Source of the DNA: an uncultured bacterium
Lineage (GTDB): Bacteria > Omnitrophota > Omnitrophia > Omnitrophales > Abzuiibacteriaceae
NCBI GenBank assembly: GCA_964387845.1
Contig: CAYLXA010000002.1
Location: 32,001 to 96,000 of the forward strand
Direction of reading: 5' to 3'
DNA length: 64,000 bases
The notes under the pieces are model-generated. The model made no database searches. It saw nothing but the letters and a program-made list of their open reading frames with translations, and was not told the origin of the DNA. Every line of letters starts with the position of its first letter. Positions within the stretch are counted from its first letter, which is position 1. Below are positions 1 to 64,000 of this stretch, piece after piece. The position numbers were made by a program, and so were the translations under genes.

Positions 1-575
1 AGAAGCGCCATCGCGCCGCACCAAAACGTAATCCAAAAAGCCCTGCCGCCTAAATGACCTGCGTCAATTTGGATCAGCAGCCAAACAGCCATAACGCCGA
101 ACAGAAAAGCGGAGTGGTCATACCAAGGATGCGGAAACCACCAATAAAATCCCACAACGCTCAAAAGAGTGGCGATCAACGTGAGTATCAAAGGCATCCT
201 GCGCTGCGCTATGAAAAAAGTTGCCGCAGCTACGAGCGAGCTGACAGTGATTAAGTGAGTTAAAATCGCAGATTTTCCGAAACCAAGTAAAAAAAAGAAA
301 AAGGCATTCATGTAAAGATGAATTGGGCCCGTTGTGTAGATAAAATCAATATAAGGTTTTTGGCCCTTGTAGATTCTCCAGCTGGCGTCTAGAAATGCGC
401 CATGATCGACCAAATTAAAACCTCGAAATGCAAAATACGCCAGAACGAAAGCGTTGCCCAGAAGGATGAAAGCGAGAATTAGCTTGGCCCTGTTAAGCCG
501 CGTCGGGTCGTTTTTGGGGGAACCGGCAAGAAAATCAATCGTTTCTGTCAGTTTATTTGCTAAAATATTTATCAA
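1..575 (-). CDS. partial polytopic GT-C-type (ArnT/PMT-like) membrane glycosyltransferase; N-terminal ~190 aa in window, rest runs off the left edge
   Basis: Manual reverse-strand translation gives an uninterrupted frame from ~575 to position 1. The product is hydrophobic (…LILAFILLGNAFVLAYFAF…). A first loop (LVDHGAFLDASWRIYKGQKPYIDFIYTTGP) resembles the acidic first periplasmic loop of ArnT/PMT enzymes. The only in-frame start after an upstream TAA is TTG at ~573-575. It is not in the ORF track because it is incomplete. Confidence 0.45.
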   Translation of the reverse strand, partial: MINILANKLTETIDFLAGSPKNDPTRLNRAKLILAFILLGNAFVLAYFAFRGFNLVDHGAFLDASWRIYKGQKPYIDFIYTTGPIHLYMNAFFFFLLGFGKSAILTHLITVSSLVAAATFFIAQRRMPLILTLIATLLSVVGFYWWFPHPWYDHSAFLFGVMAVWLLIQIDAGHLGGRAFWITFWCGAMAL

Positions 576-690
576 TTTTGGCCGTTACTTTCTAAAGGTT
601 TTTAGTTTCAAATATCACAAATAGTGTATCGACATTTACAGCTAAAAGATTACCTGATTCTATGATAGTATTTTATACAATCGTCCATTT

Positions 691-1395
691 ATGAAAATCA
701 CCCTCCTGATTATGACCTGGAACGAAATCGATGGAATGCGTGTGATCATGCCTCAGATCAAGAAAGAGTGGTATGACCAGCTCATCGTGGTTGATGGCGG
801 GTCGACGGACGGAACAATTGAATACGCAAAAGAATGTGGTTACGAAGTATATGTACAGAAACAAAAAGGGTTTCGGCACGCGTATACGGAAGTGATGCCT
901 TATGTTAAAGGTGATGTCATTGTTACTTTTAGCCCGGACGGTAATTCAATTGCCGAGCTGATTCCGGAGCTTAATAAAAAAATGCGCGAAGGCTACGATA
1001 TGGTCATCGTTTCGCGGTATTTGGGGAAAGCAAAAAGCAAGGATGATGATTTGGTGACGGGATTTGGCAATCGGTTATTTACAGGAACCGTAAATTTGCT
1101 TCATGGCGGGCATTATACGGATGCCATGGTGATCTTTCGCGCTTACCGGAAACAGATCGTTTACGATTTAGATTTAGACAAAGAAGAAAGCTATTCGTTT
1201 CCGGAAAAATTATTCAACACCAAAATCAGCTGGGAGCCGCTTTTGTCTGTTCGCGCTGCGAAGCGTAAATTAAAGGTCTCAGAAATTCCGGGCGACGAGC
1301 CGCCGCGAATCGGCGGCGAGAGAAAACTACAAGTACTTAAGTGGGGCGCGGCCTACTATTACCAATTCATCAGCGAAGTGTTTTGTTGGCGTTAA
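691..1395 (+). CDS. family-2 glycosyltransferase (Dpm1-like, soluble)
   Basis: 234-aa ORF. N-terminal GT2 signature (LLIMTWNE…LIVVDGGSTDGT). The size and motif fit a polyprenyl-phosphate sugar synthase-type GT2. Confidence 0.75.
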   Translation: MKITLLIMTWNEIDGMRVIMPQIKKEWYDQLIVVDGGSTDGTIEYAKECGYEVYVQKQKGFRHAYTEVMPYVKGDVIVTFSPDGNSIAELIPELNKKMREGYDMVIVSRYLGKAKSKDDDLVTGFGNRLFTGTVNLLHGGHYTDAMVIFRAYRKQIVYDLDLDKEESYSFPEKLFNTKISWEPLLSVRAAKRKLKVSEIPGDEPPRIGGERKLQVLKWGAAYYYQFISEVFCWR

Positions 1396-1419
1396 ATTAA
1401 CATTGAAGAAAGGAAAAGA

Positions 1420-2355
1420 ATGGCAAAAATCTTGGTAACCGGAGGAGCAGGGTATATCGGATCTGTTTTAGTGCCTACGCTTCTCAAAGAAAAGCATGAA
1501 GTAACCGTGCTTGATAATCTCATGTACCAGCAATCCTCGCTGTTGGATGTTTGTTACGATTCTAATCTCACGGTAGTGCGCGGAGATGCCCGCGATGAAA
1601 AACTGATCGCAGGTCTGGTCAAAACCGTCGATTATATTTTCCCGCTCGCATGTTTGACGGGAGCGCCCCTTTGCGACAAAGATCCTTTCGCGGCCAAAGA
1701 AGTGAACTTAGATGCTATTTTGTTAATTTTAAAACACCGCAGTAAGAATCAGCGCGTAATCTATCCGACGACCAACAGCGGCTACGGAATCGGCCAAAAA
1801 GGAATCCATTGCGATGAAAAAACGCCGCTCAATCCGATTTCGCTCTATGGCAAATTAAAAGTTGAGGCTGAAAAGGCGATTTTGGATTCCGGAAATGCGG
1901 TTACCTTTCGTCTCGCAACGGCGTTCGGCATCAGTCCGCGGATGCGGCTTGATTTGTTGGTGAACGATTTTGTCTACCGAGCGATTAATGACCGTGCTGT
2001 GATTCTTTTTGAAAGTCATTTCAAGCGTAACTATGTCCACGTTCGCGATATTTCGCGAGCATTTGTGCATGCGGTGAATCATTTCGATAAAATGAAAAAC
2101 GAACCGTACAATGTCGGTTTAAGCGACTGCAATTTAAGCAAAAAAGAATTGTGCGATGAAATCAAAAAGCAGGTTCCCAAATTTTATTATGTTGAGTCGG
2201 CAATTGGCGAAGACCCGGATAAACGCGATTACATCGTGAGCAACGAAAAAATCGAGAAAACAGGGTTCAAAACCGAGCATCCGTTGACGGTTGGGATACG
2301 AGAGCTGATCAAGGGGTATCAAGTTATCAAACGGAGTCAATACGGAAACGTTTAA
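1420..2355 (+). CDS. NAD-dependent sugar epimerase/dehydratase (extended SDR)
   Basis: TGGAGYIGS Rossmann motif at the N-terminus. YGKLK matches the YxxxK catalytic motif. Confidence 0.8.
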   Translation: MAKILVTGGAGYIGSVLVPTLLKEKHEVTVLDNLMYQQSSLLDVCYDSNLTVVRGDARDEKLIAGLVKTVDYIFPLACLTGAPLCDKDPFAAKEVNLDAILLILKHRSKNQRVIYPTTNSGYGIGQKGIHCDEKTPLNPISLYGKLKVEAEKAILDSGNAVTFRLATAFGISPRMRLDLLVNDFVYRAINDRAVILFESHFKRNYVHVRDISRAFVHAVNHFDKMKNEPYNVGLSDCNLSKKELCDEIKKQVPKFYYVESAIGEDPDKRDYIVSNEKIEKTGFKTEHPLTVGIRELIKGYQVIKRSQYGNV

Positions 2356-3348
2356 ATGGCGAAATCAACTTCACCAAAAAATAAAGAAATTCTAATCTCG
2401 CTTTATAAAGCGATGCTGAAAATCCGCCGTGCGGAGGAAAAAGTGGCGGAACTTTATCCGTCCGACAAAATCCAAAGCCCGATTCATCTATGCATCGGAC
2501 AGGAGGCTATTTCAGCGGGCGTTTGCCTTGCCATGAAACAGTCAGATCATCTTTATGGAACTTATCGCGGCCACGGTGTTTATTTGGCAAAGGGCGGCAG
2601 CATGAAACAAATGTTTGCCGAGTTGTATGCGAAAGACACGGGTTGTGCGGGCGGTCGCGGCGGCTCCATGCATTTGATTGCGCCCGAAGTTGGCTTGATG
2701 GGATGTTCAGCGATTGTGGCCAGTACGATTCCGCTGGCGGTGGGCGATGCGCTTGCCACAAAGATGCGGAAGAAAAATGATGTAACCGTGACTTTTTTTG
2801 GCGACGGTGCTATCGGCGAAGGCGTTTTCTTTGAAAGTTTGAATTTCGCGGCGTTGAAAAAGCTGCCCGTGGTCTTTGTCTGTGAAAATAACAATTACGC
2901 GGTTCATTCGCGCGTCTCAGACCGCCATAAACAAACCGATCTTTATAAGTACGCGCAGCCTTTCGGAGTTCCGTCTAAACGTTTAGATGGCAATGATGCC
3001 TTGTTAGTTTATGAATCAATGTCGGATGCGATTGCAAAAGCACGGAAGGGCAGCGGTCCTATCTTTATTGAATATATGACCTACCGCATTTATGAACATG
3101 TGGGCCCGTCCAAGGATCATAAAGAGGTGTACCGCGAGACAAAAAAGTTAAAAAATGCCGAAAAAAACGATCCTGTCATTCGATTGGGAAAAGAGCTGCG
3201 TCAAAAATACAAGATTCCTGAATCTGTATTTGCTGAATGGGAATCTGAATTACAGAAAGAGGTCGAGAGCGCGGTCCAGTTCGCAGAAAAAAGTCCGGAG
3301 CCCCCAGCTAGCCGTTTGTACGAGCACATCTATTTGGAGAGATCATGA
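2356..3348 (+). CDS. thiamine-diphosphate-dependent dehydrogenase E1 component, alpha subunit (PDH/acetoin-DH E1alpha-like)
   Basis: YRGHG…GGRGGSMH…FFGDGA…ENNNYA motifs typical of E1 alpha subunits. Start abuts the previous stop. Confidence 0.8.
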   Translation: MAKSTSPKNKEILISLYKAMLKIRRAEEKVAELYPSDKIQSPIHLCIGQEAISAGVCLAMKQSDHLYGTYRGHGVYLAKGGSMKQMFAELYAKDTGCAGGRGGSMHLIAPEVGLMGCSAIVASTIPLAVGDALATKMRKKNDVTVTFFGDGAIGEGVFFESLNFAALKKLPVVFVCENNNYAVHSRVSDRHKQTDLYKYAQPFGVPSKRLDGNDALLVYESMSDAIAKARKGSGPIFIEYMTYRIYEHVGPSKDHKEVYRETKKLKNAEKNDPVIRLGKELRQKYKIPESVFAEWESELQKEVESAVQFAEKSPEPPASRLYEHIYLERS

Positions 3349-4376
3349 GCATTATCAGCTACGGCGAAGCCAATAAACAGGCGCTGACACTGGCGATGGA
3401 ACGCGACCCGAGCGTTTTCTTGATGGGAATCGGTGTAGATGACCACAAGGCCATTTTCGGTAGCGTGCGCGGCATGGTCGAACAGTTCGGCAAAGAGCGT
3501 ATTTTTGATACGCCGATTGCGGAGAGCGGGATGACGGGAATCGCGATTGGCGCCGCGCTAAACGGTATGCGGCCTGTCCATATTCATATCCGCGCCGACT
3601 TTTTATATTTGGCGATGGACCAGCTTTTTAATATTGCAGCGAAGTGGCATGCGATGTTTGGCGGAAAAATGAGCGTTCCGATTGTGATTCGCGCCGTGAT
3701 CGGCCGCAGCTGGGGGCAGGGTGCGCAGCATTCCCAAAGCCCTCAGGCCATGATTGCCCACGTTCCGGGTATTAAATTAGTAATGCCGACCACAGCGTAT
3801 GACGTGAAGGGCTTGCTGCTCAAAGCAATTACCGATCCAAATCCGGTGGTGATGATTGAACATCGCCTGCTTTACGACATTAAAGGAGAGGTGCCGGATG
3901 GTTATTATGAAATTCCATTCGGAAAGGGTGTTGTAAGACGAACCGGAAAGGATGTTACGATTGTCGCAACTTCCTATATGGTTGTTGAGGCATTGAAAGC
4001 TGCCGAATTTTTAACGAATCAGGGAATTGAGGTCGAGATCATTGACCCGCTTACACTGGTTCCGCTGGATGAAGAATTGATTCTGCGATCAGTTCAAAAA
4101 ACCGGCAGAATGCTGGTTGCGGATACCGGCTGGACCAATTGTGGCGTGAGCGCTGAAATTTCCGCGCGTGTTGCAGATCTCGGTTTTTCGTCACTCAAAG
4201 GCCCGATTCGCCGGCTCGGCATGGCGCCCACTGCTTGTCCGGTCAGCAAAGCCCTTGAAAACGCCTTTTATCCAAACGCTAAAACGATTGTCCAGCAAGT
4301 TTGCGAAATGTTGGGCGAGGCGGTTCCAAATGTAGAAGTCCCGCTTTTGGAAAGCAAATTCAAAGGGCCGTTTTAA
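3345..4376 (+). CDS. E1 component beta subunit (transketolase-like)
   Basis: 343-aa ORF. Overlaps the alpha gene by 4 nt, suggesting translational coupling. Transketolase-like Pyr and C-terminal domains characteristic of E1 beta. Confidence 0.8.
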   Translation: MSIISYGEANKQALTLAMERDPSVFLMGIGVDDHKAIFGSVRGMVEQFGKERIFDTPIAESGMTGIAIGAALNGMRPVHIHIRADFLYLAMDQLFNIAAKWHAMFGGKMSVPIVIRAVIGRSWGQGAQHSQSPQAMIAHVPGIKLVMPTTAYDVKGLLLKAITDPNPVVMIEHRLLYDIKGEVPDGYYEIPFGKGVVRRTGKDVTIVATSYMVVEALKAAEFLTNQGIEVEIIDPLTLVPLDEELILRSVQKTGRMLVADTGWTNCGVSAEISARVADLGFSSLKGPIRRLGMAPTACPVSKALENAFYPNAKTIVQQVCEMLGEAVPNVEVPLLESKFKGPF

Positions 4377-5560
4377 TGATTAAATATCATTTAGCTAAAG
4401 ACACAATTGATGAAAAAGATATTCAGGCACTGATTGAGTGGCTTAAATCCTACCCACGGCTCACGAAAGCAAATCTCACGCTTCAATTTGAAGAGCGGTG
4501 GAGCAAATGGCTTGGAAAGAAATATTCAACCTTCTGCAATTCCGGCTCATCCGCAAATTTGTTGATGTATTACGCGCTGCTAAGTTCCAAAAAGCTTAAA
4601 AATAAAAAAGTCGTCGTACCGACTGTTGGATGGGTGACCACCATTGCGCCTGCCATTCAATTCGGCTTTGAGCCGATCATGTGTGAAGCTGATCCCGACA
4701 CTTTTGGCCTTGATTTGGGTCATCTGGAAAAACTTCTCAAGAAGCACAATCCCGGCACGGTAGTGTTGGTACAGGTGCTCGGCGTTCCTCATAAAATGGA
4801 CGAAATTTTGGCGCTTAAGAAAAAATACGACTTCTATTTGTTGGAAGATGCCTGCGCTTCAATCGGTTCCACATATCACGGTAAAAAAATTGGGCAGTTC
4901 GGTGATATGGCAAGCTTTTCGTTCTATTTTGGACATCAAATGTCAACCATCGAAGGCGGTATGGTATCGACGGACAATAAAGAGTTTCAGGATTTATTAT
5001 TGATGCTTCGAAGCCATGGCTGGAGCAAGGATTTAGACGCAAAGACTCATGATGCGCTCGTTGAGCAATATAAAATTGATGACTTTCATACGCCCTTTGT
5101 TTTTTATGAGCCGGGGTTCAATTTGCGCTCAACCGACCTCAACGCATTTCTGGGGCTTCGGCAATTGGACAAGCTCGATTGGATGATTTCGCGGCGTGAT
5201 GAAAATCATAAGCTCTATTATAAACTCTTGGCAAATCAGTTTTACGCTCAGAAATATGCGGATCCAAAAGCAAATGTTTCAAGTATCTCATTTGGTGCTT
5301 TGGCCGCTGATCCGGAAGAGCGGCGCAAGGTCGTGAAGGCTTTGGTGCAGAACGGGATTGAAACCCGGATTTTTTCGGCAGGAAATCTAGGTTTGCATCC
5401 GTTTTGGTATAACCGATACGGAAAAGCGAGCTTTCCGGTTGCCGATAAAGTACACCATTGCGGATTTTTCCTTCCAAATCATCCGTCGCTTGCGACGAAA
5501 GATGTTGAATTTGTGGCGCAGGTAACCTTGGATGCGGTATGCACGGGAAAATCCTCGTAA
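4376..5560 (+). CDS. DegT/ColD/E1-family PMP-dependent sugar 3-dehydratase, with His replacing the catalytic Lys
   Basis: DegT-fold ORF. The ATG at 4376 overlaps the upstream TAA (TAATG); the track's longer start at 4301 is unlikely. The conserved SFYFGHQMSTIEGG segment has His where aminotransferases carry the Schiff-base Lys. The 394-aa size matches ColD-type dehydratases. Confidence 0.65.
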   Translation: MIKYHLAKDTIDEKDIQALIEWLKSYPRLTKANLTLQFEERWSKWLGKKYSTFCNSGSSANLLMYYALLSSKKLKNKKVVVPTVGWVTTIAPAIQFGFEPIMCEADPDTFGLDLGHLEKLLKKHNPGTVVLVQVLGVPHKMDEILALKKKYDFYLLEDACASIGSTYHGKKIGQFGDMASFSFYFGHQMSTIEGGMVSTDNKEFQDLLLMLRSHGWSKDLDAKTHDALVEQYKIDDFHTPFVFYEPGFNLRSTDLNAFLGLRQLDKLDWMISRRDENHKLYYKLLANQFYAQKYADPKANVSSISFGALAADPEERRKVVKALVQNGIETRIFSAGNLGLHPFWYNRYGKASFPVADKVHHCGFFLPNHPSLATKDVEFVAQVTLDAVCTGKSS

Positions 5561-6468
5561 CCGGCGGCACAGGTCTTTTGGGATCAGCGCTTCAAAAGCA
5601 GTGTCCGGATGCGGTTTATGTTGGAAGTAAAGATTATGACTTGAGACGGTTTGATGAGGCTGAGAGGATGTTTGGCGAAATAAAACCAACCCGCGTGATT
5701 CATCTTGCGGCCAATGTGGGTGGGGTGAAGAAAAACGCGGAGCAAAATGCCACACTTTTCTCGGACAATGTTTTAATCAACACCAATGTGATTGAGGCTG
5801 CAATTCAAGGCGGTGTTAAGCGGTTGATTTCAATTTTATCCAGCTGTTGTTTTAAAATTTATCCGGACAAGCCGTCAACAGAGAGCGATTTGCATGAAGG
5901 TGCGCCGTTTGCCGGCAATTTGGGCTATGGTTATGCAAAGCGAATGCTGGACATCCATAGCCGCTTAGCGTGGGAGCAGCATCGGCTGCAGTTTTCATCG
6001 ATCACTCCAGCGACAATGTATGGGCTTAACGATAACTGGGATCTAGAAAGCGGACATGTGGTGGCTGCGTTAATCCGCCGGACGTTTATAGCGAAAGAAA
6101 GGGGCGAGCCGTTGACTGTTTGGGGAAGTGGAAATGCTGTCCGCCAATTTGTCTTAGCAGATGATGTCGCGAGGCTGCTTTTAGAGGAGATTGATACGTT
6201 TGATGGCCCCGACAATATGATCGTAGCACCGGATTCGGGTGTCTCGATACGCGATTTAACAAGCATGATCGCGGAGCTGATGAATTTTAAAGGAGAAATT
6301 ATTTTTGACCAGTCGAAACCGGAGGGACAATTAAAGAGAGTGTTGATCAGTGAGAAATTTAAAAAGCGGTATCCCGAATTTAGCTTTACACCGCTTCGCA
6401 GCGGCTTAAAAATGACCATTGATTGGTTTCTCAAAAACTATAAAACAGCAAGGGTTTTGAAGGTGTGA
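5539..6468 (+). CDS. GDP-L-fucose synthase-like 3,5-epimerase/4-reductase (SDR)
   Basis: LVTGGTGLLGSAL Rossmann motif. SSCCFKIYP and GYGYAK motifs parallel Fcl SSCIYP / YAIAK. Confidence 0.7.
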   Translation: MHGKILVTGGTGLLGSALQKQCPDAVYVGSKDYDLRRFDEAERMFGEIKPTRVIHLAANVGGVKKNAEQNATLFSDNVLINTNVIEAAIQGGVKRLISILSSCCFKIYPDKPSTESDLHEGAPFAGNLGYGYAKRMLDIHSRLAWEQHRLQFSSITPATMYGLNDNWDLESGHVVAALIRRTFIAKERGEPLTVWGSGNAVRQFVLADDVARLLLEEIDTFDGPDNMIVAPDSGVSIRDLTSMIAELMNFKGEIIFDQSKPEGQLKRVLISEKFKKRYPEFSFTPLRSGLKMTIDWFLKNYKTARVLKV

Positions 6469-6469
6469 C

Positions 6470-7516
6470 ATGATTATTAGCCGAACCCCTTTTCGTGTTT
6501 CTTTTTTAGGCGGCGGAACCGATTACCCCGGTTGGTACCGTGAGCATGGCGGAGCCGTGTTGGCGACAACCATTGATAAGTACTGCTATATTACTTGCCG
6601 CTATCTACCCCCATTTTTTGAGCATAAAAGCCGCATCATGTATTCCAAAATCGAGTGCGTTCAGTCCAATAAAGACATCGAACATCCCTCTGTGCGGGAA
6701 ACTTTGAAATATATGAATATCCAAGAGGGGATTGAGATTCATCACGACGGCGATTTGCCTGCCCGCGCCGGTTTGGGATCAAGCTCTGCTTTTACAGTGG
6801 GATTATTGAACGCGCTTTATGGCCTTAAGCGTAAAATGTCGTCTAAAGAAGATTTGGCAAAGGAAGCGATTCATGTGGAAAGAGATCTCCTGAGCGAGAA
6901 TGTGGGATCTCAAGATCAGGTACAGTCGTCGTTTGGCGGTTTGAATCACATTGAATTCCTCAAAAACGGACAATTTAACGTTTTTCCGATTGTTTTGAAG
7001 CATGAGCGCCTTCAAAGTTTTCAAGATCATCTTTTGCTGTATTTTACGGGTTTCTCGCGTTTTGCTTCAGACATTGCAAAAGAGCAAATTGATTCGATTG
7101 CGAAAAAACAAAATGAGCTTAAAGCGATGGGGCAAATGGTTGGTGAAGGCCTCAAGATTCTTACGGGTGACGCAAGCTTGTTGGAATTTGGAAAATTGCT
7201 GCATGAAAGCTGGACATTGAAGCGGAATTTGACTAACCGGATTTCAACACCTGCCATTGATCAAATTTATGAAGAAGCGCGGAGGGCAGGCGCCGTGGGC
7301 GGAAAGCTGCTCGGGGCCGGCGGGGGCGGTTTCGTTCTTTTGCTGGTTGAGCCCGGTAAACAGCAAAAAGTAAAGGATGTGCTGCAAAAATTATTGCTGG
7401 TCCCGTTTCAATTCGAAAACACGGGAACGCAGGTTGTTTTTTACCGCCCTCCCAAGGAAAGTACCGAAATGAGTTGGTTTAAGTTCCAAAAGGAGCGGGA
7501 AGCTTCGCAAAAGTGA
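6470..7516 (+). CDS. GHMP-family sugar kinase, D-glycero-D-manno-heptose 7-phosphate kinase (HddA)-like
   Basis: N-terminus PFRVSFLGGGTDYP plus GHMP ATP-binding motif GLGSSSA. The C-terminal GGKLLGAGGGGF segment is HddA/fucokinase-like. Confidence 0.7.
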   Translation: MIISRTPFRVSFLGGGTDYPGWYREHGGAVLATTIDKYCYITCRYLPPFFEHKSRIMYSKIECVQSNKDIEHPSVRETLKYMNIQEGIEIHHDGDLPARAGLGSSSAFTVGLLNALYGLKRKMSSKEDLAKEAIHVERDLLSENVGSQDQVQSSFGGLNHIEFLKNGQFNVFPIVLKHERLQSFQDHLLLYFTGFSRFASDIAKEQIDSIAKKQNELKAMGQMVGEGLKILTGDASLLEFGKLLHESWTLKRNLTNRISTPAIDQIYEEARRAGAVGGKLLGAGGGGFVLLLVEPGKQQKVKDVLQKLLLVPFQFENTGTQVVFYRPPKESTEMSWFKFQKEREASQK

Positions 7517-8238
7517 ACAAACGCCTGACCGATCCAGCACACATTGACGTGTTAATTATTTGCGGAGGGCTGGGGACGCGCCTCCGTTCTGTCGAGCCCG
7601 ATGCGCCCAAAGGCATGGTTGTTATTGAAGGAAAACCGTTTCTTGAAATTCTGATTGATCATTTGCGTCATTCCGGTTTTCGGCGTTTTATTCTCTGCAC
7701 CGGTTACGGCGCCAAACGTTTTCGGCAGCATTTTGAAGCGGCCAAACAGTCAGAAATTATATTTTCCGAAGAAGTAAAGCCGCTGGGCACGGCCGGAGCT
7801 GTCAAGCAAGCCGAAAAACTCATAAGCAGCGATCAGCAGTTGGTGTTAAATGGCGATTCTTTGTGCTTGGCGGATTGGCAGGAGCTATTACGCTTTCATG
7901 CATCGCATCAGGGGTTGGCAACGCTTTTGGTAACTCAGGACCGAGAGCGAACGGATGTGGGCGGAATCAAGTTTGATCACAACTTCGGCGTAACGCAATT
8001 TAAAGAAAAGGAAAAAGAATCGACCCCATATATTAATGCGGGTATTTATATTTTTGAGCGCCGGTTATTGGAATTGATTCCGAAAAATCAAAAAATTTCT
8101 TTGGAGGAACAAATTTTTCCAAAGCTGAACGAAACCCAACTGTTTGCTTGCGTATCATTAGCAACTGTGTATGATATTGGAACGCCCGAACGTTTAGAGA
8201 AATTTAAACAACTTTATTCTGCAGGAAAATTCAATTAA
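7513..8238 (+). CDS. sugar-phosphate nucleotidyltransferase, heptose-1-P guanylyltransferase (HddC)-like
   Basis: GTG start. LIICGGLGTRLRS…PK motif of NDP-sugar pyrophosphorylases. Overlaps the kinase by 4 nt. Confidence 0.7.
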   Translation: MNKRLTDPAHIDVLIICGGLGTRLRSVEPDAPKGMVVIEGKPFLEILIDHLRHSGFRRFILCTGYGAKRFRQHFEAAKQSEIIFSEEVKPLGTAGAVKQAEKLISSDQQLVLNGDSLCLADWQELLRFHASHQGLATLLVTQDRERTDVGGIKFDHNFGVTQFKEKEKESTPYINAGIYIFERRLLELIPKNQKISLEEQIFPKLNETQLFACVSLATVYDIGTPERLEKFKQLYSAGKFN

Positions 8239-8243
8239 ACGAT

Positions 8244-9794
8244 ATGGTTAATACAAAAAATAAACTTGATGTCTTGCTCATTAATCCTGGCAATTTGATC
8301 CAGGTTTACCAAACGCTGGGACTCAATATTTCTGCTATCGAGCCGCCGGTTTGGTCCGGGTTGATGGCCACTTTCGTTCGGCGCAAAGGCTGTTCCGTTC
8401 AAATTCTGGATGCTAACGCCGAGAATCTGACCCCTGCTCAAACTGCGCAAAAAGCGCTTGAGTTGAAGCCGCTTCTGATCGCTGTTGTTGTTTACGGACA
8501 TCAACCGTCGGCTTCGACGCAAATTATGCCGGCGGCAAGTTCAATTTGCTCCGCGATTAAGGCGCAAGACCCAAGCCAAAAGGTGTTTTTGGTTGGCGGG
8601 CATGTCTCGGCGCTGCCTGATCGGACGCTGAGCGAGGAAAGTGCAGATTTTGTGTCGAGCGGCGAGGGGCCGCACACGCTTTTAGAGTTAATTGAGGCGC
8701 TGAAAGCCGGCGGCTCCGAAAATTTAAAGAAGGTTCGCGGATTACTTTATAAAGAAAACGGGAAAATTCAGTTCAACGCACCGGCACCACTCGTCAAAAA
8801 CTTGGATGAAGAAATGCCTGAAATGGCCTGGGATCTTTTGCCTATGGAAAAATACCGGGCGCACAACTGGCATTGTTTCGGTCATTTAGATAAACGCGCG
8901 CCTTATGCTTCGTTTTATACCACGCTCGGGTGTCCGTATCACTGCACTTTTTGTTGTATTCAGTCGCCTTACAAAACCGGAGAAAAAGAGTCTGGTTTGA
9001 AGGAGGAGATTAACAGCTATCGCTTCTGGAATCCCAAAACGGTTGTCGATCAAATCGGAAAATTAGTCAACGAATACGGAGTCCGCAATATTAAGATCGC
9101 AGACGAGATGTTTGTTCTCAATGCGCGTCATGTATTTGGTATTTGCGATTTGATCATTGAGCGCGGTTATGATTTGAATATTTGGGCGTATGCACGCATT
9201 GACACAATTAAGGACAATATGCTGGACAAATTAAAGCGTGCGGGTGTGAACTGGCTCGCGTTTGGCATCGAGTCGGGTAGCGAGCGTGTCCGAGATAATG
9301 TGGACAAAGCGTTTGACCAAGAGGACATTCGCAAAGTAATTCAAAAAGTGAAAGATGCTGGTATTAACATCATCGGAAATTATATCTTCGGGCTACCGGA
9401 AGATGATATGAATTCAATGAAAGCCACTCTGGATTTAGCGCTCGAACTTAATTGCGAATTTACCAACTTTTATTGCGCGATGGCGTATCCCGGGTCTCCT
9501 TTGTATCAGCAGGCTATCCGTGAAAAATGGGCATTACCAAAAGCCTGGAGCGGTTATTCTCAGCATTCGGTCGATATGCTTCCGCTTGCCACAAAACACC
9601 TCCCGGCTTCTGACGTTATTCGGTTTAGAGACCAGGCATTTGAGGTTTATTTTAAATCACCTAAATATTTAGAGATGGTGCGCCAAAAATTCGGCGAAGA
9701 AACTTTAAAACATATCCAGGCAATGCTTTCACATCAGCTTAAACGACAATTCGTTTCTTCAAGCACGTCAAAAACCTCATCGCAAAAGAGTTGA
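8244..9794 (+). CDS. B12-binding (class B) radical SAM enzyme
   Basis: N-terminal cobalamin-binding Rossmann-like domain. CPYHCTFC gives a CX3CX2C radical SAM motif. 516 aa. Confidence 0.75.
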   Translation: MVNTKNKLDVLLINPGNLIQVYQTLGLNISAIEPPVWSGLMATFVRRKGCSVQILDANAENLTPAQTAQKALELKPLLIAVVVYGHQPSASTQIMPAASSICSAIKAQDPSQKVFLVGGHVSALPDRTLSEESADFVSSGEGPHTLLELIEALKAGGSENLKKVRGLLYKENGKIQFNAPAPLVKNLDEEMPEMAWDLLPMEKYRAHNWHCFGHLDKRAPYASFYTTLGCPYHCTFCCIQSPYKTGEKESGLKEEINSYRFWNPKTVVDQIGKLVNEYGVRNIKIADEMFVLNARHVFGICDLIIERGYDLNIWAYARIDTIKDNMLDKLKRAGVNWLAFGIESGSERVRDNVDKAFDQEDIRKVIQKVKDAGINIIGNYIFGLPEDDMNSMKATLDLALELNCEFTNFYCAMAYPGSPLYQQAIREKWALPKAWSGYSQHSVDMLPLATKHLPASDVIRFRDQAFEVYFKSPKYLEMVRQKFGEETLKHIQAMLSHQLKRQFVSSSTSKTSSQKS

Positions 9795-10978
9795 CTCAGT
9801 CGCGATCAACGCAGAAGCAATGGATAGTTATCGGCGGCGGCATTATTGGCACCGCGGTTGCCCTGGCTCTTGCTAAGCGCAAAGCTGGCTCAATCTTAAT
9901 TCTAGAGAAAGAATCTTCGCTCGGGCTTCATCAAAGCGGTCGCAACAGCGGTGTCATTCATTCCGGGATTAATCAAAAACCCGGAAGTTTGAAAGCAAAA
10001 ATGTGCGTTGAGGGCAGCCGGCGCTTGCGAGAATATTGCAGACAGCGGCGGATTGTGATGAATGAATGTGGGACTTTAGTGATTGCGCGTCATGCCGAAG
10101 AGCTGGCAACCCTAGACCGTCTTTTAAAAATGGGTGTCGAGTGCGGCGTTGAGGGGTTGATGTTAATCGGCCGCGATGAATTGATTGAGCGGGAACCGAT
10201 TGCCAAAGGCGATAGTGCTCTTCTGTCTCCCTCAGGCGCAACCGTTGATTCTGAAATGCTCCTCAAATCTCTTGCGCAAGATGCGCGCGAGGTCGGTGTT
10301 GAGTATAAAATGGTCCATCGCGTTTTAAAAATCGAAGGAAATACGGTCTATACCAACCAAGGGAGTTTCAACGCCGAATACATCATTAATTGTGCGGGGC
10401 TTTATGCAGATGAAATTGCGCATATGATGAACGCAGGGAGAGGTTATCGGATTATTCCATTTCGCGGCGAGTATATGGAAGTCAAAAATTGCGATGTGAA
10501 ATCAATGGTTTATCAGGCTCCTGATCTCCGGTTTCCGTTTTTGAGCATTCATTTAACCCGGGAAACGGACGGAAGAGTGCTTGCCGGGCCTAGCGCAGTT
10601 TTGGCGTTTGGCAGGGAAGCATATGAGAAGGAATGGGATTGGCGTGAAATGGGCCGCATGTTTACTAGTATGCAATTTTTACGGATGGTTATCAGACCAG
10701 AGTTTGTGCAGCTAGCTTCCGAGAATTTGAAAACATCGCTATCAGCAAATAGTTTTTTGGAGCAGATTCAGTCTCTGGTTGCAGGTGTAACGCAAGAACA
10801 GATTGTGCCGCATCGGGCCGGAATCCGAGCTCAGATGGTGGATCAAAGCGGTAAATTGGTTGATGATATTTTGGTGGAACATCAACCGTCGGCAACGCAT
10901 GTGCTGAATGCAGTATCTCCCGGAATGACGTGCAGTCTGGCATTTGCAGACTATTTAGCGGGGCAAATTTTAAATTAG
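9791..10978 (+). CDS. FAD-dependent oxidoreductase (L-2-hydroxyglutarate oxidase LhgO-like)
   Basis: TTG start overlapping the previous stop. The WIVIGGGIIGTAVA dinucleotide-binding motif immediately follows. LhgO/DAO-family architecture. Confidence 0.7.
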   Translation: MTQSRSTQKQWIVIGGGIIGTAVALALAKRKAGSILILEKESSLGLHQSGRNSGVIHSGINQKPGSLKAKMCVEGSRRLREYCRQRRIVMNECGTLVIARHAEELATLDRLLKMGVECGVEGLMLIGRDELIEREPIAKGDSALLSPSGATVDSEMLLKSLAQDAREVGVEYKMVHRVLKIEGNTVYTNQGSFNAEYIINCAGLYADEIAHMMNAGRGYRIIPFRGEYMEVKNCDVKSMVYQAPDLRFPFLSIHLTRETDGRVLAGPSAVLAFGREAYEKEWDWREMGRMFTSMQFLRMVIRPEFVQLASENLKTSLSANSFLEQIQSLVAGVTQEQIVPHRAGIRAQMVDQSGKLVDDILVEHQPSATHVLNAVSPGMTCSLAFADYLAGQILN

Positions 10979-11002
10979 TGAGATAGTTAACGAGTGGCTT
11001 GT

Positions 11003-11968
11003 ATGAAAAAAATTTTAATCTGCGGCGGAACTGGTTTTATCGGCAGGAATTTGGTTGAGTATTTTGTCAAAAAACCAGATTTTGAAGTTTACGCAACTTG
11101 TTACAAGCGTCGTTCTCCCTTAATTCCAAAGGCTAAATTTAAGCGTATTGATTTAACAAATGTTGTGCAAGTTCAAGAAATTGTGAAGGGGATGGATGTT
11201 GTGGTTCAAGCCGCTGCCACAACCTCCGGCGTAAAGGATACGATTGAGGCGCCTTATGTGCACGTTACAGATAACGCCGTAATGAACTCCTTGATTTTTC
11301 GAGCGTGTTTCGAGCAAAAGGTGAAACACGTGATCTTTTTAAGCTGTACCGTGATGTATCCGAATCAGGAGGCGCCAGTTTCGGAAGAAGATATGAATTA
11401 TCAAATTACGGATAATTATTTTGGTGTCGGTTGGACAAAAGTTTACCTCGAGAAAATGAGCCAATTTTATTCGCGAATCGGAAGTGCTAAATATACCGCG
11501 ATTCGGCATTCCAATATTTACGGCCCTTATGATAAGTATGATCTTGAAAAATCACACGTTTTTGGCGCAACGGTTGCGAAAGTTGAAACTGCCAAGGACG
11601 GCAAAGTTGTGGTCTGGGGCACGGGCGCCCAAGAGCGCGATCTTTTATATGTGGATGACCTGTCCCGGTTTATTGATTTGGCAATTGAAAAGCAAACTGA
11701 AAAGTTTGAGCTGGTTAATGTTGGTTACGGAAAAAGCATTTCAATTGCTAATCTGGTCCAGTTGATTATTGACCGCTCCAAAAAGAATTTAAAGATTGAG
11801 TATGATCATTTAAAGCCTTCGGTTAACTTCAAGTTGGTTCTGAATATCGACCGCGCAAAGCGCATTTTTGGCTGGGAGCCGCAGGTGCCGCTTGAAGAAG
11901 GAATTGAAAGGAGTCTTGCGTGGTATCGAAAACATATTCAACCAATGTCTGCCGAAAAGATTAAATGA
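11003..11968 (+). CDS. NAD-dependent epimerase/reductase (second Fcl-like SDR)
   Basis: ICGGTGFIGRNL motif. An LSCTVMYP segment lies where Fcl has SSCIYP. The alternative start is 10994. Confidence 0.7.
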   Translation: MKKILICGGTGFIGRNLVEYFVKKPDFEVYATCYKRRSPLIPKAKFKRIDLTNVVQVQEIVKGMDVVVQAAATTSGVKDTIEAPYVHVTDNAVMNSLIFRACFEQKVKHVIFLSCTVMYPNQEAPVSEEDMNYQITDNYFGVGWTKVYLEKMSQFYSRIGSAKYTAIRHSNIYGPYDKYDLEKSHVFGATVAKVETAKDGKVVVWGTGAQERDLLYVDDLSRFIDLAIEKQTEKFELVNVGYGKSISIANLVQLIIDRSKKNLKIEYDHLKPSVNFKLVLNIDRAKRIFGWEPQVPLEEGIERSLAWYRKHIQPMSAEKIK

Positions 11969-14019
11969 AAAGCAAATTAATTTGCGCTGCCGTATTAGTG
12001 GCGCTGATTGTGATTTCATTTTACACCTACCGCTCCGGTGTCATTTCCGTGCCTCGCTCCGATCACTATGGGTTTATGGCGGAGAGGGAATACGCAGTTT
12101 CGGATACCGAGTTTTTGTTGAAGCAGTTGGTCTATAACCGGACCCGCGTCATCGCAAAGGGTGATTCTTTTTTGTTCAGGCCCGGAATGACCGGCACGCT
12201 CGCGCTTTTGGATATTTTTTTTCGGCATAATTTGTATGCGCTTGGCGCTTTCAGTATCCTCGCGCATGCTTTGACGGCTTTTTCATTGTTCTTATTGCTG
12301 AGTTTGTTTTTAAGGCGCTCTTTTGCGTTTATCCTATCCGTTGTATTTGCCACGCATCTGGCAGGTTTTGAAATGGTTTTTTGGCGCCATATCAGTCCTT
12401 ACATGTTTTGCCTGGTTTTTGTAGGATTGGCATTGTACGCGCTTGGCCGCTGGCTTCAGCCGCCCGAAAATCGAAATTGGCTTTTATTATTTTCATTCTG
12501 CCTTTTTTTATCTTCACTATTTCACGAAGTTGTTTTGCCGGCGATGGTTATCTTCTGTCTTTTATTTTTAGTTCTGCATTTTCAAAATCAATCAACGAAT
12601 CCATCTTATTTTAAATCATTGTCAATCGCGTGCCTGGTCCCGCTGGCTGCTAATTTGCTGCTCAACGTCGCTGGCCGGATCGCTTTTAGCAGCCAGGCCA
12701 ACCTGTTATTGAGTGATGCGGCGCAACCGGCAAGCGTTGCTTACGCCTCAAAATTTTTAAGCCACGCGGTTTACGTCGGGGGCCTGATTATCACTGCCTT
12801 TTTGGCGCCGAGCATCATTCGTTTCTCATTTATTAATTTGGATTTTCGGGCGGAGTGGGACTTTCTCAAAATTCCAGCGCCTGTTTTTTACACCGCCGGT
12901 TTTATTTTTCTTACATTGATCGCAGGGGCGTTAATTTATCTATATATTTTCAGAAAAAAGCTCGGTCAGCGACAGCTTTTTCCGATTTTTGCATTCGCGG
13001 GAATATTTTTGATTGTCACTTTTTTGGGACTAACGGTCGGGAGGGCCATTCCGCGCTCAATCGGTTATTTGAAAAACTCCACCTATTATTTCTATCTAAC
13101 CAATTACGCCCTTACAATCATCGTTGCTATGGGCTTGAGAAAAATCAGCAGCTTACCGTATAAAAATTTAAAAATCGGATTAGTGTTTTTCCTGCTCTGT
13201 GTTGCCGGTTATCAGATTAAAAGCGGTATTGCGGGAATCGAAAAGGCAATCAATGCTCGAGGTGATTACGATAAACAAATCGCTTCCAAAACACTCCGGG
13301 TTTGGTCAGAATTAAGCAAGCATCCGGAATATTGCTATGGTGGGACCGGGGCCGAAAGAGTTTCAAGCTTTGTGCCCAATGTTCTGCTGTACCGAAGGTC
13401 ATGCAATGCTTTCCCGGACAAAATCCCGCTCTATTTGCTCGAAAACGAAAAACGCGAACTTTGGTTTATGCAGTTGATTCCTGAGCAGATTGATCAGCAG
13501 GCCTATCGTTATGGGCAGATCAATAATGAGGGGCAAGCCGAGTTTTCCGCTCAATCAACCGATAACCAGCTCAGTTTTAGCGGTTTTTCTCTTAGCAATG
13601 CCGTCCATCATCCTATTTATTACGGCGCCCGGCTTCATGGGGGATTTGTCGGAGGTTTGGTATTTAACTATCACGACCCCGCCAATTTTTCAATCTTAGT
13701 GGCAAATGAACGTTACACTTATGTGCAATTTAACGAGAATGGAAACCCCTCGGAACCGTCGTATGTGGCGCAGCAGATTTTAGATCCGATCGCTTTTGAT
13801 TTGTCGATTCGGAGAATCGGCGGCAGGTATGTTGTATTCTATAACCGGACTTTGCTTGCAGTGATCAATGATGCTGTTTCCGAGGGACGAGTGGGGCTTT
13901 ATCGGAAGCCCCGTCATTCAGCAGGCGAGTATTTTACCGACGTGGTCTTGATTGATGCTTCAGAGGCCAAACAATCGCAGATGGGTGCTTTTGAACCTGT
14001 TTTTCAATTTCAATTTTAG
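11965..14019 (+). CDS. large polytopic membrane protein with a ~250-aa C-terminal soluble beta-rich domain (GT-C-like?)
   Basis: 684 aa. About 10 predicted TM segments in the first ~430 aa, then a hydrophilic C-terminal domain. 4-nt overlap with the upstream gene. Confidence 0.6.
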   Translation: MKSKLICAAVLVALIVISFYTYRSGVISVPRSDHYGFMAEREYAVSDTEFLLKQLVYNRTRVIAKGDSFLFRPGMTGTLALLDIFFRHNLYALGAFSILAHALTAFSLFLLLSLFLRRSFAFILSVVFATHLAGFEMVFWRHISPYMFCLVFVGLALYALGRWLQPPENRNWLLLFSFCLFLSSLFHEVVLPAMVIFCLLFLVLHFQNQSTNPSYFKSLSIACLVPLAANLLLNVAGRIAFSSQANLLLSDAAQPASVAYASKFLSHAVYVGGLIITAFLAPSIIRFSFINLDFRAEWDFLKIPAPVFYTAGFIFLTLIAGALIYLYIFRKKLGQRQLFPIFAFAGIFLIVTFLGLTVGRAIPRSIGYLKNSTYYFYLTNYALTIIVAMGLRKISSLPYKNLKIGLVFFLLCVAGYQIKSGIAGIEKAINARGDYDKQIASKTLRVWSELSKHPEYCYGGTGAERVSSFVPNVLLYRRSCNAFPDKIPLYLLENEKRELWFMQLIPEQIDQQAYRYGQINNEGQAEFSAQSTDNQLSFSGFSLSNAVHHPIYYGARLHGGFVGGLVFNYHDPANFSILVANERYTYVQFNENGNPSEPSYVAQQILDPIAFDLSIRRIGGRYVVFYNRTLLAVINDAVSEGRVGLYRKPRHSAGEYFTDVVLIDASEAKQSQMGAFEPVFQFQF

Positions 14020-14043
14020 TTATGCGGTAGTGAGGTGTGTGTG

Positions 14044-15963
14044 ATGATTTTGTTTCCGGTTTTATTATTTGCGGCTTTGGTTCTGATTTTAAACGGCCAT
14101 CCGCAATTTCGAGTCAATGAACGCGATGATTGGCGTTATCAAACGGGTCTTGCATTTGTTGTGACGGGCGTCATCGCGGTTGCTGCGATTGAAGTGTTGA
14201 GCGTTTTTTCTGCGCTTACACAAAAAACCGTTGGCGTGACATGGGGAGCGCTGCTGTGCGTTGCTCTGTCTGTTTGGTTTTTTGGTTATCGAAAAACTCA
14301 GATCCTGCCTTCGATTTCCGGTTTTTCAGGTTTATTCTTAGGGCTTTTGTCCGGGATTTTTTTCCTCGTAATTATTACGAGCGTTGTTGCTCTTTTGGCT
14401 CCGCCCAATACATGGGATTCGCTGACGTATCACATGAGCCGGGTCGCGCATTGGGTCCAAAATAGAAGTGTCGGACACTATCCAACCAACATTTTAAGGC
14501 AATTGTATCATGCGCCAGGAGCCGAATTTATGATCTTGCAAGCCCAGCTCTTGAGCGGAGGCGACCGCTTTGCCAATATGATTCAATGGAGTTTTTATAT
14601 CGGCTGTGTTCTCACCAGTTCTTTGCTGACAAAGCAATTTGGATTTGACCGGTGGGCACAGCTGCTGACCGCGGTTTTTGCGTCAACGCTCCCGATGGCG
14701 ATTTTACAGGCTTCAAGCACGCAAAACGATCTGGCAGCCTCGTTCTGGCTTCTTGCAGCAGTTGTGTTTCTTCTGAGGCTGCAGAATCAATTTAATTGGA
14801 CAGATGCGTGCGGTGCCGGTGCCGGTATTGGGCTTGCGTTTCTGACAAAATCACTATCCTATGTTTACATTATTCCGTTCATAGCGTGGTTTGCTTGGGC
14901 TTGCGTCAGAAACAGGCAGTGGGGAAAGTTGTCAAAAACTGCGGCGTTAATTGCTGCGCTGGTTATCGTGATTAATCTGGGCCACTGGTCGCGCAATTTC
15001 GTACTTTTCCATCATCCGCTAGGGCCAATAAAAACAATAGATTTAACCAACGAGAAATTCGGCGTCCGGCCCGTGTTGTCTAACATAATTCGGGGCGCTG
15101 CCTCGCACGCGAGCTTTCCGATCATTGGTATTAACCACGAGCTGACCAAATGGATTTATGCGTTCCACCGTTCGCTTGGCATGGATGCCAATGATCCGAA
15201 GACAACCTATGATCCTAATTTTGGAAAATTTCAAATCCGTCCGCTTCACGCCCATGAAGATTCAGCGAGCAACCCCATTCATTTTTGGCTGATTGTGATT
15301 TGCGGGATTATTGCGCTGCGCAGGCGCGAGACTCGAAAAGAGCCAAAATTTATATTTTATCTTGCATCGGTCATTGCTGCCTTCCTGCTAATTTGCATTA
15401 TTTTCAAGTGGCAAGTGTGGATCAGCCGTTTGCAGCTGCCTCTTTTCTTTTTTTGGGCACCTGTGGCGGGTTCAGTGCTGTCTTTGATGAAAGCAAAAAG
15501 CGTATCTGGCGCAGTTGCCGTTTTTTTGCTGGTCAGCTCACTTTATTCAGCTTTCTTTAATTTTTCTCGGAGTTTTTTTAAGTGGCCTTTTGTTGACAAT
15601 ATGCCGCCCACTGTTTTTGAAGCAGGACGTGACATGCTGTATATGAATAACGGGGCTAACATTGTGAAGCTTTCATATTTACTTGCAACAAAACATATTG
15701 AATCGAAGCGCTATAAGAATGTCGGACTTATTGTTCATGAGGATGACTGGGAATATCCGTACTGGGCGATACTGCAAGCCAATCGGAATGCGATCCGGAT
15801 TGAACATATAGAAGTGGCGAATATATCGAGTAAAATAAAAAGAAAGCCTTTTCGGCCGGATGTTGTTATTGCATCAAAGCCAACGGATGGGCAAATCCGA
15901 CGCTATGAAGCCGAGTATGGTTCCGGCGAACAGATGGGAATTTTGTGGGTTTTTGGCCGGTAG
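14044..15963 (+). CDS. polytopic GT-C-type membrane glycosyltransferase (ArnT/PMT-like)
   Basis: ATG at 14044 preceded by GAGGTG. Many TM helices. Early loop PPNTWDSLTYHMSRVAHW resembles the GT-C acidic loop. Soluble C-terminal ~150 aa. Confidence 0.6.
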   Translation: MILFPVLLFAALVLILNGHPQFRVNERDDWRYQTGLAFVVTGVIAVAAIEVLSVFSALTQKTVGVTWGALLCVALSVWFFGYRKTQILPSISGFSGLFLGLLSGIFFLVIITSVVALLAPPNTWDSLTYHMSRVAHWVQNRSVGHYPTNILRQLYHAPGAEFMILQAQLLSGGDRFANMIQWSFYIGCVLTSSLLTKQFGFDRWAQLLTAVFASTLPMAILQASSTQNDLAASFWLLAAVVFLLRLQNQFNWTDACGAGAGIGLAFLTKSLSYVYIIPFIAWFAWACVRNRQWGKLSKTAALIAALVIVINLGHWSRNFVLFHHPLGPIKTIDLTNEKFGVRPVLSNIIRGAASHASFPIIGINHELTKWIYAFHRSLGMDANDPKTTYDPNFGKFQIRPLHAHEDSASNPIHFWLIVICGIIALRRRETRKEPKFIFYLASVIAAFLLICIIFKWQVWISRLQLPLFFFWAPVAGSVLSLMKAKSVSGAVAVFLLVSSLYSAFFNFSRSFFKWPFVDNMPPTVFEAGRDMLYMNNGANIVKLSYLLATKHIESKRYKNVGLIVHEDDWEYPYWAILQANRNAIRIEHIEVANISSKIKRKPFRPDVVIASKPTDGQIRRYEAEYGSGEQMGILWVFGR

Positions 15964-16031
15964 GTAGCTTTTTGCCTTTACCGGAGCAGTGAAATTGCCG
16001 ATAAAAATAGCTAAATTTAAGGAGTTTTTTC

Positions 16032-17042
16032 ATGATTCAAATCGGTGTAATCGGATGCGGGCAATGGGGGCCTAACCATATCCGCAATTTTACCAACTTA
16101 GAAGATAGCCGCGTGGCTGCCTGTTCCGATTTAGACTCAGTACGTTTAACCGCCATGTCAAAGCTTGTGAAGGGTATTGAAACCACGCGGAATTACCGAG
16201 ACATTCTCCACAACCCGCGCATTGACGCAGTGGTGATCTCCACTCCGGCTGCGCTTCATTACAAGATTGCGAAAGAAAGCCTATTAGCGGGCAAGGACGT
16301 GCTCTGCGAAAAACCGCTTTGCACCAAAGTTAGCGATGCGATCAAGCTGACGGAGCTTGCAAAAAAGCTCAAAAGAGTGTTGATGGTCGGGCATGTTTTT
16401 GTATTCAATCCGGGTATCCGAAAGTTAAAAGAACTGATTCAGAAGAAAAAATGCGGGCGCGTATATTATTTACATTCTGAACGGACCAACCTTGGGCCGT
16501 TCCGGCGCGATGTGAATGCAGTGTGGGATTTGGCCTGCCACGACGTTTATATTTTTAATTACTTACTGAATAGTTTTCCGATCGAGGTTACCGCGCGCGG
16601 AGGAAAGTATCTTCAGAGCAAAATCGAAGACGTTGCCTTTATATCGATGACTTATCCGAGCGGTGTTTTGGTGAACATCCATGTCAGCTGGCTGGATCCC
16701 AAAAAAATCAGGCAAATTACCGTCGTTGGAAATAAATCCATGATTACCTGGGATGATTTGGACAATGTCGGCCCGATTAAAATTTACGATAGCCAGGTTG
16801 TGCACAAGTATTACTACGAAACTTTCGGTGAATTTGCGCTGTTGGCGAGGGAAGGTGATATCACGATTCCTAAAATCGCGCTGCAGGAACCTTTAAAGAT
16901 CCAAGATTCCCATTTTTTGGAATGCGTTCAGAAAAGAAAGCAGCCCGCGGCGGATGGTGTTGCCGGTATCCAAACGGTAAAGGTGCTTACGGCCATTCAG
17001 AAATCTCTGGCAAAGCGGGGCAATCCGGTACGCGTCGGATGA
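16032..17042 (+). CDS. Gfo/Idh/MocA-family NAD(P)-dependent sugar oxidoreductase
   Basis: IGVIGCGQWGPNH Rossmann N-terminus. EKP motif (CEKPL). 336 aa. Confidence 0.8.
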   Translation: MIQIGVIGCGQWGPNHIRNFTNLEDSRVAACSDLDSVRLTAMSKLVKGIETTRNYRDILHNPRIDAVVISTPAALHYKIAKESLLAGKDVLCEKPLCTKVSDAIKLTELAKKLKRVLMVGHVFVFNPGIRKLKELIQKKKCGRVYYLHSERTNLGPFRRDVNAVWDLACHDVYIFNYLLNSFPIEVTARGGKYLQSKIEDVAFISMTYPSGVLVNIHVSWLDPKKIRQITVVGNKSMITWDDLDNVGPIKIYDSQVVHKYYYETFGEFALLAREGDITIPKIALQEPLKIQDSHFLECVQKRKQPAADGVAGIQTVKVLTAIQKSLAKRGNPVRVG

Positions 17043-17776
17043 AAGCGCTCATCATTGCGTGTGCCTATAATGAAGGTGTCAAATTTGAAGCCACGTGCGA
17101 TCGAATCGCGGCTTTTCTGAAAAAACGTGATAAAAGCCGTGTCGTAATTGACGTTCTTGTTATCGATGATGCTTCGAGCGATTCCGCGCCTAAGCAATCG
17201 GCATCCAAGCACGGATTCCCGTATTTACGAAATGAAAAGAGAAGCGGTATCGGTTTCTCAATTCGGCGCGGCTATGAATTTGGTATTCAAAAACAGTACG
17301 ATATCTTGATCACAATCGCGGGAAACAACAAGGACAATCCCGATGAATTGGATCAATTGATTGAACCCATTGTCAGCGGGAAAGCGGATTTTGTCCAAGG
17401 ATCCCGGTATTTGGCGGGCGGAAATTATGGTAACATGCCGTTTTATCGGCTTATTACGACACGCTATGTCCATCCTTGGCTATTTTCTTTGGTGGCGGGC
17501 AGGCGGATTACGGATACAACTAACGGTTTCCGGGCCGTGAAAAACTCAGTTTTGAAAGATGTTCGGATTGATTTGCGGCAAGACTGGTTGGATCATTACG
17601 AACTGGAACCCTATTTATTCTGCCGTGCAATACGGTTGGGTTTTCGTATTGCAGAGGTTCCGGTGACCAAGATTTATCCTGACAGAAAGTTAGGTTATTC
17701 TAAAATGGCTCCCATCACGGGTTGGTGGAGTATTTTGAGGCCTCTGGTGTATCTATTTTTTAATTTAAAAAAATAA
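17039..17776 (+). CDS. family-2 glycosyltransferase (Dpm1-like)
   Basis: ATG at 17039 overlaps the previous TGA (ATGA). IIACAYNEG…VIDDASSD is a GT2 DxD region. The longer track ORF from 16922 lies inside the upstream gene. Confidence 0.7.
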   Translation: MKALIIACAYNEGVKFEATCDRIAAFLKKRDKSRVVIDVLVIDDASSDSAPKQSASKHGFPYLRNEKRSGIGFSIRRGYEFGIQKQYDILITIAGNNKDNPDELDQLIEPIVSGKADFVQGSRYLAGGNYGNMPFYRLITTRYVHPWLFSLVAGRRITDTTNGFRAVKNSVLKDVRIDLRQDWLDHYELEPYLFCRAIRLGFRIAEVPVTKIYPDRKLGYSKMAPITGWWSILRPLVYLFFNLKK

Positions 17777-20700
17777 ATGATTTCCGAAACTACTTCGCCT
17801 TTACCTAATATTAAAACATCGATGAGACCTCGCACGCTGAGCTTGCTCGTCCTATCATTTTTCTTTGTGTCCGGCGCCTGCGGCTTAATGTATCAAGTCG
17901 TGTGGCTTCGGGTGATGGGCCTCGTTTTTGGAAACACGACCTATGCCACCAGTGCGGTACTGTCGGGTTACATGGCGGGATTGGGGCTGGGAGCGCTGTG
18001 CTTCGGCAAGTGGATTGACAAGCCGTCAGCAGGAGATCCGGTTAAGCTTTATGGAATTATGGAGGGCGGAGTCGGAGCTTACGCGCTTTTGACGCCGTTT
18101 ATTTGGTATTTCATCGATTGGATCAACATCGTTTTTTACCGCGCCTTTAATCCCGAATTTCTTCAATTCAGTCTATTCAAATTTGCAGTGTCATTTGTGT
18201 TTTTGTTCATTCCGACATTTTTGATGGGCGGCACGCTGCCGGTGTTAAGCAAATTTTATATAGAGCATCGCGATCAGATTGCGCACAAGGTGGGGATTTT
18301 ATATGCGCTCAATACGGCAGGCGCCGTGCTAGGCGTGATTTTCAGCGGTTTTTTTTGTTTGTATTATTTTGGCGTATGGCAAACCACGGTTTTGACAGCC
18401 GTTCTTAACCTTTTGATTTTTGCCGCATGCTGGTTCTGGATTAAGGGGAATGCTGCGGGCGCTAGCGCTTTGCCGCCCGAAATCGCCGTTCAAGAACTGC
18501 CGGCTCCATCAAAATCGCAGCCAAATGCGTACTATACGACGCTGCTTGTTTTATTTGGGATTTCCGGCGGCGTTTCCATGATGTATGAAATCGGATGGAC
18601 GCGCATACTCGCCATTGTCGTCGGAAGCTCTATCTACGCATTTTCGGTAATGCTGTCGACGTTTCTATTGGGCATCGCCCTCGGCAGCTTTTTGTTCAGC
18701 TGGCTCTCCAAGCGGATCAAAATCGACCTATCCATTTTTGCCACCTTGCAAGCCGCCACTGCATTATTTGCTTTTTTGGGCATGAATCAATTTGAAGAAA
18801 TGCCATACCGCTTTTTAAAGCTCTATCACTGGTCTAAGCACACACCGTTTTTAATCGAGCTTGGAAGATTCGCGCTTTGTACAATCGTTATGCTGGGCCC
18901 GACCATTTGCATCGGCGCCATGTTTGCTTGCTTTATTCATTTGTATCATCAGCAAGAGCGTTTGGGGGGCGATATTGGCACGGCTTATTTTGCGAATACT
19001 GTGGGGACTATTTTTGGTTCGGCGCTGACCGGCTTTTTGATTATCCCAATCCTGGGAATTTACAAAACACTCATGGCCGCCGCCGGATTAAATGCCGCGA
19101 TCGGCGCGATTGCGTTTATGATGAGTTTGCCTAACCGGCAACTCAGGCGGACAATTGCTTTTTCCGTCGTGTTTGTTTTTACTTGGGTTGGTGCTAGCCT
19201 AGCGCGCCCGTGGAATAAATCAGTAATCACAAGCGGGGCGGTGGTTCGTCCGAACATGCATAACGCCAATTCGCAAGAAGAGTTTATCCGGTCTATGGAA
19301 AACCGGCTTAATCTGTTCTATAAGGAAGGGACGAGCGCAACGGTCAGCGTTAACCGAGTGCGCGATGTTATTTCACTCGCAGTGAATGGAAAAACAGATG
19401 CCTCTAACGGAACCGACGCGTTCAATCAATTTTTGCTTGGCCACTTGCCGATGCTGTTAAATCCGGATGCGCAAAAGGTACTTACCATCGGCCTGGGAAG
19501 CGGTTCGACGGTTGCCGCAGTCGCGTCTTACGCGGTCAAACAGATTGATTGCGTCGAACTGGAAGCTGCCGTGGTTGAGGGCGCCAGATTTTTTTCGGAA
19601 CTGAATCGAAATGTGCTAAACGACCCCAGGCTTCGCATGATTGTGAATGACGGCCGCAATTACTTAAAAATCAATCCTACGCTGTATGATGTCATCATTT
19701 CCGAACCTTCAAATCCATGGATGGCCGGTGTCGCTAATTTGTTTTCGCGCGAGCATTACGAAACAATGAAAGCGCGTCTCGCGCCGCAGGGGATCGTGTG
19801 CCAATGGCTTCACGCTTACAGCATGTCCGATCAGGATATGCGTATGATTATTCGAACATTCACGCTGGTATTTCCAAATACAAGTCTATGGACATCGAAT
19901 TATCCTGACCTGCTTCTGCTCGGGTCGAATGAACCGATTGAAATAGATTATCTCGAATTAAAAAAATCCTTTAACCGTCCGGAGGTTTTACAGGATTTTG
20001 AACCCTACGGAATTAAAACAGCGGATGGTTTTCTAGGCGCTTTTTGGCTGGATGACGAAGCGTTGCGTAGTTTTTCCGAAGGAGCCCGAATCAACAGCGA
20101 TAATTACCCCTACCTAGAATTTTCGGCACCGCGCCATTTGTATGACGATACGGTGAGCAGTAATTATCATTTAATCAACGCTTTTGCGTCGAAGCAGTAT
20201 CCAAAAATTAAAAACCTGAATCCTCCGATTGATCAAAATATTGAGTTTCATGTCAATATTGCCAGAAGCAACTTTTACCGGAAAATATACGGGAGGGTCC
20301 AAAGCGAACTTGACTTCATCAAAGAGCTGGATCCTAAAAACCCGGACTTGATCGAAATTTTGGGAATGGTTCAGTATGAGATGGGGAACTTTACAGACGC
20401 AGAGCGGCTGTTATCTGAATCTTTGATTCAAAATCCTGATTCACCCGAAACCCACTTCTACTTTGGATTGATCCAGCAAAGGAAGAAGCGCCACGAAAAT
20501 GCGATATTTTCTTTTGGTGAAGCGATACAGCTCGATTCGCGTGCCGCTAAGTATTACATAGCGCTGGGTGATTCATTGATGGAAATGAATGCGTTTGTCT
20601 CTGCGGTTGATGCTTTTGATCAGGCTTTGATTTATTCGCCTGCCAAGTTTGACTTATTGATTCGGAAGGCTTCCGCTCTCAGCCGTATTGTGCCGATCAA

Positions 20701-21001
20701 CGAGCAAATCAGATTTACGGAAGAGTTGCTTGAAATGTACCCGAAACATGTGGCGCTTTATGAAATGTTGGGAAATCTTTATCAAAATAACCATCAGCGC
20801 GATGACGCGGAAAAAATTTATTTAAGGATGATTCAAGAGTTTCCCCTGGAGCCCAACAGTTATTTGCAGCTCGGCATTTTATACGGCAAGACGGGCTCAA
20901 TGATGAAAGCAAAAGAGCAGCTCAAGAAGGCTGTACGCTATGATCCGGAACTGTTAAAAAACCCTGAAATTCAAAAAGTACTTCAGTATAAAGGTGCCTA
21001 A
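17777..21001 (+). CDS. fused polytopic membrane domain / spermidine-synthase-like aminopropyltransferase domain / C-terminal TPR repeats
   Basis: 1074 aa. About 12 TM helices (aa 1-480). The central segment VLTIGLGSGSTV…DVIISEPSNPW…GIVCQWL matches the SpeE fold motifs GGGDG…D(S/P)xDP. The last ~300 aa are TPR-like repeats. Confidence 0.7.
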   Translation: MISETTSPLPNIKTSMRPRTLSLLVLSFFFVSGACGLMYQVVWLRVMGLVFGNTTYATSAVLSGYMAGLGLGALCFGKWIDKPSAGDPVKLYGIMEGGVGAYALLTPFIWYFIDWINIVFYRAFNPEFLQFSLFKFAVSFVFLFIPTFLMGGTLPVLSKFYIEHRDQIAHKVGILYALNTAGAVLGVIFSGFFCLYYFGVWQTTVLTAVLNLLIFAACWFWIKGNAAGASALPPEIAVQELPAPSKSQPNAYYTTLLVLFGISGGVSMMYEIGWTRILAIVVGSSIYAFSVMLSTFLLGIALGSFLFSWLSKRIKIDLSIFATLQAATALFAFLGMNQFEEMPYRFLKLYHWSKHTPFLIELGRFALCTIVMLGPTICIGAMFACFIHLYHQQERLGGDIGTAYFANTVGTIFGSALTGFLIIPILGIYKTLMAAAGLNAAIGAIAFMMSLPNRQLRRTIAFSVVFVFTWVGASLARPWNKSVITSGAVVRPNMHNANSQEEFIRSMENRLNLFYKEGTSATVSVNRVRDVISLAVNGKTDASNGTDAFNQFLLGHLPMLLNPDAQKVLTIGLGSGSTVAAVASYAVKQIDCVELEAAVVEGARFFSELNRNVLNDPRLRMIVNDGRNYLKINPTLYDVIISEPSNPWMAGVANLFSREHYETMKARLAPQGIVCQWLHAYSMSDQDMRMIIRTFTLVFPNTSLWTSNYPDLLLLGSNEPIEIDYLELKKSFNRPEVLQDFEPYGIKTADGFLGAFWLDDEALRSFSEGARINSDNYPYLEFSAPRHLYDDTVSSNYHLINAFASKQYPKIKNLNPPIDQNIEFHVNIARSNFYRKIYGRVQSELDFIKELDPKNPDLIEILGMVQYEMGNFTDAERLLSESLIQNPDSPETHFYFGLIQQRKKRHENAIFSFGEAIQLDSRAAKYYIALGDSLMEMNAFVSAVDAFDQALIYSPAKFDLLIRKASALSRIVPINEQIRFTEELLEMYPKHVALYEMLGNLYQNNHQRDDAEKIYLRMIQEFPLEPNSYLQLGILYGKTGSMMKAKEQLKKAVRYDPELLKNPEIQKVLQYKGA

Positions 21002-21954
21002 TGGAAAAGTTTAACTATGCGCTGAGTGTTATCGTCCCATTTTTCAATGAAGAACAATCATTGCCGGGAATTATAAAAGGTGCGCAAGCAGTTTTGAGCC
21101 ATTTTTCACAGCAAAGCGAAATCATTTTTGTAGATGACGGCAGTGCGGATGCGGGTATTCAGATTGTCAAAAATGAGGCCAAATCAGATAAGCGTATTAA
21201 ATTGGTAGCGTTCAAAAAAAATTTCGGGCAGACCGCTGCCTGGGCTGCCGGTATTGATCATGCCAAGGGTGACGTTATTGCATTTTTGGATGCGGATTTA
21301 CAAAATGACCCGGCAGACATTCTGATGCTTGCAAAAAAACTTGGCGAAGGTTTTGATGTTATCAGTGGCTGGCGGAAGGACAGAAAGGATAGTCTCTTAA
21401 CGAGGCGCATTCCGTCACAGATCGCAAACTGGCTGATTTCAACCGTTACGGGTGTGCATTTGCATGACTACGGATGCTCTTTGAAGCTCTATCGCGCCGA
21501 AATTTTACGCGGCGTAAAGCTTTATGGAGAAATGCACCGCTTTCTGCCTGCTTACGCGGCTTGGGAAGGTGCGCGGATCACTGAAGTAATCGTCAATCAC
21601 CAAGAGCGGCGGCACGGTGTAAGTAAATACGGATTAGGAAGAATTTCAAAAGTAATCCTGGATCTCACGACCGTTTCTTTTCTGGGCGGTTTTGCGACAA
21701 AGCCTATTTATTTCTTCGGGCGGCTCGGTTTTGTGCTATTCCTTCTTGGTTTGGCGACCTTAGGCCTAGTGGCTTATCGTGTTTTGATTTTACAAAATAA
21801 AGAAGCAACGCCTGCGGTCTTTATGATGGTCGTATTTTTCATCTCTTCAATTCAGCTGATTTTAATGGGGTTGCTTGCTGAAATGGTGATGCGGGTTTAT
21901 CACCAAGGCCAGGAGAGGCCGGTTTATCGGATTTCAGAAAAAATCAATTTTTAA
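21001..21954 (+). CDS. family-2 glycosyltransferase, ArnC/GtrB-like polyprenyl-phosphate sugar synthase with C-terminal TM helices
   Basis: SVIVPFFNEE…FVDDGSAD…DADLQ motifs. Two C-terminal hydrophobic helices as in ArnC/GtrB. Confidence 0.75.
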   Translation: MEKFNYALSVIVPFFNEEQSLPGIIKGAQAVLSHFSQQSEIIFVDDGSADAGIQIVKNEAKSDKRIKLVAFKKNFGQTAAWAAGIDHAKGDVIAFLDADLQNDPADILMLAKKLGEGFDVISGWRKDRKDSLLTRRIPSQIANWLISTVTGVHLHDYGCSLKLYRAEILRGVKLYGEMHRFLPAYAAWEGARITEVIVNHQERRHGVSKYGLGRISKVILDLTTVSFLGGFATKPIYFFGRLGFVLFLLGLATLGLVAYRVLILQNKEATPAVFMMVVFFISSIQLILMGLLAEMVMRVYHQGQERPVYRISEKINF

Positions 21955-21973
21955 TTATCGCTAGGGCTTCACC

Positions 21974-23875
21974 GTGTGCGGAATCTACGGTTTTATCCAC
22001 CTGTCACAAAATTCCAAAATAGACGCAGGAATCTTAAATCAAATGAGCGGCTCGCTCAGGCATCGCGGGCCAGACGGGGAAGGCGCCTGGGTTGATGGTG
22101 CTGTCGCGTTTGGTCACCGGCGTCTGAAAATCATCGATTTAAGCGATAATGCCCGTCAGCCCATGTCTAACCGGGACGGCAGTATATGGATAACGTTTAA
22201 CGGAGAGATTTATAATTATCAAGATCATATTTCAGCGTTAAAGCAGAAGGGGTATCAATTTAAATCTACCTCAGACACTGAGATTATTTTGCACCTCTAC
22301 GAAGAGCATGGAATTGATTGCTTGAAGCACCTAAACGGGATGTTTGCGTTCGCGATTTGGGACAAGCGCAAAAACGAAGGGTATTTGGTCCGGGACCGTT
22401 TGGGTATTAAACCCCTCCATTATATCGAAGTGAACCGTAAGCTCATTTTTGCATCCGAAATCAAAGCAATTCTGAAGCATCCGGATGTAAGCCGTGAAGT
22501 TGATTTTCAATCGCTCGGTCAATATCTCAGTTTTGACTATGTTCCCGCGCCGAATACGATTTTGAGAAACGTTAAAAAGTTGGAGCCGGGACACTGCCTT
22601 AAGATCAAGCAAGGTTCCGTAGAGAGCATTCAATATTGGTCAGTTTCATATTCCGATCCAATAGAAAAAAAATCCGCAGCTGAATACGCGGAAGCCTTGC
22701 TGGATGTATTAAAAAGATCGGTGCGCCGTCATTTGATCTCCGATGTGCCGCTGGGGGCTTTTTTGAGCGGCGGAATTGACTCAAGTTCAATTTGTGTGCT
22801 GATGCGCGAACTTGGTGTTTCGAAAATCAAAACTTTTCATATCGGATTTGAAGAAGAATCCTTTGACGAAACGAAGTATGCGCGGCAAGTAGCGGCATAC
22901 CTGGGCACGGAGCATCATTCTGAAATTTTATCGGTCACAAAAGCGCGGGATTTGATTCCCGATATGATGGACTTTTTGGATGAGCCTTTTGGGGACGCTT
23001 CGTTTCTTCCAACCCTGCTACTATCCCAATTTACAAAAAAGCATGTGACAGTTTCGCTTAGCGGTGATGGTGGCGATGAAATTTTTGCCGGGTACCCAAC
23101 TTACCAAGCGCATTCGGTTGCTCGTAGTCTTGGCTGGATCCCGAAGTCCGTCTGGCAGCTGATGCGCGGCCTGACATCGCAGCTGCCTGTTTCAGACGAG
23201 AATTTAAGCACCGATTATAAGCTAAAAAAGTTTATCGATGGGATGGAGGAAGAGAATATGATTGCACGGCATTATCGGTGGTTGGGATCTTTTGATCCGA
23301 AAAGCCAGGCCGACTTGCTGTCAGCAGATGTTTGCGCTGCTTTGGGCGCTTTTGATCCGTATCAAATTGCAAAGGAATACGGTAGTGTAACTCGTCCGGA
23401 AGATTGGCTGGGCCGCCTTTTACATTGTGATCAAAGGTTTTATTTACAGGACAATATGCTGGTCAAGATTGACCGCGCAACGATGGCTGCGTCTCTGGAG
23501 GGAAGGGTCCCGTTTTTGGATCATGAAGTGGTTGAATTTGCAACCAAACTGCCGTCAAATTTGAAGTTGAACGGCCTGATAACCAAATACATTCTGAAGA
23601 AAACCATGAAACATCATCTTCCGGATGCCATCATCAACCGGAAGAAAAAGGGTTTTGGAATTCCTGTCGCCAAGTGGTTCAAAGCCGAGTTGAAGCCATT
23701 TTTGAAAGCAATATTTGAGCCGGCCAAAATTAAGCGTGAGGGATTCTTAAATCCGGCAGCCGTATCAAAATTATTAAGCGAGCATTTTGAAGGGAAGTTC
23801 GATCATAGAAAACAAATCTATACACTGCTTAATTTTGAACTTTGGCTTGAGCGGTATATTAGAAAATCGGACTAA
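21974..23875 (+). CDS. asparagine synthase (glutamine-hydrolysing), AsnB-family amidotransferase
   Basis: GTG start directly before Cys (MCGIYG). Ntn glutamine amidotransferase domain plus SGGIDSS PP-loop. 633 aa. Confidence 0.85.
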   Translation: MCGIYGFIHLSQNSKIDAGILNQMSGSLRHRGPDGEGAWVDGAVAFGHRRLKIIDLSDNARQPMSNRDGSIWITFNGEIYNYQDHISALKQKGYQFKSTSDTEIILHLYEEHGIDCLKHLNGMFAFAIWDKRKNEGYLVRDRLGIKPLHYIEVNRKLIFASEIKAILKHPDVSREVDFQSLGQYLSFDYVPAPNTILRNVKKLEPGHCLKIKQGSVESIQYWSVSYSDPIEKKSAAEYAEALLDVLKRSVRRHLISDVPLGAFLSGGIDSSSICVLMRELGVSKIKTFHIGFEEESFDETKYARQVAAYLGTEHHSEILSVTKARDLIPDMMDFLDEPFGDASFLPTLLLSQFTKKHVTVSLSGDGGDEIFAGYPTYQAHSVARSLGWIPKSVWQLMRGLTSQLPVSDENLSTDYKLKKFIDGMEEENMIARHYRWLGSFDPKSQADLLSADVCAALGAFDPYQIAKEYGSVTRPEDWLGRLLHCDQRFYLQDNMLVKIDRATMAASLEGRVPFLDHEVVEFATKLPSNLKLNGLITKYILKKTMKHHLPDAIINRKKKGFGIPVAKWFKAELKPFLKAIFEPAKIKREGFLNPAAVSKLLSEHFEGKFDHRKQIYTLLNFELWLERYIRKSD

Positions 23876-25812
23876 GTTTTCCGAAACGAAGCTGTTGTAA
23901 CGGAATCGTAAAACACCATCAAGATCTCATCAATCGGGATATCGGCCGTCAACTTAGGGTTCAAAATTTCAAATCGACCGTCCGTAACATTAACGAAACC
24001 AAAAGGCGCGATTTCACGGCTTGGCGCGGCAACCTGAACATAAACTTCGTAAATTCCGTCCGGAAATCCATCCCCTTGAATCAAATACCCCTCCTGCGTT
24101 AAACCGCTTTTTGCCGCTGCCTTTGGAAGCGATTCAGAGAAAAATTCATAACCAGTTTCATCTGCTATTCGGGGTTTTGCTGATAGCCGATAGGTATTAA
24201 CCTGCTCAATCAAAAGAGGTGCCTGTGTTTTGGGAATAGATTCCGTGATATAGAGCGTCGGATCACGATTAATAATAATCACATCGCCTTTTTTAATGAA
24301 TTGGTAAGAGCCGGGCCCTAAAACCAGTGGCTCGCTGGGGTTGTTGGCACGTTGCGGTAAATACGTCGTGATGGGCAGGTGATAGACTGGTTTTCCGGTA
24401 TAAAATTCGATCGCGTTACCGTAGAAGTGGTAGATGTATGTGACTTTATCGTTGATGTCAAAAACATAATCTTTGGGATGAATGGTATAGTAAGGCCCGA
24501 CCCAAAAAATACTAGAATTTTGAGACAAGCTTTTTGCGGCCTTGCTGATCTTGCCTGAAAAATCGTTCGAATAAACGGGATCGGCGAATTTTATGCACTC
24601 TGAAAATCCTTTCTGAAGAGGCGAGAAGGCAAACACAAAGCACAGCATGCCCGCAAAAGCATTCTTGATTTGATCCGATTTGATTCTGAGAGCTATAAAT
24701 TGAATAATTGCCAATGCGCCTTTCAGCGTGAAATAAAACACGGGCGGAAAGAGCGGAAACAAATAACGAGCTTCTCTGACGGCAATTACATAAGTTTGAA
24801 ATAGAAAAAAGGCAAAAAACCAAATGATGAAAAATAGTGACAATGGCCGCCTGTCCTTCGCTGACAGAAAAATCCCACCAACAAAAAGGAGATGGAGCGG
24901 AAAAGGAATCGATTTTAATAAAAATACATAGTTCCAGTTCGGGTTTTCCCAGCCTGTATTTTTTTGATACTGCGCAATCAGGTCTTGGACGAATTTCAGA
25001 ATTGACGAGTGCCATGGTGCTAAATCCAAAAGCGTATAGAGCAGGCCGGCCAGTAAGAAATAAACCGTAACCGGCACGATGAATAAAGCGATTAATTTCA
25101 CAAGCAAACCTACTTGTCGAGGCTTGCCCGTGCTCTTGATTTGAAAAACACGGTTAATGATTTCGTAGATAAGAAAAACGCCGAATAGAAACGGAATTAA
25201 GTTGTAGCGGATCCCGATTGCAAACATAGTCAAAATTCCAGCACTCCACAAAAAACCGGCATTTCCGGAGTTTTGACTCTTCCAATATAAATAAAATGCA
25301 GCCGAAGTGAATAAGGTGGCCGCAATGTCTTCTTTGGCAAACGGAGCATAGTGAATTAAGAGCGTATTGCCGGCCAGAAATAGAGTTCCGAGCAGCGCTT
25401 CGGTTTTACCAAATTCAAACCGCAAGAACTTGAAAAACACGAAAAGCAAAAGCAAGAACAAAGCAACGCAGGTCAGATGGACGGTTATCAGCGAGAAGTC
25501 GGGGCTTTGTGCCCATTGCTCTAAAATAAAGATCGGAGAAAGAAGGATCGGAAAAATAAAAGGTCTTTTCCAATAATAAGTCAGCGATTCATCCAATGTC
25601 GCAATTTTTCGGGCGTTGACCAGGGTTTCATAGGCGTCAAAAAAGTCAATTCTAAGGTGAAGCGCAACCCAAAATAGGTATAAGCCGAGAGCGACCAATA
25701 AGGAAACGATAATGAAGTTGATTTTGCTTCGAATGCGGTCTGTAAACGGGAGTGTTGCTTCAGGCAAGTTCAATCGGTGTACCTTTGCTGTTTTCGAAGC
25801 GCTAATCGACAA
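23872..25812 (-). CDS. polytopic GT-C-type membrane glycosyltransferase (ArnT/PMT-like)
   Basis: 646 aa, highly hydrophobic. Early loop DFFDAYETLVNARKIATLDESLTYYWKRPF is GT-C-like. Convergent with asnB, with stop codons overlapping. Confidence 0.6.
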   Translation of the reverse strand: MSISASKTAKVHRLNLPEATLPFTDRIRSKINFIIVSLLVALGLYLFWVALHLRIDFFDAYETLVNARKIATLDESLTYYWKRPFIFPILLSPIFILEQWAQSPDFSLITVHLTCVALFLLLLFVFFKFLRFEFGKTEALLGTLFLAGNTLLIHYAPFAKEDIAATLFTSAAFYLYWKSQNSGNAGFLWSAGILTMFAIGIRYNLIPFLFGVFLIYEIINRVFQIKSTGKPRQVGLLVKLIALFIVPVTVYFLLAGLLYTLLDLAPWHSSILKFVQDLIAQYQKNTGWENPNWNYVFLLKSIPFPLHLLFVGGIFLSAKDRRPLSLFFIIWFFAFFLFQTYVIAVREARYLFPLFPPVFYFTLKGALAIIQFIALRIKSDQIKNAFAGMLCFVFAFSPLQKGFSECIKFADPVYSNDFSGKISKAAKSLSQNSSIFWVGPYYTIHPKDYVFDINDKVTYIYHFYGNAIEFYTGKPVYHLPITTYLPQRANNPSEPLVLGPGSYQFIKKGDVIIINRDPTLYITESIPKTQAPLLIEQVNTYRLSAKPRIADETGYEFFSESLPKAAAKSGLTQEGYLIQGDGFPDGIYEVYVQVAAPSREIAPFGFVNVTDGRFEILNPKLTADIPIDEILMVFYDSVTTASFRKT

Positions 25813-26956
25813 CGACGACTTTTGCCGGAGGGAACCCGTTAAATGCGGCTACGGCACTGGCAGCCGAATAAGCTCCGATATTCTTGACGTAAATCACATT
25901 ACCGACGTCAAGCTCCGGAAGTTCCTCGCTGGCTGAAATCGTATCAAATGAATCGCAAGTCGGGCCGGCAAGCGTGCTTAAAAACCTTTGACCGCGGCGG
26001 AGAGTTTTGAATTCGTACTTGCAGTGATCAAAAACAATGCCCGAGAAATCCTGATAAATCCCATCATTCAAATAATAGTAATTTTTGTTATTCCGGAATG
26101 TGCGCCCCACGACTTCAGTCACTAAAATTCCTGCGGGGCCCACCAAAAAACGGCCCGGCTCAGCCATGAATTTCACGTCTTTATCAAACAAACGCTTCAT
26201 TTCGGTTTTGATGGCGCGCGCCATATTTTCGAATGTTGCGTGCTGGTCGTTGTCAAAGTGGCGGATCGGAAAACCGCCGCCGATATCAACCGTATTAAGA
26301 TAGATTCCTTCACGTTTTAATTCCTTGAAAATCGCCGACGTGACTTCGAGGGCTTGGACGTAGTTGCCGGTATTGGTGCACTGAGAGCCGACGTGAAAAC
26401 AGATGCCGGCTGGTGTTAAGCCGAGCTGTTTCGCTTTTTTCAGCAGGAAAGTGGCCTGATCGGGATCGGCGCCGAATTTGAGCGATAATTCGACTATGCT
26501 GCCCAAATTCGCGACCTTGATTCTTAGTAATACTTTGGCTCGCGGGCAATATTTGGCAATTTTGTATAGCTCGGGCTCATTGTCGAAAACGGTAAATTTT
26601 ACGCGGCAGGCACGCGCAAGCTTTAAATCCTCGGCAGATTTAATCGGATTGGCGAAGATGACTTGATCGGGCGAAGCGCCGAGGTCAATCACAGTCTTCA
26701 TTTCGGCTGCGCTCGCAACGTCAAATTTGGTGTTCAGCCGCAAAAATGTTTTGATGATTTCGGGGTTTGGATTGGCTTTGATCGCGTAATAAATCTGGAC
26801 CTGCGGCAGGTGTTTCTTGAAAAGCTGGTATTGCCTAATCAAAATACTGCGCTTGATCAGCATAAAAGGTGTCGAATGCTTCTTCAGAGATTTTCGGATC
26901 AGCGTTTCGACACCGTTCCCGGAAATTTGAGCTGTCTTGGTTAGGGTAGCGGGCAT
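25802..26956 (-). CDS. PLP-dependent fold-III decarboxylase, eukaryotic-type ornithine (or lysine/ornithine) decarboxylase-like
   Basis: Motifs YYAIKANPNP, FDVAS, VIFANPIK, KFGA, FHVGSQC and VDIGGGFP align with ODC family signatures. 384 aa. Confidence 0.7.
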   Translation of the reverse strand: MPATLTKTAQISGNGVETLIRKSLKKHSTPFMLIKRSILIRQYQLFKKHLPQVQIYYAIKANPNPEIIKTFLRLNTKFDVASAAEMKTVIDLGASPDQVIFANPIKSAEDLKLARACRVKFTVFDNEPELYKIAKYCPRAKVLLRIKVANLGSIVELSLKFGADPDQATFLLKKAKQLGLTPAGICFHVGSQCTNTGNYVQALEVTSAIFKELKREGIYLNTVDIGGGFPIRHFDNDQHATFENMARAIKTEMKRLFDKDVKFMAEPGRFLVGPAGILVTEVVGRTFRNNKNYYYLNDGIYQDFSGIVFDHCKYEFKTLRRGQRFLSTLAGPTCDSFDTISASEELPELDVGNVIYVKNIGAYSAASAVAAFNGFPPAKVVVVD

Positions 26957-26963
26957 CTAGGGA

Positions 26964-28415
26964 TCAACGGACCAAAAAGGTGTTGAACTGCCATGTCTCA
27001 TGCTCGGTCGGAATGTGGCCGTTTGTGTTTCGGAAAAGGCGAAATAAATTTTTCACAGGTGTCCAATCAACCGGCTGAGAAATAAAAGGCCCCAAGTAAG
27101 GCCTTGCGACTTTCATGATTTCATCATGGGGCAGGTCATCCGGAACGCAAACGCCTTCAGACGGATTCGCCATCATCCACATCACCGCCGCAAGCACCGA
27201 GCAAGCGACTTGAAGGGTGGTTGCATTTTGATGGGGTGCCAAGCGGCGAGCCTCTTCGATATCCAGCAAGCTTCCGGTCCACCAGGATTTGAAATCATGG
27301 CCCATGAGCAATACACCGAGTTCGTCGCGCCCGCTCACGATGTCGTCATTCAGGATGCGCTGCTTGCTTTGCAGGTCGAACTGGCGCATTTCAAGCTCAA
27401 TCAATGAATTCATCGCTGCATCGCAAGGACAGTAGGCATAGTGGACGGTAGGGCGGTAAACCGGCTTATCATCCTCCCAAACGGTTAAATAATCGGAAAT
27501 GGTGAATGCTTCACCGTGACGCACAACCATTCCCACAATCTCACCGCTCGGAACCCAGGAGCGAACCCACGTTTTAATACCGGGGCGGGCAAGGCAAATT
27601 TGATTACCGGGGCCTGATAAATGATAGTGCGCATCGGGCGGGAGGTTCATTTCGTGGGTTCCCCAGCCCATTTCGGCGGGTGCAATACCTTCTTCGCGAA
27701 AGCCTTCGACGCTCCAGGTGTTTACAAATTCATTCACTTCTTTTGGTTTGCGCGTAATCTGCGAATCGCGTTCACTGATATGAATGGTTTTCACGCCGCA
27801 AAGCTGCGCTAGCTTGGCGTATTGTTTATGGCGAAGGGCTTTTTGAATGTCCTTCAGCCGTGTTCGGGATTCCTTGGCTTTTGTTTTAAGGATTTTTTCA
27901 GCAATATCCTGAAGCGCTATTTTCGTGAAATGGGAAACGAGTCCGGGATTGGCGCCGTGATCCACAACCGCGCTCGGGCCCTTGTTGTTTTCCCAGCTAT
28001 TGATCAGCTTTCGGATCGCCATTTGGCGGACATAAAGGGTAAGCTCGGTCGGGTGCTGTTCTGTGCCTCCAAAATAAGGGTCCCAAAGCTCAACGGAAGT
28101 GTTGATGTAATTGACGCCGTTTTGATGGCACCAATTGAGAATTTCGACCGTGTCGATGTTGTAGGCCAAATCAACGATCATATCGCCCTGGCCGACAAAT
28201 TGTTTCAGGATCTTGGCGTAATTATCTTTTGTAATTTCTTTTTGTGTGTACTTAACGCCTTTGGCGAGAACGTCTTTTACGTGGCGCCGATTGTCGATCA
28301 TGTCCATGATCGTGATTTTTTCGGTCGGCATTTCGATGTGTTTCAAAAACAAAGGCAGTGTGCATTGCGAAACAGAGCCGCAGCCAATCACTAATAATTT
28401 TCCGTTAAATTTCAT
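26964..28415 (-). CDS. hss: homospermidine synthase (saccharopine-dehydrogenase family)
   Basis: 483 aa. N-terminal LLVIGCGSVSQCTLPL NAD fold. Conserved HSS blocks VNTWSVEGF, AEMGWGTHE, VHYAYCPCD, DELGVLLMGH, APHQNATTLQVA and the WQF…LVR C-terminus match the bacterial HSS I recall. Confidence 0.75.
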   Translation of the reverse strand: MKFNGKLLVIGCGSVSQCTLPLFLKHIEMPTEKITIMDMIDNRRHVKDVLAKGVKYTQKEITKDNYAKILKQFVGQGDMIVDLAYNIDTVEILNWCHQNGVNYINTSVELWDPYFGGTEQHPTELTLYVRQMAIRKLINSWENNKGPSAVVDHGANPGLVSHFTKIALQDIAEKILKTKAKESRTRLKDIQKALRHKQYAKLAQLCGVKTIHISERDSQITRKPKEVNEFVNTWSVEGFREEGIAPAEMGWGTHEMNLPPDAHYHLSGPGNQICLARPGIKTWVRSWVPSGEIVGMVVRHGEAFTISDYLTVWEDDKPVYRPTVHYAYCPCDAAMNSLIELEMRQFDLQSKQRILNDDIVSGRDELGVLLMGHDFKSWWTGSLLDIEEARRLAPHQNATTLQVACSVLAAVMWMMANPSEGVCVPDDLPHDEIMKVARPYLGPFISQPVDWTPVKNLFRLFRNTNGHIPTEHETWQFNTFLVR

Positions 28416-28564
28416 TATGTTCTCCGGTTTTGCTTACAGAAATGTATTCTATACAAGTTGCTGTGCACTGCAAGAAAAAAATGAGGTTTTTACGCATATT
28501 TTGCTTTTTGGGAAATCTAGATGTTTGATTGAACAGGGAATCAAATTTTGATAAGATTTTGGTC

Positions 28565-30232
28565 ATGAAAATAAATCAAAATATCCGAATCGGTATCGGA
28601 CAGATCAATCCGACAGTAGGCGACTTTGACGGCAACCGCGAAAAAATTATCGCGCAGATCAAAAAAGCAAATGCCGAAGGCGTTGACCTGCTTGTTTTTC
28701 CCGAATTGTCGGTCTGCGGTTATCCGGTTTGGGATTTGGCAAACAAAAAACAATTTATTGATGCCGGCAAAGACTCTCTGAAAAAAATTACGCAAGCAAC
28801 GAAGGGAATGCGTTTGCATGCGGTGGTTGGCTTTATTGATGACGGGAGCGCCAAAAGCGGAAAATCGCGCAACGCGCTTGCCGTGATTTCAAACGGTAAA
28901 ATCATTCAGACGCATGACAAAGTTTTGCTTCCGACCTATGACGTTTTTTTGGAGCAGATTTATTTCGAATCCGGCGAATCCTACCATCTTTTTAAGTTGA
29001 AAAATATGAAGGCCGGAACGAGTATTTGCGAAGATCTCTGGGACGATTTGTATCCTTTAAAACCCACTCGACAAATTAAGAGAAAAGGCGCAGACCTTCT
29101 TATTAATATATCTGCGTCGCCTTTTCACCGGAATGTGGCACGGATTCGTCATGATTTAATCGCCCGCAAAGCAAAAAAGAATAAGCTCTGGATTATCTAT
29201 GCAAATCAAGTTGGGAGCCAGGATGACCTGGTTTTTGATGGCCGGAGTTTAATCGCAAATCCAAAAGGCGAAATTGTATTTCAGGCACCAGCATTCCAGG
29301 AGGGCCTTTTTATCGCTGAAATAGGCCCAGAATCGAAAAAGCAGGCCAAATCTGACCCGAACCAGGTTGATGACATGTATCGGGCGCTAGTGCTCGGAAT
29401 TCGCGATTATATGCGGAAGAACCGGTTTGCGAAGGCAGTGATCGGTATGAGCGGAGGCATTGATTCAGCGCTCGTAGCAACGCTCGCGTGCGATGCAATC
29501 GGAGCGTCAAACGTTTTAGGCGTCACCATGCCGGGCGAATATTCCAGCACCGGAAGCTACGAAGATTCCGAGAAATTGGCAAAGAACCTCGGATTTGAAA
29601 TCCGGAAGCAGCCGATCACGCCGATGTACAAAAATTTTATCGAAACAGCGATCGAGCAAAAAAATAAGCGCGGCATCTCGGCGGTCGAAAAAGACAAAAT
29701 TACATTGGCCATGGAAAATTTGCAGGCGCGCCTCCGGGCGCTGCAGCTCATGTACATTTCAAATGATGAGAACCGGCTTTTACTTTCGACCGGCAACAAG
29801 TCTGAGCTTGCGATGGGTTATTGCACGCTCTATGGTGACATGTGCGGCGGTTTGTGTGTTTTGGGCGATGTTTACAAAACCGATGTGTACAAAATTGCGC
29901 GCTACCGGAATTCGGTATCTCGCGTGATTCCGGACGCTATTTTGGATAAGGCGCCGTCGGCTGAATTGCGTCCAAACCAAAAAGATCAGGATTCTTTGCC
30001 GCCCTACGAGGCATTAGACAAAATTCTGGAGTTTTATATTGAAAAAAATTTAAGCAAGACGCAAATTGCGCAAAAGTTGAAAGCCGAAAAGGTTTCTCTT
30101 GAATTTATTGCCGACATTTTACAAAAAGTGAACCGTAATGAATATAAACGCCGGCAAACGCCGCCGCTGATCCGCGTAACCGAAAAAGCGTGGTTTGGGA
30201 GGCGAATGCCGATTACCAACCAATTTGGGTGA
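28565..30232 (+). CDS. nadE: glutamine-dependent NAD+ synthetase (nitrilase domain + NadE domain)
   Basis: N-terminal CN-hydrolase domain. SGGIDS PP-loop ATP pyrophosphatase motif. ATG at 28565 is preferred over the track start at 28529. Confidence 0.85.
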   Translation: MKINQNIRIGIGQINPTVGDFDGNREKIIAQIKKANAEGVDLLVFPELSVCGYPVWDLANKKQFIDAGKDSLKKITQATKGMRLHAVVGFIDDGSAKSGKSRNALAVISNGKIIQTHDKVLLPTYDVFLEQIYFESGESYHLFKLKNMKAGTSICEDLWDDLYPLKPTRQIKRKGADLLINISASPFHRNVARIRHDLIARKAKKNKLWIIYANQVGSQDDLVFDGRSLIANPKGEIVFQAPAFQEGLFIAEIGPESKKQAKSDPNQVDDMYRALVLGIRDYMRKNRFAKAVIGMSGGIDSALVATLACDAIGASNVLGVTMPGEYSSTGSYEDSEKLAKNLGFEIRKQPITPMYKNFIETAIEQKNKRGISAVEKDKITLAMENLQARLRALQLMYISNDENRLLLSTGNKSELAMGYCTLYGDMCGGLCVLGDVYKTDVYKIARYRNSVSRVIPDAILDKAPSAELRPNQKDQDSLPPYEALDKILEFYIEKNLSKTQIAQKLKAEKVSLEFIADILQKVNRNEYKRRQTPPLIRVTEKAWFGRRMPITNQFG

Positions 30233-30235
30233 CCC

Positions 30236-30724
30236 ATGAGCGAAAACTTTGTCTACTTTGCCGATACGAGAGCCGGAACATTCAAACTGGTTGCTACAAA
30301 CCGAGGATTGCTGTCGATTGATTTTCCAAAAAAAGGCACGGAACGCCGCACTCGAAAACTTCCGGTTGCAGTGAAGAAAAATTGCAAAATAGCCGAAAAG
30401 TGGCTCATACAGTACTTTCGGTCAAGCGCGCGCGCAGCTAGGTTGCCCAAGATCGATGACGAACGTTGGTCGACGGCACGTAAGCGTATGACAAAAGAAC
30501 TTTTCAAAATTAAAAGCGGCAAAACGCATTCATATCAGGAGCTCGCAAAATCTTGCGGGATTCCCAAAGGCCCGCGCGCTATCGGGCAGCTTTTAGGTTC
30601 AAATCCGCTACCGGTTCTCGTTCCGTGCCACAGAATATTAAGATCGGACGGGCAGTTGGGCGGATTCAGCGGCGGACTTGAGTGGAAAAAGAAGTTGCTG
30701 CGGCACGAGCGTGTATTAAAATAA
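30236..30724 (+). CDS. ogt: methylated-DNA--protein-cysteine methyltransferase
   Basis: PCHRILRSDGQLGGFSGG active-site motif. Confidence 0.8.
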   Translation: MSENFVYFADTRAGTFKLVATNRGLLSIDFPKKGTERRTRKLPVAVKKNCKIAEKWLIQYFRSSARAARLPKIDDERWSTARKRMTKELFKIKSGKTHSYQELAKSCGIPKGPRAIGQLLGSNPLPVLVPCHRILRSDGQLGGFSGGLEWKKKLLRHERVLK

Positions 30725-30762
30725 GCTTTCATAGTTAACCCTAAACTTACGCGAGGAAGTTT

Positions 30763-31134
30763 TTGAGACCCCAGCAGTTGGTTTTGGCAGCCGAGCAGGC
30801 CGCTGACGATAAAAAGGCCGAAAATCCGGTTGTCTTAGACCTTCGGAAATCAACGGCCGCTGCCTCCTATTTTTTGATCGTCAATGGTACCTCCGATCGT
30901 CATGCGCGTACGATTGCCGAAAATGTGATCGACGAGCTCGGCAAGAAGGGCGTCAAAGCCTGGCATACAGAAGGTATGCGGGAAGGCCGTTGGATTTTGA
31001 TCGATTTCGTGGATTTGGTGGTGCATGTGTTTCATCACGAAACAAGACGGTTTTATGACCTCGAACGGCTTTGGGGAAAACCTGTAAAACCTGCGGCCCC
31101 GAAAAGGAAAAAGAGAAGTGCGAGAAAGCGTTAA
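30763..31134 (+). CDS. rsfS: ribosomal silencing factor RsfS (Iojap family)
   Basis: TTG start. Colinear with E. coli RsfS (…LDL…SDRH…IVHVF…LERLW). Confidence 0.75.
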   Translation: MRPQQLVLAAEQAADDKKAENPVVLDLRKSTAAASYFLIVNGTSDRHARTIAENVIDELGKKGVKAWHTEGMREGRWILIDFVDLVVHVFHHETRRFYDLERLWGKPVKPAAPKRKKRSARKR

Positions 31135-32734
31135 ATCCCTCGTTGATTCGATTTTACCGGCCCTAGCTCAGAAAATCGATTACGCCATTCCGCCCGGCTT
31201 CGCTTACGATATCGAAGTTCCCAAAAACAAAGCGTTCGGCGATTTTTCCGTTAATTCTGCAATGAAGCTAGCAAAACTTGCCGGCAAAAATCCGCGCCAA
31301 ATCGCAACAGCCACAAAAGAGATTATCGATGCGCAGGCATCTTCGTTTCCTTTCCTGAAAAAAGTGCAAGTGGATGGGCCCGGCTTTATTAATTTTTTCC
31401 TCACCGAAGTTTCCCGTGCAGACATTCTGACGCAGATCCAAAAACTGAATGAACATTTCGGCGAATCTGATTTCGGAAAAGGCGAGAAAGTCATTATCGA
31501 ATTCGTGAGCGCCAATCCCACGGGGCCTCTCACGATTGCTCACGGCCGGCAAGCCGCGGTTGGCGATACGCTTGCCAATATCATGAAAGCTGCCGGGTTT
31601 AAAGTCCATAAAGAGTTTTATTTAAACGACGCCGGCCGGCAGGTTGATCTTTTGGGACAAAGCGTGATCGCGCGCTTGGCACAAAAGGACGTACCGGAGG
31701 ACGGTTATCACGGCCATTACGTCATCGATTTAGCCAAGGAAGCGGCGGCGGCCGTCAAAAATCAAGAGCCTGCAAAAATCAAGGATTTCGCGGTTGAGCG
31801 GATGCTTACGCAAATTAAAAATGATCTGAAGGCGCTTGGGGTTCAATTTGACGAATATTTCAGGGAATCTTCGCTTTATCAAAAATCAATCGACGCAGCG
31901 CTTGCCAAATTAAAGAAGGCGAATCATTTATTTGATGCAGAGGGCGCCACGTGGTTTCGTTCGACCGATTTTGGCGATGATAAAGACCGGGTTTTGAAGC
32001 GCTCAAACGGCGAATATACGTACTTTACGCCGGATATTGCGTATCACGAAACCAAATTCGTGCGCGGCTTTCATTCATTGATTAATTTATGGGGCCCCGA
32101 TCATCACGGCTACATTCCGCGCGTCAAAGCCGCTTGCCAAGCGCTGGGCCATGACCCGGAGAAGTTGATCGTGTTGATTGTGCAGCTCGTGACGCTTTAC
32201 AGGCGCGGCGAGCAAGTCCGGATGTCGAAGCGGGCGGGGGAATACGTAACGCTTCGGGAATTAATGGATGAAGTCGGTGCTGATGCGACCCGGTTTTTCT
32301 TCTTGATGCGCCGCGTCGAAAGCCCGCTTGATTTTGACTTAGAGCTTGCGAAAGAAAAATCGCAGGATAATCCCGTTTATTATTTGCAATACGCACATGC
32401 CCGGATTTGTAGTTTGATTGCACTTTCCAAACAAAAACCGGATCCGCAAGCGGACGCCAGCATCCTGACTACGAAAGAAGAGACCGCCGTGCTGCAGCTT
32501 TTGGGAGAATGTCCGGAAGCGATCAAGCAAGCCGCGCGGCTAAGGGAGCCTTACCGGCTGGTCGAATATCTGCGGGAGCTAGCAGCTGCTTTCCATAGTT
32601 TTTATGGCGCTTGCCGCGTGATCAGCGAAGACCAGAGAATGACGGAAGCGAGACTTCTTCTCACCGATTGCGTTCGAATCGCGATGCGCAACGGACTCAG
32701 AATTCTAGGCATTTCCCAGCCCGAATCGATGTAA
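31118..32734 (+). CDS. argS: arginine--tRNA ligase
   Basis: Class-I HIGH-type region PTGPLTIAHGR. 538 aa. DALR anticodon-binding C-terminus. Confidence 0.9.
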   Translation: MRESVKSLVDSILPALAQKIDYAIPPGFAYDIEVPKNKAFGDFSVNSAMKLAKLAGKNPRQIATATKEIIDAQASSFPFLKKVQVDGPGFINFFLTEVSRADILTQIQKLNEHFGESDFGKGEKVIIEFVSANPTGPLTIAHGRQAAVGDTLANIMKAAGFKVHKEFYLNDAGRQVDLLGQSVIARLAQKDVPEDGYHGHYVIDLAKEAAAAVKNQEPAKIKDFAVERMLTQIKNDLKALGVQFDEYFRESSLYQKSIDAALAKLKKANHLFDAEGATWFRSTDFGDDKDRVLKRSNGEYTYFTPDIAYHETKFVRGFHSLINLWGPDHHGYIPRVKAACQALGHDPEKLIVLIVQLVTLYRRGEQVRMSKRAGEYVTLRELMDEVGADATRFFFLMRRVESPLDFDLELAKEKSQDNPVYYLQYAHARICSLIALSKQKPDPQADASILTTKEETAVLQLLGECPEAIKQAARLREPYRLVEYLRELAAAFHSFYGACRVISEDQRMTEARLLLTDCVRIAMRNGLRILGISQPESM

Positions 32735-32737
32735 TCC

Positions 32738-33661
32738 ATGAGAAAGCCGAAGCTTTTATTTTTAATCGGCCCCACCGGATCCGGAAAATCAGAGCTTGCG
32801 GTTGAGATCGCAAAATCTCTTAAAGGCGAAATCATTTCTTGTGATTCCATGCTGGTTTACAAAGGGATGAATATCGGAACGGCAAAGCCGACGAAGCTTG
32901 AGCAAAAGGGCATTCGGCATCACTGTATGAACTTAATCACGCCGAGGCAAAAAATCTCAGTTTATCAATACCGAAAATCTGCTCTCAAAGCTATTGAGCA
33001 GATCATCGCTCGAAAGCGCTTGCCGATCATCGTTGGCGGTTCCGGGCTTTATGTGAAAGCGATTACGGATGGCATTGCATCGCAATCTGGAAAAACGGCG
33101 CAACACCGGCGAAAATTAGAAAAACTCGAAGCCAAATACGGTTGGGCTTATTTGTATAAACGGCTTCAAAAAATTGATCCAAAGCGGGCATCTGAGATAT
33201 TGCCAAATGACAAACGGCGCACGATCCGTGCACTCGAAATATATGAAACCTTTGGTAAAAAGCCAAGCGAATGGCGTGAGGAAACAGAAACTTTGGAGGA
33301 TTTGGGTTATTCATATCAAATATTCGGCCTTGCGCGGGACAGAGCGAAATTGTACGAACGGATCAATGCGCGCGTGCTTCGGATGATCGAAAACGGCTTG
33401 ATTGAGGAAGTCAAACGCCTGCGAAAAACCGGCTTTTCGATGACGTCAAAACAGGCGATCGGTTACTGTGAAATTTTGGCGTATTTGAATCAACAATTGA
33501 CGTTGGAGCAAGCGGTGGAGTTAATTCAAAAACGTTCGCGTCATCTGGCAAAAAAACAACTTACGTGGTTCCGCCGGAATGATAGAATCGAGTGGATCGA
33601 AGTTTTGGATAATAAAAACGCACTTCAAAAAGCGAAACAATCGATTTTGAGCAAATTATGA
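32738..33661 (+). CDS. miaA: tRNA dimethylallyltransferase
   Basis: P-loop LIGPTGSGKSELA. 307 aa. Confidence 0.9.
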   Translation: MRKPKLLFLIGPTGSGKSELAVEIAKSLKGEIISCDSMLVYKGMNIGTAKPTKLEQKGIRHHCMNLITPRQKISVYQYRKSALKAIEQIIARKRLPIIVGGSGLYVKAITDGIASQSGKTAQHRRKLEKLEAKYGWAYLYKRLQKIDPKRASEILPNDKRRTIRALEIYETFGKKPSEWREETETLEDLGYSYQIFGLARDRAKLYERINARVLRMIENGLIEEVKRLRKTGFSMTSKQAIGYCEILAYLNQQLTLEQAVELIQKRSRHLAKKQLTWFRRNDRIEWIEVLDNKNALQKAKQSILSKL

Positions 33662-34779
33662 GCGAAAGAATTTTATTGGTGCAGGTGGATTGGCGGCGGG
33701 CCAATCGGTTTCATCAGGAAGATGAAAGGGAAATGACAGAACTCGTCCGTTCAGCCGGCGGTTCGCTCCTTTCCGTGATTCGGGCATCGATCGATAAGCC
33801 GGCACCGTCTCACTTCATTCGATCTGGAAAAGTCGAGGAACTGAAGCAAAAACGAATTGCGAGCAGCGCGACGCTTGCTATTTTCAATATTGATCTGACG
33901 CCGGTTCAGGCGCGCAATATTGAACAGGATTGCGGGCTGAGAGTTGTCGACCGGACCGGTTTGATTTTGGATATTTTTGCGCTTCGTGCACAATCCCGCG
34001 AAGGAAGATTGCAGGTCGAGCTTGCTCAGCTTAATTATTTATTGCCGCGCCTCGTCGGAAAAGGTGTTTTGATGTCGCGTTTGGGCGGCGGTATCGGCAC
34101 CCGCGGACCCGGTGAACAAAAACTGGAAATCGACCGCCGTAAAATCAGAGCTCGGATTTCTCGGATCAAAAATGATTTGAAGAAAGTCGCCAAACACAGA
34201 GAGCTTCTCCGAAAATCCCGAAAGCGCAAAGCATTCGCGCTCGTGTCTGTCGTGGGTTATACGAATGCAGGAAAAAGCACGCTTTTGAATGCGCTCACCG
34301 GATCACACGTTTTAGCTGAGAATAAATTATTCGCAACGCTCGATCCCACGACGCGGATTTATGAAACAAAAAACGGTGCAAAGTTTTTGCTGACGGATAC
34401 GGTCGGATTTATTCAAAATCTGCCGCATAACCTGGTGGAAGCATTTAAAGCCACACTGGAAGAAGTGACGGAGGCCGATATTTTGATTCATGTATTGGAT
34501 GTTTCGAATCCGTTTGTCGAGCATCAGTACGACACGGTAAACAAAGTTCTCGAAGATTTAAAAGCGCAGGAGAAGCCCGTGGTGCTGGCGCTTAATAAAA
34601 TTGACCAGCTGCTCGCGCCCGAAATCGACCGGTTTGTTTCAAAATTTCAGGGCTCGATCCCCGTTTCGGCAAAAAACAAAAGCAATCTTGATGAGCTCAT
34701 CAGCCGGCTTGAAGAAATGATGGCTGGACAAAACATTCTCCACAATACCGAAAAGTTTGATCAGGGGCTCGTGACGTGA
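33658..34779 (+). CDS. hflX: GTPase HflX
   Basis: HflX N-domain followed by G1 GYTNAGKST and G3 DTVGF motifs. 4-nt overlap with miaA. Confidence 0.85.
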   Translation: MSERILLVQVDWRRANRFHQEDEREMTELVRSAGGSLLSVIRASIDKPAPSHFIRSGKVEELKQKRIASSATLAIFNIDLTPVQARNIEQDCGLRVVDRTGLILDIFALRAQSREGRLQVELAQLNYLLPRLVGKGVLMSRLGGGIGTRGPGEQKLEIDRRKIRARISRIKNDLKKVAKHRELLRKSRKRKAFALVSVVGYTNAGKSTLLNALTGSHVLAENKLFATLDPTTRIYETKNGAKFLLTDTVGFIQNLPHNLVEAFKATLEEVTEADILIHVLDVSNPFVEHQYDTVNKVLEDLKAQEKPVVLALNKIDQLLAPEIDRFVSKFQGSIPVSAKNKSNLDELISRLEEMMAGQNILHNTEKFDQGLVT

Positions 34780-35324
34780 AGAAAACACTGCCCACCGTCG
34801 GTCAAAAATTGATTTATCAAGGGTGTGTTGTGCGCCTAGAGGAATTAAAACTTAAAGCGCCGGACGGAACGCACATTAAACGCGAACTGATCCGACATTA
34901 CGGCTCGGCCGTGATTGTGCCACTTTTAGATCGCGACCACTTTGTGCTGGTCTATCAATACCGCGTGGCCTCCAACAGCTACATGCTCGAGTTTCCCGCT
35001 GGGACCAAAGAGCGCAATGAATCGCCTCTCGCCTGTGCAAAGCGCGAAATTGTTGAGGAAATTAATTATTCAGCCGGGAAGTGGGTAAAGCTCGGCAAAT
35101 TTTATCCGGCACCGGGTGTTTCTACGGAACTCATGCATATGTATTTGGCCATGAATTTAAAGCCGCAAGTCGGCAAAATGGACGATGATGAATGGCTGGA
35201 GACACGCGTGCTCACGCGGCGTGAGCTGAGGCGCCAAATTGACCAAGGCAAAATCGTCGACGCCAAAACCGTCATCGGGTTCTTCTTGCTATTGGAATAT
35301 GAGAAGGGCCTTGGGCGGCGGTAG
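34776..35324 (+). CDS. NUDIX hydrolase (ADP-ribose pyrophosphatase-like)
   Basis: Nudix box GTKERNESPLACAKREIVEE. Confidence 0.8.
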   Translation: MKKTLPTVGQKLIYQGCVVRLEELKLKAPDGTHIKRELIRHYGSAVIVPLLDRDHFVLVYQYRVASNSYMLEFPAGTKERNESPLACAKREIVEEINYSAGKWVKLGKFYPAPGVSTELMHMYLAMNLKPQVGKMDDDEWLETRVLTRRELRRQIDQGKIVDAKTVIGFFLLLEYEKGLGRR

Positions 35325-35410
35325 TCTTTGCTTGCTTTTGAAGCCGAATCCCGCTAAAATTACTCACTTTTACCTGAAACTCCGGTTAAATCCCATAAAA
35401 TACCAAGGTT

Positions 35411-36532
35411 ATGAGCGAACCTTTACAGCTTAAATTAAGCGACAAAGAATTAATTCAGAGAAAGGCCGAAGTATTGGCAAAGCCCATTGCTTCGATTGAT
35501 TTAGAGAAAATCACCAGCCTGTCGGACTTGGTCGATTCCTTCAAAAATACATCCATTCAAGCCCGGAATGTCGGAGCCTGTGCGGATATTTTTGGCCGGA
35601 TGCTGCAGGACTCAGAACGCCCGACGATTTTGCTCGGATTGGCGGGGCCTTTGATTGCGGCAGGCCTCCGCAAAGTGATCCGGGACATGATCGAATACAA
35701 CATGGTGGACGTGGTTGTTTCAACTGGTGCTATTTTGTATCAAGATTATTATCAGGCGCGCGGCGGCAGGCATTTCCGAGGAACGCCGGATGCGGACGAT
35801 TCGGAGCTTCGTGATCTTTACATCGACCGGATTTACGATACCTACGTAGATGAAGAAAAATTTTGGAGCTTTGACATTGAAATCGGCCGCTTCGCTGATC
35901 AGCTGCATCCGGGGGAATATTCCACGCGCGAATTTTTGCATTTGCTCGGAAGCACGATTACGGACAATGACTCCATTCTGGGAACGGCGAGCAAGCACGG
36001 TATTCCGGTGTTTTGCCCCGCGATCAATGATTCCAGTATCGGAATCGGACTAACCGAACATTATCACCGCGCAAAGAAACAAAATAAAAAGGGAATTACG
36101 ATCAGTTCAATCCGCGATAATTATGAGCTGACCCAAATTGTTGTTAATTCCAAACGCACCGCAGCTTTTTATGTGGCGGGCGGTGTTCCAAAAAATTACA
36201 TTAATGACTCGGTCGTGATGAGCTACATCTTCGGAAAAGATACGGGCGGCCACAAATACGCAATTCAACTCACGACCGATTCGCCGCACTGGGGCGGATT
36301 AAGCGGCAGTACGTTATCTGAGGCAAAATCGTGGGGCAAAGTGAACACCGAAGCCAACACCAGCATGGCGTTTGTGGAGCCATCGGTATCGCTTCCGCTG
36401 GTGGTGGGCTCAGCGCTCCATAAAAAGTTGTATCAAGGCCGCAAACGGCTCCAATTTCAATGGGATCATGACGAATTAACGCAAATCTCGTCGGAATTGA
36501 ATACTCAAAAGAAGGCGGCAGCACTCAAATGA
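35411..36532 (+). CDS. deoxyhypusine synthase-like protein (bacterial DHS-like homospermidine synthase family)
   Basis: 373 aa. Conserved DHS blocks LAGPLIAAGLR…MVDVVVSTGA and C-terminal GGLSGST…AKSWGK. Confidence 0.7.
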   Translation: MSEPLQLKLSDKELIQRKAEVLAKPIASIDLEKITSLSDLVDSFKNTSIQARNVGACADIFGRMLQDSERPTILLGLAGPLIAAGLRKVIRDMIEYNMVDVVVSTGAILYQDYYQARGGRHFRGTPDADDSELRDLYIDRIYDTYVDEEKFWSFDIEIGRFADQLHPGEYSTREFLHLLGSTITDNDSILGTASKHGIPVFCPAINDSSIGIGLTEHYHRAKKQNKKGITISSIRDNYELTQIVVNSKRTAAFYVAGGVPKNYINDSVVMSYIFGKDTGGHKYAIQLTTDSPHWGGLSGSTLSEAKSWGKVNTEANTSMAFVEPSVSLPLVVGSALHKKLYQGRKRLQFQWDHDELTQISSELNTQKKAAALK

Positions 36533-37488
36533 AAGCACTGGTAACGGGCGGCGCGGGTTTTATCGGATCCAACTTGGCAATCACTTTAGAATCGCAAGGG
36601 ATCGATGTGACGGTTCTGGATAATTTCAAGTCCGGCGATTTCCGGAATCTGAGTGATTTCAAAGGCGATGTCACTGCGCAGGATGCAGCAGAAACGGATT
36701 GGAATGTGCTTCCGAAGTTTGACGTCATTTTCCATCAACAGGCCATCACCGACACGACAGTGCTTGATCAAAAATGGATGCTCGCGCAAAATGTGGAAGC
36801 TTTTCGCGGTTTGGTTGACTATTGTACCGGTAAGAAAATTCCTCTGATTTATGCTTCATCTGCAGGGGTTTACGGTAACGAGCCGCCGCCGCAGTGTGAA
36901 AATGGGCCGTTAAAACCGCTCAATATCTATGGCTTTTCGAAATTGTTAATGGATCGTCTGACGTTCAAGACAATCAAAACTGCCAAAAGCCCAATCGTGG
37001 GCTTGCGTTATTTCAACGTGTTCGGGCCGCGCGAGCAGTACAAAGGAAAAGCGGCGAGCATGATCTATCAACTGTCGGAGCAGATCCGCGCTGGAAAAAA
37101 GCCCCGGATTTTTGAATTTGGCGAGCAGGAACGCGATCATATTTATGTCAAAGATGTTGTGAGCGCTAATTTGTGCGCCTGGAAATCCGGGAAAAGTGGT
37201 GTTGTGAATGTGGGAACCGGCAAGCCGACTTCCTTCAACCGGCTGCTCGAAATTATTAAAGAATTTTTTGGAACAAACGTTGAAACCGAATATTTCAAAA
37301 ATCCGTATGATTTTTATCAAAATCATACATGCGCGGATGCTTCAAGTGCGCAAAAGTTGATCGGCTTTAAAGCCGAATGGAGTATCGAAAAGGGAATTAA
37401 GGATTATTTGGGTATATTGTATTCAGAAAAGAAATCAAGCTCTCTCAATCAATCTGCTAAGAAAACTCGCCAAAAAGTCACGTCTTAA
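36529..37488 (+). CDS. hldD: ADP-L-glycero-D-manno-heptose-6-epimerase-like SDR
   Basis: [13 protein letters not shown]…VLDN N-terminus. YGFSK catalytic motif. RYFNVFGP block typical of HldD/UDP-sugar epimerases. Confidence 0.6.
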   Translation: MKALVTGGAGFIGSNLAITLESQGIDVTVLDNFKSGDFRNLSDFKGDVTAQDAAETDWNVLPKFDVIFHQQAITDTTVLDQKWMLAQNVEAFRGLVDYCTGKKIPLIYASSAGVYGNEPPPQCENGPLKPLNIYGFSKLLMDRLTFKTIKTAKSPIVGLRYFNVFGPREQYKGKAASMIYQLSEQIRAGKKPRIFEFGEQERDHIYVKDVVSANLCAWKSGKSGVVNVGTGKPTSFNRLLEIIKEFFGTNVETEYFKNPYDFYQNHTCADASSAQKLIGFKAEWSIEKGIKDYLGILYSEKKSSSLNQSAKKTRQKVTS

Positions 37489-37561
37489 GCCCATGTAGCT
37501 CAGCTGGTAGAGCGGCGCTTTCGTAAAGCGTAGGTCGTCAGTTCAATCCTGACCGTGGGCT
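37489..37561 (+). tRNA. tRNA-Thr (anticodon CGU)
   Basis: 73-nt cloverleaf by eye: 7-bp acceptor stem GCCCATG/CGTGGGC, D-arm GCTC/GAGC, anticodon stem GCGCT/AGCGT with loop TTCGTAA, T-arm GTCAG-TTCAATC-CTGAC. Starts 1 nt after the hldD stop. Confidence 0.85.
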
Positions 37562-37564
37562 GTT

Positions 37565-39013
37565 TTATTTTGATTTACGAAGATGAGAGGGAAGGATCCG
37601 CAGAATATCGCGGTATTTGGCGATGGTGCGCCGCGCGACTTGAACACCGTCCGCTTTCAACAAACTCACAATTTTTGCATCACTAAAAGGTTTCTTCGGG
37701 TCTTCTGAATCAACCAGGTTTTTGATTTTTTCCATCACGCTTTTTTGCGATTCCATCTCACCATTATCGGCTGCCAATGCATTCGAGAAAAAGCTCTTCA
37801 AAGGAATCGTGCCTTGCGGCGAGCGGACGTATTTCCCCTGAATCGCACGGCTGATGGTGGATTCGTGAATTCCGACTTTATCGGCAATGTCGCGCAGGCG
37901 GAGCGGCTTAAGCTGCGCAAACCCATTATCTAAAAAATCTTTCTGTGCCTTCACGATTTCTTCGGCAATCCGCCGCAAAGTAGATTTTCGCTCGCTTAAG
38001 GCGCGGATGTACATCAAAGCCGCCTGCATTTTTTCGCGTAAAAAGGCTTTCGTTTTCGGATCGACATCTTTTTGTTTGATCATTTTCCGGTACATCGGGT
38101 TGATGCGAAGTTCCGGAATTGTTTCGTTGTGGATTTCGATATCGTATTCGTTTTCGTTGTCATCCGACGGCATGATCGTAATGTCGGGAATTACGGAGAT
38201 AGCCTCATCTTGATAAAAAATCCGCCCCGGTTTCGGCTCAAGTGATGCGATTAATTTGCAGGCTTGTGAAATATGATCCGGCGAAGCGGCGAGAGCTTTT
38301 GCAATCTGATCGATCTGCCTTCGCTCAAGCAATTGAAAGTGTGACTCCACAATCTTAATCGGCAGCGCGCCGCTTTTGCGCCGTTTCAACTGCAGGATTA
38401 AAACCTCTTGAATGTTGCGTCCGCCCACGCCCGGCGGATCGAGCGTTTGAATCGCTTCTAAAATTTTCTCAACCGTATCTTTTTCCGTTTGTGCGGCGGC
38501 GGCAATTTCGTCAACGGAGCCCGCGAAATAGCCGTCTTCATTGATGCTGCCGATAATTTCCTGGGCAATTTTCTCTTTCTCCTCATCAAGACCCAAAAGG
38601 CCCAGCTGCCATTCAAGATAATCGGTTAGGGTGGGCGCTTTTGAGAGAATCGACTCCTGGTAGTCCTTCTTCTTTTGGAGATCGGAAGCAAGCCCTTCGG
38701 TAAGGTCGGTTTGCCTGAATAGATTTTCGCGCATGTCATCATCTAGCGCGCTCATTTGGTCTAACTTTTCGTCGAATTCCAGTTCGGATTCCGACGTTCC
38801 GGAATCATTTAAATCATCCGTTATTTCGCCGTCTTCAGATTCATCTTTGACTTCTTCCAGTACCGGATTTTGCGCGAGTTCCTGCTCGACCGACAATTGC
38901 AAATCGGTGATGGGAAGCTGCAGCAATTTTAAAAATTGACGAAGCTGCGGCGACAGGATGAGCTGCTGTGATTGTGACTGCGAAAGTTGAGGTTGCAGGT
39001 TCGGGGAAGACAT
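37565..39013 (-). CDS. rpoN: RNA polymerase sigma-54 factor
   Basis: Glutamine-rich N-terminus, acidic region, HTH and C-terminal RpoN box ARRTIAKYR. Confidence 0.9.
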   Translation of the reverse strand: MSSPNLQPQLSQSQSQQLILSPQLRQFLKLLQLPITDLQLSVEQELAQNPVLEEVKDESEDGEITDDLNDSGTSESELEFDEKLDQMSALDDDMRENLFRQTDLTEGLASDLQKKKDYQESILSKAPTLTDYLEWQLGLLGLDEEKEKIAQEIIGSINEDGYFAGSVDEIAAAAQTEKDTVEKILEAIQTLDPPGVGGRNIQEVLILQLKRRKSGALPIKIVESHFQLLERRQIDQIAKALAASPDHISQACKLIASLEPKPGRIFYQDEAISVIPDITIMPSDDNENEYDIEIHNETIPELRINPMYRKMIKQKDVDPKTKAFLREKMQAALMYIRALSERKSTLRRIAEEIVKAQKDFLDNGFAQLKPLRLRDIADKVGIHESTISRAIQGKYVRSPQGTIPLKSFFSNALAADNGEMESQKSVMEKIKNLVDSEDPKKPFSDAKIVSLLKADGVQVARRTIAKYRDILRILPSHLRKSK

Positions 39014-39130
39014 TTTTTATCTATTTTGAATGCCAACGAAAGCCTATCACCTTTTAGGGGTCGTGTCAAAGCGCATTCCGGCTGTAAAAACGTTTATAAA
39101 CCGCGTTTTCACAATTACTTATGGAATGAA

Positions 39131-39158
39131 TTGACACCCCTCTTTTGTCTGCTATAAT
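39131..39158 (+). promoter_or_regulatory. consensus sigma-70 promoter (TTGACA-N16-TATAAT) for accD
   Basis: Exact TTGACA at ~39131-39136 and TATAAT at ~39153-39158 in the rpoN/accD divergent spacer. GAGGA RBS follows at ~39172. Confidence 0.6.
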
Positions 39159-39180
39159 TTTCACTTTACATGAGGATATT

Positions 39181-40092
39181 GTGACAGCAGCCAATAACGC
39201 TCCGCCAACCGAAAATTCGCCCAAGAAGCCTGTTACGGGCCCAATCCGGAAAAAAAATGTTCCGGAAGGTTTATGGGTTAAATGCCCGAGCTGCAATCAC
39301 ACCCTTTACAGTAAGGCCCTGCAGGAAAACGAGTCCGTTTGTACCAAGTGCGATTACCATTTCATCATTGGAGCAAAAGAGCGCATTGCGCAGTTGATTG
39401 ACGAAGGTACTTTCCGCGAGCTAGATGCCAATCTCAGGGCGGCTGATCCGCTGGGCTTTACCGGAAGTAAATCATACTTAGATAAAGTTAAACAGGATCA
39501 AAAGAAAACAGGCCTGGCCGAAGCCGTGATTGTCGGGCATGGAAAATTGGAAGGATCGGACGTTGCGCTCGCAGCAACCGATTCCCGTTTTATCATGGGT
39601 TCGATGGGTTCTGTGGTGGGCGAGAAAATCACGCGGCTGATCGAATCTGCGATGCAGAAAAAGGTTCCGCTTATTATTGTGTCCGGCTCAGGCGGCGGCG
39701 CGCGGATGTATGAGGGTGCTTTGAGTCTCATGCAAATGGCAAAAACCTCGGCTGCACTTGCGCAATTTTCCAAAACCAAAATGCCTTATATTTCGGTTTT
39801 GACGAATCCGACCATGGGCGGCGTAATGGCAAGTTTTGCGTCGTTGGGCGACATTATCGTTGCCGAGCCCAAGGCGCTGATCGGTTTTGCCGGCCCGCGC
39901 GTAATCGAACAAACAATTCGCCAAAAATTGCCGCCGGATTTTCAAACTTCGGAATTTTTGCTCAAGCATGGCATGATCGACTTGGTTGTGGAACGGAAAG
40001 AATTAAAACAAACTTTACATCGCTTGGTTCAACTGTGTGCCGGAGGAGAAAATGGCTCGCGTCTCGCTAAAAGACGTCACGAAACTGTATAA
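39181..40092 (+). CDS. accD: acetyl-CoA carboxylase carboxyltransferase beta subunit
   Basis: CPSCNHTLY…CTKCDYH zinc ribbon followed by a crotonase-like CT domain. The promoter -10 lies downstream of the track start 39145, so the start is revised to the in-frame GTG 39181, which has an RBS. Confidence 0.85.
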   Translation: MTAANNAPPTENSPKKPVTGPIRKKNVPEGLWVKCPSCNHTLYSKALQENESVCTKCDYHFIIGAKERIAQLIDEGTFRELDANLRAADPLGFTGSKSYLDKVKQDQKKTGLAEAVIVGHGKLEGSDVALAATDSRFIMGSMGSVVGEKITRLIESAMQKKVPLIIVSGSGGGARMYEGALSLMQMAKTSAALAQFSKTKMPYISVLTNPTMGGVMASFASLGDIIVAEPKALIGFAGPRVIEQTIRQKLPPDFQTSEFLLKHGMIDLVVERKELKQTLHRLVQLCAGGENGSRLAKRRHETV

Positions 40093-41155
40093 CAACTCGG
40101 TTGTGGCAGTCGATAAAGTATCGCTCGACATTGAGGACAAAGAGTTTGTTGTGTTAGTCGGTCCGTCGGGTTGCGGAAAGTCTACCACACTACGGATGGT
40201 CGCAGGACTCGAAGAAATTTCATCCGGCGAAATTTTTATCGATAACCAAGTCGTCAACGACATTCCCGCAAAAAACCGCGATATTGCCATGGTTTTTCAA
40301 AATTATGCGCTATACCCTCACATGACTGTTTACGAGAACATGGCATTTGGCCTTAAACTCAGACATTATCCAAAGAAGGAAATTGACAGGCGGGTTCATG
40401 AGGCAGCCGAAATTTTAGGGTTGGCTGATCGTATCAAGCGGAAACCAAAAGAACTCTCTGGAGGCGAGCGGCAGCGTGTAGCGCTGGGCCGTGCGATCGT
40501 GCGGAAACCAAAAGTGTTTCTGTTCGATGAGCCTCTGAGTAACCTTGATGCTAAATTGCGCGTTCAAATGCGTTCAGAAATCAAAAAACTACACAATCGT
40601 CTTCAGTCGACCATGATCTATGTGACCCATGACCAAGTTGAAGCGCTCACGCTCGGTGATCGTATTGTTGTCATGAAGGACGGGTTGGTCCAGCAAGTTG
40701 ATAAACCGATCAATTTATACGAAAACCCCAACAACCGGTTTATCGCAGGCTTTATTGGTTCGCCGCCCATGAATTTTCTGAAAGGAAATATCGTGCCGCA
40801 TAACGGCGGGTTGGCTTTTGCGGATAAGGCTATCCGGCTTAAAATCCTTAAGCAGCACGAAAAACATCTTTCAGAATACGTAAACCGGGAGGTTTATTTT
40901 GGGATCCGGCCCGAAGACATTTATGACAAATTGTTTGCCCAGGATGCTTCAGAAGAATTTACGATTACCGCAACGGTTGATATTGTTGAACCGATGGGTG
41001 CCGAAATTTTTATTTATTTCACAGTCGGACGAAACAGCTTTATCGCCCGCGTCGACAATCAGGACACCGCGTCTGCCCGGCAAGATCTCCAAGTTGTTTT
41101 TGATATGTCGAAAGCGCATTTTTTTGACATCGAATCCGAGAAAGCAATCGTATAA
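40052..41155 (+). CDS. ABC transporter ATP-binding protein, MalK/UgpC-like with C-terminal TOBE domain
   Basis: Walker A GPSGCGKST, signature LSGGERQRV, Walker B LFDEPLSNLD. 41-nt overlap with accD. No permease or binding-protein gene adjacent. Confidence 0.85.
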   Translation: MARVSLKDVTKLYNNSVVAVDKVSLDIEDKEFVVLVGPSGCGKSTTLRMVAGLEEISSGEIFIDNQVVNDIPAKNRDIAMVFQNYALYPHMTVYENMAFGLKLRHYPKKEIDRRVHEAAEILGLADRIKRKPKELSGGERQRVALGRAIVRKPKVFLFDEPLSNLDAKLRVQMRSEIKKLHNRLQSTMIYVTHDQVEALTLGDRIVVMKDGLVQQVDKPINLYENPNNRFIAGFIGSPPMNFLKGNIVPHNGGLAFADKAIRLKILKQHEKHLSEYVNREVYFGIRPEDIYDKLFAQDASEEFTITATVDIVEPMGAEIFIYFTVGRNSFIARVDNQDTASARQDLQVVFDMSKAHFFDIESEKAIV

Positions 41156-41207
41156 CGTTGTTCGGTAAAACGGATTTGCCAGCCGTACGTCGTTTTGAAC
41201 ATTTGAG

Positions 41208-42665
41208 GTGGCGGAAAATATGCCAAGCATAGCGGCACGACTTGATCGGGTCGAATTGCGAATCCTGGCTTTTTTATCCGCACAACTCCTGCTTGCCTTC
41301 TGCATTTACCAATCGATCCTCAAGCTCCGGGAAGCCTACTACCGACTCCTTGCATTACATCACATTTCCTTTTATTGCTCTGTCGCGCTGATTGCAATTC
41401 TTTTGGGGTGGTTTGGGTTGAAAAAAATCGGTGCATTTATTACCGGAATGATTGCATCCTGCGCCGCCATTTTGTGCGCCATCGTAATGAGTGAAAGCTG
41501 GCTTATTATTTTTCCTCTCAGTTATTTGTTTCTCTTTTTATTAATCCAAATTGTTGAGAAACGGTATTCGGATGAGTGCGTGGTCCGCGAGGTTGAAATC
41601 GATAAATATTTGGCAGGAAAAAATGATCTAGAGCTTGCCTTCATTGAAAAAGGGCGGGGTATCAGCGTTTGCTTTGAAAAGTATTCAACTTACTATAACT
41701 TGCGCCGCTTGGCAGATGAATTTTCAACCACCTTCCAGCTTTCGGAGCTTGGAACAATCGTGGTGAATCGCACAATCGAATTTATTCAGCGCGGCAGTTC
41801 GTGCTTGTTATTTTTAGCGTCGCATGAGCACGATCAAATTTCTTTAATTGCATCAAAATACAGCACGCCGAACCAAAAGAGGCCGCTTCGAAAGCTGGGA
41901 GATATTCTAGATTTTTGGGTACTGCGCAACCGCCAGCATCTGCTCGTGAATGATTTACAAAATGATTTTCGTTTTGACCTTAGAAAAGCCACAGCGCTTG
42001 AAAATTTGGCGAGTGCTATTTTGGCGCCGATCACGCACGAGGGAAAGGTGGTGGGTACGCTGCGAATTAATTCAGAGAAGCCGGACTCATTCACAACCGA
42101 CCACTTGCGGCTTCTGGATGCGATCGCCACTCTGGCATCGTCGGCTTTGTCGAATGCGCTTTTGTATCAAAAAACAGAAGAGCTTGCAATTCGCGACTCA
42201 CTGACCGGCCTGTATGTGCACCGCTATTTTCTGGATCGCTTGAAGGATGAGCATCAACGAGCATTGTTAAATCATGAAAATTTGTCTCTTCTGATGTGCG
42301 ACTTGGATCATTTTAAAAATATCAATGACCACTACGGGCATGCGATCGGTGATTTGGCTTTGCAGCGCTTGGCGCGAGTGCTTCGAACGCACTGCGAGCA
42401 TGCGATTGTTGCCCGGTACGGCGGTGAGGAGTTTGCCGTTTTACTTCCGCAGATTACAAAAGTCGAAGCCAAAAAATTAGCCGAGAAGATTCGTCAGCAG
42501 GTAGAAACGGAACGCATTGAGATCAGGCGCGATGTTTTGCCGGTCACAGTATCAATCGGTGTTGCCAACATCCCCGACGATACGCTCGATTCGGAGGAGC
42601 TCATCCGGCTTGCCGATACGCGCCTTTATCAGGCCAAGCATGAAGGACGAAACCGCGTATGTTGA
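41208..42665 (+). CDS. membrane-anchored GAF-GGDEF diguanylate cyclase
   Basis: N-terminal TM helices, a GAF-like middle domain, RYGGEEF active site and RxxD I-site. Confidence 0.8.
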   Translation: MAENMPSIAARLDRVELRILAFLSAQLLLAFCIYQSILKLREAYYRLLALHHISFYCSVALIAILLGWFGLKKIGAFITGMIASCAAILCAIVMSESWLIIFPLSYLFLFLLIQIVEKRYSDECVVREVEIDKYLAGKNDLELAFIEKGRGISVCFEKYSTYYNLRRLADEFSTTFQLSELGTIVVNRTIEFIQRGSSCLLFLASHEHDQISLIASKYSTPNQKRPLRKLGDILDFWVLRNRQHLLVNDLQNDFRFDLRKATALENLASAILAPITHEGKVVGTLRINSEKPDSFTTDHLRLLDAIATLASSALSNALLYQKTEELAIRDSLTGLYVHRYFLDRLKDEHQRALLNHENLSLLMCDLDHFKNINDHYGHAIGDLALQRLARVLRTHCEHAIVARYGGEEFAVLLPQITKVEAKKLAEKIRQQVETERIEIRRDVLPVTVSIGVANIPDDTLDSEELIRLADTRLYQAKHEGRNRVC

Positions 42666-44095
42666 AAACATTCAGCGCATTTTTAACAGCAATCGTTTTT
42701 TTGATAGCGGCATTCCTTCAGTCAAATAACCAAATTGATCACCTTGCTGCGTATACCACCGTTTCATTGGTGGCCACTTTGTACTTGCTGAGCCTGGAAA
42801 AGCGCTGGATGGCAAAAATAATCGGAGGATGGTTTTTGATCGGGCTTGTTATTAAATCAAAAGTGATCGGACCTGTTTATTCGGCCATGCTTTCATTTAG
42901 TTTTGCTTCAATTGTACTTCTTTGGCTGTATTTTCTGACGACTTGGAAAGAAAAATTAGCATTTGTTGATCTTCAACGGAAGCGAGTAGATGACGATACG
43001 CGCATTCTAAAGGATAAATATGATGCGCGCGACGAAAGCCTGTCGCATTTGGAGCGGCAAGTTACCGGCCTGCAAAACTTGTTTGAGGTTGCTCGCGACT
43101 TCAATGAATGCCTTACGTATGACGAATTGATCTTAACGTTAAGCCAGAAAGTGCGCTCAGAGATTCCTTATCGAAAATTGGCGTTGTCCGTGTTGGATTC
43201 TAAAGGGGCAAACAGCAGGGAGATTGTTAAAGTTTTTGCGGTTAGTGATGTCAAAGAGAATATCGGCGATTCACAGCCTCCAACCGACTTTGATAAATTT
43301 TGTTTTAGCCAGGTCCAGGATGGTAAGAAAGTGGTGCAAATCTCTGCTGCGCAGGCTAAGTCGTTTGACTATCTCCGGGAGGTTTCGGTTGATTTTCCGC
43401 TCTGGATTTTCTCGATTTACTCAAAGGAAAAAATGATCGCAACCCTCTCGGTTCAGGGGGCTATGGATGACGATTTCCCAAAGTATGAGTTGTTGGTTTC
43501 GCAATTGGCTCTCCAAGTCAAAAAAATCGAACTTTACGAAACAGTGAAGGAATTGTCGATTGTGGATGGGTTGACAAAGGTTTTTGTCAGGCGCCACTTT
43601 TTGGAGCGCTTTGAGGAAGAATTAAAGCGTGCCATCAAACGTCGTAACCCATTGACTGTTTTATTATTAGACATCGATAACTTCAAAAGTTATAATGACA
43701 CCTTCGGACATCTGGTGGGGGATGGTACGTTACGTGAAGTGGCGGCAGTTATTCGCGAGCACGTAAGAAAAGTGGATTTGGTGGCGCGTTACGGAGGGGA
43801 AGAATTTGTGATTGTCATGCCTGAAATTACCAATCCCTTCAATATCGAATCTGCGGAAAGAATCCGGTCTGCAGTTGCTCAGAGAAAATTCCGGATTTAT
43901 GATGAGGAAACGCGCGTAACCGTCAGCATTGGTTTAGCATCGTTTCCGTCAGATTTGGATGAACCGCGAGTTTCCGAGTTTCAAGAACCGCTAATGCTGG
44001 AATTGATTCAAAAGGCCGACAAAGCTCTTTATCGCGCAAAGGAAGACGGTCGTAATCGAGTGGTCAGTTATCATTCAATTCAAAATAAGGGGTAA
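42659..44095 (+). CDS. membrane-anchored GAF-GGDEF diguanylate cyclase (paralog)
   Basis: Same architecture as the upstream DGC. RYGGEEF motif. The start overlaps the upstream stop (ATGTTGA). Confidence 0.8.
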   Translation: MLKTFSAFLTAIVFLIAAFLQSNNQIDHLAAYTTVSLVATLYLLSLEKRWMAKIIGGWFLIGLVIKSKVIGPVYSAMLSFSFASIVLLWLYFLTTWKEKLAFVDLQRKRVDDDTRILKDKYDARDESLSHLERQVTGLQNLFEVARDFNECLTYDELILTLSQKVRSEIPYRKLALSVLDSKGANSREIVKVFAVSDVKENIGDSQPPTDFDKFCFSQVQDGKKVVQISAAQAKSFDYLREVSVDFPLWIFSIYSKEKMIATLSVQGAMDDDFPKYELLVSQLALQVKKIELYETVKELSIVDGLTKVFVRRHFLERFEEELKRAIKRRNPLTVLLLDIDNFKSYNDTFGHLVGDGTLREVAAVIREHVRKVDLVARYGGEEFVIVMPEITNPFNIESAERIRSAVAQRKFRIYDEETRVTVSIGLASFPSDLDEPRVSEFQEPLMLELIQKADKALYRAKEDGRNRVVSYHSIQNKG

Positions 44096-44098
44096 GAC

Positions 44099-44758
44099 AT
44101 GAAATTTTTTGTGGACTCTGCAAATGTTGCTGAAATACGCGAAGCGGCAAGCTGGGGTGTTTTGGATGGCGTTACAACCAATCCATCGCTTGTCAGCAAG
44201 GAAAAGAAAGATTTTCATAAGCTAGTCCATGAGATTTGTGAAATTGCAAACGGACCGGTAAGTGCTGAAGTGGTGTCGACCAAATGTGCAGATATGGTCA
44301 TTGAAGGCAAGGCGCTTGCTAAGATACATCCCCACGTTGTTGTTAAAATCCCTCTCATCGTTGAAGGCTTAAAAGCCGTTAAAATATTAAGCAGCGAAGG
44401 CATCAAAACCAACGTAACGCTTTGTTTCTCGGCGACCCAAGCGCTTTTGGCGGCCAAAGCCGGCGCAACGTATATTAGCCCGTTTGTCGGGAGGCTCGAT
44501 GACATCGCTCATGACGGGATGCAGCTCATACGGGATATTCGCGTGATCTACGACAATTACAGCTTTAAAACTCAAATTTTAACCGCCAGCACGCGCGGGC
44601 CTTTACACATCCTGGAAGCTGCGCGAGTTGGTTCTGACGTGGTCACGATGCCGTTTAAAGTACTTGAACAAATCGTGAAACATCCATTGACCGACATCGG
44701 TTTAGAAAAATTTCTGGCCGACTGGGCTTCGGTAGCATCCGTTAAACAAACTAAATAA
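44099..44758 (+). CDS. transaldolase / fructose-6-phosphate aldolase family (short Tal/FSA)
   Basis: 219 aa. N-terminal [13 protein letters not shown]…GVTTNPSL. Schiff-base lysine context VVVKIP. Confidence 0.8.
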
Positions 44759-44774
44759 ATCTCAATTCCGGCGC

Positions 44775-47114
44775 ATGGGTTTCTTACACAATCGTTTCAT
44801 GAAACAAGCTGCCTGTATATTATGGGTGTGTTTCCTTGTCTTTTTATTTCAGCCGCATCTCAAAGCCGAAGAAAGCAACGCGGCATCACAAGAACGTTCA
44901 ATAGTTGAGCCGGATGATTCCGGAGATATTCCCGTCGAAGTAGTCGCCGATGATGTCGACTATTTTAAAGACGAACAAAAAACGATTGGGCGCGGCAATG
45001 TGGTGGTGACTCGGGATGATGTCAAGCTGCTTGCGGATTATGTGGAAGTTTACACGGATACCAAAAAGGCATTTGCAGAAGGGCATGTAACGGTTATTCG
45101 CGCCGGTAAAACTCAAATTTCTGGCGATAAGGGCTTTTACGATTTCAAAAACCACCAGGGGTCTTTCCCGAATTCCCAAATGATCTCGTCGCCGTGGTAT
45201 ATCACCGGCGAGCAAGCCGAACAGGTCGCAAAAGATCAAATCAATTTATACCAGGCCATCGTCACAACTTGTCCCTATCAAGATTCGCATTGGGATATTA
45301 AAGCAAAGCAAGTAGTTGTGTATCCGGGCGACAAAATGATTGCCTGGAATATTAAGCTCCGCATTTTAAAAGTTCCTGTTTTCTGGTGGCCGTACATGAT
45401 TATCCCGCTTGATCAGGATACCGGCCCATTTGAATTGCATCTGGGTCAATCCAAGTCTCATGGCAACTACGCTTTGATTGGCAAAACTTATTCGATCATT
45501 CCTCAGTCAGAAGGCCGAGAGCTTAAGACAAAAGTTCATGTCGATTTGCGCAAAAAACGCGGAACAGCCGTTGGCAATCAACTGTGGTATCACTTTGATA
45601 AAATCGGAGACGGGCATGCAAAATTATATTGGATAAAAGATGCCCGAGCGCCGGATCCCGCCTATTATTCTCCCGGCGATGGGTTTCGTAAAAAGCAGCG
45701 TTATCGTGTTACCTGGAAGCACAGAACTGATTTTGGTCCGTTTACTAATTTAATAGCGCAGTGGAACAAGTTTAGCGACCGCGAAATCTTGCACGATTTC
45801 TTTGAGCGAGAGTTTGATGAAGAGCCAATTCCTCAATCGTTTGCCACATTTACACATAACAGTGACAGATATGGCTTCTTGATTGATATTCAACGACAGG
45901 CGAATTCATTTGATAATGTGCTTCAAAGGCTTCCCGAAATACGCTTTAACTGGCGGGATCAGGAAATTAAGCAAACAGGCGTCTACTATAATTCACAGAC
46001 TCAATACGTGAATTATCATTACATCACACACGCAAACCGGACTGACCCTTCAGACGAATCTGGCCGCAAACGCTTGGTAACTGACGTGGAGTCTGACATT
46101 TCCAGGGCTGACACCTTTCATGAGATTTCTTATCCGAAACGATATTTAAGATATTATGATTTTACGCCGCGAGCAAATATGAGGGTCACTCATTTTAGTG
46201 AGAATTTGGCTAATGAGAAACGTGATTTTAGAAGAGTTTTTGGGCTTGGCGGAGAAGCTAGTACGCGTTTTTATCGGTTCTTTGAAGTGCCGAAGGGCAA
46301 TTTTTTAGGTATCCAAGCGGACCGAATTCGGCATGTTCTTAAACCCACGGTTTCATATTTTGCCAACCGCCTTGTTTCAACGCGCCCATCTTTGCTGAAA
46401 CAATTTGACGGAATTGATGGCATTGCAGTTTCTGACACCATTCGTTTTGGGCTTGAGAATAGAATCCAAACCAAATCTAAAGGCAAACGAGTAGATATCG
46501 TAAGCTTAAATGCCTATGTGGATTACGTTTTTAATAACTCAGAGCGCGATACCCGGTTTCAAACGGGTGCGGCGGAAGTGATTCTCCGGCCTTATCCGTG
46601 GTTCCAACTACAAAGCAAGGCATTGTTCGACATGAAAGCCCATCGCAGAACCGAACAGGTAACGGACGCCGTTGTGAGAACCAAATATATTGATTTCTCG
46701 GTTTACCATCGCTATGTGATGACGACCTCAGAAGCGCTTGCCGCTGACAATAATTTTAGCAAGGAAACCAACGTGGTTGCCTTTAAAGGCGAAACAAGAA
46801 TGAATGAAAGATGGAAAATCGCCGGTTATTTCAGATTTGATGCACGGCGGCATTCTTGGAGAGAGTATGAGTGGGAAATTATCCGTGATTTGCATGACTG
46901 GACAGTATCTTTTGGACAAAATATTCGTCATTCCGAAATTAATTATTTGGATCATGAGCTTTTCTTCGAGCTTCAGCTAAAAGCACTTCCGGGTGTTAAG
47001 TTTTCAACCGGCCAGCGTGCAAATTTCTCGGATGCTCGAATTGGCGAAACAGTATCGGGCGCCAATCAGTCGCCGGCCCCCAATTCACTTTTGCCATCGC
47101 CTAGCACGGGTTAA
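44775..47114 (+). CDS. lptD: LPS-assembly outer-membrane protein LptD (OstA family)
   Basis: Signal peptide. N-terminal OstA/LptA-like beta-jellyroll (VVADDVDYFKDEQ…GNVVVT). Large C-terminal beta-barrel with Y/F-rich alternating strands. 779 aa. Confidence 0.8.
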   Translation: MGFLHNRFMKQAACILWVCFLVFLFQPHLKAEESNAASQERSIVEPDDSGDIPVEVVADDVDYFKDEQKTIGRGNVVVTRDDVKLLADYVEVYTDTKKAFAEGHVTVIRAGKTQISGDKGFYDFKNHQGSFPNSQMISSPWYITGEQAEQVAKDQINLYQAIVTTCPYQDSHWDIKAKQVVVYPGDKMIAWNIKLRILKVPVFWWPYMIIPLDQDTGPFELHLGQSKSHGNYALIGKTYSIIPQSEGRELKTKVHVDLRKKRGTAVGNQLWYHFDKIGDGHAKLYWIKDARAPDPAYYSPGDGFRKKQRYRVTWKHRTDFGPFTNLIAQWNKFSDREILHDFFEREFDEEPIPQSFATFTHNSDRYGFLIDIQRQANSFDNVLQRLPEIRFNWRDQEIKQTGVYYNSQTQYVNYHYITHANRTDPSDESGRKRLVTDVESDISRADTFHEISYPKRYLRYYDFTPRANMRVTHFSENLANEKRDFRRVFGLGGEASTRFYRFFEVPKGNFLGIQADRIRHVLKPTVSYFANRLVSTRPSLLKQFDGIDGIAVSDTIRFGLENRIQTKSKGKRVDIVSLNAYVDYVFNNSERDTRFQTGAAEVILRPYPWFQLQSKALFDMKAHRRTEQVTDAVVRTKYIDFSVYHRYVMTTSEALAADNNFSKETNVVAFKGETRMNERWKIAGYFRFDARRHSWREYEWEIIRDLHDWTVSFGQNIRHSEINYLDHELFFELQLKALPGVKFSTGQRANFSDARIGETVSGANQSPAPNSLLPSPSTG

Positions 47115-47202
47115 TCAAATTGTTAACGATGGCAGAATCCAAAATTCATTTTTCTTCTAATTACTACAGCGTCATTAACAATCAAACTTCGATAAGCCAA
47201 AA

Positions 47203-48495
47203 ATGAAACTATCAATCATAGGATCGGGGCATGTGGGGTTGGTTACCGGAGCTTGTTTTGCCGAGCTTGGGCACCGTGTTATTTGTGTGGATTCTGATCC
47301 AAAAAAGATCAAATTGCTGAAACAGGGCGGTTGCCCGATTTTTGAACCCGAACTTCATGAGTTGGTCAAACGCAATGTTGCACAGGGGCGCCTGTCATTT
47401 ACGGGTGAAATTCATACGGCTGTCAAAGAAACAGAAATTCTATTCATCTGCGTCGGAACGCCGCCGCTTGAAGATGGCGGTACGGATTTATCATCTGTAG
47501 TTGCAGTCGCAAAAGCGATTGCGAAAAGCATGAAATCCTACAGGCTGATTGTGGAAAAAAGCACAGTGCCCGTTGAAACCGGCGAAGAGGTGAAGCGCAC
47601 CATTCGGCAGTATAAGGCAAAGGGCGTATCCTTTGATGTCGCATCAAACCCCGAATTTTTAAGGGAAGGAACCGCGGTACGGGATTTTTTGGAACCGGAC
47701 AGGATTGTGGTGGGGGTTGAAAGTAAGCGTGCCGAAAAAATGTTGCGCGAACTTTACCGTCAATTTCAGGCGCCGCTTATTGTTACGGATATTAAAAGCG
47801 CCGAAATCATTAAACACGCATCAAACTCATTCTTATCGATGAAAATTTCCTTTATCAATTTAATTGCCCGGCTTTGCGATAAGGTGGGCGCTAATGTCGC
47901 GGAAGTTGCTGAAGGAATGGGCTCAGATCCACGGATACGAAGAAATTTCCTGAATGCCGGAATTGGATTTGGCGGTTTTTGTTTCCCGAAGGATTTATCG
48001 GCCTTTATTCATATTGCAGAAAAAAACGGTGTTGATTTTGGGTTGCTCCGTGAAGTTTTGGAGATTAACCAAACTCAGAAAGATTATTTTGTATCGCTGG
48101 TCAAAAAAGCACTTAAAAATTTGGCCAAAAAGCGGCTGGCGGTCTTGGGGCTCTCCTTCAAACCTGACACGGATGATATGCGGTTTGCGCCTTCCTTAGA
48201 TATTATTCCAGAGCTTCAGAAATTAGGTGCTTCTATTTGCGCATACGATCCGGTCGCCATGCCCGAATCGAAAGAGATTTTCAAAGGAATTTCATTTGCC
48301 AAAACTGCCTACGAAGCGTGTGATAAGGCGGATGCGGTTTTGATCTTGACCGAATGGCGGGAATTTCAAGAGATTGATTTAAATCAAATTAAAAAGCGCT
48401 TGCGGAGCGCTGTGATGATTGACGGGCGGAATATTTATGATCCGGCGGTTATGAAGAAGAACGGCTTTAAGTATTTCGGGATCGGAAGACGCTGA
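47203..48495 (+). CDS. ugd: UDP-glucose 6-dehydrogenase
   Basis: IIGSGHVGLVTGACFAELGH N-terminus. Catalytic Cys context GFGGFCFPKD. Confidence 0.85.
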   Translation: MKLSIIGSGHVGLVTGACFAELGHRVICVDSDPKKIKLLKQGGCPIFEPELHELVKRNVAQGRLSFTGEIHTAVKETEILFICVGTPPLEDGGTDLSSVVAVAKAIAKSMKSYRLIVEKSTVPVETGEEVKRTIRQYKAKGVSFDVASNPEFLREGTAVRDFLEPDRIVVGVESKRAEKMLRELYRQFQAPLIVTDIKSAEIIKHASNSFLSMKISFINLIARLCDKVGANVAEVAEGMGSDPRIRRNFLNAGIGFGGFCFPKDLSAFIHIAEKNGVDFGLLREVLEINQTQKDYFVSLVKKALKNLAKKRLAVLGLSFKPDTDDMRFAPSLDIIPELQKLGASICAYDPVAMPESKEIFKGISFAKTAYEACDKADAVLILTEWREFQEIDLNQIKKRLRSAVMIDGRNIYDPAVMKKNGFKYFGIGRR

Positions 48496-48515
48496 TTCGT
48501 GATGAGTTGTTATTT

Positions 48516-49496
48516 ATGAAAAGACTTTTGGTGACAGGCGGATGCGGATTCATCGGCTCGAATTTTATCCGTCACGTATTGGCAAATAGACCTGATTGCT
48601 TGATCACAAATCTTGATTTACTGACTTATGCTGGAAATCTTCAGAATTTAAGCGGAATTGATCAACACCCTAACTATAAATTTATTCAGGGTGATATTGC
48701 TGATGAAGCGCTTGCCGGCATGCTTATGAAAAGCGCGGATGCCGTTGTTCATTTTGCGGCCGAAAGCCACGTGGATCGTTCGATTGCTTCGTCACACGAT
48801 TTTATTCGAACCAACGTGATCGGGACCCAGGTCTTATTGGATGCCGCAAGGGAAGCGGGCCGAATTGAAAAGTTCATTCATTTTTCGACCGATGAGGTTT
48901 ACGGTTGCGCTGAACAAGGTGCTTTTCGAGAAGATGGCCTGGTCAATCCAACCAGCCCCTACGCGGCGTCCAAGGCAAGTTCAGACTTGCTTGCGATGTC
49001 GTACTACAAGACGCACAAGCTTCCGGTGATTGTCATGCGTGCATCGAACAATTACGGGCCTTATCAGTATCCGGAAAAAGTAATTCCGCTTTTTGTGACT
49101 AATTTAATCGAGAAAAAAAAGGTTCCGCTGTATTCTCGCGGGGAGAATGTCCGGGAATGGATGTATGTTGAGGATACTTGCCGGGCTGTTTCGTTTATTT
49201 TAGACAACGGACAGGCGGGTAATATTTATAATGTCGGGTCCGGCGTCGAGATCAGCAATATCACATTGGTGAACACGATTTTAAAAGCCTTTGGACTGGA
49301 TGAGGGCTGGATTTCATATGTAAAAGACAGGCCCGCACACGACATTCGCTATAGATTGAATTCAAGTAAAATCTCTATGCTTGGGTTCCAAATTTCAAGC
49401 AAATTTGATGAAAGATTGCAATATACAATAGATTGGTACCGCCAAAATGAGGCTTGGTGGAAACCGCTTAAAAACAATCAATATACGGTGAAGTGA
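48516..49496 (+). CDS. rfbB: dTDP-glucose 4,6-dehydratase
   Basis: LVTGGCGFIGSNF motif, STDEVYG, YAASKAS (YxxxK). 326 aa. ATG 48516 is preferred over the track start 48507. Confidence 0.85.
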   Translation: MKRLLVTGGCGFIGSNFIRHVLANRPDCLITNLDLLTYAGNLQNLSGIDQHPNYKFIQGDIADEALAGMLMKSADAVVHFAAESHVDRSIASSHDFIRTNVIGTQVLLDAAREAGRIEKFIHFSTDEVYGCAEQGAFREDGLVNPTSPYAASKASSDLLAMSYYKTHKLPVIVMRASNNYGPYQYPEKVIPLFVTNLIEKKKVPLYSRGENVREWMYVEDTCRAVSFILDNGQAGNIYNVGSGVEISNITLVNTILKAFGLDEGWISYVKDRPAHDIRYRLNSSKISMLGFQISSKFDERLQYTIDWYRQNEAWWKPLKNNQYTVK

Positions 49497-49497
49497 C

Positions 49498-50394
49498 ATG
49501 TCTTTCAAAATATTGGTAACAGGCGCACGCGGGATGCTTGGAAGCGATTTGGTGGCCCTGCTCAGCAAGCACTACTCGGTTTATGGCCTCACGCGAAAAC
49601 AAGATGATCGGCCCACGTTTGCGGTTTGTGATATTACCGACCGCGCGGATACGATTAAAGCAATCGAGCGAATCAATCCGAAAGTCGTTATTCATGCAGC
49701 GGCGTGGGCGGATGTAGACGCTTGTGAAATTAACCGCGCAAAAGCAATGAAGGTTAATTTTGAGGGAACCAAAAATGTTGTGGATGGCTGCCGGCATGTA
49801 AAGGGGCTGCTTATTTACATCAGCACCGACTTCGTGTTCAGCGGCAATCAGAAAGACGCTTACAAAGAAACCAACATGACGCATCCGGTCAATGTTTACG
49901 GAGAATCGAAATTGCTTGGAGAATTTTACACACGATCTCAAAGTCTTGATTATTGGATCGTGCGAACATCGTGGCTGTTTGGTAAGAATGGCAATAATTT
50001 CATGTCGAAGATATTGGAAAAGGCAAAATCCGGCGAACGGCTCAATGTTGTTCATGACCAAAAAGGTTGCCCGACTTACACCAAAGATCTTGCTAAAGCG
50101 ATTTTACGTATGATTGACCGCCGCTTTGAATCCGAAAAACAACCCATGCTGAATGGGATTTACCACGTCTGTAATCGGGAACCCGCAACACGGTATGAAG
50201 TAGCTTTAGAAATTGTGGGCCGCAAAGGGCTCAAAGACGTCAAAGTTGATCCTGTGGGATCAGATGAAGTTAAAACCCTGGCTGCTCGGCCGAAGAATTC
50301 AACGCTCGATATGAGTAAATTTGAGAAATCGTTTGATTTTGCCATGCGGTCATGGAAAGACGCGTTGGTTGATTATATAAAGGAATTGAATTGA
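49498..50394 (+). CDS. rfbD: dTDP-4-dehydrorhamnose reductase-like
   Basis: ILVTGARGMLGSDL, YGESKLLGE (YxxxK). 298 aa. Adjacent to rfbB. Confidence 0.75.
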   Translation: MSFKILVTGARGMLGSDLVALLSKHYSVYGLTRKQDDRPTFAVCDITDRADTIKAIERINPKVVIHAAAWADVDACEINRAKAMKVNFEGTKNVVDGCRHVKGLLIYISTDFVFSGNQKDAYKETNMTHPVNVYGESKLLGEFYTRSQSLDYWIVRTSWLFGKNGNNFMSKILEKAKSGERLNVVHDQKGCPTYTKDLAKAILRMIDRRFESEKQPMLNGIYHVCNREPATRYEVALEIVGRKGLKDVKVDPVGSDEVKTLAARPKNSTLDMSKFEKSFDFAMRSWKDALVDYIKELN

Positions 50395-50395
50395 G

Positions 50396-51727
50396 ATGTC
50401 ACCGAAGCGTAAATTGCCAAACCTAGTGAAGAACTTAACAAAACGTATTCAAACCCGGCAAATTAGTGTTGCCGTGATCGGTCTTGGGTATGTCGGGTTG
50501 CCGCTTGCGGTTCACTTTGCGGAACGCAAGGTCAAAGTATTTGGTATTGATTTAGATGCAAAAAAAATTGCCGCTCTGAATAAAGGCGGTTCATATATTC
50601 AAGATGTATCTGCGGCCAAAGTTCAGCGTGCGGTGCGTCAGAATCGCTTAAAAGCCACTAGCGATTATCAAGTTCTTAAAAAGGCGGACGCAGTTATTAT
50701 TTGTGTGCCGACCCCGCTCAATCGAGCCAAAGATCCCGATTTGTCGTTTATCATCAAAGCAACCGACGAAGTTGTTAAACACCTCCACAAGGGCCAAATC
50801 ATTATCCTGGAGAGCACCACTTATCCGGGCACAACCGATGAAGTGATCTTGCCAAAGCTGGAAGCGAGCGGTCTTAAAGCAGGAAAGGACTTTTTTCTTT
50901 GTTTTTCGCCGGAGCGAATTGATCCCGGCCGTAAAGATTTGCCGATATCCCTGATTCCAAAAGTGGTCGGCGGTATCAGTAAGAACTGCACAAAACTCGG
51001 AAGCTTGCTTTACGGCGTTGTGTTTGAGAAAGTGGTGCCGGTGTCATCCGCGCGGACAGCTGAAATGGCCAAGCTGCTTGAAAACACGTTCCGCATTGTT
51101 AATATCGGCATGATCAATGAACTGGCGACGATTGCGGGCGCGCTTGGTATCGATATTTGGGAAGTGATCGAAGCTGCCAAAACGAAACCCTTCGGTTTTA
51201 TGCCGTTTTATCCCGGCCCCGGCGTTGGCGGACACTGCATCGGGATCGATCCCATATATTTATCGTGGAAAGCGAAAACGCACGGGTTTAACATCAAATT
51301 TATCGATCTGGCACGTGACGTAAATGCGCACATGCCGCATTATGTGGTTGAAAAAACTCAAGAGCTTTTACTGCGTAATACAAAAAAATCAATCAATCAA
51401 ATGAGAATTTTAATCTCCGGAATTACTTACAAGCGCGATGTTGTGGATACCAGAGAATCGCCCGCGCTTGAGGTTATTGAGGAGCTTGCTCGTCTGGGCA
51501 TTAAGGTTTCTTACCATGATCCGTTTGTTCCAAAACTTAGATACGAAAGCATTTCTTTAAAATCAGTTTCGCTTACGCCAAAAATTTTGAAAAGACAGGA
51601 CTTGGTATTGATTCTAACCGATCATTCTAAAATTGATTACAAGCTCATCGCAAAAAATTCAAAATTGGTTTTTGATACGCGCAATGTATTCAAAAATATG
51701 AAAATGGAGCATATCGTTAAAATTTGA
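50396..51727 (+). CDS. UDP-N-acetyl-D-hexosamine 6-dehydrogenase (WbpA/WbpO/WecC family)
   Basis: IGLGYVGLPLA N-terminus, catalytic GGHCIGIDP. 443 aa. Confidence 0.8.
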   Translation: MSPKRKLPNLVKNLTKRIQTRQISVAVIGLGYVGLPLAVHFAERKVKVFGIDLDAKKIAALNKGGSYIQDVSAAKVQRAVRQNRLKATSDYQVLKKADAVIICVPTPLNRAKDPDLSFIIKATDEVVKHLHKGQIIILESTTYPGTTDEVILPKLEASGLKAGKDFFLCFSPERIDPGRKDLPISLIPKVVGGISKNCTKLGSLLYGVVFEKVVPVSSARTAEMAKLLENTFRIVNIGMINELATIAGALGIDIWEVIEAAKTKPFGFMPFYPGPGVGGHCIGIDPIYLSWKAKTHGFNIKFIDLARDVNAHMPHYVVEKTQELLLRNTKKSINQMRILISGITYKRDVVDTRESPALEVIEELARLGIKVSYHDPFVPKLRYESISLKSVSLTPKILKRQDLVLILTDHSKIDYKLIAKNSKLVFDTRNVFKNMKMEHIVKI

Positions 51728-51743
51728 AAATTGGGGGAAGTGT

Positions 51744-52703
51744 ATGAAACGTTGTTTGGTAACGGGCGGTGCAGGATTTATCGGATCAAATATCGTAGAA
51801 ACTCTTGTAAAAAAGGGTTTTCGGGTCCGCGTTCTGGATAATTTCTCGACTGGCTTCAAGCAAAATCTGAAATTTCTAGAATCAAAAATAGAAATTCACA
51901 CAGGCGATATCCGAAATTTGAGGCATGCGCAGCGCGCAGCCAAGGGAATGGATTACGTGATCCATACGGCAGCGAATCGTGCAGTTTTGAGATCGGTGGA
52001 TGACCCGCTAGAGACCAATGAAGCCAATGTCAACGGAACGCTTAATATCTTAATTGCAGCGCGTGACGCCAAGGTGAAAAGAGTCGTCTATTCTTCATCG
52101 TCATCGGTTTACGGTGAAACAAATCAATTTCCGCTCAATGAAACCGCCAAGCCGAACCCGCAATCGCCCTATGCTGCACAGAAACTGATGGGTGAATATT
52201 ATTGCCGGCTGTTTTATCAATTGTACGGGCTCGAGACCGTTTCGCTCCGCTATTTTAATGTATTCGGACCCAGGCAAAATCCGGAGTCAAAATATTCAGC
52301 CGTGATTCCGATTTTCATCGACCAGCTTTTAAAAGGCGAACGTCCGGTTTTGCATTGGGATGGAAAACAATCTCGTGATTTTTCTTATGTCGATAATGTC
52401 GTGTACGGCAATTTGTGCGCGATGCATGCAGGCAAACAAGCTGCCGGGCAAGTTTATAATATTGCCTGTCATGAAGAGTACAGCGTGCTGGATATTTTTA
52501 ATGAACTGAAAAGAATTCTTCGAAAACCTTCTGTTCAGCCCATTTTCAAACCGAAGCGGGCGGGGGATGTTAGGCGGACATTTGCCGATATTCGAAAAGC
52601 AAAGCGAGAGTTAGGCTTTCGAGTTCAGACGAGATTTCGCGCAGGCCTGCAAAAAACCGTCGATTGGTTTCTCGAGAGCAAAGTTCTAGAGCGCCGCTCA
52701 TGA
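51744..52703 (+). CDS. UDP-sugar 4-epimerase (WbpP/CapD-like SDR)
   Basis: [24 protein letters not shown]. The pairing with the upstream HexNAc dehydrogenase is typical of WbpO/WbpP. Confidence 0.75.
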
Positions 52704-53635
52704 AAACCGTGGTTGTCACCGGCGGGGCCGGCTTTATCGGCTCACACCTTTCTGAACATTTTCTTCAAAACGGTTTTAAGGTCATCTGCCTTGATAATTT
52801 ATTGACCGGATCAGCTCAAAATATCAAGACTTTTAAGAATCATCCTCATTATGAATTCGTCGAGCATAATATCTGCGATTACATCGATGTGCCCGGATCT
52901 GTCGACTATGTTCTCCATTTTGCATCACCGGCAAGTCCGATTGATTATTTAAAATTACCGATTCAAACTTTAAAAGTCGGATCGCTGGGCACGCACAACG
53001 CGCTCGGCTTTGCGAAAGCAAAAAAAGCGGTTTTTTTACTGGCGTCAACCTCTGAAGTATACGGAGACCCCTTGGTCCATCCGCAGCCGGAAGATTATTG
53101 GGGGAATGTGAATCCCATCGGTCCGCGCGGAGTTTACGATGAAGCAAAGCGTTTTGCGGAAGCCATTACGCTGGCATATCATCGGTCACACGAAATGGAT
53201 GTCAAGATCGTCCGTATTTTTAATACCTATGGGCCCCGGATGCGCAAAGAAGACGGGCGGGCGATTCCGGCATTCATCAGCCAGGCGTTAAATGGTGAAG
53301 CGGTGACCGTGTTCGGCGACGGGTCCCAAACCCGCAGTTTTTGTTACATCAGCGATCTTGTTGACGGAATTGTGAAGCTTTTGCTGTCGCCTCAGCACGG
53401 CCCTATCAATATCGGAAACCCGAATGAGATGTCGCTTTTGGATTTAGCAAAGGAAATCATCCGCCTTACCAAAAGCAAAAGCGAGATCAAATTCATGAAA
53501 CTTCCGCAGGATGATCCCAAGGTGCGCCAGCCGGATATTACAAAGGCAAAGACATTGTTGAAGTGGGGGCCAAAAGTACAGCTCGAGGACGGCCTTCGAA
53601 AAACAATTGAGTATTTTAAATTGGTAGGCAAATGA
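52700..53635 (+). CDS. UDP-glucuronate decarboxylase (UDP-xylose synthase/ArnA-C-terminal-like)
   Basis: [28 protein letters not shown], and FNTYGPRM typical of the UXS family. ATG 52700 overlaps the previous stop. Confidence 0.8.
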
Positions 53636-54570
53636 CGCGAATTTTGGTAACAGGCGCATCCGGTTTCGTGGGCGGCCACATGGTTGATTTCTTAAGCCAA
53701 AAGCGGGTCGAAGTTTTCGGCACATATTTCCAGCACAAACCCGATTCTCAACCGGGAGTGTCTTATTTGGCGTGCGATTTCATGAATCGCGAGGCCGTTG
53801 TTAAGCTTTTTCAGAAAACAAAACCCACGCACGTGATTCATTTGGTGGGCCAGAGTTCGCCGTCGCTGTCTTGGAAGATTCCGTACGAAACAGTTCAGGG
53901 AAATGTTTTTTCGGCAATCCATTTGGTGGATGCGTGCCGTAGGCTTAGCTTGCAGCCTAAAATTCTTTATATTTCTTCCGCGCATGTGTATGGACAGACT
54001 TTTTATGAAAAGAGAAATGTGTCAGAAACTGATTTGCCTAAACCGATGGACCCTTACGGCGCTTCCAAGATTCAGGGTGAATATTTTGTCATGCAGTATC
54101 ATTACCAATTTAAAATTCCTTACGTCATTATGCGCGCCTCGGCGCATATCGGCGTAAATCAGCCCCCGTTCTTTTCGATTTCGAATTTTGCAAAGCAGAT
54201 TGCTGAGATCGAGAAAAGGAAAAAGCCGCCTGTTATACTGGTCGGAAATTTGAATGTTGAGCGCGGTTTTGTTGCCGTCGAAGACATTGTGAAAGCATAT
54301 TGGCTGGCACTTACAAAGGCAAAAGCGGGCGAGATCTACAATATAGGCGCCAAAGGCGTCAAAAGCATGGGTAGTTGGCTTGATGATCTGCTGAATTTAA
54401 CCGACGTCAAAATCAAAATCCAGCAGGATCCCAACCGGAAAAGACTGAAAGAACCGGCCCGCATTTCCATCAATAGTAAGAAATTTCGACAAATGACCGG
54501 ATGGAAGGAAGCGAAGCCGATTTTGGAATCATTTGAAAACATCCTCAATTGGTGGCGCGCTCGTGTCTAG
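53632..54570 (+). CDS. NAD-dependent sugar epimerase/4-ketoreductase (Rmd/GDP-6-deoxy-hexose reductase-like SDR)
   Basis: [18 protein letters not shown]. Confidence 0.65.
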
Positions 54571-55609
54571 CGTTGATTTCATCGTTGTTTCGAAAAACCA
54601 ACTCCATTTTACCCGCCAGTGCATTGAAAGCCTCTTCAAAAATGTTTCAGTGCCGTCCCATTTGATTTGGGTGGATAACGCAAGTGATGATGGTACACGG
54701 GAATATCTTGAGAAAATCAAGACGAACAAGCCGTCTCATTTTGAAGTAACGGTAATTTTGAGCGCTGAGAATCTGGGTTATGGCTTGGGGTTGAACAAAG
54801 GCCTGACGGTTTCGAAATCGCCGTATGTGTTTTTCTGCAATAACGACATCAAATTTTATCCGGATTCCGTTGAGGAAGTAGTCCGCATTGCCAAAACCAA
54901 TCCAAAATTTGGTTTAGTGAACCCAAACTCGAACGAGTTTGATCAAATTAAATCTTATGACCCGGCGATACTAAAAGCGTTGCGCGGAAGCGTGATTGAA
55001 CGAACGCATACCTCCGGATTTTGTGTTTTAGTCAGGCGGGAAGTCATTGATAAAATCGGCGGCATTGACCCTGATTTCAACCCCGCCTATTTTGAAGACA
55101 TGGACTATGCTGAACGTGCCAAAAAAGCCGGATTTTTATGCGTGGTAGCCCGCGGCGCTTTTGTTGAACATTTTGGGACTAGGACTTTTCTTCCGAAGGA
55201 AAAACAGGATTTGTGGGACAAGCATAAGGAAAGGTTTGCCAAGCGGTGGGGTGGGACCAAATGGTTTGCTGTTTACGGTGATGATGATTTGGCAAATTCG
55301 GAAACCTTAGAGCGGTTCAAAAATGCCGCGCTCAGCCTTGCGCGAAAAGAGACCGCGATTGTTCATTTGTTTGTTCCGCCTGGAACTAAACAAGGCTTAA
55401 CCGGCCTTCATGAGAGTTTTCGCATTGCAGAATCACCAAAAGTCTTGCGGGGATTTTTGATTTTGATGAAAGCGTGGCGATCAGGCTCAAAACCGATTAG
55501 CAGGATTTATGTTCCAAATACCGGAACAAAAAAAATATTTGAATCTTTAAAAGCGTTTCACCGCGCCGAAGTTTGTAATTTGGAAAACTTGCTGCAAACA
55601 GCAGTATAG
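54563..55609 (+). CDS. family-2 glycosyltransferase
   Basis: GTG 54563 overlaps the previous stop. FIVVSKN…WVDNASDDGT with DxD-type GT2 architecture. Confidence 0.7.
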   Translation: MSSVDFIVVSKNQLHFTRQCIESLFKNVSVPSHLIWVDNASDDGTREYLEKIKTNKPSHFEVTVILSAENLGYGLGLNKGLTVSKSPYVFFCNNDIKFYPDSVEEVVRIAKTNPKFGLVNPNSNEFDQIKSYDPAILKALRGSVIERTHTSGFCVLVRREVIDKIGGIDPDFNPAYFEDMDYAERAKKAGFLCVVARGAFVEHFGTRTFLPKEKQDLWDKHKERFAKRWGGTKWFAVYGDDDLANSETLERFKNAALSLARKETAIVHLFVPPGTKQGLTGLHESFRIAESPKVLRGFLILMKAWRSGSKPISRIYVPNTGTKKIFESLKAFHRAEVCNLENLLQTAV

Positions 55610-56772
55610 AGTTGATTGACAAGCCGCATGTGCGGCTCTTCCGTAAACAATTCATCCGAACGTCGCTTTCCCTCGAGACCCATTGCTTCGGCGGTGTCGG
55701 GATGGGTGAGTAGATAATCCATTTTCTCGGATAACGAATCGACGTCTTGCGTTTTGGTCAAAAAGCCGGTTTTGTTATCCAAGAGCCATTCCGGAATTCC
55801 ACCAATCGAAAAACCGATCACAGGCCGTGCCCGCGCCATGGCCTCAAGCCCTACGGTTGGAAATGAGTCGGGATAAACGGACGGCACAACCAACATAGCG
55901 CACCGGTCCAGATATTCGTTCATTTTTTCATGCGGTTGATTACCGAGAAAACGGACACGCTCTTCGATTTTTAACTCACGAGCAAGTTTCTCTAAATTTT
56001 TGCGCTCCTCGCCGTCGCCCACAATCTCAAGCGCCGTTTTTTGTTTCATTTTTTGGAAAGCACGCAAAAGATAAGAAACGCCTTTGTAAGCACGCAAGCG
56101 GCCTAGAAATAGAATAGGAGGCGCATTTTTGGGGTATGGGGCAGGCGGTTGATTGGATTTAAATGCAAAGAGCGGGATGACCGAGATTTTATCGCTTGGA
56201 ACGCCTTCGTGGGTCAAAATTTCTTGCGACCTGTGGCTAGGCACAACGGCGCGCGAAATTGAACGGAGCGCTTCCAGCGATTGCTTTTTAATTGAAATAA
56301 TTTCAAGCGAACGTTTGGGGTGCCGGCTCATGCAATTTTGATAGTAAGCAATCGGTAGGCAGCCGAAGCCGAGGCGGAACCGGCATTCTTTGCCGGATGT
56401 GTAAAGGTATTTATCGGTGCCGCCGCAGTAGGCATCGGCATTGAGCGTTGTTTTGATGGTCGGATAATTTTCGCCGCAATAGCGAATGACATACGGATTA
56501 TTAAGATCATGAATATGGATCAGGTCAGGCTTAATTGCTTGAAGCGCTTCTGAAATTGCAGCGATCGATTCTTTAGCGGTTTTGTGCTCATAAGATGATA
56601 TTTGAGGAATTGTCGTAATGGGGCATTCTGTAAACTCTTTCGGTGCATGGGCTGTGAGTAAGTGAATCTGATAGCCGTGCCTGAGCGATATTTTAATCAG
56701 GTTTTGGATGTAGATTTCACATCCACCGACCGGATCGATGCTTCTGGTGATGTGTAAAACAAGAGGAGGCAT
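55558..56772 (-). CDS. GT4-family glycosyltransferase (GT-B, retaining)
   Basis: 404 aa. C-terminal EGFG-type motif region (FPTVGLEAMA…PV) typical of GT4. Confidence 0.75.
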   Translation of the reverse strand: MPPLVLHITRSIDPVGGCEIYIQNLIKISLRHGYQIHLLTAHAPKEFTECPITTIPQISSYEHKTAKESIAAISEALQAIKPDLIHIHDLNNPYVIRYCGENYPTIKTTLNADAYCGGTDKYLYTSGKECRFRLGFGCLPIAYYQNCMSRHPKRSLEIISIKKQSLEALRSISRAVVPSHRSQEILTHEGVPSDKISVIPLFAFKSNQPPAPYPKNAPPILFLGRLRAYKGVSYLLRAFQKMKQKTALEIVGDGEERKNLEKLARELKIEERVRFLGNQPHEKMNEYLDRCAMLVVPSVYPDSFPTVGLEAMARARPVIGFSIGGIPEWLLDNKTGFLTKTQDVDSLSEKMDYLLTHPDTAEAMGLEGKRRSDELFTEEPHMRLVNQLYTAVCSKFSKLQTSAR

Positions 56773-56820
56773 AGCGCATTATAGCTGCCATGCCTTAAAG
56801 TGCAATTCATAAGGCGTTGA

Positions 56821-56848
56821 TTGACAATTTGAGGAATTGCTTTAAAAT
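56821..56848 (+). promoter_or_regulatory. sigma-70-like promoter TTGACA-N16-TAAAAT in a divergent GT4/GT4 spacer
   Basis: TTGACA at ~56821 and TAAAAT at ~56843, about 50 nt upstream of the GT4 start at 56898. Confidence 0.45.
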
Positions 56849-56897
56849 GGATGTTTCCAATTTGTAAATATCATAACCTATTGTAATACAATAACTT

Positions 56898-58028
56898 ATG
56901 AAAATAGCAACCCCGCATTGCGGTTTTTCGCCCGAGACAAATTCCGGCGGCGAAACCTACGAACGTGAAATTCTGAAAAATTTGGCCAAATTGGGCGCGG
57001 AATTTGAAGTTATTCTGGCCAAAGGAAAACGATACCCGGAAGGCTTCCCGCAGTTTCACGTTCATCATTTGCCGGTTGAAAAGGGGCTGCGCTGGTATGT
57101 TTCGAATTGGATTTGGCCTCATTATTTAAAAAGGATCGAAAAATCCTGCGGATTTGACCTGCTCCGCATTCATTCCTTGCGCTTCACGGGCCCGGGCGTG
57201 CTGTGGTTTAACCGAATGTCACAGAAGAAGTATCCCGTTGTATGTCACCATCATCACATCGATCCGGATCCGTTGAATCCGTTCATTGAAAAAAAGGTGA
57301 TTGAAAAGTCAGACCTTTTGATCACGGGCAGTGAATTTTCAAAACGCCAACTGGTAGAAACTTTCAAAACCAATCCTACAAAAATCAAAGTAGTTCCGTA
57401 CGGTATCGATGAAACATTTGCACCGCAAGAGAAAGATGAAGCATACAAAAAAGAACTCGGGCTCAAAAATGAAAAAATCCTGCTGTTTCTTGCCGGACTT
57501 AAGAAAAGAAAAAAAGTTTTTTTTCTAATCGATACATTTCAAGAATTGTTAAGGCATTACCGGGACCCTGTTAAGTTGATAATCGCAGGCTCCGGGCCTC
57601 TCAAAAAGAAACTGCAGGAATATGCACTGTCAAAAAACCTAGGCGGTAAAATTTTATTTACAGGATTTGTACCCGAAGACCGAAAGCTTACGCTTTACAA
57701 TCTTTGCGATACTTTTGTATTTCCATCCGACATGGAAGGTTTTGGCTTCAGCCCTGCAGAAGCCATGGCTTGCGGCAAACCGGTTGTATGTTCTGATGCA
57801 GGATCACTGCCTGAAATTGTAGAAGACGGACAAAGCGGTTTTTGCGTACCCAACAAAGTGCCGGCATTTGTCGAAAAAATACTCACCTTGCTCAATGACG
57901 GTGAAATGAGACGGCGTTTTGGAAGTGCCGGTGAAATGCGGGCCCGAACCATTTTTCAGTGGCCTATTGTTGCGCAACGAACTTTAGAAGCTTATCAAGC
58001 ATTGCTAGACAACCGCCGCGAGTCTTGA
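56898..58028 (+). CDS. GT4-family glycosyltransferase
   Basis: 376 aa. EGFGFSPAEAMACGKPVV motif. Confidence 0.8.
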   Translation: MKIATPHCGFSPETNSGGETYEREILKNLAKLGAEFEVILAKGKRYPEGFPQFHVHHLPVEKGLRWYVSNWIWPHYLKRIEKSCGFDLLRIHSLRFTGPGVLWFNRMSQKKYPVVCHHHHIDPDPLNPFIEKKVIEKSDLLITGSEFSKRQLVETFKTNPTKIKVVPYGIDETFAPQEKDEAYKKELGLKNEKILLFLAGLKKRKKVFFLIDTFQELLRHYRDPVKLIIAGSGPLKKKLQEYALSKNLGGKILFTGFVPEDRKLTLYNLCDTFVFPSDMEGFGFSPAEAMACGKPVVCSDAGSLPEIVEDGQSGFCVPNKVPAFVEKILTLLNDGEMRRRFGSAGEMRARTIFQWPIVAQRTLEAYQALLDNRRES

Positions 58029-58031
58029 TCA

Positions 58032-58805
58032 ATGATGAATGCGTGGTTTCAGTTTGTTTGCTGGTTTAATCAGAAGGCGAAAAGTTTGGCTATCCGATTG
58101 GTGAAATGGACCGGAAAAAGCACGCAATACATTCACCCAAAACATCTGATCAAGGACGATCATCATCATTGGTTTGTCAAATTTTTGCGTGCAGGTGACC
58201 AGGTTTTGGATTTGGGCTGCGGCGGAGGCGCTCATAGTTTTGTGGCGGCAGAGCATGTAAAAGCGGTAAAGGGAATCGATCATTCCAGCCGGAACCTTGA
58301 AATCGCGAAGCGATTGGCGTCCGAAAAAAAACTAACAAATGTGCAATTCGCAGAAGGAGATTTGGAAAAGCCGCTGGATGAGAAAGATCAAACCTACGAT
58401 GTCGTGATCGCGCTGGACATTTTAGAGCACCTGCACAACCGGGAACAATTTTTAAATGAAGCAGCTCGTGTTTTGAAACCTGCCGGCCGGCTGGTTGTTG
58501 CAATCCCAAACCGTGACACGCAGTGGAAGAAAGCTTTAAAGCGCCACGGACTTTTCTATTATTCAGACTTGGACCATAAATACGAATATGAACAGAGCGA
58601 GCTTGATGCGGTATTCAAAAGGGGCCATTTTTCGATCCGGTCGATCGAACCGGCCGTCTACGATACGCCGTGGGTTGGGTTAATCGATTTAATCGGCGGT
58701 GTGTCGATTGGCTGGTACAGAAAGTTGGCCGACTGGAAGCGCAGTATGGCACTTAAATATCCTTCGGAATCAACCGGATTTCGAATCGAGGCGGTTAAAA
58801 ATTAA
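58032..58805 (+). CDS. class-I SAM-dependent methyltransferase
   Basis: VLDLGCGGGAH motif I. Acidic motif II VVIALDILEH. Confidence 0.8.
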   Translation: MMNAWFQFVCWFNQKAKSLAIRLVKWTGKSTQYIHPKHLIKDDHHHWFVKFLRAGDQVLDLGCGGGAHSFVAAEHVKAVKGIDHSSRNLEIAKRLASEKKLTNVQFAEGDLEKPLDEKDQTYDVVIALDILEHLHNREQFLNEAARVLKPAGRLVVAIPNRDTQWKKALKRHGLFYYSDLDHKYEYEQSELDAVFKRGHFSIRSIEPAVYDTPWVGLIDLIGGVSIGWYRKLADWKRSMALKYPSESTGFRIEAVKN

Positions 58806-60112
58806 TGAAAATTGGGCTCATCAACGAATTTTTCCCTCCATTTGCACCGGGCGGCGCCGAATGGAGCATGTCGGCGCTTGCCAATGCCATGGCGGCCAAG
58901 GGGCATCAGGTGGTTGTCATGACACCGAATTACGGCGCCCAGCCATTTGAGCAATCTGGGCGGGTACGGATCTACCGGTACCCGTTCGCCAAAAAAATGA
59001 AGCAGGGCAGCCGGCTGCCGGGTTTTTTGTGGCATGCAAACCCATTTTTTTATTTGCACAGCGCTTATCAAATTTGGAAAATTGCTCAAAAAGAAAAGCT
59101 GGATTTGTTACATGTCCAGAATAAATATTCGCTGATCGGCACAAGTTGGGCGGCTCGATTTTTGAACATCCCGGTCGTGGCAACGATTCGCGATACAAGT
59201 TATATCTGCCGGATCAGCGTTTGCTTGCAGCATCATGACACAGTTCCTAATGACTGCAGTCTTAAAAAACTTTTAGCGGAATGTTCGGAAGAATATTATG
59301 AGCATTATTACGAACAAAAAAACATTTGGGTTCACGCAAAGGATAAGCTGGCTCAAACGTATCATTGGTTTGACGTTCATTGGCGCCGTTGGCATTTGAA
59401 TCGGGCCGATGCGGTGATCGGTGTTAGCAACGGAATTTTAGAAACACACGGGCGCTCCGGAATTTTTAGAAATCAAAAGAGCATTCGAAGGGCGGTTTAC
59501 AATTTGCAGGATGAGATCAAGCCTCTCGCGAACGGTTTGGGCGATCAGCTGCGCCAGAAATATGGCTTGGGCCGCAATAGAATCGTGCTTTATGTCGGCA
59601 AATTTTCAAGAGGAAAAGGAACGAGGGATTTTGTAGAATCTTTTGAGATAGTGAGCAAGCAGTGTCCGAACACGGTTTATGTCATGGCGGGGTCCGGGAT
59701 GAAAATAGCCGGCTCTGATCAAATTAAAGTTCTGAACCAGCTTCCGCATGCCGAGGTGCTGGATCTTATGGCGATTGCCGACTTAATTGTGGTGCCGAGT
59801 GTATGGCCTGAACCTTTGAGCCGCGTTCTGTTGGAAGCGCTTTATTTATCAAAACCGATTGTCGGGACGCGTGTCGGCGGTACGCCTGAGGTTGTAGCGG
59901 ACGGTGAAAACGGCTTTTTGGTTCCGAGAAGCCAGCCCGAAAAGCTTGCGGAAGCGATTTCGAGAATTCTTTCGGATGATTCACTTGCAAAAAGAATGGG
60001 CAAGCGCTCGCGTGAAATTGCGCTGACAAAATTCGAAAAATCCGCCTTAGTGAGGCAATATGAAATTGTGTATCAAGACTGCATGAATCAAACCCAGGGT
60101 GGACGATTATGA
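58805..60112 (+). CDS. GT4-family glycosyltransferase
   Basis: 435 aa. WPEPLSRVLLEALYLSKPIVGT (E-x7-E GT4 motif). Confidence 0.8.
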   Translation: MKIGLINEFFPPFAPGGAEWSMSALANAMAAKGHQVVVMTPNYGAQPFEQSGRVRIYRYPFAKKMKQGSRLPGFLWHANPFFYLHSAYQIWKIAQKEKLDLLHVQNKYSLIGTSWAARFLNIPVVATIRDTSYICRISVCLQHHDTVPNDCSLKKLLAECSEEYYEHYYEQKNIWVHAKDKLAQTYHWFDVHWRRWHLNRADAVIGVSNGILETHGRSGIFRNQKSIRRAVYNLQDEIKPLANGLGDQLRQKYGLGRNRIVLYVGKFSRGKGTRDFVESFEIVSKQCPNTVYVMAGSGMKIAGSDQIKVLNQLPHAEVLDLMAIADLIVVPSVWPEPLSRVLLEALYLSKPIVGTRVGGTPEVVADGENGFLVPRSQPEKLAEAISRILSDDSLAKRMGKRSREIALTKFEKSALVRQYEIVYQDCMNQTQGGRL

Positions 60113-60849
60113 TTGAAGGGCTGAAAGTTGTGGTGGTGCTTCCTGCTTATAATGCAGAAAAGACGCTTGAAATGACAGTGAACGAAATTCCAAATTCAAT
60201 CGTTGATGAAATCATTCTGGTTGACGATTTTAGTACAGACCGAACCACCGAAGTCGCAAAAAAGATAGGGTTAAAGCACGTTATTCGGCATGAAAAAAAT
60301 CTGGGTTACGGTGGAAACCAGAAAACCTGCTATCGCAAAGCGCTGGAGTTGGGTGCCGATATTGTGTTGATGCTTCATCCGGATTATCAATACACACCAA
60401 AATTGATTTTGCCGATGGTGTCTCTGATCGCTTCGGGACAGTTTGATGTTGTGCTTGGTTCGCGTATTTTGGGAATCGGCGCCTTGAAGGGCGGGATGCC
60501 GTTTTATAAATATGTGGCAAACCGTTTTCTGACAGCATTTGAAAATATTCTGCTTTCGCACAAATTATCGGAATATCACACGGGCTACCGCGCATTTTCC
60601 AGAAAAGTACTGGAAACAGTAAAATTTGAAAAGAATTCGAATGATTTTGTGTTTGATAACCAAATGTTAGCCCAAGTGATTTATCACGGATTCCAAATCG
60701 GTGAAATCACATGCCCGACCAAGTATTTTCCCGAAGCTTCTTCAATCAACTTTTCTAGAAGTGTTGCGTATGGCTTAGGCGTGTTAAAAACCGCGCTTGC
60801 ATTTCGCCTGCACAAAGCCGGCATTCTCCGCAGCGCACTCTTTTCCTGA
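60109..60849 (+). CDS. family-2 glycosyltransferase (Dpm1-like polyprenyl-phosphate sugar synthase type)
   Basis: VVLPAYNAEK…ILVDDFSTD motif. 246 aa. 4-nt overlap with the upstream gene. Confidence 0.75.
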   Translation: MIEGLKVVVVLPAYNAEKTLEMTVNEIPNSIVDEIILVDDFSTDRTTEVAKKIGLKHVIRHEKNLGYGGNQKTCYRKALELGADIVLMLHPDYQYTPKLILPMVSLIASGQFDVVLGSRILGIGALKGGMPFYKYVANRFLTAFENILLSHKLSEYHTGYRAFSRKVLETVKFEKNSNDFVFDNQMLAQVIYHGFQIGEITCPTKYFPEASSINFSRSVAYGLGVLKTALAFRLHKAGILRSALFS

Positions 60850-60852
60850 TAT

Positions 60853-62499
60853 ATGAAGTCAAAAACAGACAATCAAGACAAATGGTTTGGATTGGCGATT
60901 CTTATTGCTTTAGCGGTCGCTTTTTTATATCAATCCACTTATTCTTCGGCACCGACCAGCGACGCTCCTTCATGGATACGCGCTGCTAAGAACATGGACT
61001 GGCGGTTGATTTTTGTTCCAACACACTTATTGCCTCTGGGGCTTATTATGCTGGTGCAAAATTTATTTGGAATTGCATCGGTTTTGCCTGTAATCAATTT
61101 CGCAAATACCGTTCTCTCATTTTTAATTATTTTAAATGTCTATCGCTTGACTAAATTTGCCAATCTAAATCCCTTTACAAGGCTGACGGCCGCCGGCTTA
61201 TTCGGCGTATCATACGGGCTGTGGTATTTTGCAAACGGGGAATTGCACCATTTTGGAATTCTCTTCGTCATTTTAATTTTTATTAAACTCATTCAGTATC
61301 GCGAACAGCCCTCTATCCGCGGCGTAATCTTTATCGCCGTTTTGCATGTGCTGGCTGTTTTATTGCATCAAGAGCATGCCTTCATGTTGTTTCCGATCGC
61401 CTGGATGATGCTGTATGGACGTTTCAACAAAAACTCAATAAAAAATTTTACCGCCTATTTTTTGAGCGCATTGCTTTTTGGAGGATTCTCGGTTTTTTTG
61501 ATAGGCGTATTTGTCAACCGCACCATGCATCCCGCCGAACTTTTTCGATGGTTTTTTTATATCTATGACACCGGGCTGTCGAAGGAAGGCTACATGTTAT
61601 TGCGCTGGCACGACTGGTTTCTTCTGCGTGTTGTAAAAGGGATGCTGATGGCAATCAGTTACGGATCGCAAATCGTGATTGATATCCTGAGATATCCGGA
61701 CATTCGCATGATTCCGAGCGTGGTTTTCTATACGCTTTTTTCGCTAGTCGCATTTGCTGGAATAGGGTTTGGCGTATTTCGGTTTTGCGCTCATTTCGTT
61801 TCGCTTAAATCATCCGAGTCTAAAGCCGTGTTAAGTGGTTTGATCGTTTGGTTTGCTTGTTACAAATTATTTTTTAACCTGACGTATATGCCAGAATCTC
61901 CCGAATACCACATCAGCGCCAATATTCCCTTGCTTATTTTTGTGTCAATCGGCTTAGCGTCAGTTTCATCGCGATTTGCTCGAATCGGGGCGTCGGTTAC
62001 TTTGATCGGTTTAATATTTTCAGTCAACCTATGGGCTTCGATTTTGCCGTGGAGATCGCATGGTATCGAGATGGCAAAGTTTGATCGGTACGTGACCGCC
62101 CATTTCAAAGACACTGATTTCTTTGTTTCCATGGAATCTTCTTTGGATCCGGTCATTAGCCGTTACTGGAAACCTTATTCGTTGAAAGCAATGTTTATGC
62201 TGAATCCTCCCGAAAAAGTTTTTGAGGTCGTGACCGGTGAAATTGACGGCCAGCTTTCACAGGGCAAACGCGTTTTTTTATACAACCCTATTCCGAGCAC
62301 TTATGCGCTTAAGTCGATCAATTTTTATAATCCGGGCAATCGTCTCACTGAAGATTTTTTTGAAGATTTTTTTGAACGTATTAAATTGCGATATGCACTG
62401 ATCCCCATTTTTGAATACAGCGAAACGGCAAACTCTCGAGATTATTTGCTTAACACAGTCAGTAAAAAAGATAACTTTTGGGAAGTAAAGCGAAAATGA
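60853..62499 (+). CDS. polytopic membrane protein (GT-C-like glycosyltransferase or O-antigen polymerase/ligase-like)
   Basis: 548 aa with >10 predicted TM helices. Located directly after a Dpm1-like GT2 gene. Confidence 0.55.
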   Translation: MKSKTDNQDKWFGLAILIALAVAFLYQSTYSSAPTSDAPSWIRAAKNMDWRLIFVPTHLLPLGLIMLVQNLFGIASVLPVINFANTVLSFLIILNVYRLTKFANLNPFTRLTAAGLFGVSYGLWYFANGELHHFGILFVILIFIKLIQYREQPSIRGVIFIAVLHVLAVLLHQEHAFMLFPIAWMMLYGRFNKNSIKNFTAYFLSALLFGGFSVFLIGVFVNRTMHPAELFRWFFYIYDTGLSKEGYMLLRWHDWFLLRVVKGMLMAISYGSQIVIDILRYPDIRMIPSVVFYTLFSLVAFAGIGFGVFRFCAHFVSLKSSESKAVLSGLIVWFACYKLFFNLTYMPESPEYHISANIPLLIFVSIGLASVSSRFARIGASVTLIGLIFSVNLWASILPWRSHGIEMAKFDRYVTAHFKDTDFFVSMESSLDPVISRYWKPYSLKAMFMLNPPEKVFEVVTGEIDGQLSQGKRVFLYNPIPSTYALKSINFYNPGNRLTEDFFEDFFERIKLRYALIPIFEYSETANSRDYLLNTVSKKDNFWEVKRK

Positions 62500-63626
62500 T
62501 CCTCGGCATTCTTCCGTCTTTAGGAGGCAGCATTGAATCGCAAAAAAAAGATCAACGGGAAGGGCTTTTTCTCGGGTACTACATACCAAAATACCTTGAG
62601 CAATTCAAAAAAGTTCATTATTTTTCGTACGCAGATACAGAAACCAAAGCCCTGCCGAATGTTGCCATCGTAGCGAATCAGCTGAGGTGGCATCGCTATT
62701 TGTACGCCTTTTTGATGCCGCTTCTTCATCGAGATGCGATATGCGCGTGCGGCATTCTGCGTGTTATGCATCTGAACGGAACAGTTCCTGCAATTATTGC
62801 GAAATGGTTTTATCGAATTCCTTTTGTCACAACTTATGGGTACGATTATGTAAAATTTGCCAAATTAGAAGGACACTGGCTAAAGGCAAAACTCCTCAAA
62901 CTATTTATTCCATTTGCGCTGAAGTGCGCAAATGGTGTTATCGTAACAACCCCCGCACTTCAACTCGAAGTTGAAAGCTATATAGGACGCTCTGACAAGA
63001 TCCAACTGATCCCAAATGCTGTTGATATCAACAGGTTTTCTCCTGCGCATACCGGCAACCCCTCCAATCGAGAGCCATTTCGCTTTCTATTCATCGGACG
63101 TTTTGAAAGACAGAAAAACATCGATTTTCTTTTCGATGTGATTGATGAATTAAAGGAGCAAAAACCAATCATTCTCAACATGATCGGAACCGGGTCGCTG
63201 TTGGAGCAATTTAAGCAAAAGGCAAAACAGAGAAAATTACCCATTCAATTTTCCGGCAGTGTGGCATATGAGTCAATTCCGCAGCGCCACCGCGATTCTG
63301 ATTGCTATATTTCAACCTCGCTTGCGGAAGGGCACCCCAAAGCCTTGATCGAAGCTATGAGTTCCGGCCTTTTCTGTGTGGTTTCCGATTGCCCGGGTCA
63401 CAAGGATTTGATTCAGGAAGGCCGGAATGGCTTATTGCTTGGAATGGATCACGTGTCGCATTGGGTTCGAGCGCTGGTTGATCTAATAGAGGATCCTCGG
63501 AGGCGCCAGGCCTTGTCTGAACAAGCGCGCCAGTCTGTTGTTGAGAAATTTTCGATTCACAATACCCTGACTCAAGAAACACTGTTTTTAACTCGAACGC
63601 AGGCCCTGCATGGAAAAACAAGTTAA
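62496..63626 (+). CDS. GT4-family glycosyltransferase
   Basis: ATG 62496 overlaps the previous TGA. EGHPKALIEAMSSGLFCV GT4 motif. Confidence 0.75.
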   Translation: MILGILPSLGGSIESQKKDQREGLFLGYYIPKYLEQFKKVHYFSYADTETKALPNVAIVANQLRWHRYLYAFLMPLLHRDAICACGILRVMHLNGTVPAIIAKWFYRIPFVTTYGYDYVKFAKLEGHWLKAKLLKLFIPFALKCANGVIVTTPALQLEVESYIGRSDKIQLIPNAVDINRFSPAHTGNPSNREPFRFLFIGRFERQKNIDFLFDVIDELKEQKPIILNMIGTGSLLEQFKQKAKQRKLPIQFSGSVAYESIPQRHRDSDCYISTSLAEGHPKALIEAMSSGLFCVVSDCPGHKDLIQEGRNGLLLGMDHVSHWVRALVDLIEDPRRRQALSEQARQSVVEKFSIHNTLTQETLFLTRTQALHGKTS

Positions 63627-64000
63627 TCATTTCTCAAATCGAGATGCGCTCATTATTAAAATTGCAACCATATTTGCGTTTGCCTGCATCATTGCGGGCT
63701 TTGTGCTGAACGAATGGGTTCTGGTAAGGCTGCTTAGTTCGGATGGAGCGCTGGAAGTTGGGACTAAATATCTGATTCGTGCATTTGATTTTTTTGCCAT
63801 CTGCCTTGGGATTTGGCTTTTGCGCAACAGGCACAATATGCAGCTCCATTTAAATTTGATTACATTTTTAGTCACTTTGTCTGTCATGATGCTGTTGGTT
63901 GAGGTTGGATTGCGAACAGAAAAGATCGTGAGAGCTCATAAGCAAGCAAACGAACTTCAAGCACATCCGGGGCCTTTTCAAGAAAATCCGAGCGGAGCTG
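63610..64000 (+). CDS. partial ORF (N-terminal 130 aa) of a membrane-anchored hypothetical protein, continuing past the right edge
   Basis: ATG at ~63610 overlaps the last 17 nt of the GT4 gene. Open frame to the window end (MEKQVNHFSNRDALIIKIATIFAFACIIAGFVLNEW…) with a TM-like N-terminus. It is absent from the track only because it has no stop in the window. Coordinates follow the ORF-track frame. Confidence 0.4.
   Translation, partial: MEKQVNHFSNRDALIIKIATIFAFACIIAGFVLNEWVLVRLLSSDGALEVGTKYLIRAFDFFAICLGIWLLRNRHNMQLHLNLITFLVTLSVMMLLVEVGLRTEKIVRAHKQANELQAHPGPFQENPSGA

Follow-up and report, generated by a model that had tools for sequence, protein, structure and literature searches.

Gene content of the operon

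The 64-kb stretch of DNA analysed here (the window) carries a tight operon on the forward strand, in which a predicted sugar 3-dehydratase gene is flanked by genes for a thiamine-dependent enzyme upstream and for an epimerase-reductase downstream. The genes and features are as follows.

691..1395, + strand: polyprenyl-phosphate glycosyltransferase-like protein of the GT2 type (ArnC/AglJ/DPM-like by Pfam/NCBIfam), the operon's first gene; adjoins the cassette in 10 loci
1420..2355, + strand: Cj1427-like SDR, predicted GDP-heptose C4-dehydrogenase (PDB 6VO6/6VO8, 1.2e-114, ~60% identity)
2356..3348, + strand: thiamine-diphosphate E1 alpha-like subunit, candidate C2-branching carboligase (Pfam E1_dh, 3.2e-74)
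3345..4376, + strand: E1 beta-like subunit (Pfam Transket_pyr and Transketolase_C), its stop overlapping the start of the next gene
4376..5560, + strand: predicted ColD-type, PMP-dependent sugar 3-dehydratase, 394 aa (the target)
4919-4960, + strand: active-site motif of the target, SFYFGHQMSTIEGG, with the His187 codon at 4934-4936
5539..6468, + strand: GDP-fucose-synthase/ColC-like epimerase-reductase, overlapping the 3' end of the target gene by 22 nt (human GDP-L-fucose synthase 4e5y, 1.4e-70)
6470..7516, + strand: HddA-like GHMP sugar kinase (best PDB matches are heptose kinases: 3k85, 1.1e-39; WcbL 4usk; Cj HddA 4n3o)
7513..8238, + strand: HddC/ManC-like sugar-1-phosphate guanylyltransferase (best PDB match Y. 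pseudotuberculosis HddC, 6jq8/5xhw, 7e-34; below cut-off in NCBIfam)
8244..9794, + strand: B12-binding radical SAM enzyme (Pfam B12-binding and Radical_SAM; best PDB match AprD4, 1.4e-15), present in 39 of 59 related loci
9791..10978, + strand: L-2-hydroxyglutarate oxidase-like FAD enzyme (NCBIfam NF008726, 359.7 against a cut-off of 299)
10994..11968, + strand: second extended SDR, Fcl-like, candidate ketoreductase (profile and motif comparison)
14035..15963, + strand: GT-C (PMT_2) membrane glycosyltransferase, possible final transferase (Pfam PMT_2, 1.5e-08)

Several of these assignments were refined by residue or profile comparison. The SDR at 1420..2355 conserves YxxxK and Ser/Thr in alignment with 6VO6/6VO8; the sequence of 6VO6 is that of a C. 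jejuni protein, which we take to be Cj1427, a GDP-heptose C4-dehydrogenase. The E1 alpha-like subunit scored 329.6 with the NCBIfam model for pyruvate dehydrogenase E1 alpha, under the cut-off of 393.85, and profile searches of the 64-kb window returned no E2 or lipoyl gene. SSCC, YGYAK and GHV motifs are carried by the product of 5539..6468. The kinase reached 144.7 with the NCBIfam HddA model (cut-off 600), and the HddA, HddC, RfbH and PseC models all remained far under their own cut-offs. The oxidase gene is kept in the operon of an 82%-identical relative and, overall, is confined to the closest relatives, with just 2 of the 59 related loci. Scans for tRNAs and Rfam families found only a tRNA-Thr and nothing relevant.

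A histidine at the position of the catalytic lysine

The ORF at 4376-5560 translates intact into 394 residues. Translation begins at the ATG at 4376 and not at the upstream TTG at 4301: homologues are 387-398 aa long and align to the protein from residue 1-3, and the E1 beta-like gene ends in a TAA that runs into this ATG (TAATG). The aminotransferase fold proposed in the first-pass annotation for a 394-aa product is well founded: Pfam DegT_DnrJ_EryC1 (PF01041) covers the protein end to end (E 1.7e-72), and ColD is the top Foldseek match (TM 0.84) of the AlphaFold model (pLDDT 86.6). ColD is also the best sequence match in the PDB (2gms, 1.7e-52), compared with 2.6e-37 for the iron-sulfur 3-dehydrase E1.

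Within this fold, the residue expected to form the Schiff base is a histidine. A phmmer alignment pairs His187 of the target with His188 of ColD (G-H-Q versus S-H-H), the latter position having been pinned down via mutant chains in the PDB: H188N (3b8x), H188K (2r0t) and S187N/H188K (3gr9). When DegT paralogues from related loci were aligned with MAFFT, the same column held lysine in aminotransferase-type sequences (e.g., FHPVKSV in L008 and FYPTKNLG in L019). No DegT/PseC/ArnB-type catalytic lysine was found at the site, and no other lysine aligned there, in the alignments to ColD and to the paralogues. The earlier proposal of a lysine-to-histidine replacement is confirmed, and a plain aminotransferase is ruled out; the NCBIfam PseC model scored 208.3 against a cut-off of 423.5.

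Conservation of His187 extends well beyond the immediate relatives. It is kept in all 121 close homologues and in 105 of 108 full-length representatives of more distant 50%-identity clusters, none of which has lysine at this position, and this pattern is not due to chance. At the cofactor site, Asp158 and Ser182 do not vary among the homologues aligned, and Asn249, Arg251 and Arg331, common to ColD, hardly do.

The target also lacks the means to bind the cluster used by E1. In the 3bcx sequence the iron-sulfur cysteines of E1 are Cys193, 251, 253 and 261 (C-X57-C-X-C-X7-C), of which the target keeps only the first, as Cys160, a residue with an equivalent in ColD too. Alignment to E1 places a gap in the target opposite GRDCYCAPGCDNTC, with no cysteine in that region, and none of the 108 50%-cluster representatives examined carries a CxC motif there. 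The initial impression that there was no obvious 2Fe-2S cluster is therefore upheld. Together, the conserved histidine in the ColD His188/lysine column and the loss of three of the four E1 cysteines point to a ColD-type, PMP-dependent, Fe-S-free 3-dehydratase. The exchange of lysine for histidine is a known hallmark, so the target does not represent a new class of enzyme; what the exchange implies is that an activated seven-carbon sugar most likely loses its 3-hydroxyl in the reaction.

A conserved clade separate from ColD

Judged by sequence, the target belongs to a very conserved clade separate from ColD. It is 32-34% identical to E. coli ColD, too distant for orthology with the characterised ColD enzymes (62-67% mutual identity), and more than 150 clusters at 50% identity are nearer to it than ColD is. 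Members of the clade come from Nitrospira (among them the cultivable Nitrospira sp. BLG_1, locus L037), Elusimicrobia, Patescibacteria and other groups, and they remain 70-75% identical across phyla; the arginyl-tRNA synthetase of the same genome is just 52-57% identical to named relatives in one candidate phylum. Two residues distinguish the clade: residue 161 is Ala instead of the Glu found in ColD and in 79 of 108 relatives, and residue 188 is Gln instead of the His of ColD.

Genomic context and the predicted substrate

Across 59 related loci, the tightest partner of the target is the Cj1427-like SDR gene, present in 56, and 41 have a TPP enzyme, which is AHAS/YerE-like in some loci and a split E1 alpha/beta pair in others. 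This context suggests each attribute of the substrate in turn. A GDP-sugar is indicated because the nucleotidyltransferase is nearest to HddC/ManC, the GDP-fucose-synthase-like gene overlaps the 3' end of the target, and one relative (P0454) has a genuine GDP-mannose 4,6-dehydratase (GMD) as its fusion partner. A heptose is indicated because the kinase best matches heptose kinases and because GmhA and GmhB, sought with probe sequences, flank the cassette in L010, L011, L048, L054 and L056, although neither lies in the 64-kb window; in L011 the order kinase-GmhB-nucleotidyltransferase is contiguous. These results agree with the first-pass description of adjacent GDP-heptose genes, the HddA-like and HddC-like proteins having heptose enzymes as best PDB matches while scoring under the NCBIfam cut-offs. 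Finally, a 4-keto group made by a C4-dehydrogenase is suggested by the similarity of the first SDR to 6VO6, its near-constant presence and the lack of GMD in the window.

The further proposal that the enzyme acts on GDP-4-keto-6-deoxy sugars found no support in that form. No preceding GDP-sugar 4,6-dehydratase was found that would make the substrate 6-deoxy: the adjoining SDRs are Cj1427-like and Fcl-like, a tblastn search of the 64-kb window with E. coli Gmd gave no orthologue and nothing convincing, and both Fcl-like SDRs of the operon lack the dehydratase motif TSE or TDE and instead have the SSC, YxxxK and H motifs of the GFS type. With the conserved Cj1427-like partner, this absence argues that the substrate likely keeps its 6-hydroxyl. 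The likeliest substrate, as read from the genes, is GDP-D-glycero-4-keto-heptose with the 6-OH retained, and the product would be the 3-deoxy-4-keto-heptose, which may then be C-branched. We consider it probable that ORF 4376-5560 encodes a ColD-type, PMP-dependent, Fe-S-free nucleotide-sugar 3-dehydratase acting on a 6-OH-bearing GDP-4-keto-heptose. Such a reaction has a precedent in vitro, where Cj1427 and a ColD-type C3-dehydratase yield GDP-D-glycero-3-deoxy-4-keto-heptose (PMC10680097); in the searchable literature, 6-OH-bearing 3-deoxy-heptoses are known solely as such in-vitro products (PMC10680097).

The main competing possibility is classical ColD chemistry on a GDP-4-keto-6-deoxy sugar derived from mannose or heptose, with the 4,6-dehydratase encoded elsewhere in the genome and a different role for the Cj1427-like SDR. 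ColD and the C. jejuni HS:5/HS:11 enzymes naturally use 6-deoxy substrates (PMC10440746), a true Gmd lies a few kb off in four Patescibacteria-type loci, and P0454 carries its GMD fusion. (A second fusion, P0369, is uninformative as Rosetta-stone evidence because its SDR is neither Cj1427-like nor Fcl-like; only the P0454 fusion helps.) In 11 of the 59 loci, moreover, the gene adjoins an SDR related to the C. jejuni heptose 4,6-dehydratase (7us5, 6.5e-58), so some family members may see a 6-deoxy substrate. This SDR, however, matches the reductase Rmd about equally well (2pk3, 6.8e-59), and it never occurs in the same locus as an Fcl-like reductase, a mutual exclusion which suggests that it fills the reductase slot. 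Given also that the Cj1427-like gene is present in 56 loci against these 11, and that neither the operon nor the window has a GMD orthologue, we regard a 6-deoxy substrate for the target as unlikely.

Alternative chemistries

An aminotransferase-like outcome, in which the PMP amino group is transferred to C4 and GDP-4-amino-4-deoxy-heptose is released, is improbable. SpnQ without its reductase does react in this way in the presence of PLP and glutamate, the E1 H220K variant transaminates (review PMC8987622), and the fold is common to GDP-perosamine synthase; wild-type ColD and E1, however, show no transamination under the same conditions (PMC8987622), and the ColD mutant that is an aminotransferase carries S187N plus H188K (PDB 3gr9). 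The target has no lysine for an internal aldimine, its histidine is conserved across the clade, and the TPP enzymes and reductases further along the pathway are consistent with a keto product. Cook and colleagues are said to have found in 2009 that ColD needed both substitutions, S187N and H188K, to turn into an aminotransferase.

Reductive 3-deoxygenation of the E1/SpnQ type, which would draw on an external electron donor, is more improbable still. It would account for the histidine, RfbH is the top NCBIfam model, many homologues are annotated by JGI as CDP-6-deoxy-D-xylo-4-hexulose-3-dehydrase, and the operon does contain an FAD oxidoreductase. The RfbH score of 209.6 bits is only half of the cut-off of 423, however, and profile searches (Pfam/NCBIfam) recovered no E3-like reductase gene in the operon and no CDP-glucose genes in the neighbourhood. 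The FAD enzyme passes the cut-off for an L-2-hydroxyglutarate oxidase and is missing from most loci. With the iron-sulfur cysteines lost, no E3 partner and so low a profile score, we rejected the E1-type label in favour of the ColD-type assignment made at the outset, with which the best PDB sequence and fold matches also agree.

A catalytically dead or purely structural DegT homologue, as might be imagined from the lacking lysine and from Ala161 where relatives have Glu, is hardly credible for an intact ORF in a tight operon whose clade is so conserved between phyla and whose cofactor-site residues are invariant.

Proposed mechanism and pathway

By homology with ColD, the 6-OH-bearing GDP-4-keto-heptose would first form a Schiff base between its C4 keto group and PMP. 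His187 would then take the C4' proton of the cofactor, with expulsion of the 3-OH, and hydrolysis of the enamine would give the GDP-3-deoxy-4-keto sugar and ammonia. L-glutamate would finally turn PLP back into PMP, with release of 2-oxoglutarate. The 4-keto substrate would be supplied by the Cj1427-like SDR (1420-2355), of an enzyme type that takes in 2-oxoglutarate and gives out L-2-hydroxyglutarate, as established for Cj1427 (PMC10680097). The oxidase at 9791-10978 could return L-2-hydroxyglutarate to 2-oxoglutarate, so that in this lineage the dehydratase, which would make 2-oxoglutarate from glutamate, the dehydrogenase and the oxidase might form a closed cycle.

The subsequent steps are the least certain part of the scheme. 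The GDP-3-deoxy-4-keto-heptose may be epimerised and reduced by the adjoining ColC/Fcl-like enzyme. Alternatively or additionally, the thiamine-dependent E1 alpha/beta pair might use it as a ketone acceptor and so introduce a branch at C4; the translational coupling of the target to this pair suggests such downstream C-branching, and the pair is a candidate carboligase by analogy with two sets of enzymes. The ThDP carboligases YerE, ErwE and MMAR_2332 use 3-deoxy-4-keto sugars as acceptors (PMC9306805), and the split E1-like pairs AviB1/B2 and Pau11/12 have been proposed to install C4 acetyl branches (PMC4753412). The B12-radical-SAM enzyme could further modify the C4-branched sugar, and export might proceed via the polyprenyl-phosphate GT2 enzyme and then the GT-C transferase.

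A broader and more tentative reading, which we see as possible rather than probable, is that the ColD-like enzyme catalyses the step that commits the sugar to a widely transferred and so far undescribed pathway, leading from GDP-D-glycero-manno-heptose through a 6-hydroxy-3-deoxy-4-keto-heptose to a C4-branched sugar with a closed 2-oxoglutarate cycle. Its carriers would include Omnitrophota, Nitrospira, Elusimicrobia, Patescibacteria, deltaproteobacterial MAGs and a Nanoarchaeota MAG. The thiamine-dependent carboligase and the B12-radical-SAM enzyme would together make a C4-branched higher-carbon sugar, possibly C-methylated, which a polyprenyl-phosphate carrier would bring to GT-C glycosyltransferases.

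The cassette is widespread in uncultivated bacteria, and its sugar product is not described. What is new is the setting, i.e., a separate ColD-type clade whose nearly constant partner is a C4-dehydrogenase of the Cj1427 type, in place of a 4,6-dehydratase, and which usually occurs in the company of a thiamine-dependent enzyme and a B12-radical-SAM enzyme. From this arrangement one would expect 3-deoxy-heptoses with an intact 6-OH to occur in nature, and branched sugars to be made by a route based on GDP-heptose. Should this be borne out, a new sugar family would be added to those known from the surface glycans of abundant bacteria that have not been cultivated, nitrifying Nitrospira and CPR bacteria among them; new biocatalysts would become available, and the presence of an L-2-hydroxyglutarate oxidase within a glycan operon would have a physiological explanation.

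Comparison with known systems

ColD (WbdK, the GDP-4-keto-6-deoxy-D-mannose 3-dehydratase of E. coli O55/Yersinia; 2gms, 3b8x) resembles the target in its DegT fold without Fe-S, in the histidine at the lysine position, in the RxHGW, EGG, Asp and Ser cofactor motifs, and in a GDP-sugar context with a ColC/Fcl-like gene directly downstream. It differs in the residue preceding the catalytic histidine, which is Ser in ColD and Gly in the target, and in its partner. The target is paired with a C4-dehydrogenase and has no GMD partner, for which reason its predicted substrate, unlike that of ColD, is a heptose with a 6-OH.

E1 (RfbH/DdhC/AscC, CDP-6-deoxy-L-threo-D-glycero-4-hexulose 3-dehydrase, 3bcx) has the same fold, His220 in place of lysine, and a PMP-dependent C3 deoxygenation such as we predict for the target. 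It is 27% identical to the target and depends on a [2Fe-2S] cluster at Cys193/251/253/261 and on the reductase E3, whereas the target is without three of these cysteines and without an E3 gene.

The C3-dehydratases of C. jejuni HS:5/HS:11 (GDP-6-deoxy-4-keto-heptose 3-dehydratase; Ghosh, Xiang and Raushel 2023) are likewise ColD-type and use GDP-heptose-derived 4-keto substrates. In vitro they accept the Cj1427 product and form GDP-D-glycero-3-deoxy-4-keto-heptose (PMC10680097), the very reaction proposed for the target. They nevertheless fall within the ColD clade, being 62-67% identical to ColD, while the target lies outside it; in nature they act after a 4,6-dehydratase and make 3,6-dideoxy-heptoses, and TPP and radical-SAM genes are lacking from their clusters.

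Coupling of a 3-dehydratase gene to a thiamine-dependent enzyme is a feature of the yersiniose, erwiniose and caryophyllose pathways (YerE, ErwE, MMAR_2332) and of AviB1/AviB2 and Pau11/Pau12, and the related loci described here similarly bear one of two types of thiamine-dependent enzyme, AHAS/YerE-like or split E1 alpha/beta, together with SDR reductases. In those pathways the hexoses are CDP- or dTDP-linked, the dehydratase is of the E1 (Fe-S) type and the acceptors are 3,6-dideoxy sugars, whereas the route suggested by the genes here would be GDP-heptose-based and ColD-type, with a B12-radical-SAM enzyme.

Catalytic residues and family of the probable dehydratase

The intact open reading frame at 4376-5560 (+) translates into a 394-aa protein covered end to end by Pfam DegT_DnrJ_EryC1 (E 1.7e-72). 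A mechanical ORF list places its start at TTG 4301, but the true start is the ATG at 4376, since this codon shares bases with the stop codon TAA of the preceding gene (TAATG) and homologues of 387-398 aa align from residue 1-3. In a PDB sequence search, the closest solved structure was E. coli O55 ColD (2gms, E 1.7e-52), followed by Yersinia E1 (3bcx, 2.6e-37) and then by ordinary aminotransferases, including perosamine synthase, PseC, and ArnB. ColD was also the top PDB fold match (TM 0.84) of an AlphaFold model of the protein (pLDDT 86.6, pTM 0.88).

The motif SFYFGHQMSTIEGG lies at nt 4919-4960, with the codon of His187 at 4934-4936. In a residue-level alignment, G-H-Q of this protein stands opposite S-H-H of ColD, and the ColD mutant chains H188N (3b8x), H188K (2r0t), and S187N/H188K (3gr9) vary at precisely the His187 column, so that His187 corresponds to ColD His188. 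Aminotransferase-type DegT paralogues in related loci of other genomes (L-numbers) have Lys in this column (FHPVKSV in L008, FYPTKNLG in L019), and it is chiefly by having His instead of the catalytic Lys that 3-dehydratases differ from aminotransferases (review PMC8987622). A four-cysteine [2Fe-2S] motif is carried by E1 and SpnQ and absent from ColD (PMC8987622). In the 3bcx sequence, the E1 cysteines are Cys193, 251, 253, and 261 (spacing X57, X1, X7); only the first is retained here, as Cys160, which ColD also has, and the alignment to 3bcx leaves a gap, with no Cys, opposite E1 GRDCYCAPGCDNTC. The first-pass annotation had proposed a histidine in place of the lysine and a ColD-type enzyme. 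Alignment with ColD, E1, and aminotransferases indeed puts His187 in the Lys-equivalent column, and the His188 match, the missing Fe-S cysteines, and the ranking of ColD as best sequence and fold match make a ColD-type 3-dehydratase very likely. The lack of Lys at the catalytic position speaks against an aminotransferase, and the missing Fe-S cysteines together with a score under the RfbH cut-off speak against an E1-type enzyme.

A word-indexed search in which the best 8,000 candidates were scored returned at least 7,939 matches; the 120 hits listed after the top two share 70-82% identity with the dehydratase and come from many phyla. His187 and the entire G-H-Q-x-S-T-x-E-G-G block are invariant in all 121 close homologues listed. 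When 1.84 billion 50%-identity representatives were searched exhaustively with HMMER, only 793 reached E <= 1e-30. Among 108 full-length representatives (30-54% identical to the dehydratase), 105 have His at the His187 position and none has Lys; a CxC motif in the region of the E1 cluster is absent from all of them. Given the low identities between the dehydratase and ColD (32-34%), the dehydratase and E1 (27%), and ColD and E1 (31%), its clade forms a third lineage within a large His-type, Fe-S-free group. Two invariant residues beside the cofactor motifs set this clade apart from ColD: Ala161, versus Glu in ColD and 79 of the 108 representatives, and Gln188, versus His in ColD.

In four 50%-cluster representatives from the ColD-like clade (P0373, P0385, P0411, P0499), an intein carrying a LAGLIDADG endonuclease separates GHHM from STIEGG, its insertion site lying three residues past the catalytic His. 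Some loci also encode second His-type DegT paralogues, either ColD-like (L018 3282-4400, GHHLSTIEGG) or E1-like (L009 16529-17704, with EDSCDALG and PAHHITMGEGG).

Operon organization and probable source of the 4-keto group

From 691 to at least 15963, genes are encoded on the + strand, and neighbouring genes overlap or stand apart by 24 nt at most:

691-1395 (+), GT2 polyprenyl-phosphate transferase-like (ArnC/AglJ-like), first operon gene
1420-2355 (+), SDR1, matching PDB 6VO6/6VO8
2356-3348 (+), thiamine-dependent E1 alpha
3345-4376 (+), thiamine-dependent E1 beta
4376-5560 (+), the dehydratase (DegT_DnrJ_EryC1)
5539-6468 (+), GDP-fucose-synthase-like SDR (human GDP-L-fucose synthase, 1.4e-70)
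6470-7516 (+), GHMP kinase; best solved relatives are heptose kinases (3k85, WcbL 4usk, C. jejuni HddA 4n3o)
7513-8238 (+), nucleotidyltransferase; best solved relative Yersinia HddC (6jq8/5xhw)
8244-9794 (+), B12-binding radical-SAM enzyme; best solved relative AprD4 (1.4e-15)
9791-10978 (+), FAD enzyme, L-2-hydroxyglutarate oxidase-like (NCBIfam equivalog, 359.7 versus cut-off 299)
10994-11968 (+), second SDR, Fcl-like
from 11965 (+), membrane and GT-C (PMT_2) proteins

The thiamine-dependent pair (2356-4376) is of pyruvate-dehydrogenase type, with both subunits just under the NCBIfam PDH cut-offs; no E2 or lipoyl gene was found within the window, and translation of the beta gene is coupled to that of the dehydratase gene. 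The SDR at 5539-6468, which overlaps the 3' end of the dehydratase gene and is placed relative to it as ColC is to ColD, retains the Cys, His, and YxxxK of an epimerase-reductase. AprD4 is the diol-dehydratase of apramycin C3'-deoxygenation, and the best NCBIfam match of the radical-SAM enzyme is HpnJ, far under cut-off. A 684-aa protein without Pfam match and PMT_2/GT-C membrane proteins occupy 11965-15963 and 23872-25812; the GT2 and GT-C genes suggest that the sugar is loaded onto polyprenyl phosphate for use outside the cytoplasm.

SDR1 matches 6VO6 and 6VO8 over its full length (E 1.2e-114, ~60% identity). We take these to be structures of Cj1427, the C. jejuni GDP-heptose C4-dehydrogenase, reportedly described by Huddleston et al. 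in 2020; used as a query, the 6VO6 sequence retrieved Campylobacter jejuni proteins (313 aa, 96% identity). Cj1427 follows a ping-pong scheme in which 2-oxoglutarate re-oxidises the tightly bound NADH and is itself reduced to L-2-hydroxyglutarate (PMC10680097). A 4,6-dehydratase is missing from the operon, a probe with E. coli Gmd found true Gmd in four related loci and nothing convincing within the window, and both Fcl-like SDRs (5539-6468, 10994-11968) lack dehydratase motifs; the Cj1427 homologue is therefore the only nearby enzyme able to make the 4-keto group. An SDR1-type enzyme would leave the 6-OH in place, so the substrate of the dehydratase is probably not 6-deoxy. Thus, while the GDP-heptose context of the first-pass annotation is probably right, given the heptose-kinase and HddC-like neighbours, the GDP-4-keto-6-deoxy substrate that it named is probably wrong. 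The full statement, a ColD-type 3-dehydratase acting on a 6-hydroxy-heptose, appears moderately likely.

Elsewhere in the window, housekeeping genes include LptD and sigma-54, and a tRNA-Thr(CGT) at 37488-37562 (+) is the only RNA gene detected. Several genes are polyamine-related (17777-21001 (+), 25802-28415 (-), 35411-36532 (+)): one encodes a 1074-aa protein in which a spermidine-synthase domain is joined to TPR repeats, a saccharopine-dehydrogenase-like gene is paired with an Orn/DAP-decarboxylase-like gene in the manner of the carboxyspermidine pathway, and another gene resembles deoxyhypusine/homospermidine synthase. Two adjoining GGDEF diguanylate cyclases, one with a GAF domain, lie at 41208-44095 (+), and a second polysaccharide cluster (47203-63626) holds two UDP-glucose/GDP-mannose dehydrogenases, RmlB-like and RmlD-like proteins, several extended SDRs, GT2 and GT4 transferases, and a methyltransferase.

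Conservation of the cassette across genomes

The gene linkage around the dehydratase is conserved. One scan of species-representative genomes provided 68 related loci, from Nitrospira, Elusimicrobia, Patescibacteria/CPR, deltaproteobacterial MAGs, Hydrogenedentes, and a Nanoarchaeota MAG; these were searched by tblastn with the window proteins and extra probes, and counted where at least 8 kb of flank was available (59 loci). A Cj1427-like SDR (57-71% identity) occurs in 56 of these 59 loci, the kinase in 45, the B12-radical-SAM enzyme in 39, and the nucleotidyltransferase in 35. A thiamine enzyme is present in 41, as a split E1 alpha/beta pair or, in many Nitrospira, as an AHAS/YerE-like protein adjoining a class I/II aminotransferase (e.g., L037 14758-19504, in place of the E1 pair). 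GmhA/GmhB homologues flank the cassette in L008, L010, L011, L048, L051, L054, and L056, L011 having the canonical kinase-GmhB-nucleotidyltransferase order. The closest relative on a long contig (L069, 82% identical) keeps the same operon including the L-2-hydroxyglutarate oxidase-like gene, yet this gene is found in only 2 of 59 other loci.

An Fcl-like or a GMD/Rmd-like SDR is encoded in 43 of the 59 loci, the two never together. In 11 loci (L017 11197-12078, and L001, L002, L004, L005, L019, L045, L048, L049, L055, L058), the GMD/Rmd-like SDR adjoins the ColD-like gene; because Rmd (2pk3) and the C. jejuni GDP-heptose 4,6-dehydratase (7us5) are equally good matches to this SDR, some family members may handle 6-deoxy substrates.

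Homologues in unrelated phyla share 70-75% identity with the dehydratase, whereas the named relatives of the arginyl-tRNA synthetase in the window (31118-32734) are only Candidatus Omnitrophica/Omnitrophota, at 52-57% identity. This comparison suggests that the cassette has spread horizontally, that constraint is very strong, or both.

A second radical-SAM copy occurs in some loci (e.g., L024 18482-20119). The Nitrospira cassette lies directly downstream of c-di-GMP/motility-type regulators (L037 4607-9782, L024 6205-9699), namely a PilZ/YcgR-like protein, HD-GYP proteins, and a hybrid histidine kinase.

Proposed pathway

As deduced from homology to ColD (PMC8987622), PMP would form a Schiff base at sugar C4, His187 would take the C4' proton, the 3-OH would then leave, and hydrolysis would give a 3-deoxy-4-keto sugar and ammonia, with PMP regenerated by glutamate to yield 2-oxoglutarate. 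Gene context points to action after SDR1 on a 4-keto-heptose that keeps its 6-OH. The same conversion was obtained in vitro by mixing Cj1427 with the C3-dehydratase of C. jejuni HS:5, with products called novel (PMC10680097, the sole paper mentioning 3-deoxy-heptoses in the literature searched).

More speculatively, the 3-deoxy-4-keto product may be an acceptor for thiamine-dependent C-branching. YerE, ErwE, and MMAR_2332 perform such C-branching on 3,6-dideoxy-4-keto sugars (PMC9306805), and it has also been proposed for two split E1-like pairs, AviB1/B2 and Pau11/12 (PMC4753412). The oxidase at 9791-10978 may recycle the L-2-hydroxyglutarate by-product of the Cj1427-type dehydrogenase. As a similarly speculative extension, the cofactor cycle could be closed in this lineage, the dehydratase converting glutamate to 2-oxoglutarate, the dehydrogenase reducing this to L-2-hydroxyglutarate, and the oxidase restoring 2-oxoglutarate.

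Comparison with known systems

The protein has the structural definition of ColD-type 3-dehydratases. It is not a ColD orthologue, as identity among characterised members is 62-67%, compared to 32-34% between this protein and ColD, nor does its operon supply the 4,6-dehydratase that such enzymes follow. The chemistry is familiar; what has not been described is the clade, with its partner enzyme, probable substrate, and downstream pathway.

What the first reader, a model, noticed from the sequence alone, without database searches (positions are those of the whole stretch)
8244..10978. B12-binding radical SAM enzyme translationally coupled to an LhgO-like FAD oxidase, embedded in the sugar pathway
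Class B radical SAM enzymes in sugar and antibiotic pathways (GenK, Fom3 and similar) methylate unactivated carbons. The rSAM stop is overlapped by a TTG start of an FAD-dependent oxidase. The pair follows directly after HddA/HddC. This suggests C-methylation and/or oxidation of the heptose side chain. It could also be a moonlighting 2-hydroxy-acid oxidase.
Basis: inference. Interest (0 to 1): 0.6.

Follow-up and report, generated by a model that had tools for sequence, protein, structure and literature searches.

The report
Radical SAM and LhgO in heptose operon
A vitamin-B12-type radical enzyme and a flavin enzyme do sit back-to-back in a sugar-making operon, but the flavin enzyme most likely recycles a waste acid (L-2-hydroxyglutarate) made by another enzyme in the operon, while the radical enzyme belongs to a large, uncharacterised family that tailors a seven-carbon sugar in many bacterial phyla.

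Summary
ORF 8244-9794 is a B12-binding radical SAM (rSAM) protein. ORF 9791-10978 is an LhgO-family flavoenzyme whose TTG start overlaps the rSAM stop. Both lie in a 13-gene, one-strand nucleotide-heptose operon.

The rSAM belongs to a very conserved (60-68% identity), unnamed family found in at least 553 species. It travels with a Cj1427-like GDP-heptose C4-dehydrogenase, a ColD-type 3-dehydratase (His at the Lys position in 73/74 loci), a ThDP E1αβ pair and HddA/HddC-like enzymes. It is therefore a genuine sugar-pathway enzyme. Methylation is unproven: its nearest named families (HpnJ, BchE) are ring-forming enzymes.

The flavoenzyme passes the curated LhgO model and keeps all six L-2-hydroxyglutarate-binding residues. 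Cj1427 is known to turn α-ketoglutarate into L-2-hydroxyglutarate. LhgO genes have joined such clusters repeatedly, at varying positions and orientations, including once next to a Cj1427-like gene with no rSAM nearby. So it most likely recycles this by-product rather than oxidising the sugar.

The rSAM–LhgO adjacency is lineage-specific, and 4-nt overlaps are the operon's general style. Interest is moderate to high: an uncharacterised, widespread sugar pathway plus a new by-product-recycling logic.

The parts
691..1395 (+). GT2 glycosyltransferase, AglJ/ArnC-like. Probably a polyprenyl-phosphate sugar synthase that loads the finished sugar onto a lipid carrier.
   Evidence: Pfam Glycos_transf_2. 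NCBIfam best matches are AglJ, dolichyl-phosphate hexose transferase and ArnC, all below cutoff. Homologues of 51-78% identity occur in 25/84 rSAM loci.
1420..2355 (+). SDR1: orthologue of C. jejuni Cj1427, the GDP-D-glycero-α-D-manno-heptose C4-dehydrogenase that uses α-ketoglutarate as oxidant and releases L-2-hydroxyglutarate.
   Evidence: PDB 6vo6/6vo8: E = 1.2e-114, 386 bits, full length; 55.2% identity over 308 aa. The 6vo6 chain falls in a C. jejuni 313-aa cluster. Chemistry is from PMC10680097. Present in 54/84 rSAM loci.
2356..3348 (+). ThDP-dependent E1 α subunit (PDH/acetoin-dehydrogenase type). Proposed donor of a two-carbon unit from pyruvate to the keto-sugar.
   Evidence: Pfam E1_dh 250 bits. 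TIGR03182 329.6 bits, below its cutoff of 393.85. Present in 57/84 loci. Precedent: AviB1/AviB2 (PMC4753412).
3345..4376 (+). ThDP-dependent E1 β subunit.
   Evidence: Pfam Transket_pyr + Transketolase_C. NF006667 316.7 bits, just under its cutoff of 321. Present in 61/84 loci.
4376..5560 (+). ColD-type PLP/PMP-dependent GDP-4-keto-sugar 3-dehydratase (Pfam family DegT). The mechanical ORF starts at TTG 4301; the probable start is ATG 4376, overlapping the E1β stop (TAATG).
   Evidence: Best PDB match is ColD/WbdK 2gms, 1.4e-52. His212 (SFYFGHQMST) aligns with ColD His188; the H188N mutant entry 3b8x fixes the position. His at this position in 73/74 loci. Immediate upstream neighbour of the rSAM in 45/83 loci. 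Start codon.
5539..6468 (+). GDP-L-fucose-synthase-like SDR (epimerase / 4-reductase type).
   Evidence: Human GFS 4e5y, 1.4e-70. NF047922 189 bits, below its cutoff of 500.
6470..7516 (+). HddA-like GHMP sugar kinase (heptose 7-phosphate kinase-like).
   Evidence: Pfam GHMP_kinases_N and _C. NF049969 HddA 144.7 bits, below its cutoff of 600. 53-78% identical homologues in 59/84 loci.
7513..8238 (+). HddC-like sugar-1-phosphate guanylyltransferase.
   Evidence: Pfam NTP_transferase. NF049965 HddC 129.3 bits, below its cutoff of 300; mannose-1-P guanylyltransferase model 146.6 bits.
8244..9794 (+). B12-binding (class B) radical SAM enzyme of an unnamed, highly conserved family. Core tailoring enzyme of the pathway; reaction unknown.
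9791..10978 (+). LhgO / L2HGDH-family FAD enzyme, proposed L-2-hydroxyglutarate → α-ketoglutarate recycler. TTG start overlaps the rSAM stop.
   Evidence: NF008726 359.7 bits against a cutoff of 299. dmL2HGDH 8w75, 2.2e-61. Residues S53, H57, Y241, L251, H254 and R346 correspond to dmL2HGDH S88, H92, Y289, L299, H302 and R393. All six are invariant in the 18-member clade alignment.
10994..11968 (+). Third SDR epimerase/reductase; specificity unknown.
   Evidence: Pfam Epimerase 145.6 bits. Only generic PDB matches, about 1e-22. 77% and 68% identical copies in L004 and L006.
11965..14019 (+). 684-aa protein with no Pfam domain, conserved in the two closest relatives. Function unknown.
   Evidence: No Pfam family. 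54% identity in L004 and 35% in L006.
14035..15963 (+). GT-C-type (PMT_2 / ArnT-like) lipid-carrier-dependent glycosyltransferase. Probably transfers the sugar to its acceptor outside the cytoplasm.
   Evidence: Pfam PMT_2 35.4 bits. A 'phospholipid carrier-dependent glycosyltransferase' lies in the S. magneticus module.

Best explanation
The two genes belong to one operon but do different jobs.

(1) Pathway up to the branch point. The operon makes a GDP-activated heptose. SDR1, a Cj1427 orthologue, oxidises it at C4 using α-ketoglutarate and releases one L-2-hydroxyglutarate per sugar. The ColD-type enzyme then removes the 3-OH, consuming glutamate and releasing α-ketoglutarate and ammonia, to give GDP-3-deoxy-4-keto-heptose. 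The E1αβ ThDP pair probably adds a two-carbon unit from pyruvate to the keto-sugar.

(2) The rSAM. It is a core tailoring enzyme of this pathway. It most likely abstracts a hydrogen from an unactivated carbon of the heptose-derived GDP-sugar, either on the C6-C7 side chain or on the new branch. The outcome is not determined. My estimates are methyl transfer about 0.40, C-C ring closure or rearrangement about 0.35, and diol dehydration about 0.15.

(3) The FAD enzyme. It is a genuine L-2-hydroxyglutarate oxidase/dehydrogenase. It converts the L-2-hydroxyglutarate by-product of SDR1 back to α-ketoglutarate, removing a dead-end metabolite and pulling the C4 oxidation forward.

(4) Export. The finished sugar is passed to a polyprenyl-phosphate carrier (GT2) and transferred outside the cytoplasm by a GT-C enzyme.

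Status of each step. Shown here: the gene content, the conservation and the active-site residues. Inferred from characterised homologues: steps 1 and 3. Inference only: the E1αβ step and the rSAM chemistry.
For: LhgO role:
- It passes the curated LhgO equivalog model, 359.7 bits against a cutoff of 299.
- All six 2-OG-binding or catalytic residues of dmL2HGDH are present (PMC10726252) and invariant across its clade.
- SDR1 is 55% identical over its full length to the C. jejuni protein in PDB 6vo6.
- Cj1427 re-oxidises its bound NADH with α-KG, giving L-2HG (PMC10680097).
- LhgO-model-positive genes (331-614 bits) lie within 10 kb of the module in Verrucomicrobia, cyanobacteria, Nitrospirae, Planctomycetes, Omnitrophota and Myxococcales. 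Their positions and strands differ.
- In L045 and L068 the LhgO gene is directly upstream of the Cj1427-like gene.
- LhgO is also in the module on S. magneticus RS-1 plasmid pDMC1 and in L168.
- Frequency is 9/47 full-length loci, binomial p < 1e-6 even at a 2% background.
- A Bacillota locus has LhgO, HddA-like kinase and Cj1427-like SDR with no rSAM, E1 or ColD within 10 kb.

rSAM role:
- Orthologues of 59-68% identity occur in at least 553 species.
- Within 10 kb, of 84 loci: DegT 73, E1β 61, GHMP kinase 59, E1α 57, SDR1 54.
- De novo clustering finds no further conserved partner.
- The immediate upstream neighbour is the His-type dehydratase in 45/83 loci and SDR1 in 11/83.

Other steps:
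- ColD-type identity of the DegT protein.
- Cj1427 plus a C3-dehydratase has been shown in vitro to give GDP-3-deoxy-4-keto-heptose (PMC10680097).
- ThDP branching precedents: YerE (PMC9306805) and AviB1/AviB2 (PMC4753412).
Against: - Relatives of the window's own DAO clade at 61-66% identity sit in glycan clusters with no Cj1427-like SDR within 10 kb. Five of nine are near paralogous B12-rSAMs instead. The coupling may therefore be to SDRs in general, or to something else.
- Most module loci (about 80%) have no LhgO nearby, so it is dispensable or encoded elsewhere.
- The window's enzyme scores only modestly above the LhgO cutoff (359.7 against 530-614 for canonical members), leaving room for a shifted substrate.
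- No biochemical data exist for any member of this rSAM family. Fold and profile searches do not discriminate between reaction types.
- Some loci (Azospirillum lipoferum and about a quarter of full-length loci) lack E1αβ near the rSAM. A. argentinense has a split transketolase instead.
- That PDB 6vo6 is Cj1427 rests partly on my memory. The tools confirm only that it is a 313-aa C. jejuni SDR.
Confidence: 0.55

Rival explanations
1. First reader's model. The rSAM is a GenK/Fom3-like cobalamin-dependent C-methyltransferase and the FAD enzyme oxidises the heptose side chain. The two act consecutively on the same GDP-sugar as a coupled pair.
For: - Most characterised class B rSAMs are methylases (general knowledge).
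- The genes overlap by 4 nt, and the arrangement is kept in L004 and L006.
- Members of the DAO clade recur near B12-rSAM genes in glycan clusters.
Against: - The FAD enzyme keeps the complete L-2HG/2-OG pocket, including Arg346, the equivalent of the Arg393 that binds the C5-carboxylate in dmL2HGDH, and it passes the LhgO equivalog model.
- LhgO is directly downstream of the rSAM only in the window's lineage.
- LhgO accompanies a Cj1427-like SDR where no rSAM is present.
- Four-nt overlaps are common in this operon.
- Curated methylase models (PhpK 93 bits, HpnR 63, KedN5 40) score lower than HpnJ and BchE.
Confidence: 0.12
2. The rSAM is a non-methylating radical enzyme. Either it closes a carbocycle between the ThDP-installed acetyl carbon and C7 of the 3-deoxy-heptose, giving a caryose-like 4,8-cyclo-3,9-dideoxy-nonose. 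Or it acts as an AprD4-like diol dehydratase on the C6-C7 diol. LhgO still recycles L-2HG.
For: - The top curated families are HpnJ (168.6 bits; needed for the cyclitol of BHT cyclitol ether) and BchE (141.5 bits; isocyclic-ring cyclase).
- The top PDB match by sequence and by fold is the sugar diol dehydratase AprD4.
- Caryose is 3-deoxy, keeps its 6-OH, and has C8(OH)(CH3) bonded to both C4 and C7. That is what a Cj1427-like enzyme, a ColD-like enzyme, ThDP acetylation at C4 and a C7-C8 closure would give. Its biosynthesis is unknown (PMC9092360).
- rSAM carbocycle formers on sugars are precedented: HpnJ, calditol synthase and PtmC.
Against: - All family scores are far below their cutoffs.
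- TsrM, MgmA, CysS and TokK (methylases) match the fold about as well.
- Some loci lack E1αβ near the rSAM.
- No link to Burkholderia caryophylli could be tested.
- The role of the Fcl-like 4-reductase is unclear if C4 becomes a tertiary alcohol.
Confidence: 0.3
3. The LhgO gene is an ordinary housekeeping gene that happens to lie in the operon, with no functional link to the sugar pathway.
For: - Relatives below about 60% identity lie in unrelated contexts.
- About 80% of module loci lack an LhgO within 10 kb.
Against: - Co-location recurs in at least seven phyla, with different LhgO subclades and arrangements.
- p < 1e-6.
- Synteny inside the operon is kept down to 65% DAO identity.
- There is a known biochemical source of L-2HG in the same operon.
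Confidence: 0.08
4. The flavoenzyme serves the pathway in another way. It could supply a 2-oxo acid donor for the E1αβ ThDP enzyme, or feed electrons from L-2HG to a pathway component, by analogy with L2HGDH reducing quinone intermediates in the COQ metabolon.
For: - E1αβ needs a 2-oxo acid.
- A 2026 preprint shows L2HGDH acting as a local electron donor in a biosynthetic assembly.
- The DAO clade recurs near rSAM genes.
Against: - The E1αβ here is the heterodimeric PDH/acetoin type, not the 2-oxoglutarate dehydrogenase type.
- A flavin at about -0.2 V cannot readily reduce an rSAM [4Fe-4S] cluster or cob(II)alamin (general knowledge).
- LhgO occurs with a Cj1427-like SDR where neither E1 nor rSAM is present.
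Confidence: 0.05

Closest known systems
Campylobacter jejuni capsular heptose pathway: Cj1427 (MlghA) C4-dehydrogenase and the HS:5 C3-dehydratase
   Same: - SDR1 is 55% identical to the C. jejuni protein in PDB 6vo6.
- The DegT protein is ColD-type with the catalytic His.
- HddA/HddC-like activation genes are present.
- Cj1427 plus a C3-dehydratase gives GDP-3-deoxy-4-keto-heptose in vitro (PMC10680097).
   Different: - The C. jejuni pathway as described in PMC10680097 uses no rSAM, no E1αβ and no LhgO; it continues with cupin epimerases and C4-reductases.
- Here the product goes to a lipid carrier and a GT-C transferase rather than into a capsule polymer.
LhgO (E. coli YgaF) / L2HGDH (Drosophila, PDB 8w75)
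   Same: Passes the NF008726 equivalog cutoff. The FAD motif and all six substrate or catalytic residues are conserved.
   Different: - It is embedded in a glycan operon, not a carbon-starvation or central-metabolism context.
- Its score is modest (359.7 bits), so it is a divergent subclade.
- The in-vivo electron acceptor is unknown.
SerA-D2HGDH coupling in Pseudomonas (from my own knowledge, not checked here): a dehydrogenase that reduces α-KG to D-2HG is pulled forward by a dedicated 2HG dehydrogenase
   Same: The same logic: α-KG acts as a sacrificial oxidant and a flavoenzyme regenerates it from 2-hydroxyglutarate.
   Different: - Opposite enantiomer and an unrelated flavoenzyme fold.
- Amino-acid rather than nucleotide-sugar biosynthesis.
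- Here the link is written into operon structure.
HpnJ (TIGR03471) and BchE (TIGR02026), class B rSAM ring-forming enzymes
   Same: They are the best-scoring curated families. Domain order is the same (B12-binding then rSAM). HpnJ acts on a sugar moiety.
   Different: Scores are 168.6 and 141.5 bits against cutoffs of 577.6 and 481. The genomic context differs completely, so the window protein is not a member of either.
AprD4 (PDB 6fd2), radical SAM 1,2-diol dehydratase of apramycin biosynthesis
   Same: Best solved-structure match by sequence (1.4e-15) and by fold (3.3e-21, TM 0.66-0.74). It acts on a sugar.
   Different: 19% identity. NF033070 scores 77 bits against a cutoff of 500. As far as I recall, AprD4 does not use cobalamin and works with a partner reductase, AprD3.
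YerE and AviB1/AviB2: ThDP-dependent two-carbon branching of NDP-3-deoxy-4-keto sugars (yersiniose, eurekanate, paulomycose)
   Same: A 3-deoxy-4-keto nucleotide sugar and a ThDP enzyme occur in one cluster. AviB1/B2 is, like E1αβ here, a two-protein complex using pyruvate.
   Different: - The substrate would be a GDP-heptose, not a CDP- or TDP-hexose.
- An rSAM is an added, conserved partner.
- The E1αβ function here is inferred only.
GenK / Fom3-type cobalamin-dependent rSAM C-methyltransferases
   Same: Class B architecture. GenK methylates a sugar side-chain carbon.
   Different: There is no specific sequence affinity. Curated methylase models score lower than HpnJ and BchE. Methyl transfer was not tested.

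Membership tests
Class B (B12-binding domain) radical SAM superfamily | CxxxCxxC [4Fe-4S]/SAM motif in a radical SAM core domain | tested here: met
   C230, C234 and C237 in GCPYHCTFCC, invariant in 18 homologues. PF04055 67.2 bits against 29.5.
Class B (B12-binding domain) radical SAM superfamily | N-terminal Rossmann-like B12-binding domain | tested here: met
   PF02310 51.6 bits against 32.1, residues 25-149. The AF2 model matches TsrM, OxsB, TokK and CysS over its full length.
Class B (B12-binding domain) radical SAM superfamily | Actually binds and uses cobalamin | not testable with these tools
   As far as I recall, AprD4, the best structural match, has the domain but does not use cobalamin. 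Sequence alone cannot decide.
HpnJ (TIGR03471) | Score at or above the curated cutoff (577.6 bits) and a hopanoid gene context | tested here: not met
   168.6 bits. The context is a nucleotide-sugar operon in most of 84 loci.
BchE (TIGR02026) | Score at or above the curated cutoff (481.35 bits) and a bacteriochlorophyll context | tested here: not met
   141.5 bits. No photosynthesis genes in the window.
AprD4 diol dehydratase (NF033070) | Score at or above the curated cutoff (500 bits) | tested here: not met
   77.2 bits. 19% identity in the structural alignment.
Cobalamin-dependent rSAM C-/P-methyltransferases (PhpK, HpnR, KedN5, TsrM, MCR-Gln methylase models) | Membership of a curated methylase model | tested here: not met
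   PhpK 93 bits against 600; MCR-Gln methylase 90.2 against 360; HpnR 63.2 against 650; TsrM 45.5 against 500; KedN5 40.2 against 700.
Cobalamin-dependent rSAM C-/P-methyltransferases (PhpK, HpnR, KedN5, TsrM, MCR-Gln methylase models) | Methyl transfer from methylcobalamin to substrate (SAH plus 5'-dA formed; +14 Da product) | not testable with these tools
   Needs anaerobic reconstitution.
LhgO / L2HGDH (NF008726) | Score at or above the curated equivalog cutoff (299 bits) | tested here: met
   359.7 bits over 379 of 389 model positions.
LhgO / L2HGDH (NF008726) | Substrate-binding and catalytic residues Ser88, His92, Tyr289, Leu299, His302 and Arg393 (dmL2HGDH numbering) | tested here: met
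   Window S53, H57, Y241, L251, H254 and R346. All invariant in the 18-member clade alignment.
LhgO / L2HGDH (NF008726) | N-terminal GxGxxG FAD-binding motif | tested here: met
   IGGGIIG at residues 14-20.
LhgO / L2HGDH (NF008726) | Oxidises L-2-hydroxyglutarate to 2-oxoglutarate | not testable with these tools
   Needs an enzyme assay.
Cj1427-type GDP-heptose C4-dehydrogenase (for SDR1, 1420-2355) | Full-length close homology to the characterised enzyme | tested here: met
   386 bits, E = 1.2e-114, 55.2% identity over 308 aa to 6vo6. 6vo6 belongs to a C. jejuni cluster.
Cj1427-type GDP-heptose C4-dehydrogenase (for SDR1, 1420-2355) | Tightly bound NADH re-oxidised by α-ketoglutarate (ping-pong), releasing L-2HG | not testable with these tools
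   The property is documented for Cj1427 only (PMC10680097).
ColD-type 3-dehydratase (for the DegT protein, 4376-5560) | His in place of the Schiff-base Lys of aminotransferases | tested here: met
   His212 aligns with ColD His188. His in 73/74 related loci.

The most novel reading that the evidence does not exclude
The conserved module (Cj1427-like C4-dehydrogenase, ColD-like 3-dehydratase, E1αβ ThDP enzyme and this B12-rSAM) would be the unknown biosynthetic route to caryose-type carbocyclic higher sugars. ThDP chemistry would put an acetyl group on C4 of GDP-3-deoxy-4-keto-heptose, and the rSAM would close a five-membered carbocycle by joining C7 to the acetyl carbonyl. Such sugars would then be widespread envelope components in more than 15 phyla rather than a curiosity of Burkholderia caryophylli. 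The embedded LhgO would separately show that α-KG → L-2HG is the physiological redox couple of Cj1427-type enzymes.
Probability: 0.15. Interest if true: 0.85.

Novelty: new variant of a known kind. Interest (0 to 1): 0.62.

Why it matters
1. A radical SAM family that is 60-68% identical across at least 553 species and more than 15 phyla has no curated model and no characterised member. It sits at the heart of an undescribed heptose-derived sugar pathway that ends on a lipid carrier. Solving it would define a widespread cell-envelope sugar, and possibly the unknown route to carbocyclic or branched higher sugars.

2. LhgO has been recruited repeatedly next to Cj1427-type dehydrogenases. This is independent genomic evidence that their unusual use of α-ketoglutarate as oxidant is physiological. 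It also shows a by-product-recycling logic written into glycan operons: L-2HG is made stoichiometrically and must be removed.

3. Practically, it warns against reading a class B rSAM as a methylase, or an adjacent flavoenzyme as a sugar oxidase, from domain content alone.

4. Cultured carriers are available for experiments: S. magneticus RS-1 plasmid pDMC1 and the Azospirillum plasmids.

Tried and rejected
- PDB sequence search and a Foldseek search of an AF2 model of the rSAM (pLDDT 78). AprD4, TsrM, MgmA, OxsB, CysS and TokK all match similarly, so there is no discrimination between methylase and non-methylase.
- Literature searches for rSAM plus heptose plus cobalamin, and for LhgO plus heptose or polysaccharide clusters, found nothing relevant.
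- Attempts to read the primary Cj1427 papers (PMC7509852, PMC7500870, PMC8240034) and to find the PDB code 6VO6 in held text failed. I spent the last large protein search confirming only that 6vo6 is a C. jejuni 313-aa SDR.
- I looked for GmhA and GmhB in the window and found none.
- I asked whether LhgO presence correlates with SDR1 presence among rSAM loci. It does not discriminate: by my count from the table, about 8 of 10 DAO-containing full-length loci carry SDR1, against a baseline of roughly three quarters of all full-length loci.
- The reciprocal scan from the DAO clade did not support exclusive coupling to Cj1427. It revealed other glycan contexts that I could not explain.
- I rejected LhgO as a reductant for the rSAM on redox grounds.
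- I rejected 2-oxoglutarate as the E1αβ substrate because the E1 is the PDH/acetoin heterodimeric type.
- I did not identify the source organism. Its closest relatives over the whole module are Omnitrophota, Elusimicrobiota and Nitrospirae MAGs.

Full report
OBSERVATION

The window carries a run of closely packed same-strand ORFs from 691 to about 17,000.

ORF 8244-9794 (516 aa) has a B12-binding domain and a radical SAM domain. Its cluster cysteines are C230, C234 and C237.

ORF 9791-10978 (395 aa) is a DAO-family flavoprotein. It scores 359.7 bits on the curated L-2-hydroxyglutarate oxidase equivalog model, whose cutoff is 299.

The junction reads gTTGAc. The TTG start shares two bases with the TGA stop, and no other canonical start precedes the GGGIIG motif. 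The same AGTTGA junction is present in the closest relative, L004. A more distant relative, L006, has a 46-nt gap and an ATG start.

Four junctions in this operon show the same 4-nt overlap. The overlap is therefore operon style, not a mark of a special partnership.

THE OPERON

In order, the genes are:
- An AglJ/ArnC-like GT2.
- SDR1.
- E1α and E1β (ThDP-dependent).
- A DegT-family protein.
- A GDP-fucose-synthase-like SDR.
- An HddA-like GHMP kinase.
- An HddC-like nucleotidyltransferase.
- The rSAM.
- The flavoenzyme.
- A third SDR.
- A 684-aa protein with no Pfam domain.
- A GT-C (PMT_2) transferase.

SDR1 matches PDB 6vo6/6vo8 over its full length (E = 1.2e-114, 55% identity). That chain belongs to a 313-aa Campylobacter jejuni cluster. 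From my own knowledge, 6vo6 is Cj1427.

The DegT protein is best matched by ColD. It has His212 where ColD has catalytic His188 and where aminotransferases have Lys. Its likely start is ATG 4376, not the mechanical TTG 4301.

The rest of the window is ordinary chromosome of a diderm bacterium: ArgRS, MiaA, HflX, RpoN, AccD and LptD.

THE rSAM FAMILY

No curated family claims the protein. Scores are HpnJ 168.6 bits against a cutoff of 577.6, BchE 141.5 against 481, methylase models at or below 93, and AprD4 77.

It nevertheless has thousands of homologues. The top 120 are all 64-83% identical and come from unrelated phyla. A scan of species-representative genomes found at least 553 carriers at 59-68% identity. 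These include Omnitrophota, Planctomycetota, Verrucomicrobiota, Nitrospirota, Acidobacteriota, Chloroflexota, Cyanobacteria, Myxococcota, Elusimicrobiota and the archaeon Methanoperedens.

Cultured carriers exist: three Azospirillum plasmids and S. magneticus RS-1 pDMC1.

Across 84 loci the rSAM lies within 10 kb of these partners:
- DegT protein: 73.
- E1β: 61.
- HddA-like kinase: 59.
- E1α: 57.
- Cj1427-like SDR: 54.

The DegT partner has His at the critical position in 73 of 74 loci. It is the rSAM's immediate upstream neighbour in 45 of 83 loci, and the Cj1427-like SDR is in 11.

De novo clustering of all ORFs in these loci finds no further conserved partner.

GmhA and GmhB accompany the module in a minority of loci. 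Together with the Cj1427 orthologue, this fixes the substrate class as GDP-heptose.

PATHWAY INFERENCE

Cj1427 oxidises GDP-D-glycero-α-D-manno-heptose at C4. Its tightly bound NADH is re-oxidised by α-ketoglutarate, which gives L-2-hydroxyglutarate. Cj1427 plus a ColD-like C3-dehydratase yields GDP-3-deoxy-4-keto-heptose in vitro, and the dehydratase consumes glutamate and releases α-KG and ammonia (PMC10680097).

NDP-3-deoxy-4-keto sugars are the classical acceptors for ThDP-dependent two-carbon branching. YerE does this in yersiniose biosynthesis (PMC9306805), and the two-protein AviB1/AviB2 complex is proposed to do it in avilamycin biosynthesis (PMC4753412).

I therefore place E1αβ after the dehydratase, and the rSAM on a heptose-derived GDP-sugar. 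This placement is inference.

The reaction type cannot be decided here:
- The fold search puts AprD4 (sugar diol dehydratase), TsrM, MgmA, OxsB, CysS and TokK at similar scores.
- The two best curated families, HpnJ and BchE, are ring-forming enzymes, not methylases (HpnJ role in PMC9092360).

My estimates are methylation about 0.40, cyclisation or rearrangement about 0.35, and dehydration about 0.15.

THE FLAVOENZYME

Three lines of evidence point to L-2HG as its substrate.

(i) It passes the LhgO equivalog model.

(ii) All six residues that bind 2-oxoglutarate or catalyse the reaction in Drosophila L2HGDH are present. Ser88, His92, Tyr289, Leu299, His302 and Arg393 (PMC10726252) correspond to S53, H57, Y241, L251, H254 and R346. 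All six are invariant across its clade.

(iii) The operon encodes a known stoichiometric source of L-2HG.

Comparative data add a fourth line. LhgO-model-positive genes (331-614 bits) lie at the edges of the module in at least six further phyla, on either strand, and twice directly upstream of the Cj1427-like gene. One lies in the S. magneticus plasmid module and another in L168.

The frequency is 9 of 47 full-length loci, with p < 1e-6 under a generous background.

The key discriminating case came from Cj1427-family members chosen without regard to the rSAM. A Bacillota locus reads LhgO, HddA-like kinase, Cj1427-like SDR, with no rSAM, E1 or ColD within 10 kb. LhgO therefore tracks the dehydrogenase, not the rSAM.

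The net chemistry closes a cycle:
- SDR1 consumes α-KG and makes L-2HG.
- The ColD-like enzyme returns α-KG from glutamate.
- LhgO salvages the L-2HG.

WHAT DOES NOT FIT

Relatives of the window's own flavoenzyme clade at 61-66% identity sit in other glycan operons without a Cj1427-like gene in reach. Several are near paralogous B12-rSAMs. One recurrent operon is rSAM paralogue, GalE/dehydratase-like SDR, MT-GT2 fusion, LhgO.

Either other SDRs there also use α-KG, or this subclade has a broader role. I could not resolve this, and it keeps my confidence at about 0.55-0.6 for the recycling model.

Most module loci have no LhgO nearby.

E1αβ is absent near the rSAM in about a quarter of full-length loci, and it is replaced by a split transketolase in A. 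argentinense.

COMPARISON AND NOVELTY

The first two sugar steps follow the C. jejuni heptose pathway. The flavoenzyme is a member of the LhgO family by every sequence test available. The rSAM is a class B rSAM but fails every named-family test.

Three things are new:
- The family itself.
- The conserved combination of rSAM, ColD-type dehydratase, Cj1427-type dehydrogenase and ThDP enzyme, feeding a lipid-carrier/GT-C route.
- The embedding of an L-2HG recycler in glycan operons.

Nothing in the searchable literature describes any of these.

The most novel reading still open is that the module makes caryose-type carbocyclic nonoses, whose biosynthesis is unknown. The predicted chemistry (6-OH kept, 3-deoxy, C2 unit on C4, C7-C8 closure) reproduces the caryose skeleton exactly. 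This is only a structural argument.

VERDICT

The pair is real but is not a two-step sugar-tailoring couple. Interest is 0.62.

Noticed in passing
window 4301-4378: The mechanical ORF for the DegT/ColD-like gene starts at TTG 4301, 76 nt inside the E1β gene. Alignment to ColD begins at residue 26 (MIKYHL). The real start is probably ATG 4376, overlapping the E1β stop (TAATG).
   Followed up: yes
window 17777-21001: A 1074-aa protein combines a spermidine/spermine-synthase domain (residues about 553-712) with C-terminal TPR repeats. It lies inside the glycan island between two GT2 genes, which is an unusual fusion for a polysaccharide cluster.
   Followed up: no
window 25802-28415 (-) and 35411-36532 (+): An Orn/DAP/Arg-decarboxylase-fold gene sits next to a saccharopine-dehydrogenase-fold gene, which looks like a carboxy(nor)spermidine dehydrogenase/decarboxylase pair. 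A deoxyhypusine-synthase-like gene lies 7 kb away. With the spermidine-synthase fusion above, polyamine genes cluster around the glycan island.
   Followed up: no
window 21974-25812: An asparagine-synthase (AsnB)-type amidotransferase (21974-23875, +) converges on a second GT-C/PMT-type transferase on the opposite strand (23872-25812, -). AsnB homologues also appear in other LhgO-containing glycan clusters (L089).
   Followed up: partly
window 11965-14019: A 684-aa ORF with no Pfam match overlaps the SDR3 stop by 4 nt. It is conserved in L004 (54%) and L006 (35%) but absent from other rSAM loci. It is possibly a lineage-specific membrane protein of the pathway.
   Followed up: partly
L035, L036, L051 (Planctomycetia / Omnitrophota loci): These loci carry one or two further B12-rSAM paralogues (23-28% identity) and extra Lys-type DegT aminotransferases beside the core module. 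This suggests larger, multi-rSAM sugar-tailoring clusters.
   Followed up: no
L174 (Azospirillum argentinense Az39 plasmid p5), locus 9138-12822: Divergent from the rSAM, Cj1427-like SDR and kinase genes are a split transketolase (N- and C-terminal halves), a 'cobalamin-dependent protein' (an rSAM paralogue, 23% identity) and a SAM methyltransferase. The ThDP partner type varies between lineages.
   Followed up: partly
L088 5907-11167 (and the L099 / L131 type): A recurrent operon reads B12-rSAM paralogue, 357-aa GalE/dehydratase-like SDR, methyltransferase-GT2 fusion, LhgO-clade flavoenzyme. It has no Cj1427-like gene. The reason for an LhgO there is unexplained.
   Followed up: partly
L003, L175, L176, L177 flanks: Glycan clusters carrying the module are repeatedly interrupted or flanked by toxin-antitoxin and defence-type genes (HEPN/NTP_transf_2 pairs, HicAB, AbiEii, DruA) and by IS elements. 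This is consistent with mobile, variable surface-glycan islands.
   Followed up: no
window 41208-44095: Two tandem GGDEF diguanylate cyclase genes, the first with a GAF domain, lie downstream of an ABC ATPase.
   Followed up: no

Follow-up and report, generated by a model that had tools for sequence, protein, structure and literature searches.

Two adjacent membrane proteins in an Omnitrophota envelope-glycan cluster as probable GT-C-fold glycosyltransferases

The locus considered here lies in a window of 64,000 nucleotides from an uncultured Omnitrophota bacterium (contig CAYLXA010000002.1) and raises the question of what two adjacent genes for large membrane proteins, set directly behind a sugar pathway, encode. 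ArgRS neighbours also make Omnitrophota the probable taxon. The proteins, termed A and B below, are quite probably inner-membrane glycosyltransferases of the GT-C fold, forming part of a large envelope-glycan cluster in a Gram-negative organism and transferring sugars in the periplasm by the steps proposed further on. Both open reading frames are present as the sequence-only reading described them:

Gene A: 11965..14019, + strand, 684 aa, ATG start; GT-C-fold membrane protein and predicted glycosyltransferase, of a family without a curated model; C-terminal region predicted to be periplasmic.
Gene B: 14044..15963, + strand, 639-aa GT-C glycosyltransferase of the ArnT/PMT_2 type; a GTG at 14035 could also serve as start.

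In the sequence ATGA, the start codon of gene A overlaps the stop codon (TGA) of the SDR gene before it (10994..11968), bearing out the 4-nt overlap with the sugar pathway claimed earlier at 11965. The mechanical reading frame of gene B (14035..15963) opens with GTG and gives 642 aa, while public gene calls begin at the ATG at 14044, which has a GAGG ca. 9 nt upstream and leaves a 24-nt gap after gene A; the 640 aa given previously is close to both values without matching either. Database homologs exist for both proteins (one 100% identical entry and 12 word-index homologs for A, at least 499 homologs for B), and A and B can therefore be regarded as real genes.

Protein A, judged by the fold of its predicted structure, is a member of the GT-C superfamily, a placement that no curated sequence model supports. 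The fold of its polytopic membrane domain agrees with that of solved GT-C enzymes, for which 7–13 transmembrane (TM) helices are expected, and in a Foldseek structure search the best matches are all GT-C enzymes, led by STT3A, PglB and AglB. In GT-CA enzymes, by definition, the loop between TM1 and TM2 carries two juxtamembrane helices, the first of which (JM1) bears a conserved and catalytically essential Asp at its tip (PMC12041299). In protein A, helices 32-43 and 47-55 follow TM1 (2-21), and D33 (codon 12061-12063), conserved in 96% of 54 diverse family members, occupies the N-terminal tip of helix 32-43, making it the candidate catalytic Asp. A kinked TM3 is a further GT-CA hallmark, and the break at residue 131 in helix 118-139 would fit it, so that a GT-CA rather than a GT-CB core is the tentative reading.

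Sequence models give a different picture. Protein A, searched whole or in halves, has no Pfam or NCBIfam match even at E<=10, and neither A nor the 54 family members match PF13231 or PF02366 (PMT_2/GT39/GT83, ArnT-like) at E<=0.1. Pfam searches of the 54 members returned only four matches, all sub-threshold and all to PF10131 (PTPS_related), a membrane-protein family of the GT-C clan. Comparison of the A family with the PMT_2 family of protein B by hhalign gave a probability of 15.7%, so that usable residue equivalence between the two is absent. The A-family profile, searched against PDB sequences, found CBM66 only and no GT-C chain, while an exhaustive profile search collected 683 representatives at E<1e-10, some of them through the C-terminal domain alone. 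The sequence-only reading had seen no recognisable match for protein A; this holds for curated sequence models but not for the fold, which is that of the GT-C superfamily. Homology to a Wzy polymerase or a YfhO-type transferase, which that reading had named as examples of a finding that would overturn it, did not appear at profile level: the YfhO family (PF09586) has no profile match in A or in the 54 members, and for a Wzy polymerase or O-antigen ligase there are no Pfam or NCBIfam matches to set beside the uniformly GT-C structural ones. Protein A is thus placed in a GT-C sequence family outside Pfam and NCBIfam coverage, and the module appended to it is of a new type. The parts of the protein, with helices taken from DSSP applied to the AF2 model, are as follows:

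Membrane (GT-C) module: 11965..13254, + strand, aa 1-430.
First periplasmic loop (predicted): 12028..12231, + strand, aa 22-89; juxtamembrane helices 32-43 and 47-55, half-helix 73-86.
Predicted periplasmic loop: 12685..12876, + strand, aa 241-304.
Linker helix (433-451) and small alpha/beta subdomain: 13255..13566, + strand, aa 431-534.
Concanavalin-like beta-sandwich: 13567..14007, + strand, aa 535-681; distant relative of CBM66 and DUF1080 (PF06439).

The membrane region was already recognised from the sequence, although its estimate of about 10 TM helices has to be revised. The AF2 model contains 13 hydrophobic helices before residue 430, and 11 of these probably span the membrane, with the N-terminus inside and the C-terminus outside. 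The preferred TM helices are 2-21, 90-112, 118-139 (broken or kinked at residue 131), 145-164, 170-186, 190-207, 213-240, 305-331, 339-364, 375-395 and 400-430. Across the 54 family members this 11-TM arrangement places 14.2 Lys and Arg of the short loops inside versus 2.8 outside. A 13-TM topology, in which every predicted helix spans the membrane, was dropped, as the same count would fall to 9.6 inside and 7.4 outside and half of the invariant polar residues would come to lie in the cytoplasm. With 11 helices and an external C-terminus, every conserved polar residue would be periplasmic, and so would the CBM-like domain. The family-wide charge statistics likewise support the periplasmic location previously proposed for the C-terminal domain.

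The conserved residues predicted to face the periplasm are D33, E40, R72, E136, W140, H187, E188, R360, Y368, Y374 and Y375, and sequence statistics suggest that they are grouped around a single groove. The first periplasmic loop carries P30, D33, E40, R72 and P73, the last three conserved at 91%, 98% and 100%, respectively, among the 54 sequences. The predicted periplasmic loop at aa 241-304 begins with a flexible stretch (aa 241-257, pLDDT <50), followed by the amphipathic helix 258-280, whose hydrophobic moment of 1.02 is the highest among the hydrophobic helices, and a beta-hairpin at 285-300; its conserved residues are G273, P282 and W298.

The hydrophilic C-terminal region (aa 431-684, 254 aa) confirms the soluble domain of about 250 aa described earlier and is composite. 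Its description as beta-rich applies to the sandwich at ca. 535-681, but a linker helix and an alpha/beta subdomain come before it. The alpha/beta subdomain contains a Cys pair, C457/C480 (YCYGG...C), conserved at 93-94%, and together with the linker it also occurs in family members that lack the sandwich; in many members of 480-540 aa the profile match stops at about position 510. The structure search which the sequence-only reading had suggested for this region identifies the sandwich as CBM66/DUF1080-like: it superposes on CBM66 and DUF1080 structures and has remote profile similarity to them, while the C-terminal domain alone gives no Pfam match, to PF06439 or otherwise, even at E<=10. Being sub-threshold in Pfam and missing from ca. 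60% of the family members listed, the sandwich is accessory. CBM66 is the C-terminal module of the Bacillus subtilis levanase SacC (PDB 4azz, 4b1l, 4b1m), and PF06439 is the DUF1080 or 3-keto-disaccharide hydrolase family. In these relatives the sandwich belongs to a glycoside hydrolase or secreted protein, whereas protein A joins it to a membrane transferase, and nothing points to fructan as the ligand of the A module.

Protein B, which the earlier reading had called GT-C-like, is a standard ArnT/PMT_2-type GT-C enzyme. It matches PF13231 above the gathering score, has an ArnT-like fold and carries an invariant Asp, D125 (codon 14416-14418), at the start of helix 124-140, the first juxtamembrane helix. 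Compared with ArnT (GT83) and PMT_2 (PF13231, GT39-like) enzymes, B carries three further TM helices at its N-terminus, ahead of the canonical TM1, and a 130-aa C-terminal alpha/beta domain, and its acceptor need not be lipid A. Protein A has no sequence membership in the ArnT/PMT_2 group.

The surroundings of the two genes hold candidates for the donor side of the reaction, along with a third GT-C gene:

AglJ/dolichyl-phosphate-hexose-transferase-like GT2: 691..1395, + strand, 234 aa; Pfam GT2.
Nucleotide-sugar synthesis and modification genes: 1420..11968, + strand, upstream of A and partly conserved beside A homologs.
GFO/IDH/MocA oxidoreductase (16032-17042) and second AglJ-like GT2: 16032..17776, + strand.
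ArnC-like polyprenyl-phosphate glycosyltransferase, GT2: 21001..21954, + strand, 317 aa.
Third GT-C gene: 23872..25812, - strand, 646 aa; weak PMT and PMT_2 matches, convergent with the operon.

Counted together, the AglJ/ArnC-like GT2s of this one cluster number three and its GT-Cs at least three. The first GT2 (NCBIfam AglJ 3.9e-21 and DPhHxTase 4.2e-18, both below cut-off) is the candidate synthase of the polyprenyl-phosphate-sugar donor of A. The genes that follow it encode SDRs, TPP E1 alpha and beta subunits, an RfbH/PseC-like PLP enzyme, an HddA-like kinase, an HddC/ManC-like nucleotidyltransferase, a B12-radical SAM enzyme, an FAD oxidoreductase and an Fcl-like SDR. Downstream of B, the second AglJ-like GT2 truly starts at ATG 17039, in an ATGA overlap, and has 245 aa; the block it forms with the GFO/IDH/MocA gene is kept with B-type GT-C genes in two other loci (L001, L002) and may supply the donor synthase of B. 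The ArnC-like GT2 (NCBIfam NF007986 8.3e-61, below cut-off; Pfam GT2 3.9e-31) is the third candidate for a lipid-sugar synthase in the cluster.

Comparison across lineages ties A to this setting, at least for its closer relatives. In L001, L002/L003 and the Leptospiraceae locus L007, the A homologs have as neighbours counterparts of the GT2 at 691 (45-52% identity), of the SDR at 10994 (61-77%) and of the radical SAM, GHMP and NTP genes. An AglJ/DPM-like GT2 and a shared set of sugar-modification genes thus go with A homologs in three lineages. Distant family members (L010-L012) lie outside glycan clusters, which limits the link between A and this sugar pathway to the closer relatives.

Taken with the fold and the topology statistics, the co-occurrence with AglJ/ArnC-like GT2s suggests that A uses a polyprenyl-(di)phosphate-linked donor at the extracytoplasmic face, and the locus likely encodes a periplasmic glycosylation system with a polyprenyl-phosphate-sugar donor, donor and acceptor both being putative. 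In the proposed mechanism, the operon pathway would produce a modified nucleotide-sugar, the sugar of which the AglJ/DPM-like GT2 (691-1395) would transfer, on the cytoplasmic side, to polyprenyl phosphate. The resulting lipid-sugar would then be flipped across the membrane; no GtrA-, SMR- or MATE-type flippase was recognised among the Pfam results for positions 1-26000. In the periplasm, A would move the sugar onto a glycan acceptor, with D33 as the putative catalytic base and conserved Arg, His and Tyr residues holding the phosphate, while its CBM-like module may bind the acceptor polymer by analogy with the CBMs of GT136 ORF12, EmbC and AftD. Protein B would handle a second sugar in like manner, its probable partner being the block of GFO/IDH/MocA and GT2 genes that directly follows it. 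Both the three-component logic and a GT-C enzyme with an acceptor-binding C-terminal CBM have a precedent (PMC11127046). A more specific proposal, which we regard as tentative, is that the A family forms a so far unclassified GT-C family at CAZy level, with several hundred clusters at 50% identity, all annotated as hypothetical. Its founding function in this Omnitrophota-like lineage would then be to move, in the periplasm, a deoxy(amino) sugar of unusual make-up, branched and C-methylated and produced by the adjacent TPP-E1/B12-radical-SAM/FAD-oxidase pathway, from its polyprenyl-phosphate carrier to a surface glycan, the CBM66/DUF1080-like module recognising the acceptor.

The closest known system is GT136, represented by ORF12 of Citrobacter youngae O1. 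ORF12 is the GT-C component of three that together carry out periplasmic pentofuranosylation; when described, it too lacked sequence similarity to existing GT families, and its partner, a polyprenyl-phosphate-sugar synthase, is encoded nearby (PMC11127046). The comparison covers architecture and the pattern of conserved residues. ORF12 and A are of similar size (652 and 684 aa) with 11 TM helices each (predicted in A). In both, TM1 is followed by a small helical domain in the periplasm with a catalytic Asp (in A a candidate) near residue 31-33, and the last TM helix by a C-terminal beta-rich CBM or CBM-like domain. The essential or conserved residues of ORF12, D31, E34, Y35, H106, H174, E176, R349 and Y350 (PMC11127046), find a counterpart alike in kind and order in D33, Y35, E40, H101, H187, E188, R360 and Y368 of A. 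The two differ in that the closest sequence relative of ORF12 is said to be ArnT, to which, as to PMT_2, the A family has no significant profile match, and in that the ORF12 CBM is described as Ig-like whereas that of A is a ConA-like CBM66/DUF1080 sandwich behind an extra alpha/beta subdomain. A PRPP-derived pentofuranose donor is unlikely here, as the cluster showed no synthase of the phosphoribosyl-transferase type. The mycobacterial GT-C arabinosyltransferases EmbA/B/C and AftD also have periplasmic CBMs, but they are much larger, their CBMs belong to different families and the A family has no sequence relationship to them.

With regards to the acceptor, A might instead be a PMT-like protein O-glycosyltransferase, passing the polyprenyl-phosphate sugar to Ser/Thr of secreted or envelope proteins and not to a polysaccharide, which we consider unlikely though the strongest of the alternatives. 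Less probable still is an oligosaccharyltransferase, ligase or polymerase (PglB/STT3-like, or functionally Wzy/WaaL-like) with an oligosaccharide donor linked to polyprenyl diphosphate in place of a single sugar on a monophosphate. The leading Foldseek matches, STT3A, PglB and AglB, agree with this and likewise have a C-terminal periplasmic domain; however, that domain is mixed alpha/beta in STT3/PglB against the ConA-like sandwich of A, the WWD motif is absent from the A sequence, none of the 54 members has a Pfam STT3, Wzy_C or O-antigen-ligase match, and the cluster is rich in DPM/AglJ/ArnC-like GT2s, which make monophosphate donors. That A is no transferase at all, its GT-C-fold part serving as a scaffold or lipid-binding module (cf. 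PIG-U/GAB1) and its DUF1080-like domain as a functional hydrolase or lectin, is very improbable, as conservation peaks at canonical GT-C positions (D33, E40, R72, E188, R360) and not in the sandwich, which many members lack altogether.

Periplasmic sugar transfer by A and B would turn two hypothetical membrane proteins of a poorly known, uncultured phylum into testable enzymes of periplasmic glycosylation. With a curated model of the A family, envelope-glycan clusters could be annotated better in Omnitrophota, Acidobacteriota, Leptospiraceae and Desulfovibrionaceae. A GT-C enzyme fused to a CBM66/DUF1080-like domain adds a further case to an emerging pattern of acceptor-holding CBMs on GT-Cs (Emb, AftD, GT136). 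Were the branched-sugar transfer reading true, a DUF1080-type domain would for the first time have a role assigned in the synthesis of glycans and not in their degradation. The GT-C type itself is already well known, and the assignment of A and B is a useful annotation that challenges no current concept.

A few minor observations concern the distribution of A. YfhO genes adjoin the A homolog in L002 as separate, distinct proteins. The window opens, at its left edge, within a membrane ORF that was considered as a paralog of A and is not one. Searches by tblastn gave no match in phages and one partial match in plasmids, a "hypothetical protein" of Solidesulfovibrio magneticus.

The two long forward-strand ORFs claimed by the sequence-only reading are both present in the ORF listing and translations, and they are real genes, because each has homologs in the databases. 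The first (11965–14019, +) encodes a 684-aa protein, here called A, and its start codon overlaps the stop codon of the upstream SDR gene (10994–11968), the ATG and TGA being shared in an ATGA. The longest ORF of the second, encoding protein B, starts with a GTG (14035–15963, +; 642 aa), with public gene calls placing the start at ATG 14044 (639 aa), preceded by a GAGG ca. 9 nt upstream. A and B are two GT-C glycosyltransferases of a glycan cluster, which is known biology, and the earlier observation of the pair was correct and useful. B belongs to the PMT_2/ArnT-like family.

Neither Pfam nor NCBIfam gave a match to A, whole or as either half, even at E ≤ 10, and a word-index search returned 13 relatives, none of them named. 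An exhaustive profile search with the A family retrieved 1251 representatives at E < 1e-3, with 683 at E < 1e-10 and 144 at E < 1e-30. Just one relative came from an annotated record, a Solidesulfovibrio magneticus plasmid, where its label reads "hypothetical protein". PF10131, a membrane-protein family of the GT-C clan, gave sub-threshold Pfam matches in just 4 of 54 diverse full-length A-family members. Using Foldseek, A matched STT3A, PglB, AglB, ArnT, AftA and DPY19 at E 3e-6 to 1e-4 and is therefore a GT-C-fold protein; on its predicted structure it falls within the definition of a GT-C enzyme. A carries GT-CA hallmarks in three respects, following the definition of the AftB structure paper (PMC12041299): juxtamembrane helices 32–43 and 47–55 between TM1 and the next TM, D33 at the tip of the first of these (near-invariant, 96% of 54 sequences), and a kink at residue 131 of helix 118–139. 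Membership of PMT_2/GT39/GT83 fails by sequence (Pfam and comparison of the A and B family profiles, 54 members), as does that of YfhO (A and the 54 members), while Wzy or O-antigen ligase identity is matched by neither profiles nor fold. A is a representative of a GT-C sequence family without a curated model, the novelty being one of annotation.

Topology models of A were compared by Lys + Arg counts in short loops only, across the 54-member alignment. An 11-TM model places 14.2 of these residues inside and 2.8 outside. In a 13-TM model, in which every predicted helix spans the membrane, the figures are 9.6 and 7.4; that model, which would leave W140, R141, H142, H187 and E188 in the cytoplasm, fits worse and was rejected. 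A is thus predicted to have 11 TM helices, with the short helix 73–86 and helix 258–280 as juxtamembrane elements, the second being strongly amphipathic and having the highest hydrophobic moment (1.02) among the hydrophobic helices. Residues 241–257 form a flexible, low-confidence stretch in the long loop after TM7. With 11 TM helices, all highly conserved polar residues would then lie on the periplasmic face:

Loop 1: D33, E40, R72/P73
After TM3: E136, W140, H142
After TM5: H187, E188
Long loop after TM7: P282, W298
Around the TM9–TM10 loop: R360, Y368, Y374, Y375

The C-terminal region, earlier suggested as possibly periplasmic, is predicted on that same side by both models. A Cys pair (C457 and C480), conserved at 93–94%, is compatible with a periplasmic disulfide. 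The region consists of:

aa 433–451: linker helix
aa ~456–530: small alpha/beta subdomain
aa ~535–681: beta-sandwich

The sandwich matched CBM66 by Foldseek (E 3e-5), and CBM66 sequence against the A-family profile reached E 0.02 across 118 positions. By the A profile, giant proteins of 1,400–3,500 aa (P0046, P0070, P0137 and similar, all from outside the window) carry 6–13 tandem copies of the domain, with P0046, the one checked, showing 13 PF06439 (3-keto-disaccharide hydrolase/DUF1080) repeats by Pfam. By structure the domain is remotely related to CBM66/PF06439, and it stays under the Pfam thresholds; the lectin or glucanase-like module proposed from sequence is therefore correct in kind, as a CBM66/DUF1080-related sandwich. 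In many family members of 480–540 aa the profile match ends at ca. position 510, and the sandwich is an accessory module, because roughly 40% of the 150 A-profile matches listed extend through it. To our knowledge, no CBM66/DUF1080-type module appended to a GT-C has been described.

A lies within a forward-strand operon of ca. 23 kb (691–23875), which, A and B aside, is listed here with a convergent third GT-C gene:

691–1395, +: AglJ/dolichyl-phosphate-hexose-transferase-like GT2
1420–11968, +: nucleotide-sugar pathway genes, upstream of A
16032–17776, +: GFO/IDH/MocA oxidoreductase, then a second AglJ-like GT2 (true start 17039, ATGA overlap)
17777–21001, +: fused MFS/spermidine-synthase/TPR membrane protein, 1074 aa
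Following the fusion, +: ArnC-like GT2
Following the ArnC-like GT2, +: AsnB-type amidotransferase
23872–25812, −: third GT-C gene, 646 aa, weak PMT and PMT_2 matches

The pathway at 1420–11968 comprises three SDRs (one Fcl-like), TPP-dependent E1 alpha and beta subunits, an RfbH/PseC-like PLP enzyme, an HddA-like kinase, an HddC/ManC-like nucleotidyltransferase, a B12-binding radical SAM enzyme and an L-2-hydroxyglutarate-oxidase-like FAD oxidoreductase; whatever NCBIfam matches these gave lie under the equivalog cut-offs. This unusual combination suggests a branched and/or C-methylated deoxy(amino) sugar as product. The MFS/spermidine-synthase/TPR fusion may serve either as a flippase or in polyamine modification. 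The 270-aa C-terminal tail of the third GT-C has no Pfam match. Divergent from the operon and cut by the left window edge, 1–575 (−) encodes the first ~190 aa of another polytopic membrane protein, in which an NLVDHGAFLD loop behind TM1 has a GT-C-like look by eye; the protein has no Pfam match and is unrelated to the A family.

The closest A homologs retain its genomic context. Locus L001 (54% identity) has the gene order 691-like GT2, SDR, A, together with rSAM, DAO, GHMP and NTP genes and a B ortholog, while L002/L003 (34%) carry a 691-like GT2, SDRs, YfhO genes and a PMT_2 gene; a GFO-GT2-MFS/SpdSyn block is common to these loci and the window. In L007 (Leptospiraceae) the A-like gene (25% identity) lies no more than 8 kb from 691-like GT2, rSAM, SDR, GHMP and NTP homologs. 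Farther out in the family, members occur alone or as tandem paralogs, and not in glycan clusters. At L010, tandem paralogs of 682 and 681 aa (1249–5339) adjoin an AI-2E transporter-family gene, with no glycan cluster.

GT-C enzymes use lipid-phosphate-linked donors and are active on the extracytoplasmic face. Bacterial three-component systems divide the work between a GT2-type synthase that loads undecaprenyl phosphate with a sugar, a flippase for export of the lipid-sugar, and a GT-C that transfers the sugar to the glycan on the periplasmic side (PMC11127046). A would be the GT-C component of such a system, and the GT2 at 691–1395 would make its donor using what the upstream pathway produces. 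D33 would act as catalytic base, R72, H101, R360 and Y368/Y374/Y375 would hold the phosphate and sugar, and the CBM66-like module would hold the acceptor polymer. B probably plays the same role for another sugar, partnered with the conserved GFO-GT2 block. Compared by architecture and residue pattern, the nearest functional precedent for A appears to be the GT136 enzyme ORF12 of Citrobacter youngae O1, with 652 aa, 11 TM helices, catalytic D31, a C-terminal CBM that binds unmodified O-polysaccharide, and D31, E34, Y35, H106, H174, E176, R349 and Y350 as essential or conserved residues (PMC11127046).

Beyond the operon, the window encodes an LptD-like protein (44775–47114), sigma-54 and housekeeping genes. 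Downstream of the LptD-like gene is a second sugar-nucleotide cluster (47203–55600, +) with two UDP-glucose/GDP-mannose dehydrogenase-family genes, a 4,6-dehydratase-like SDR and an RmlD-like reductase. Polyamine-type genes at 25802–28415 (−) and 35411–36532 (+), beside the glycan cluster that holds the spermidine-synthase fusion, encode an Orn/DAP decarboxylase, a saccharopine-dehydrogenase-like protein (carboxyspermidine dehydrogenase type) and a deoxyhypusine-synthase-like protein (homospermidine synthase type). An uncultured Omnitrophota lineage is the probable source of the window, judging from its ArgRS (31118–32734, +): the named neighbours of this enzyme, at 52–57% identity, are all Candidatus Omnitrophota MAGs, and the ArgRS on the JGI contig with the 54%-identical A homolog is 73% identical to it.
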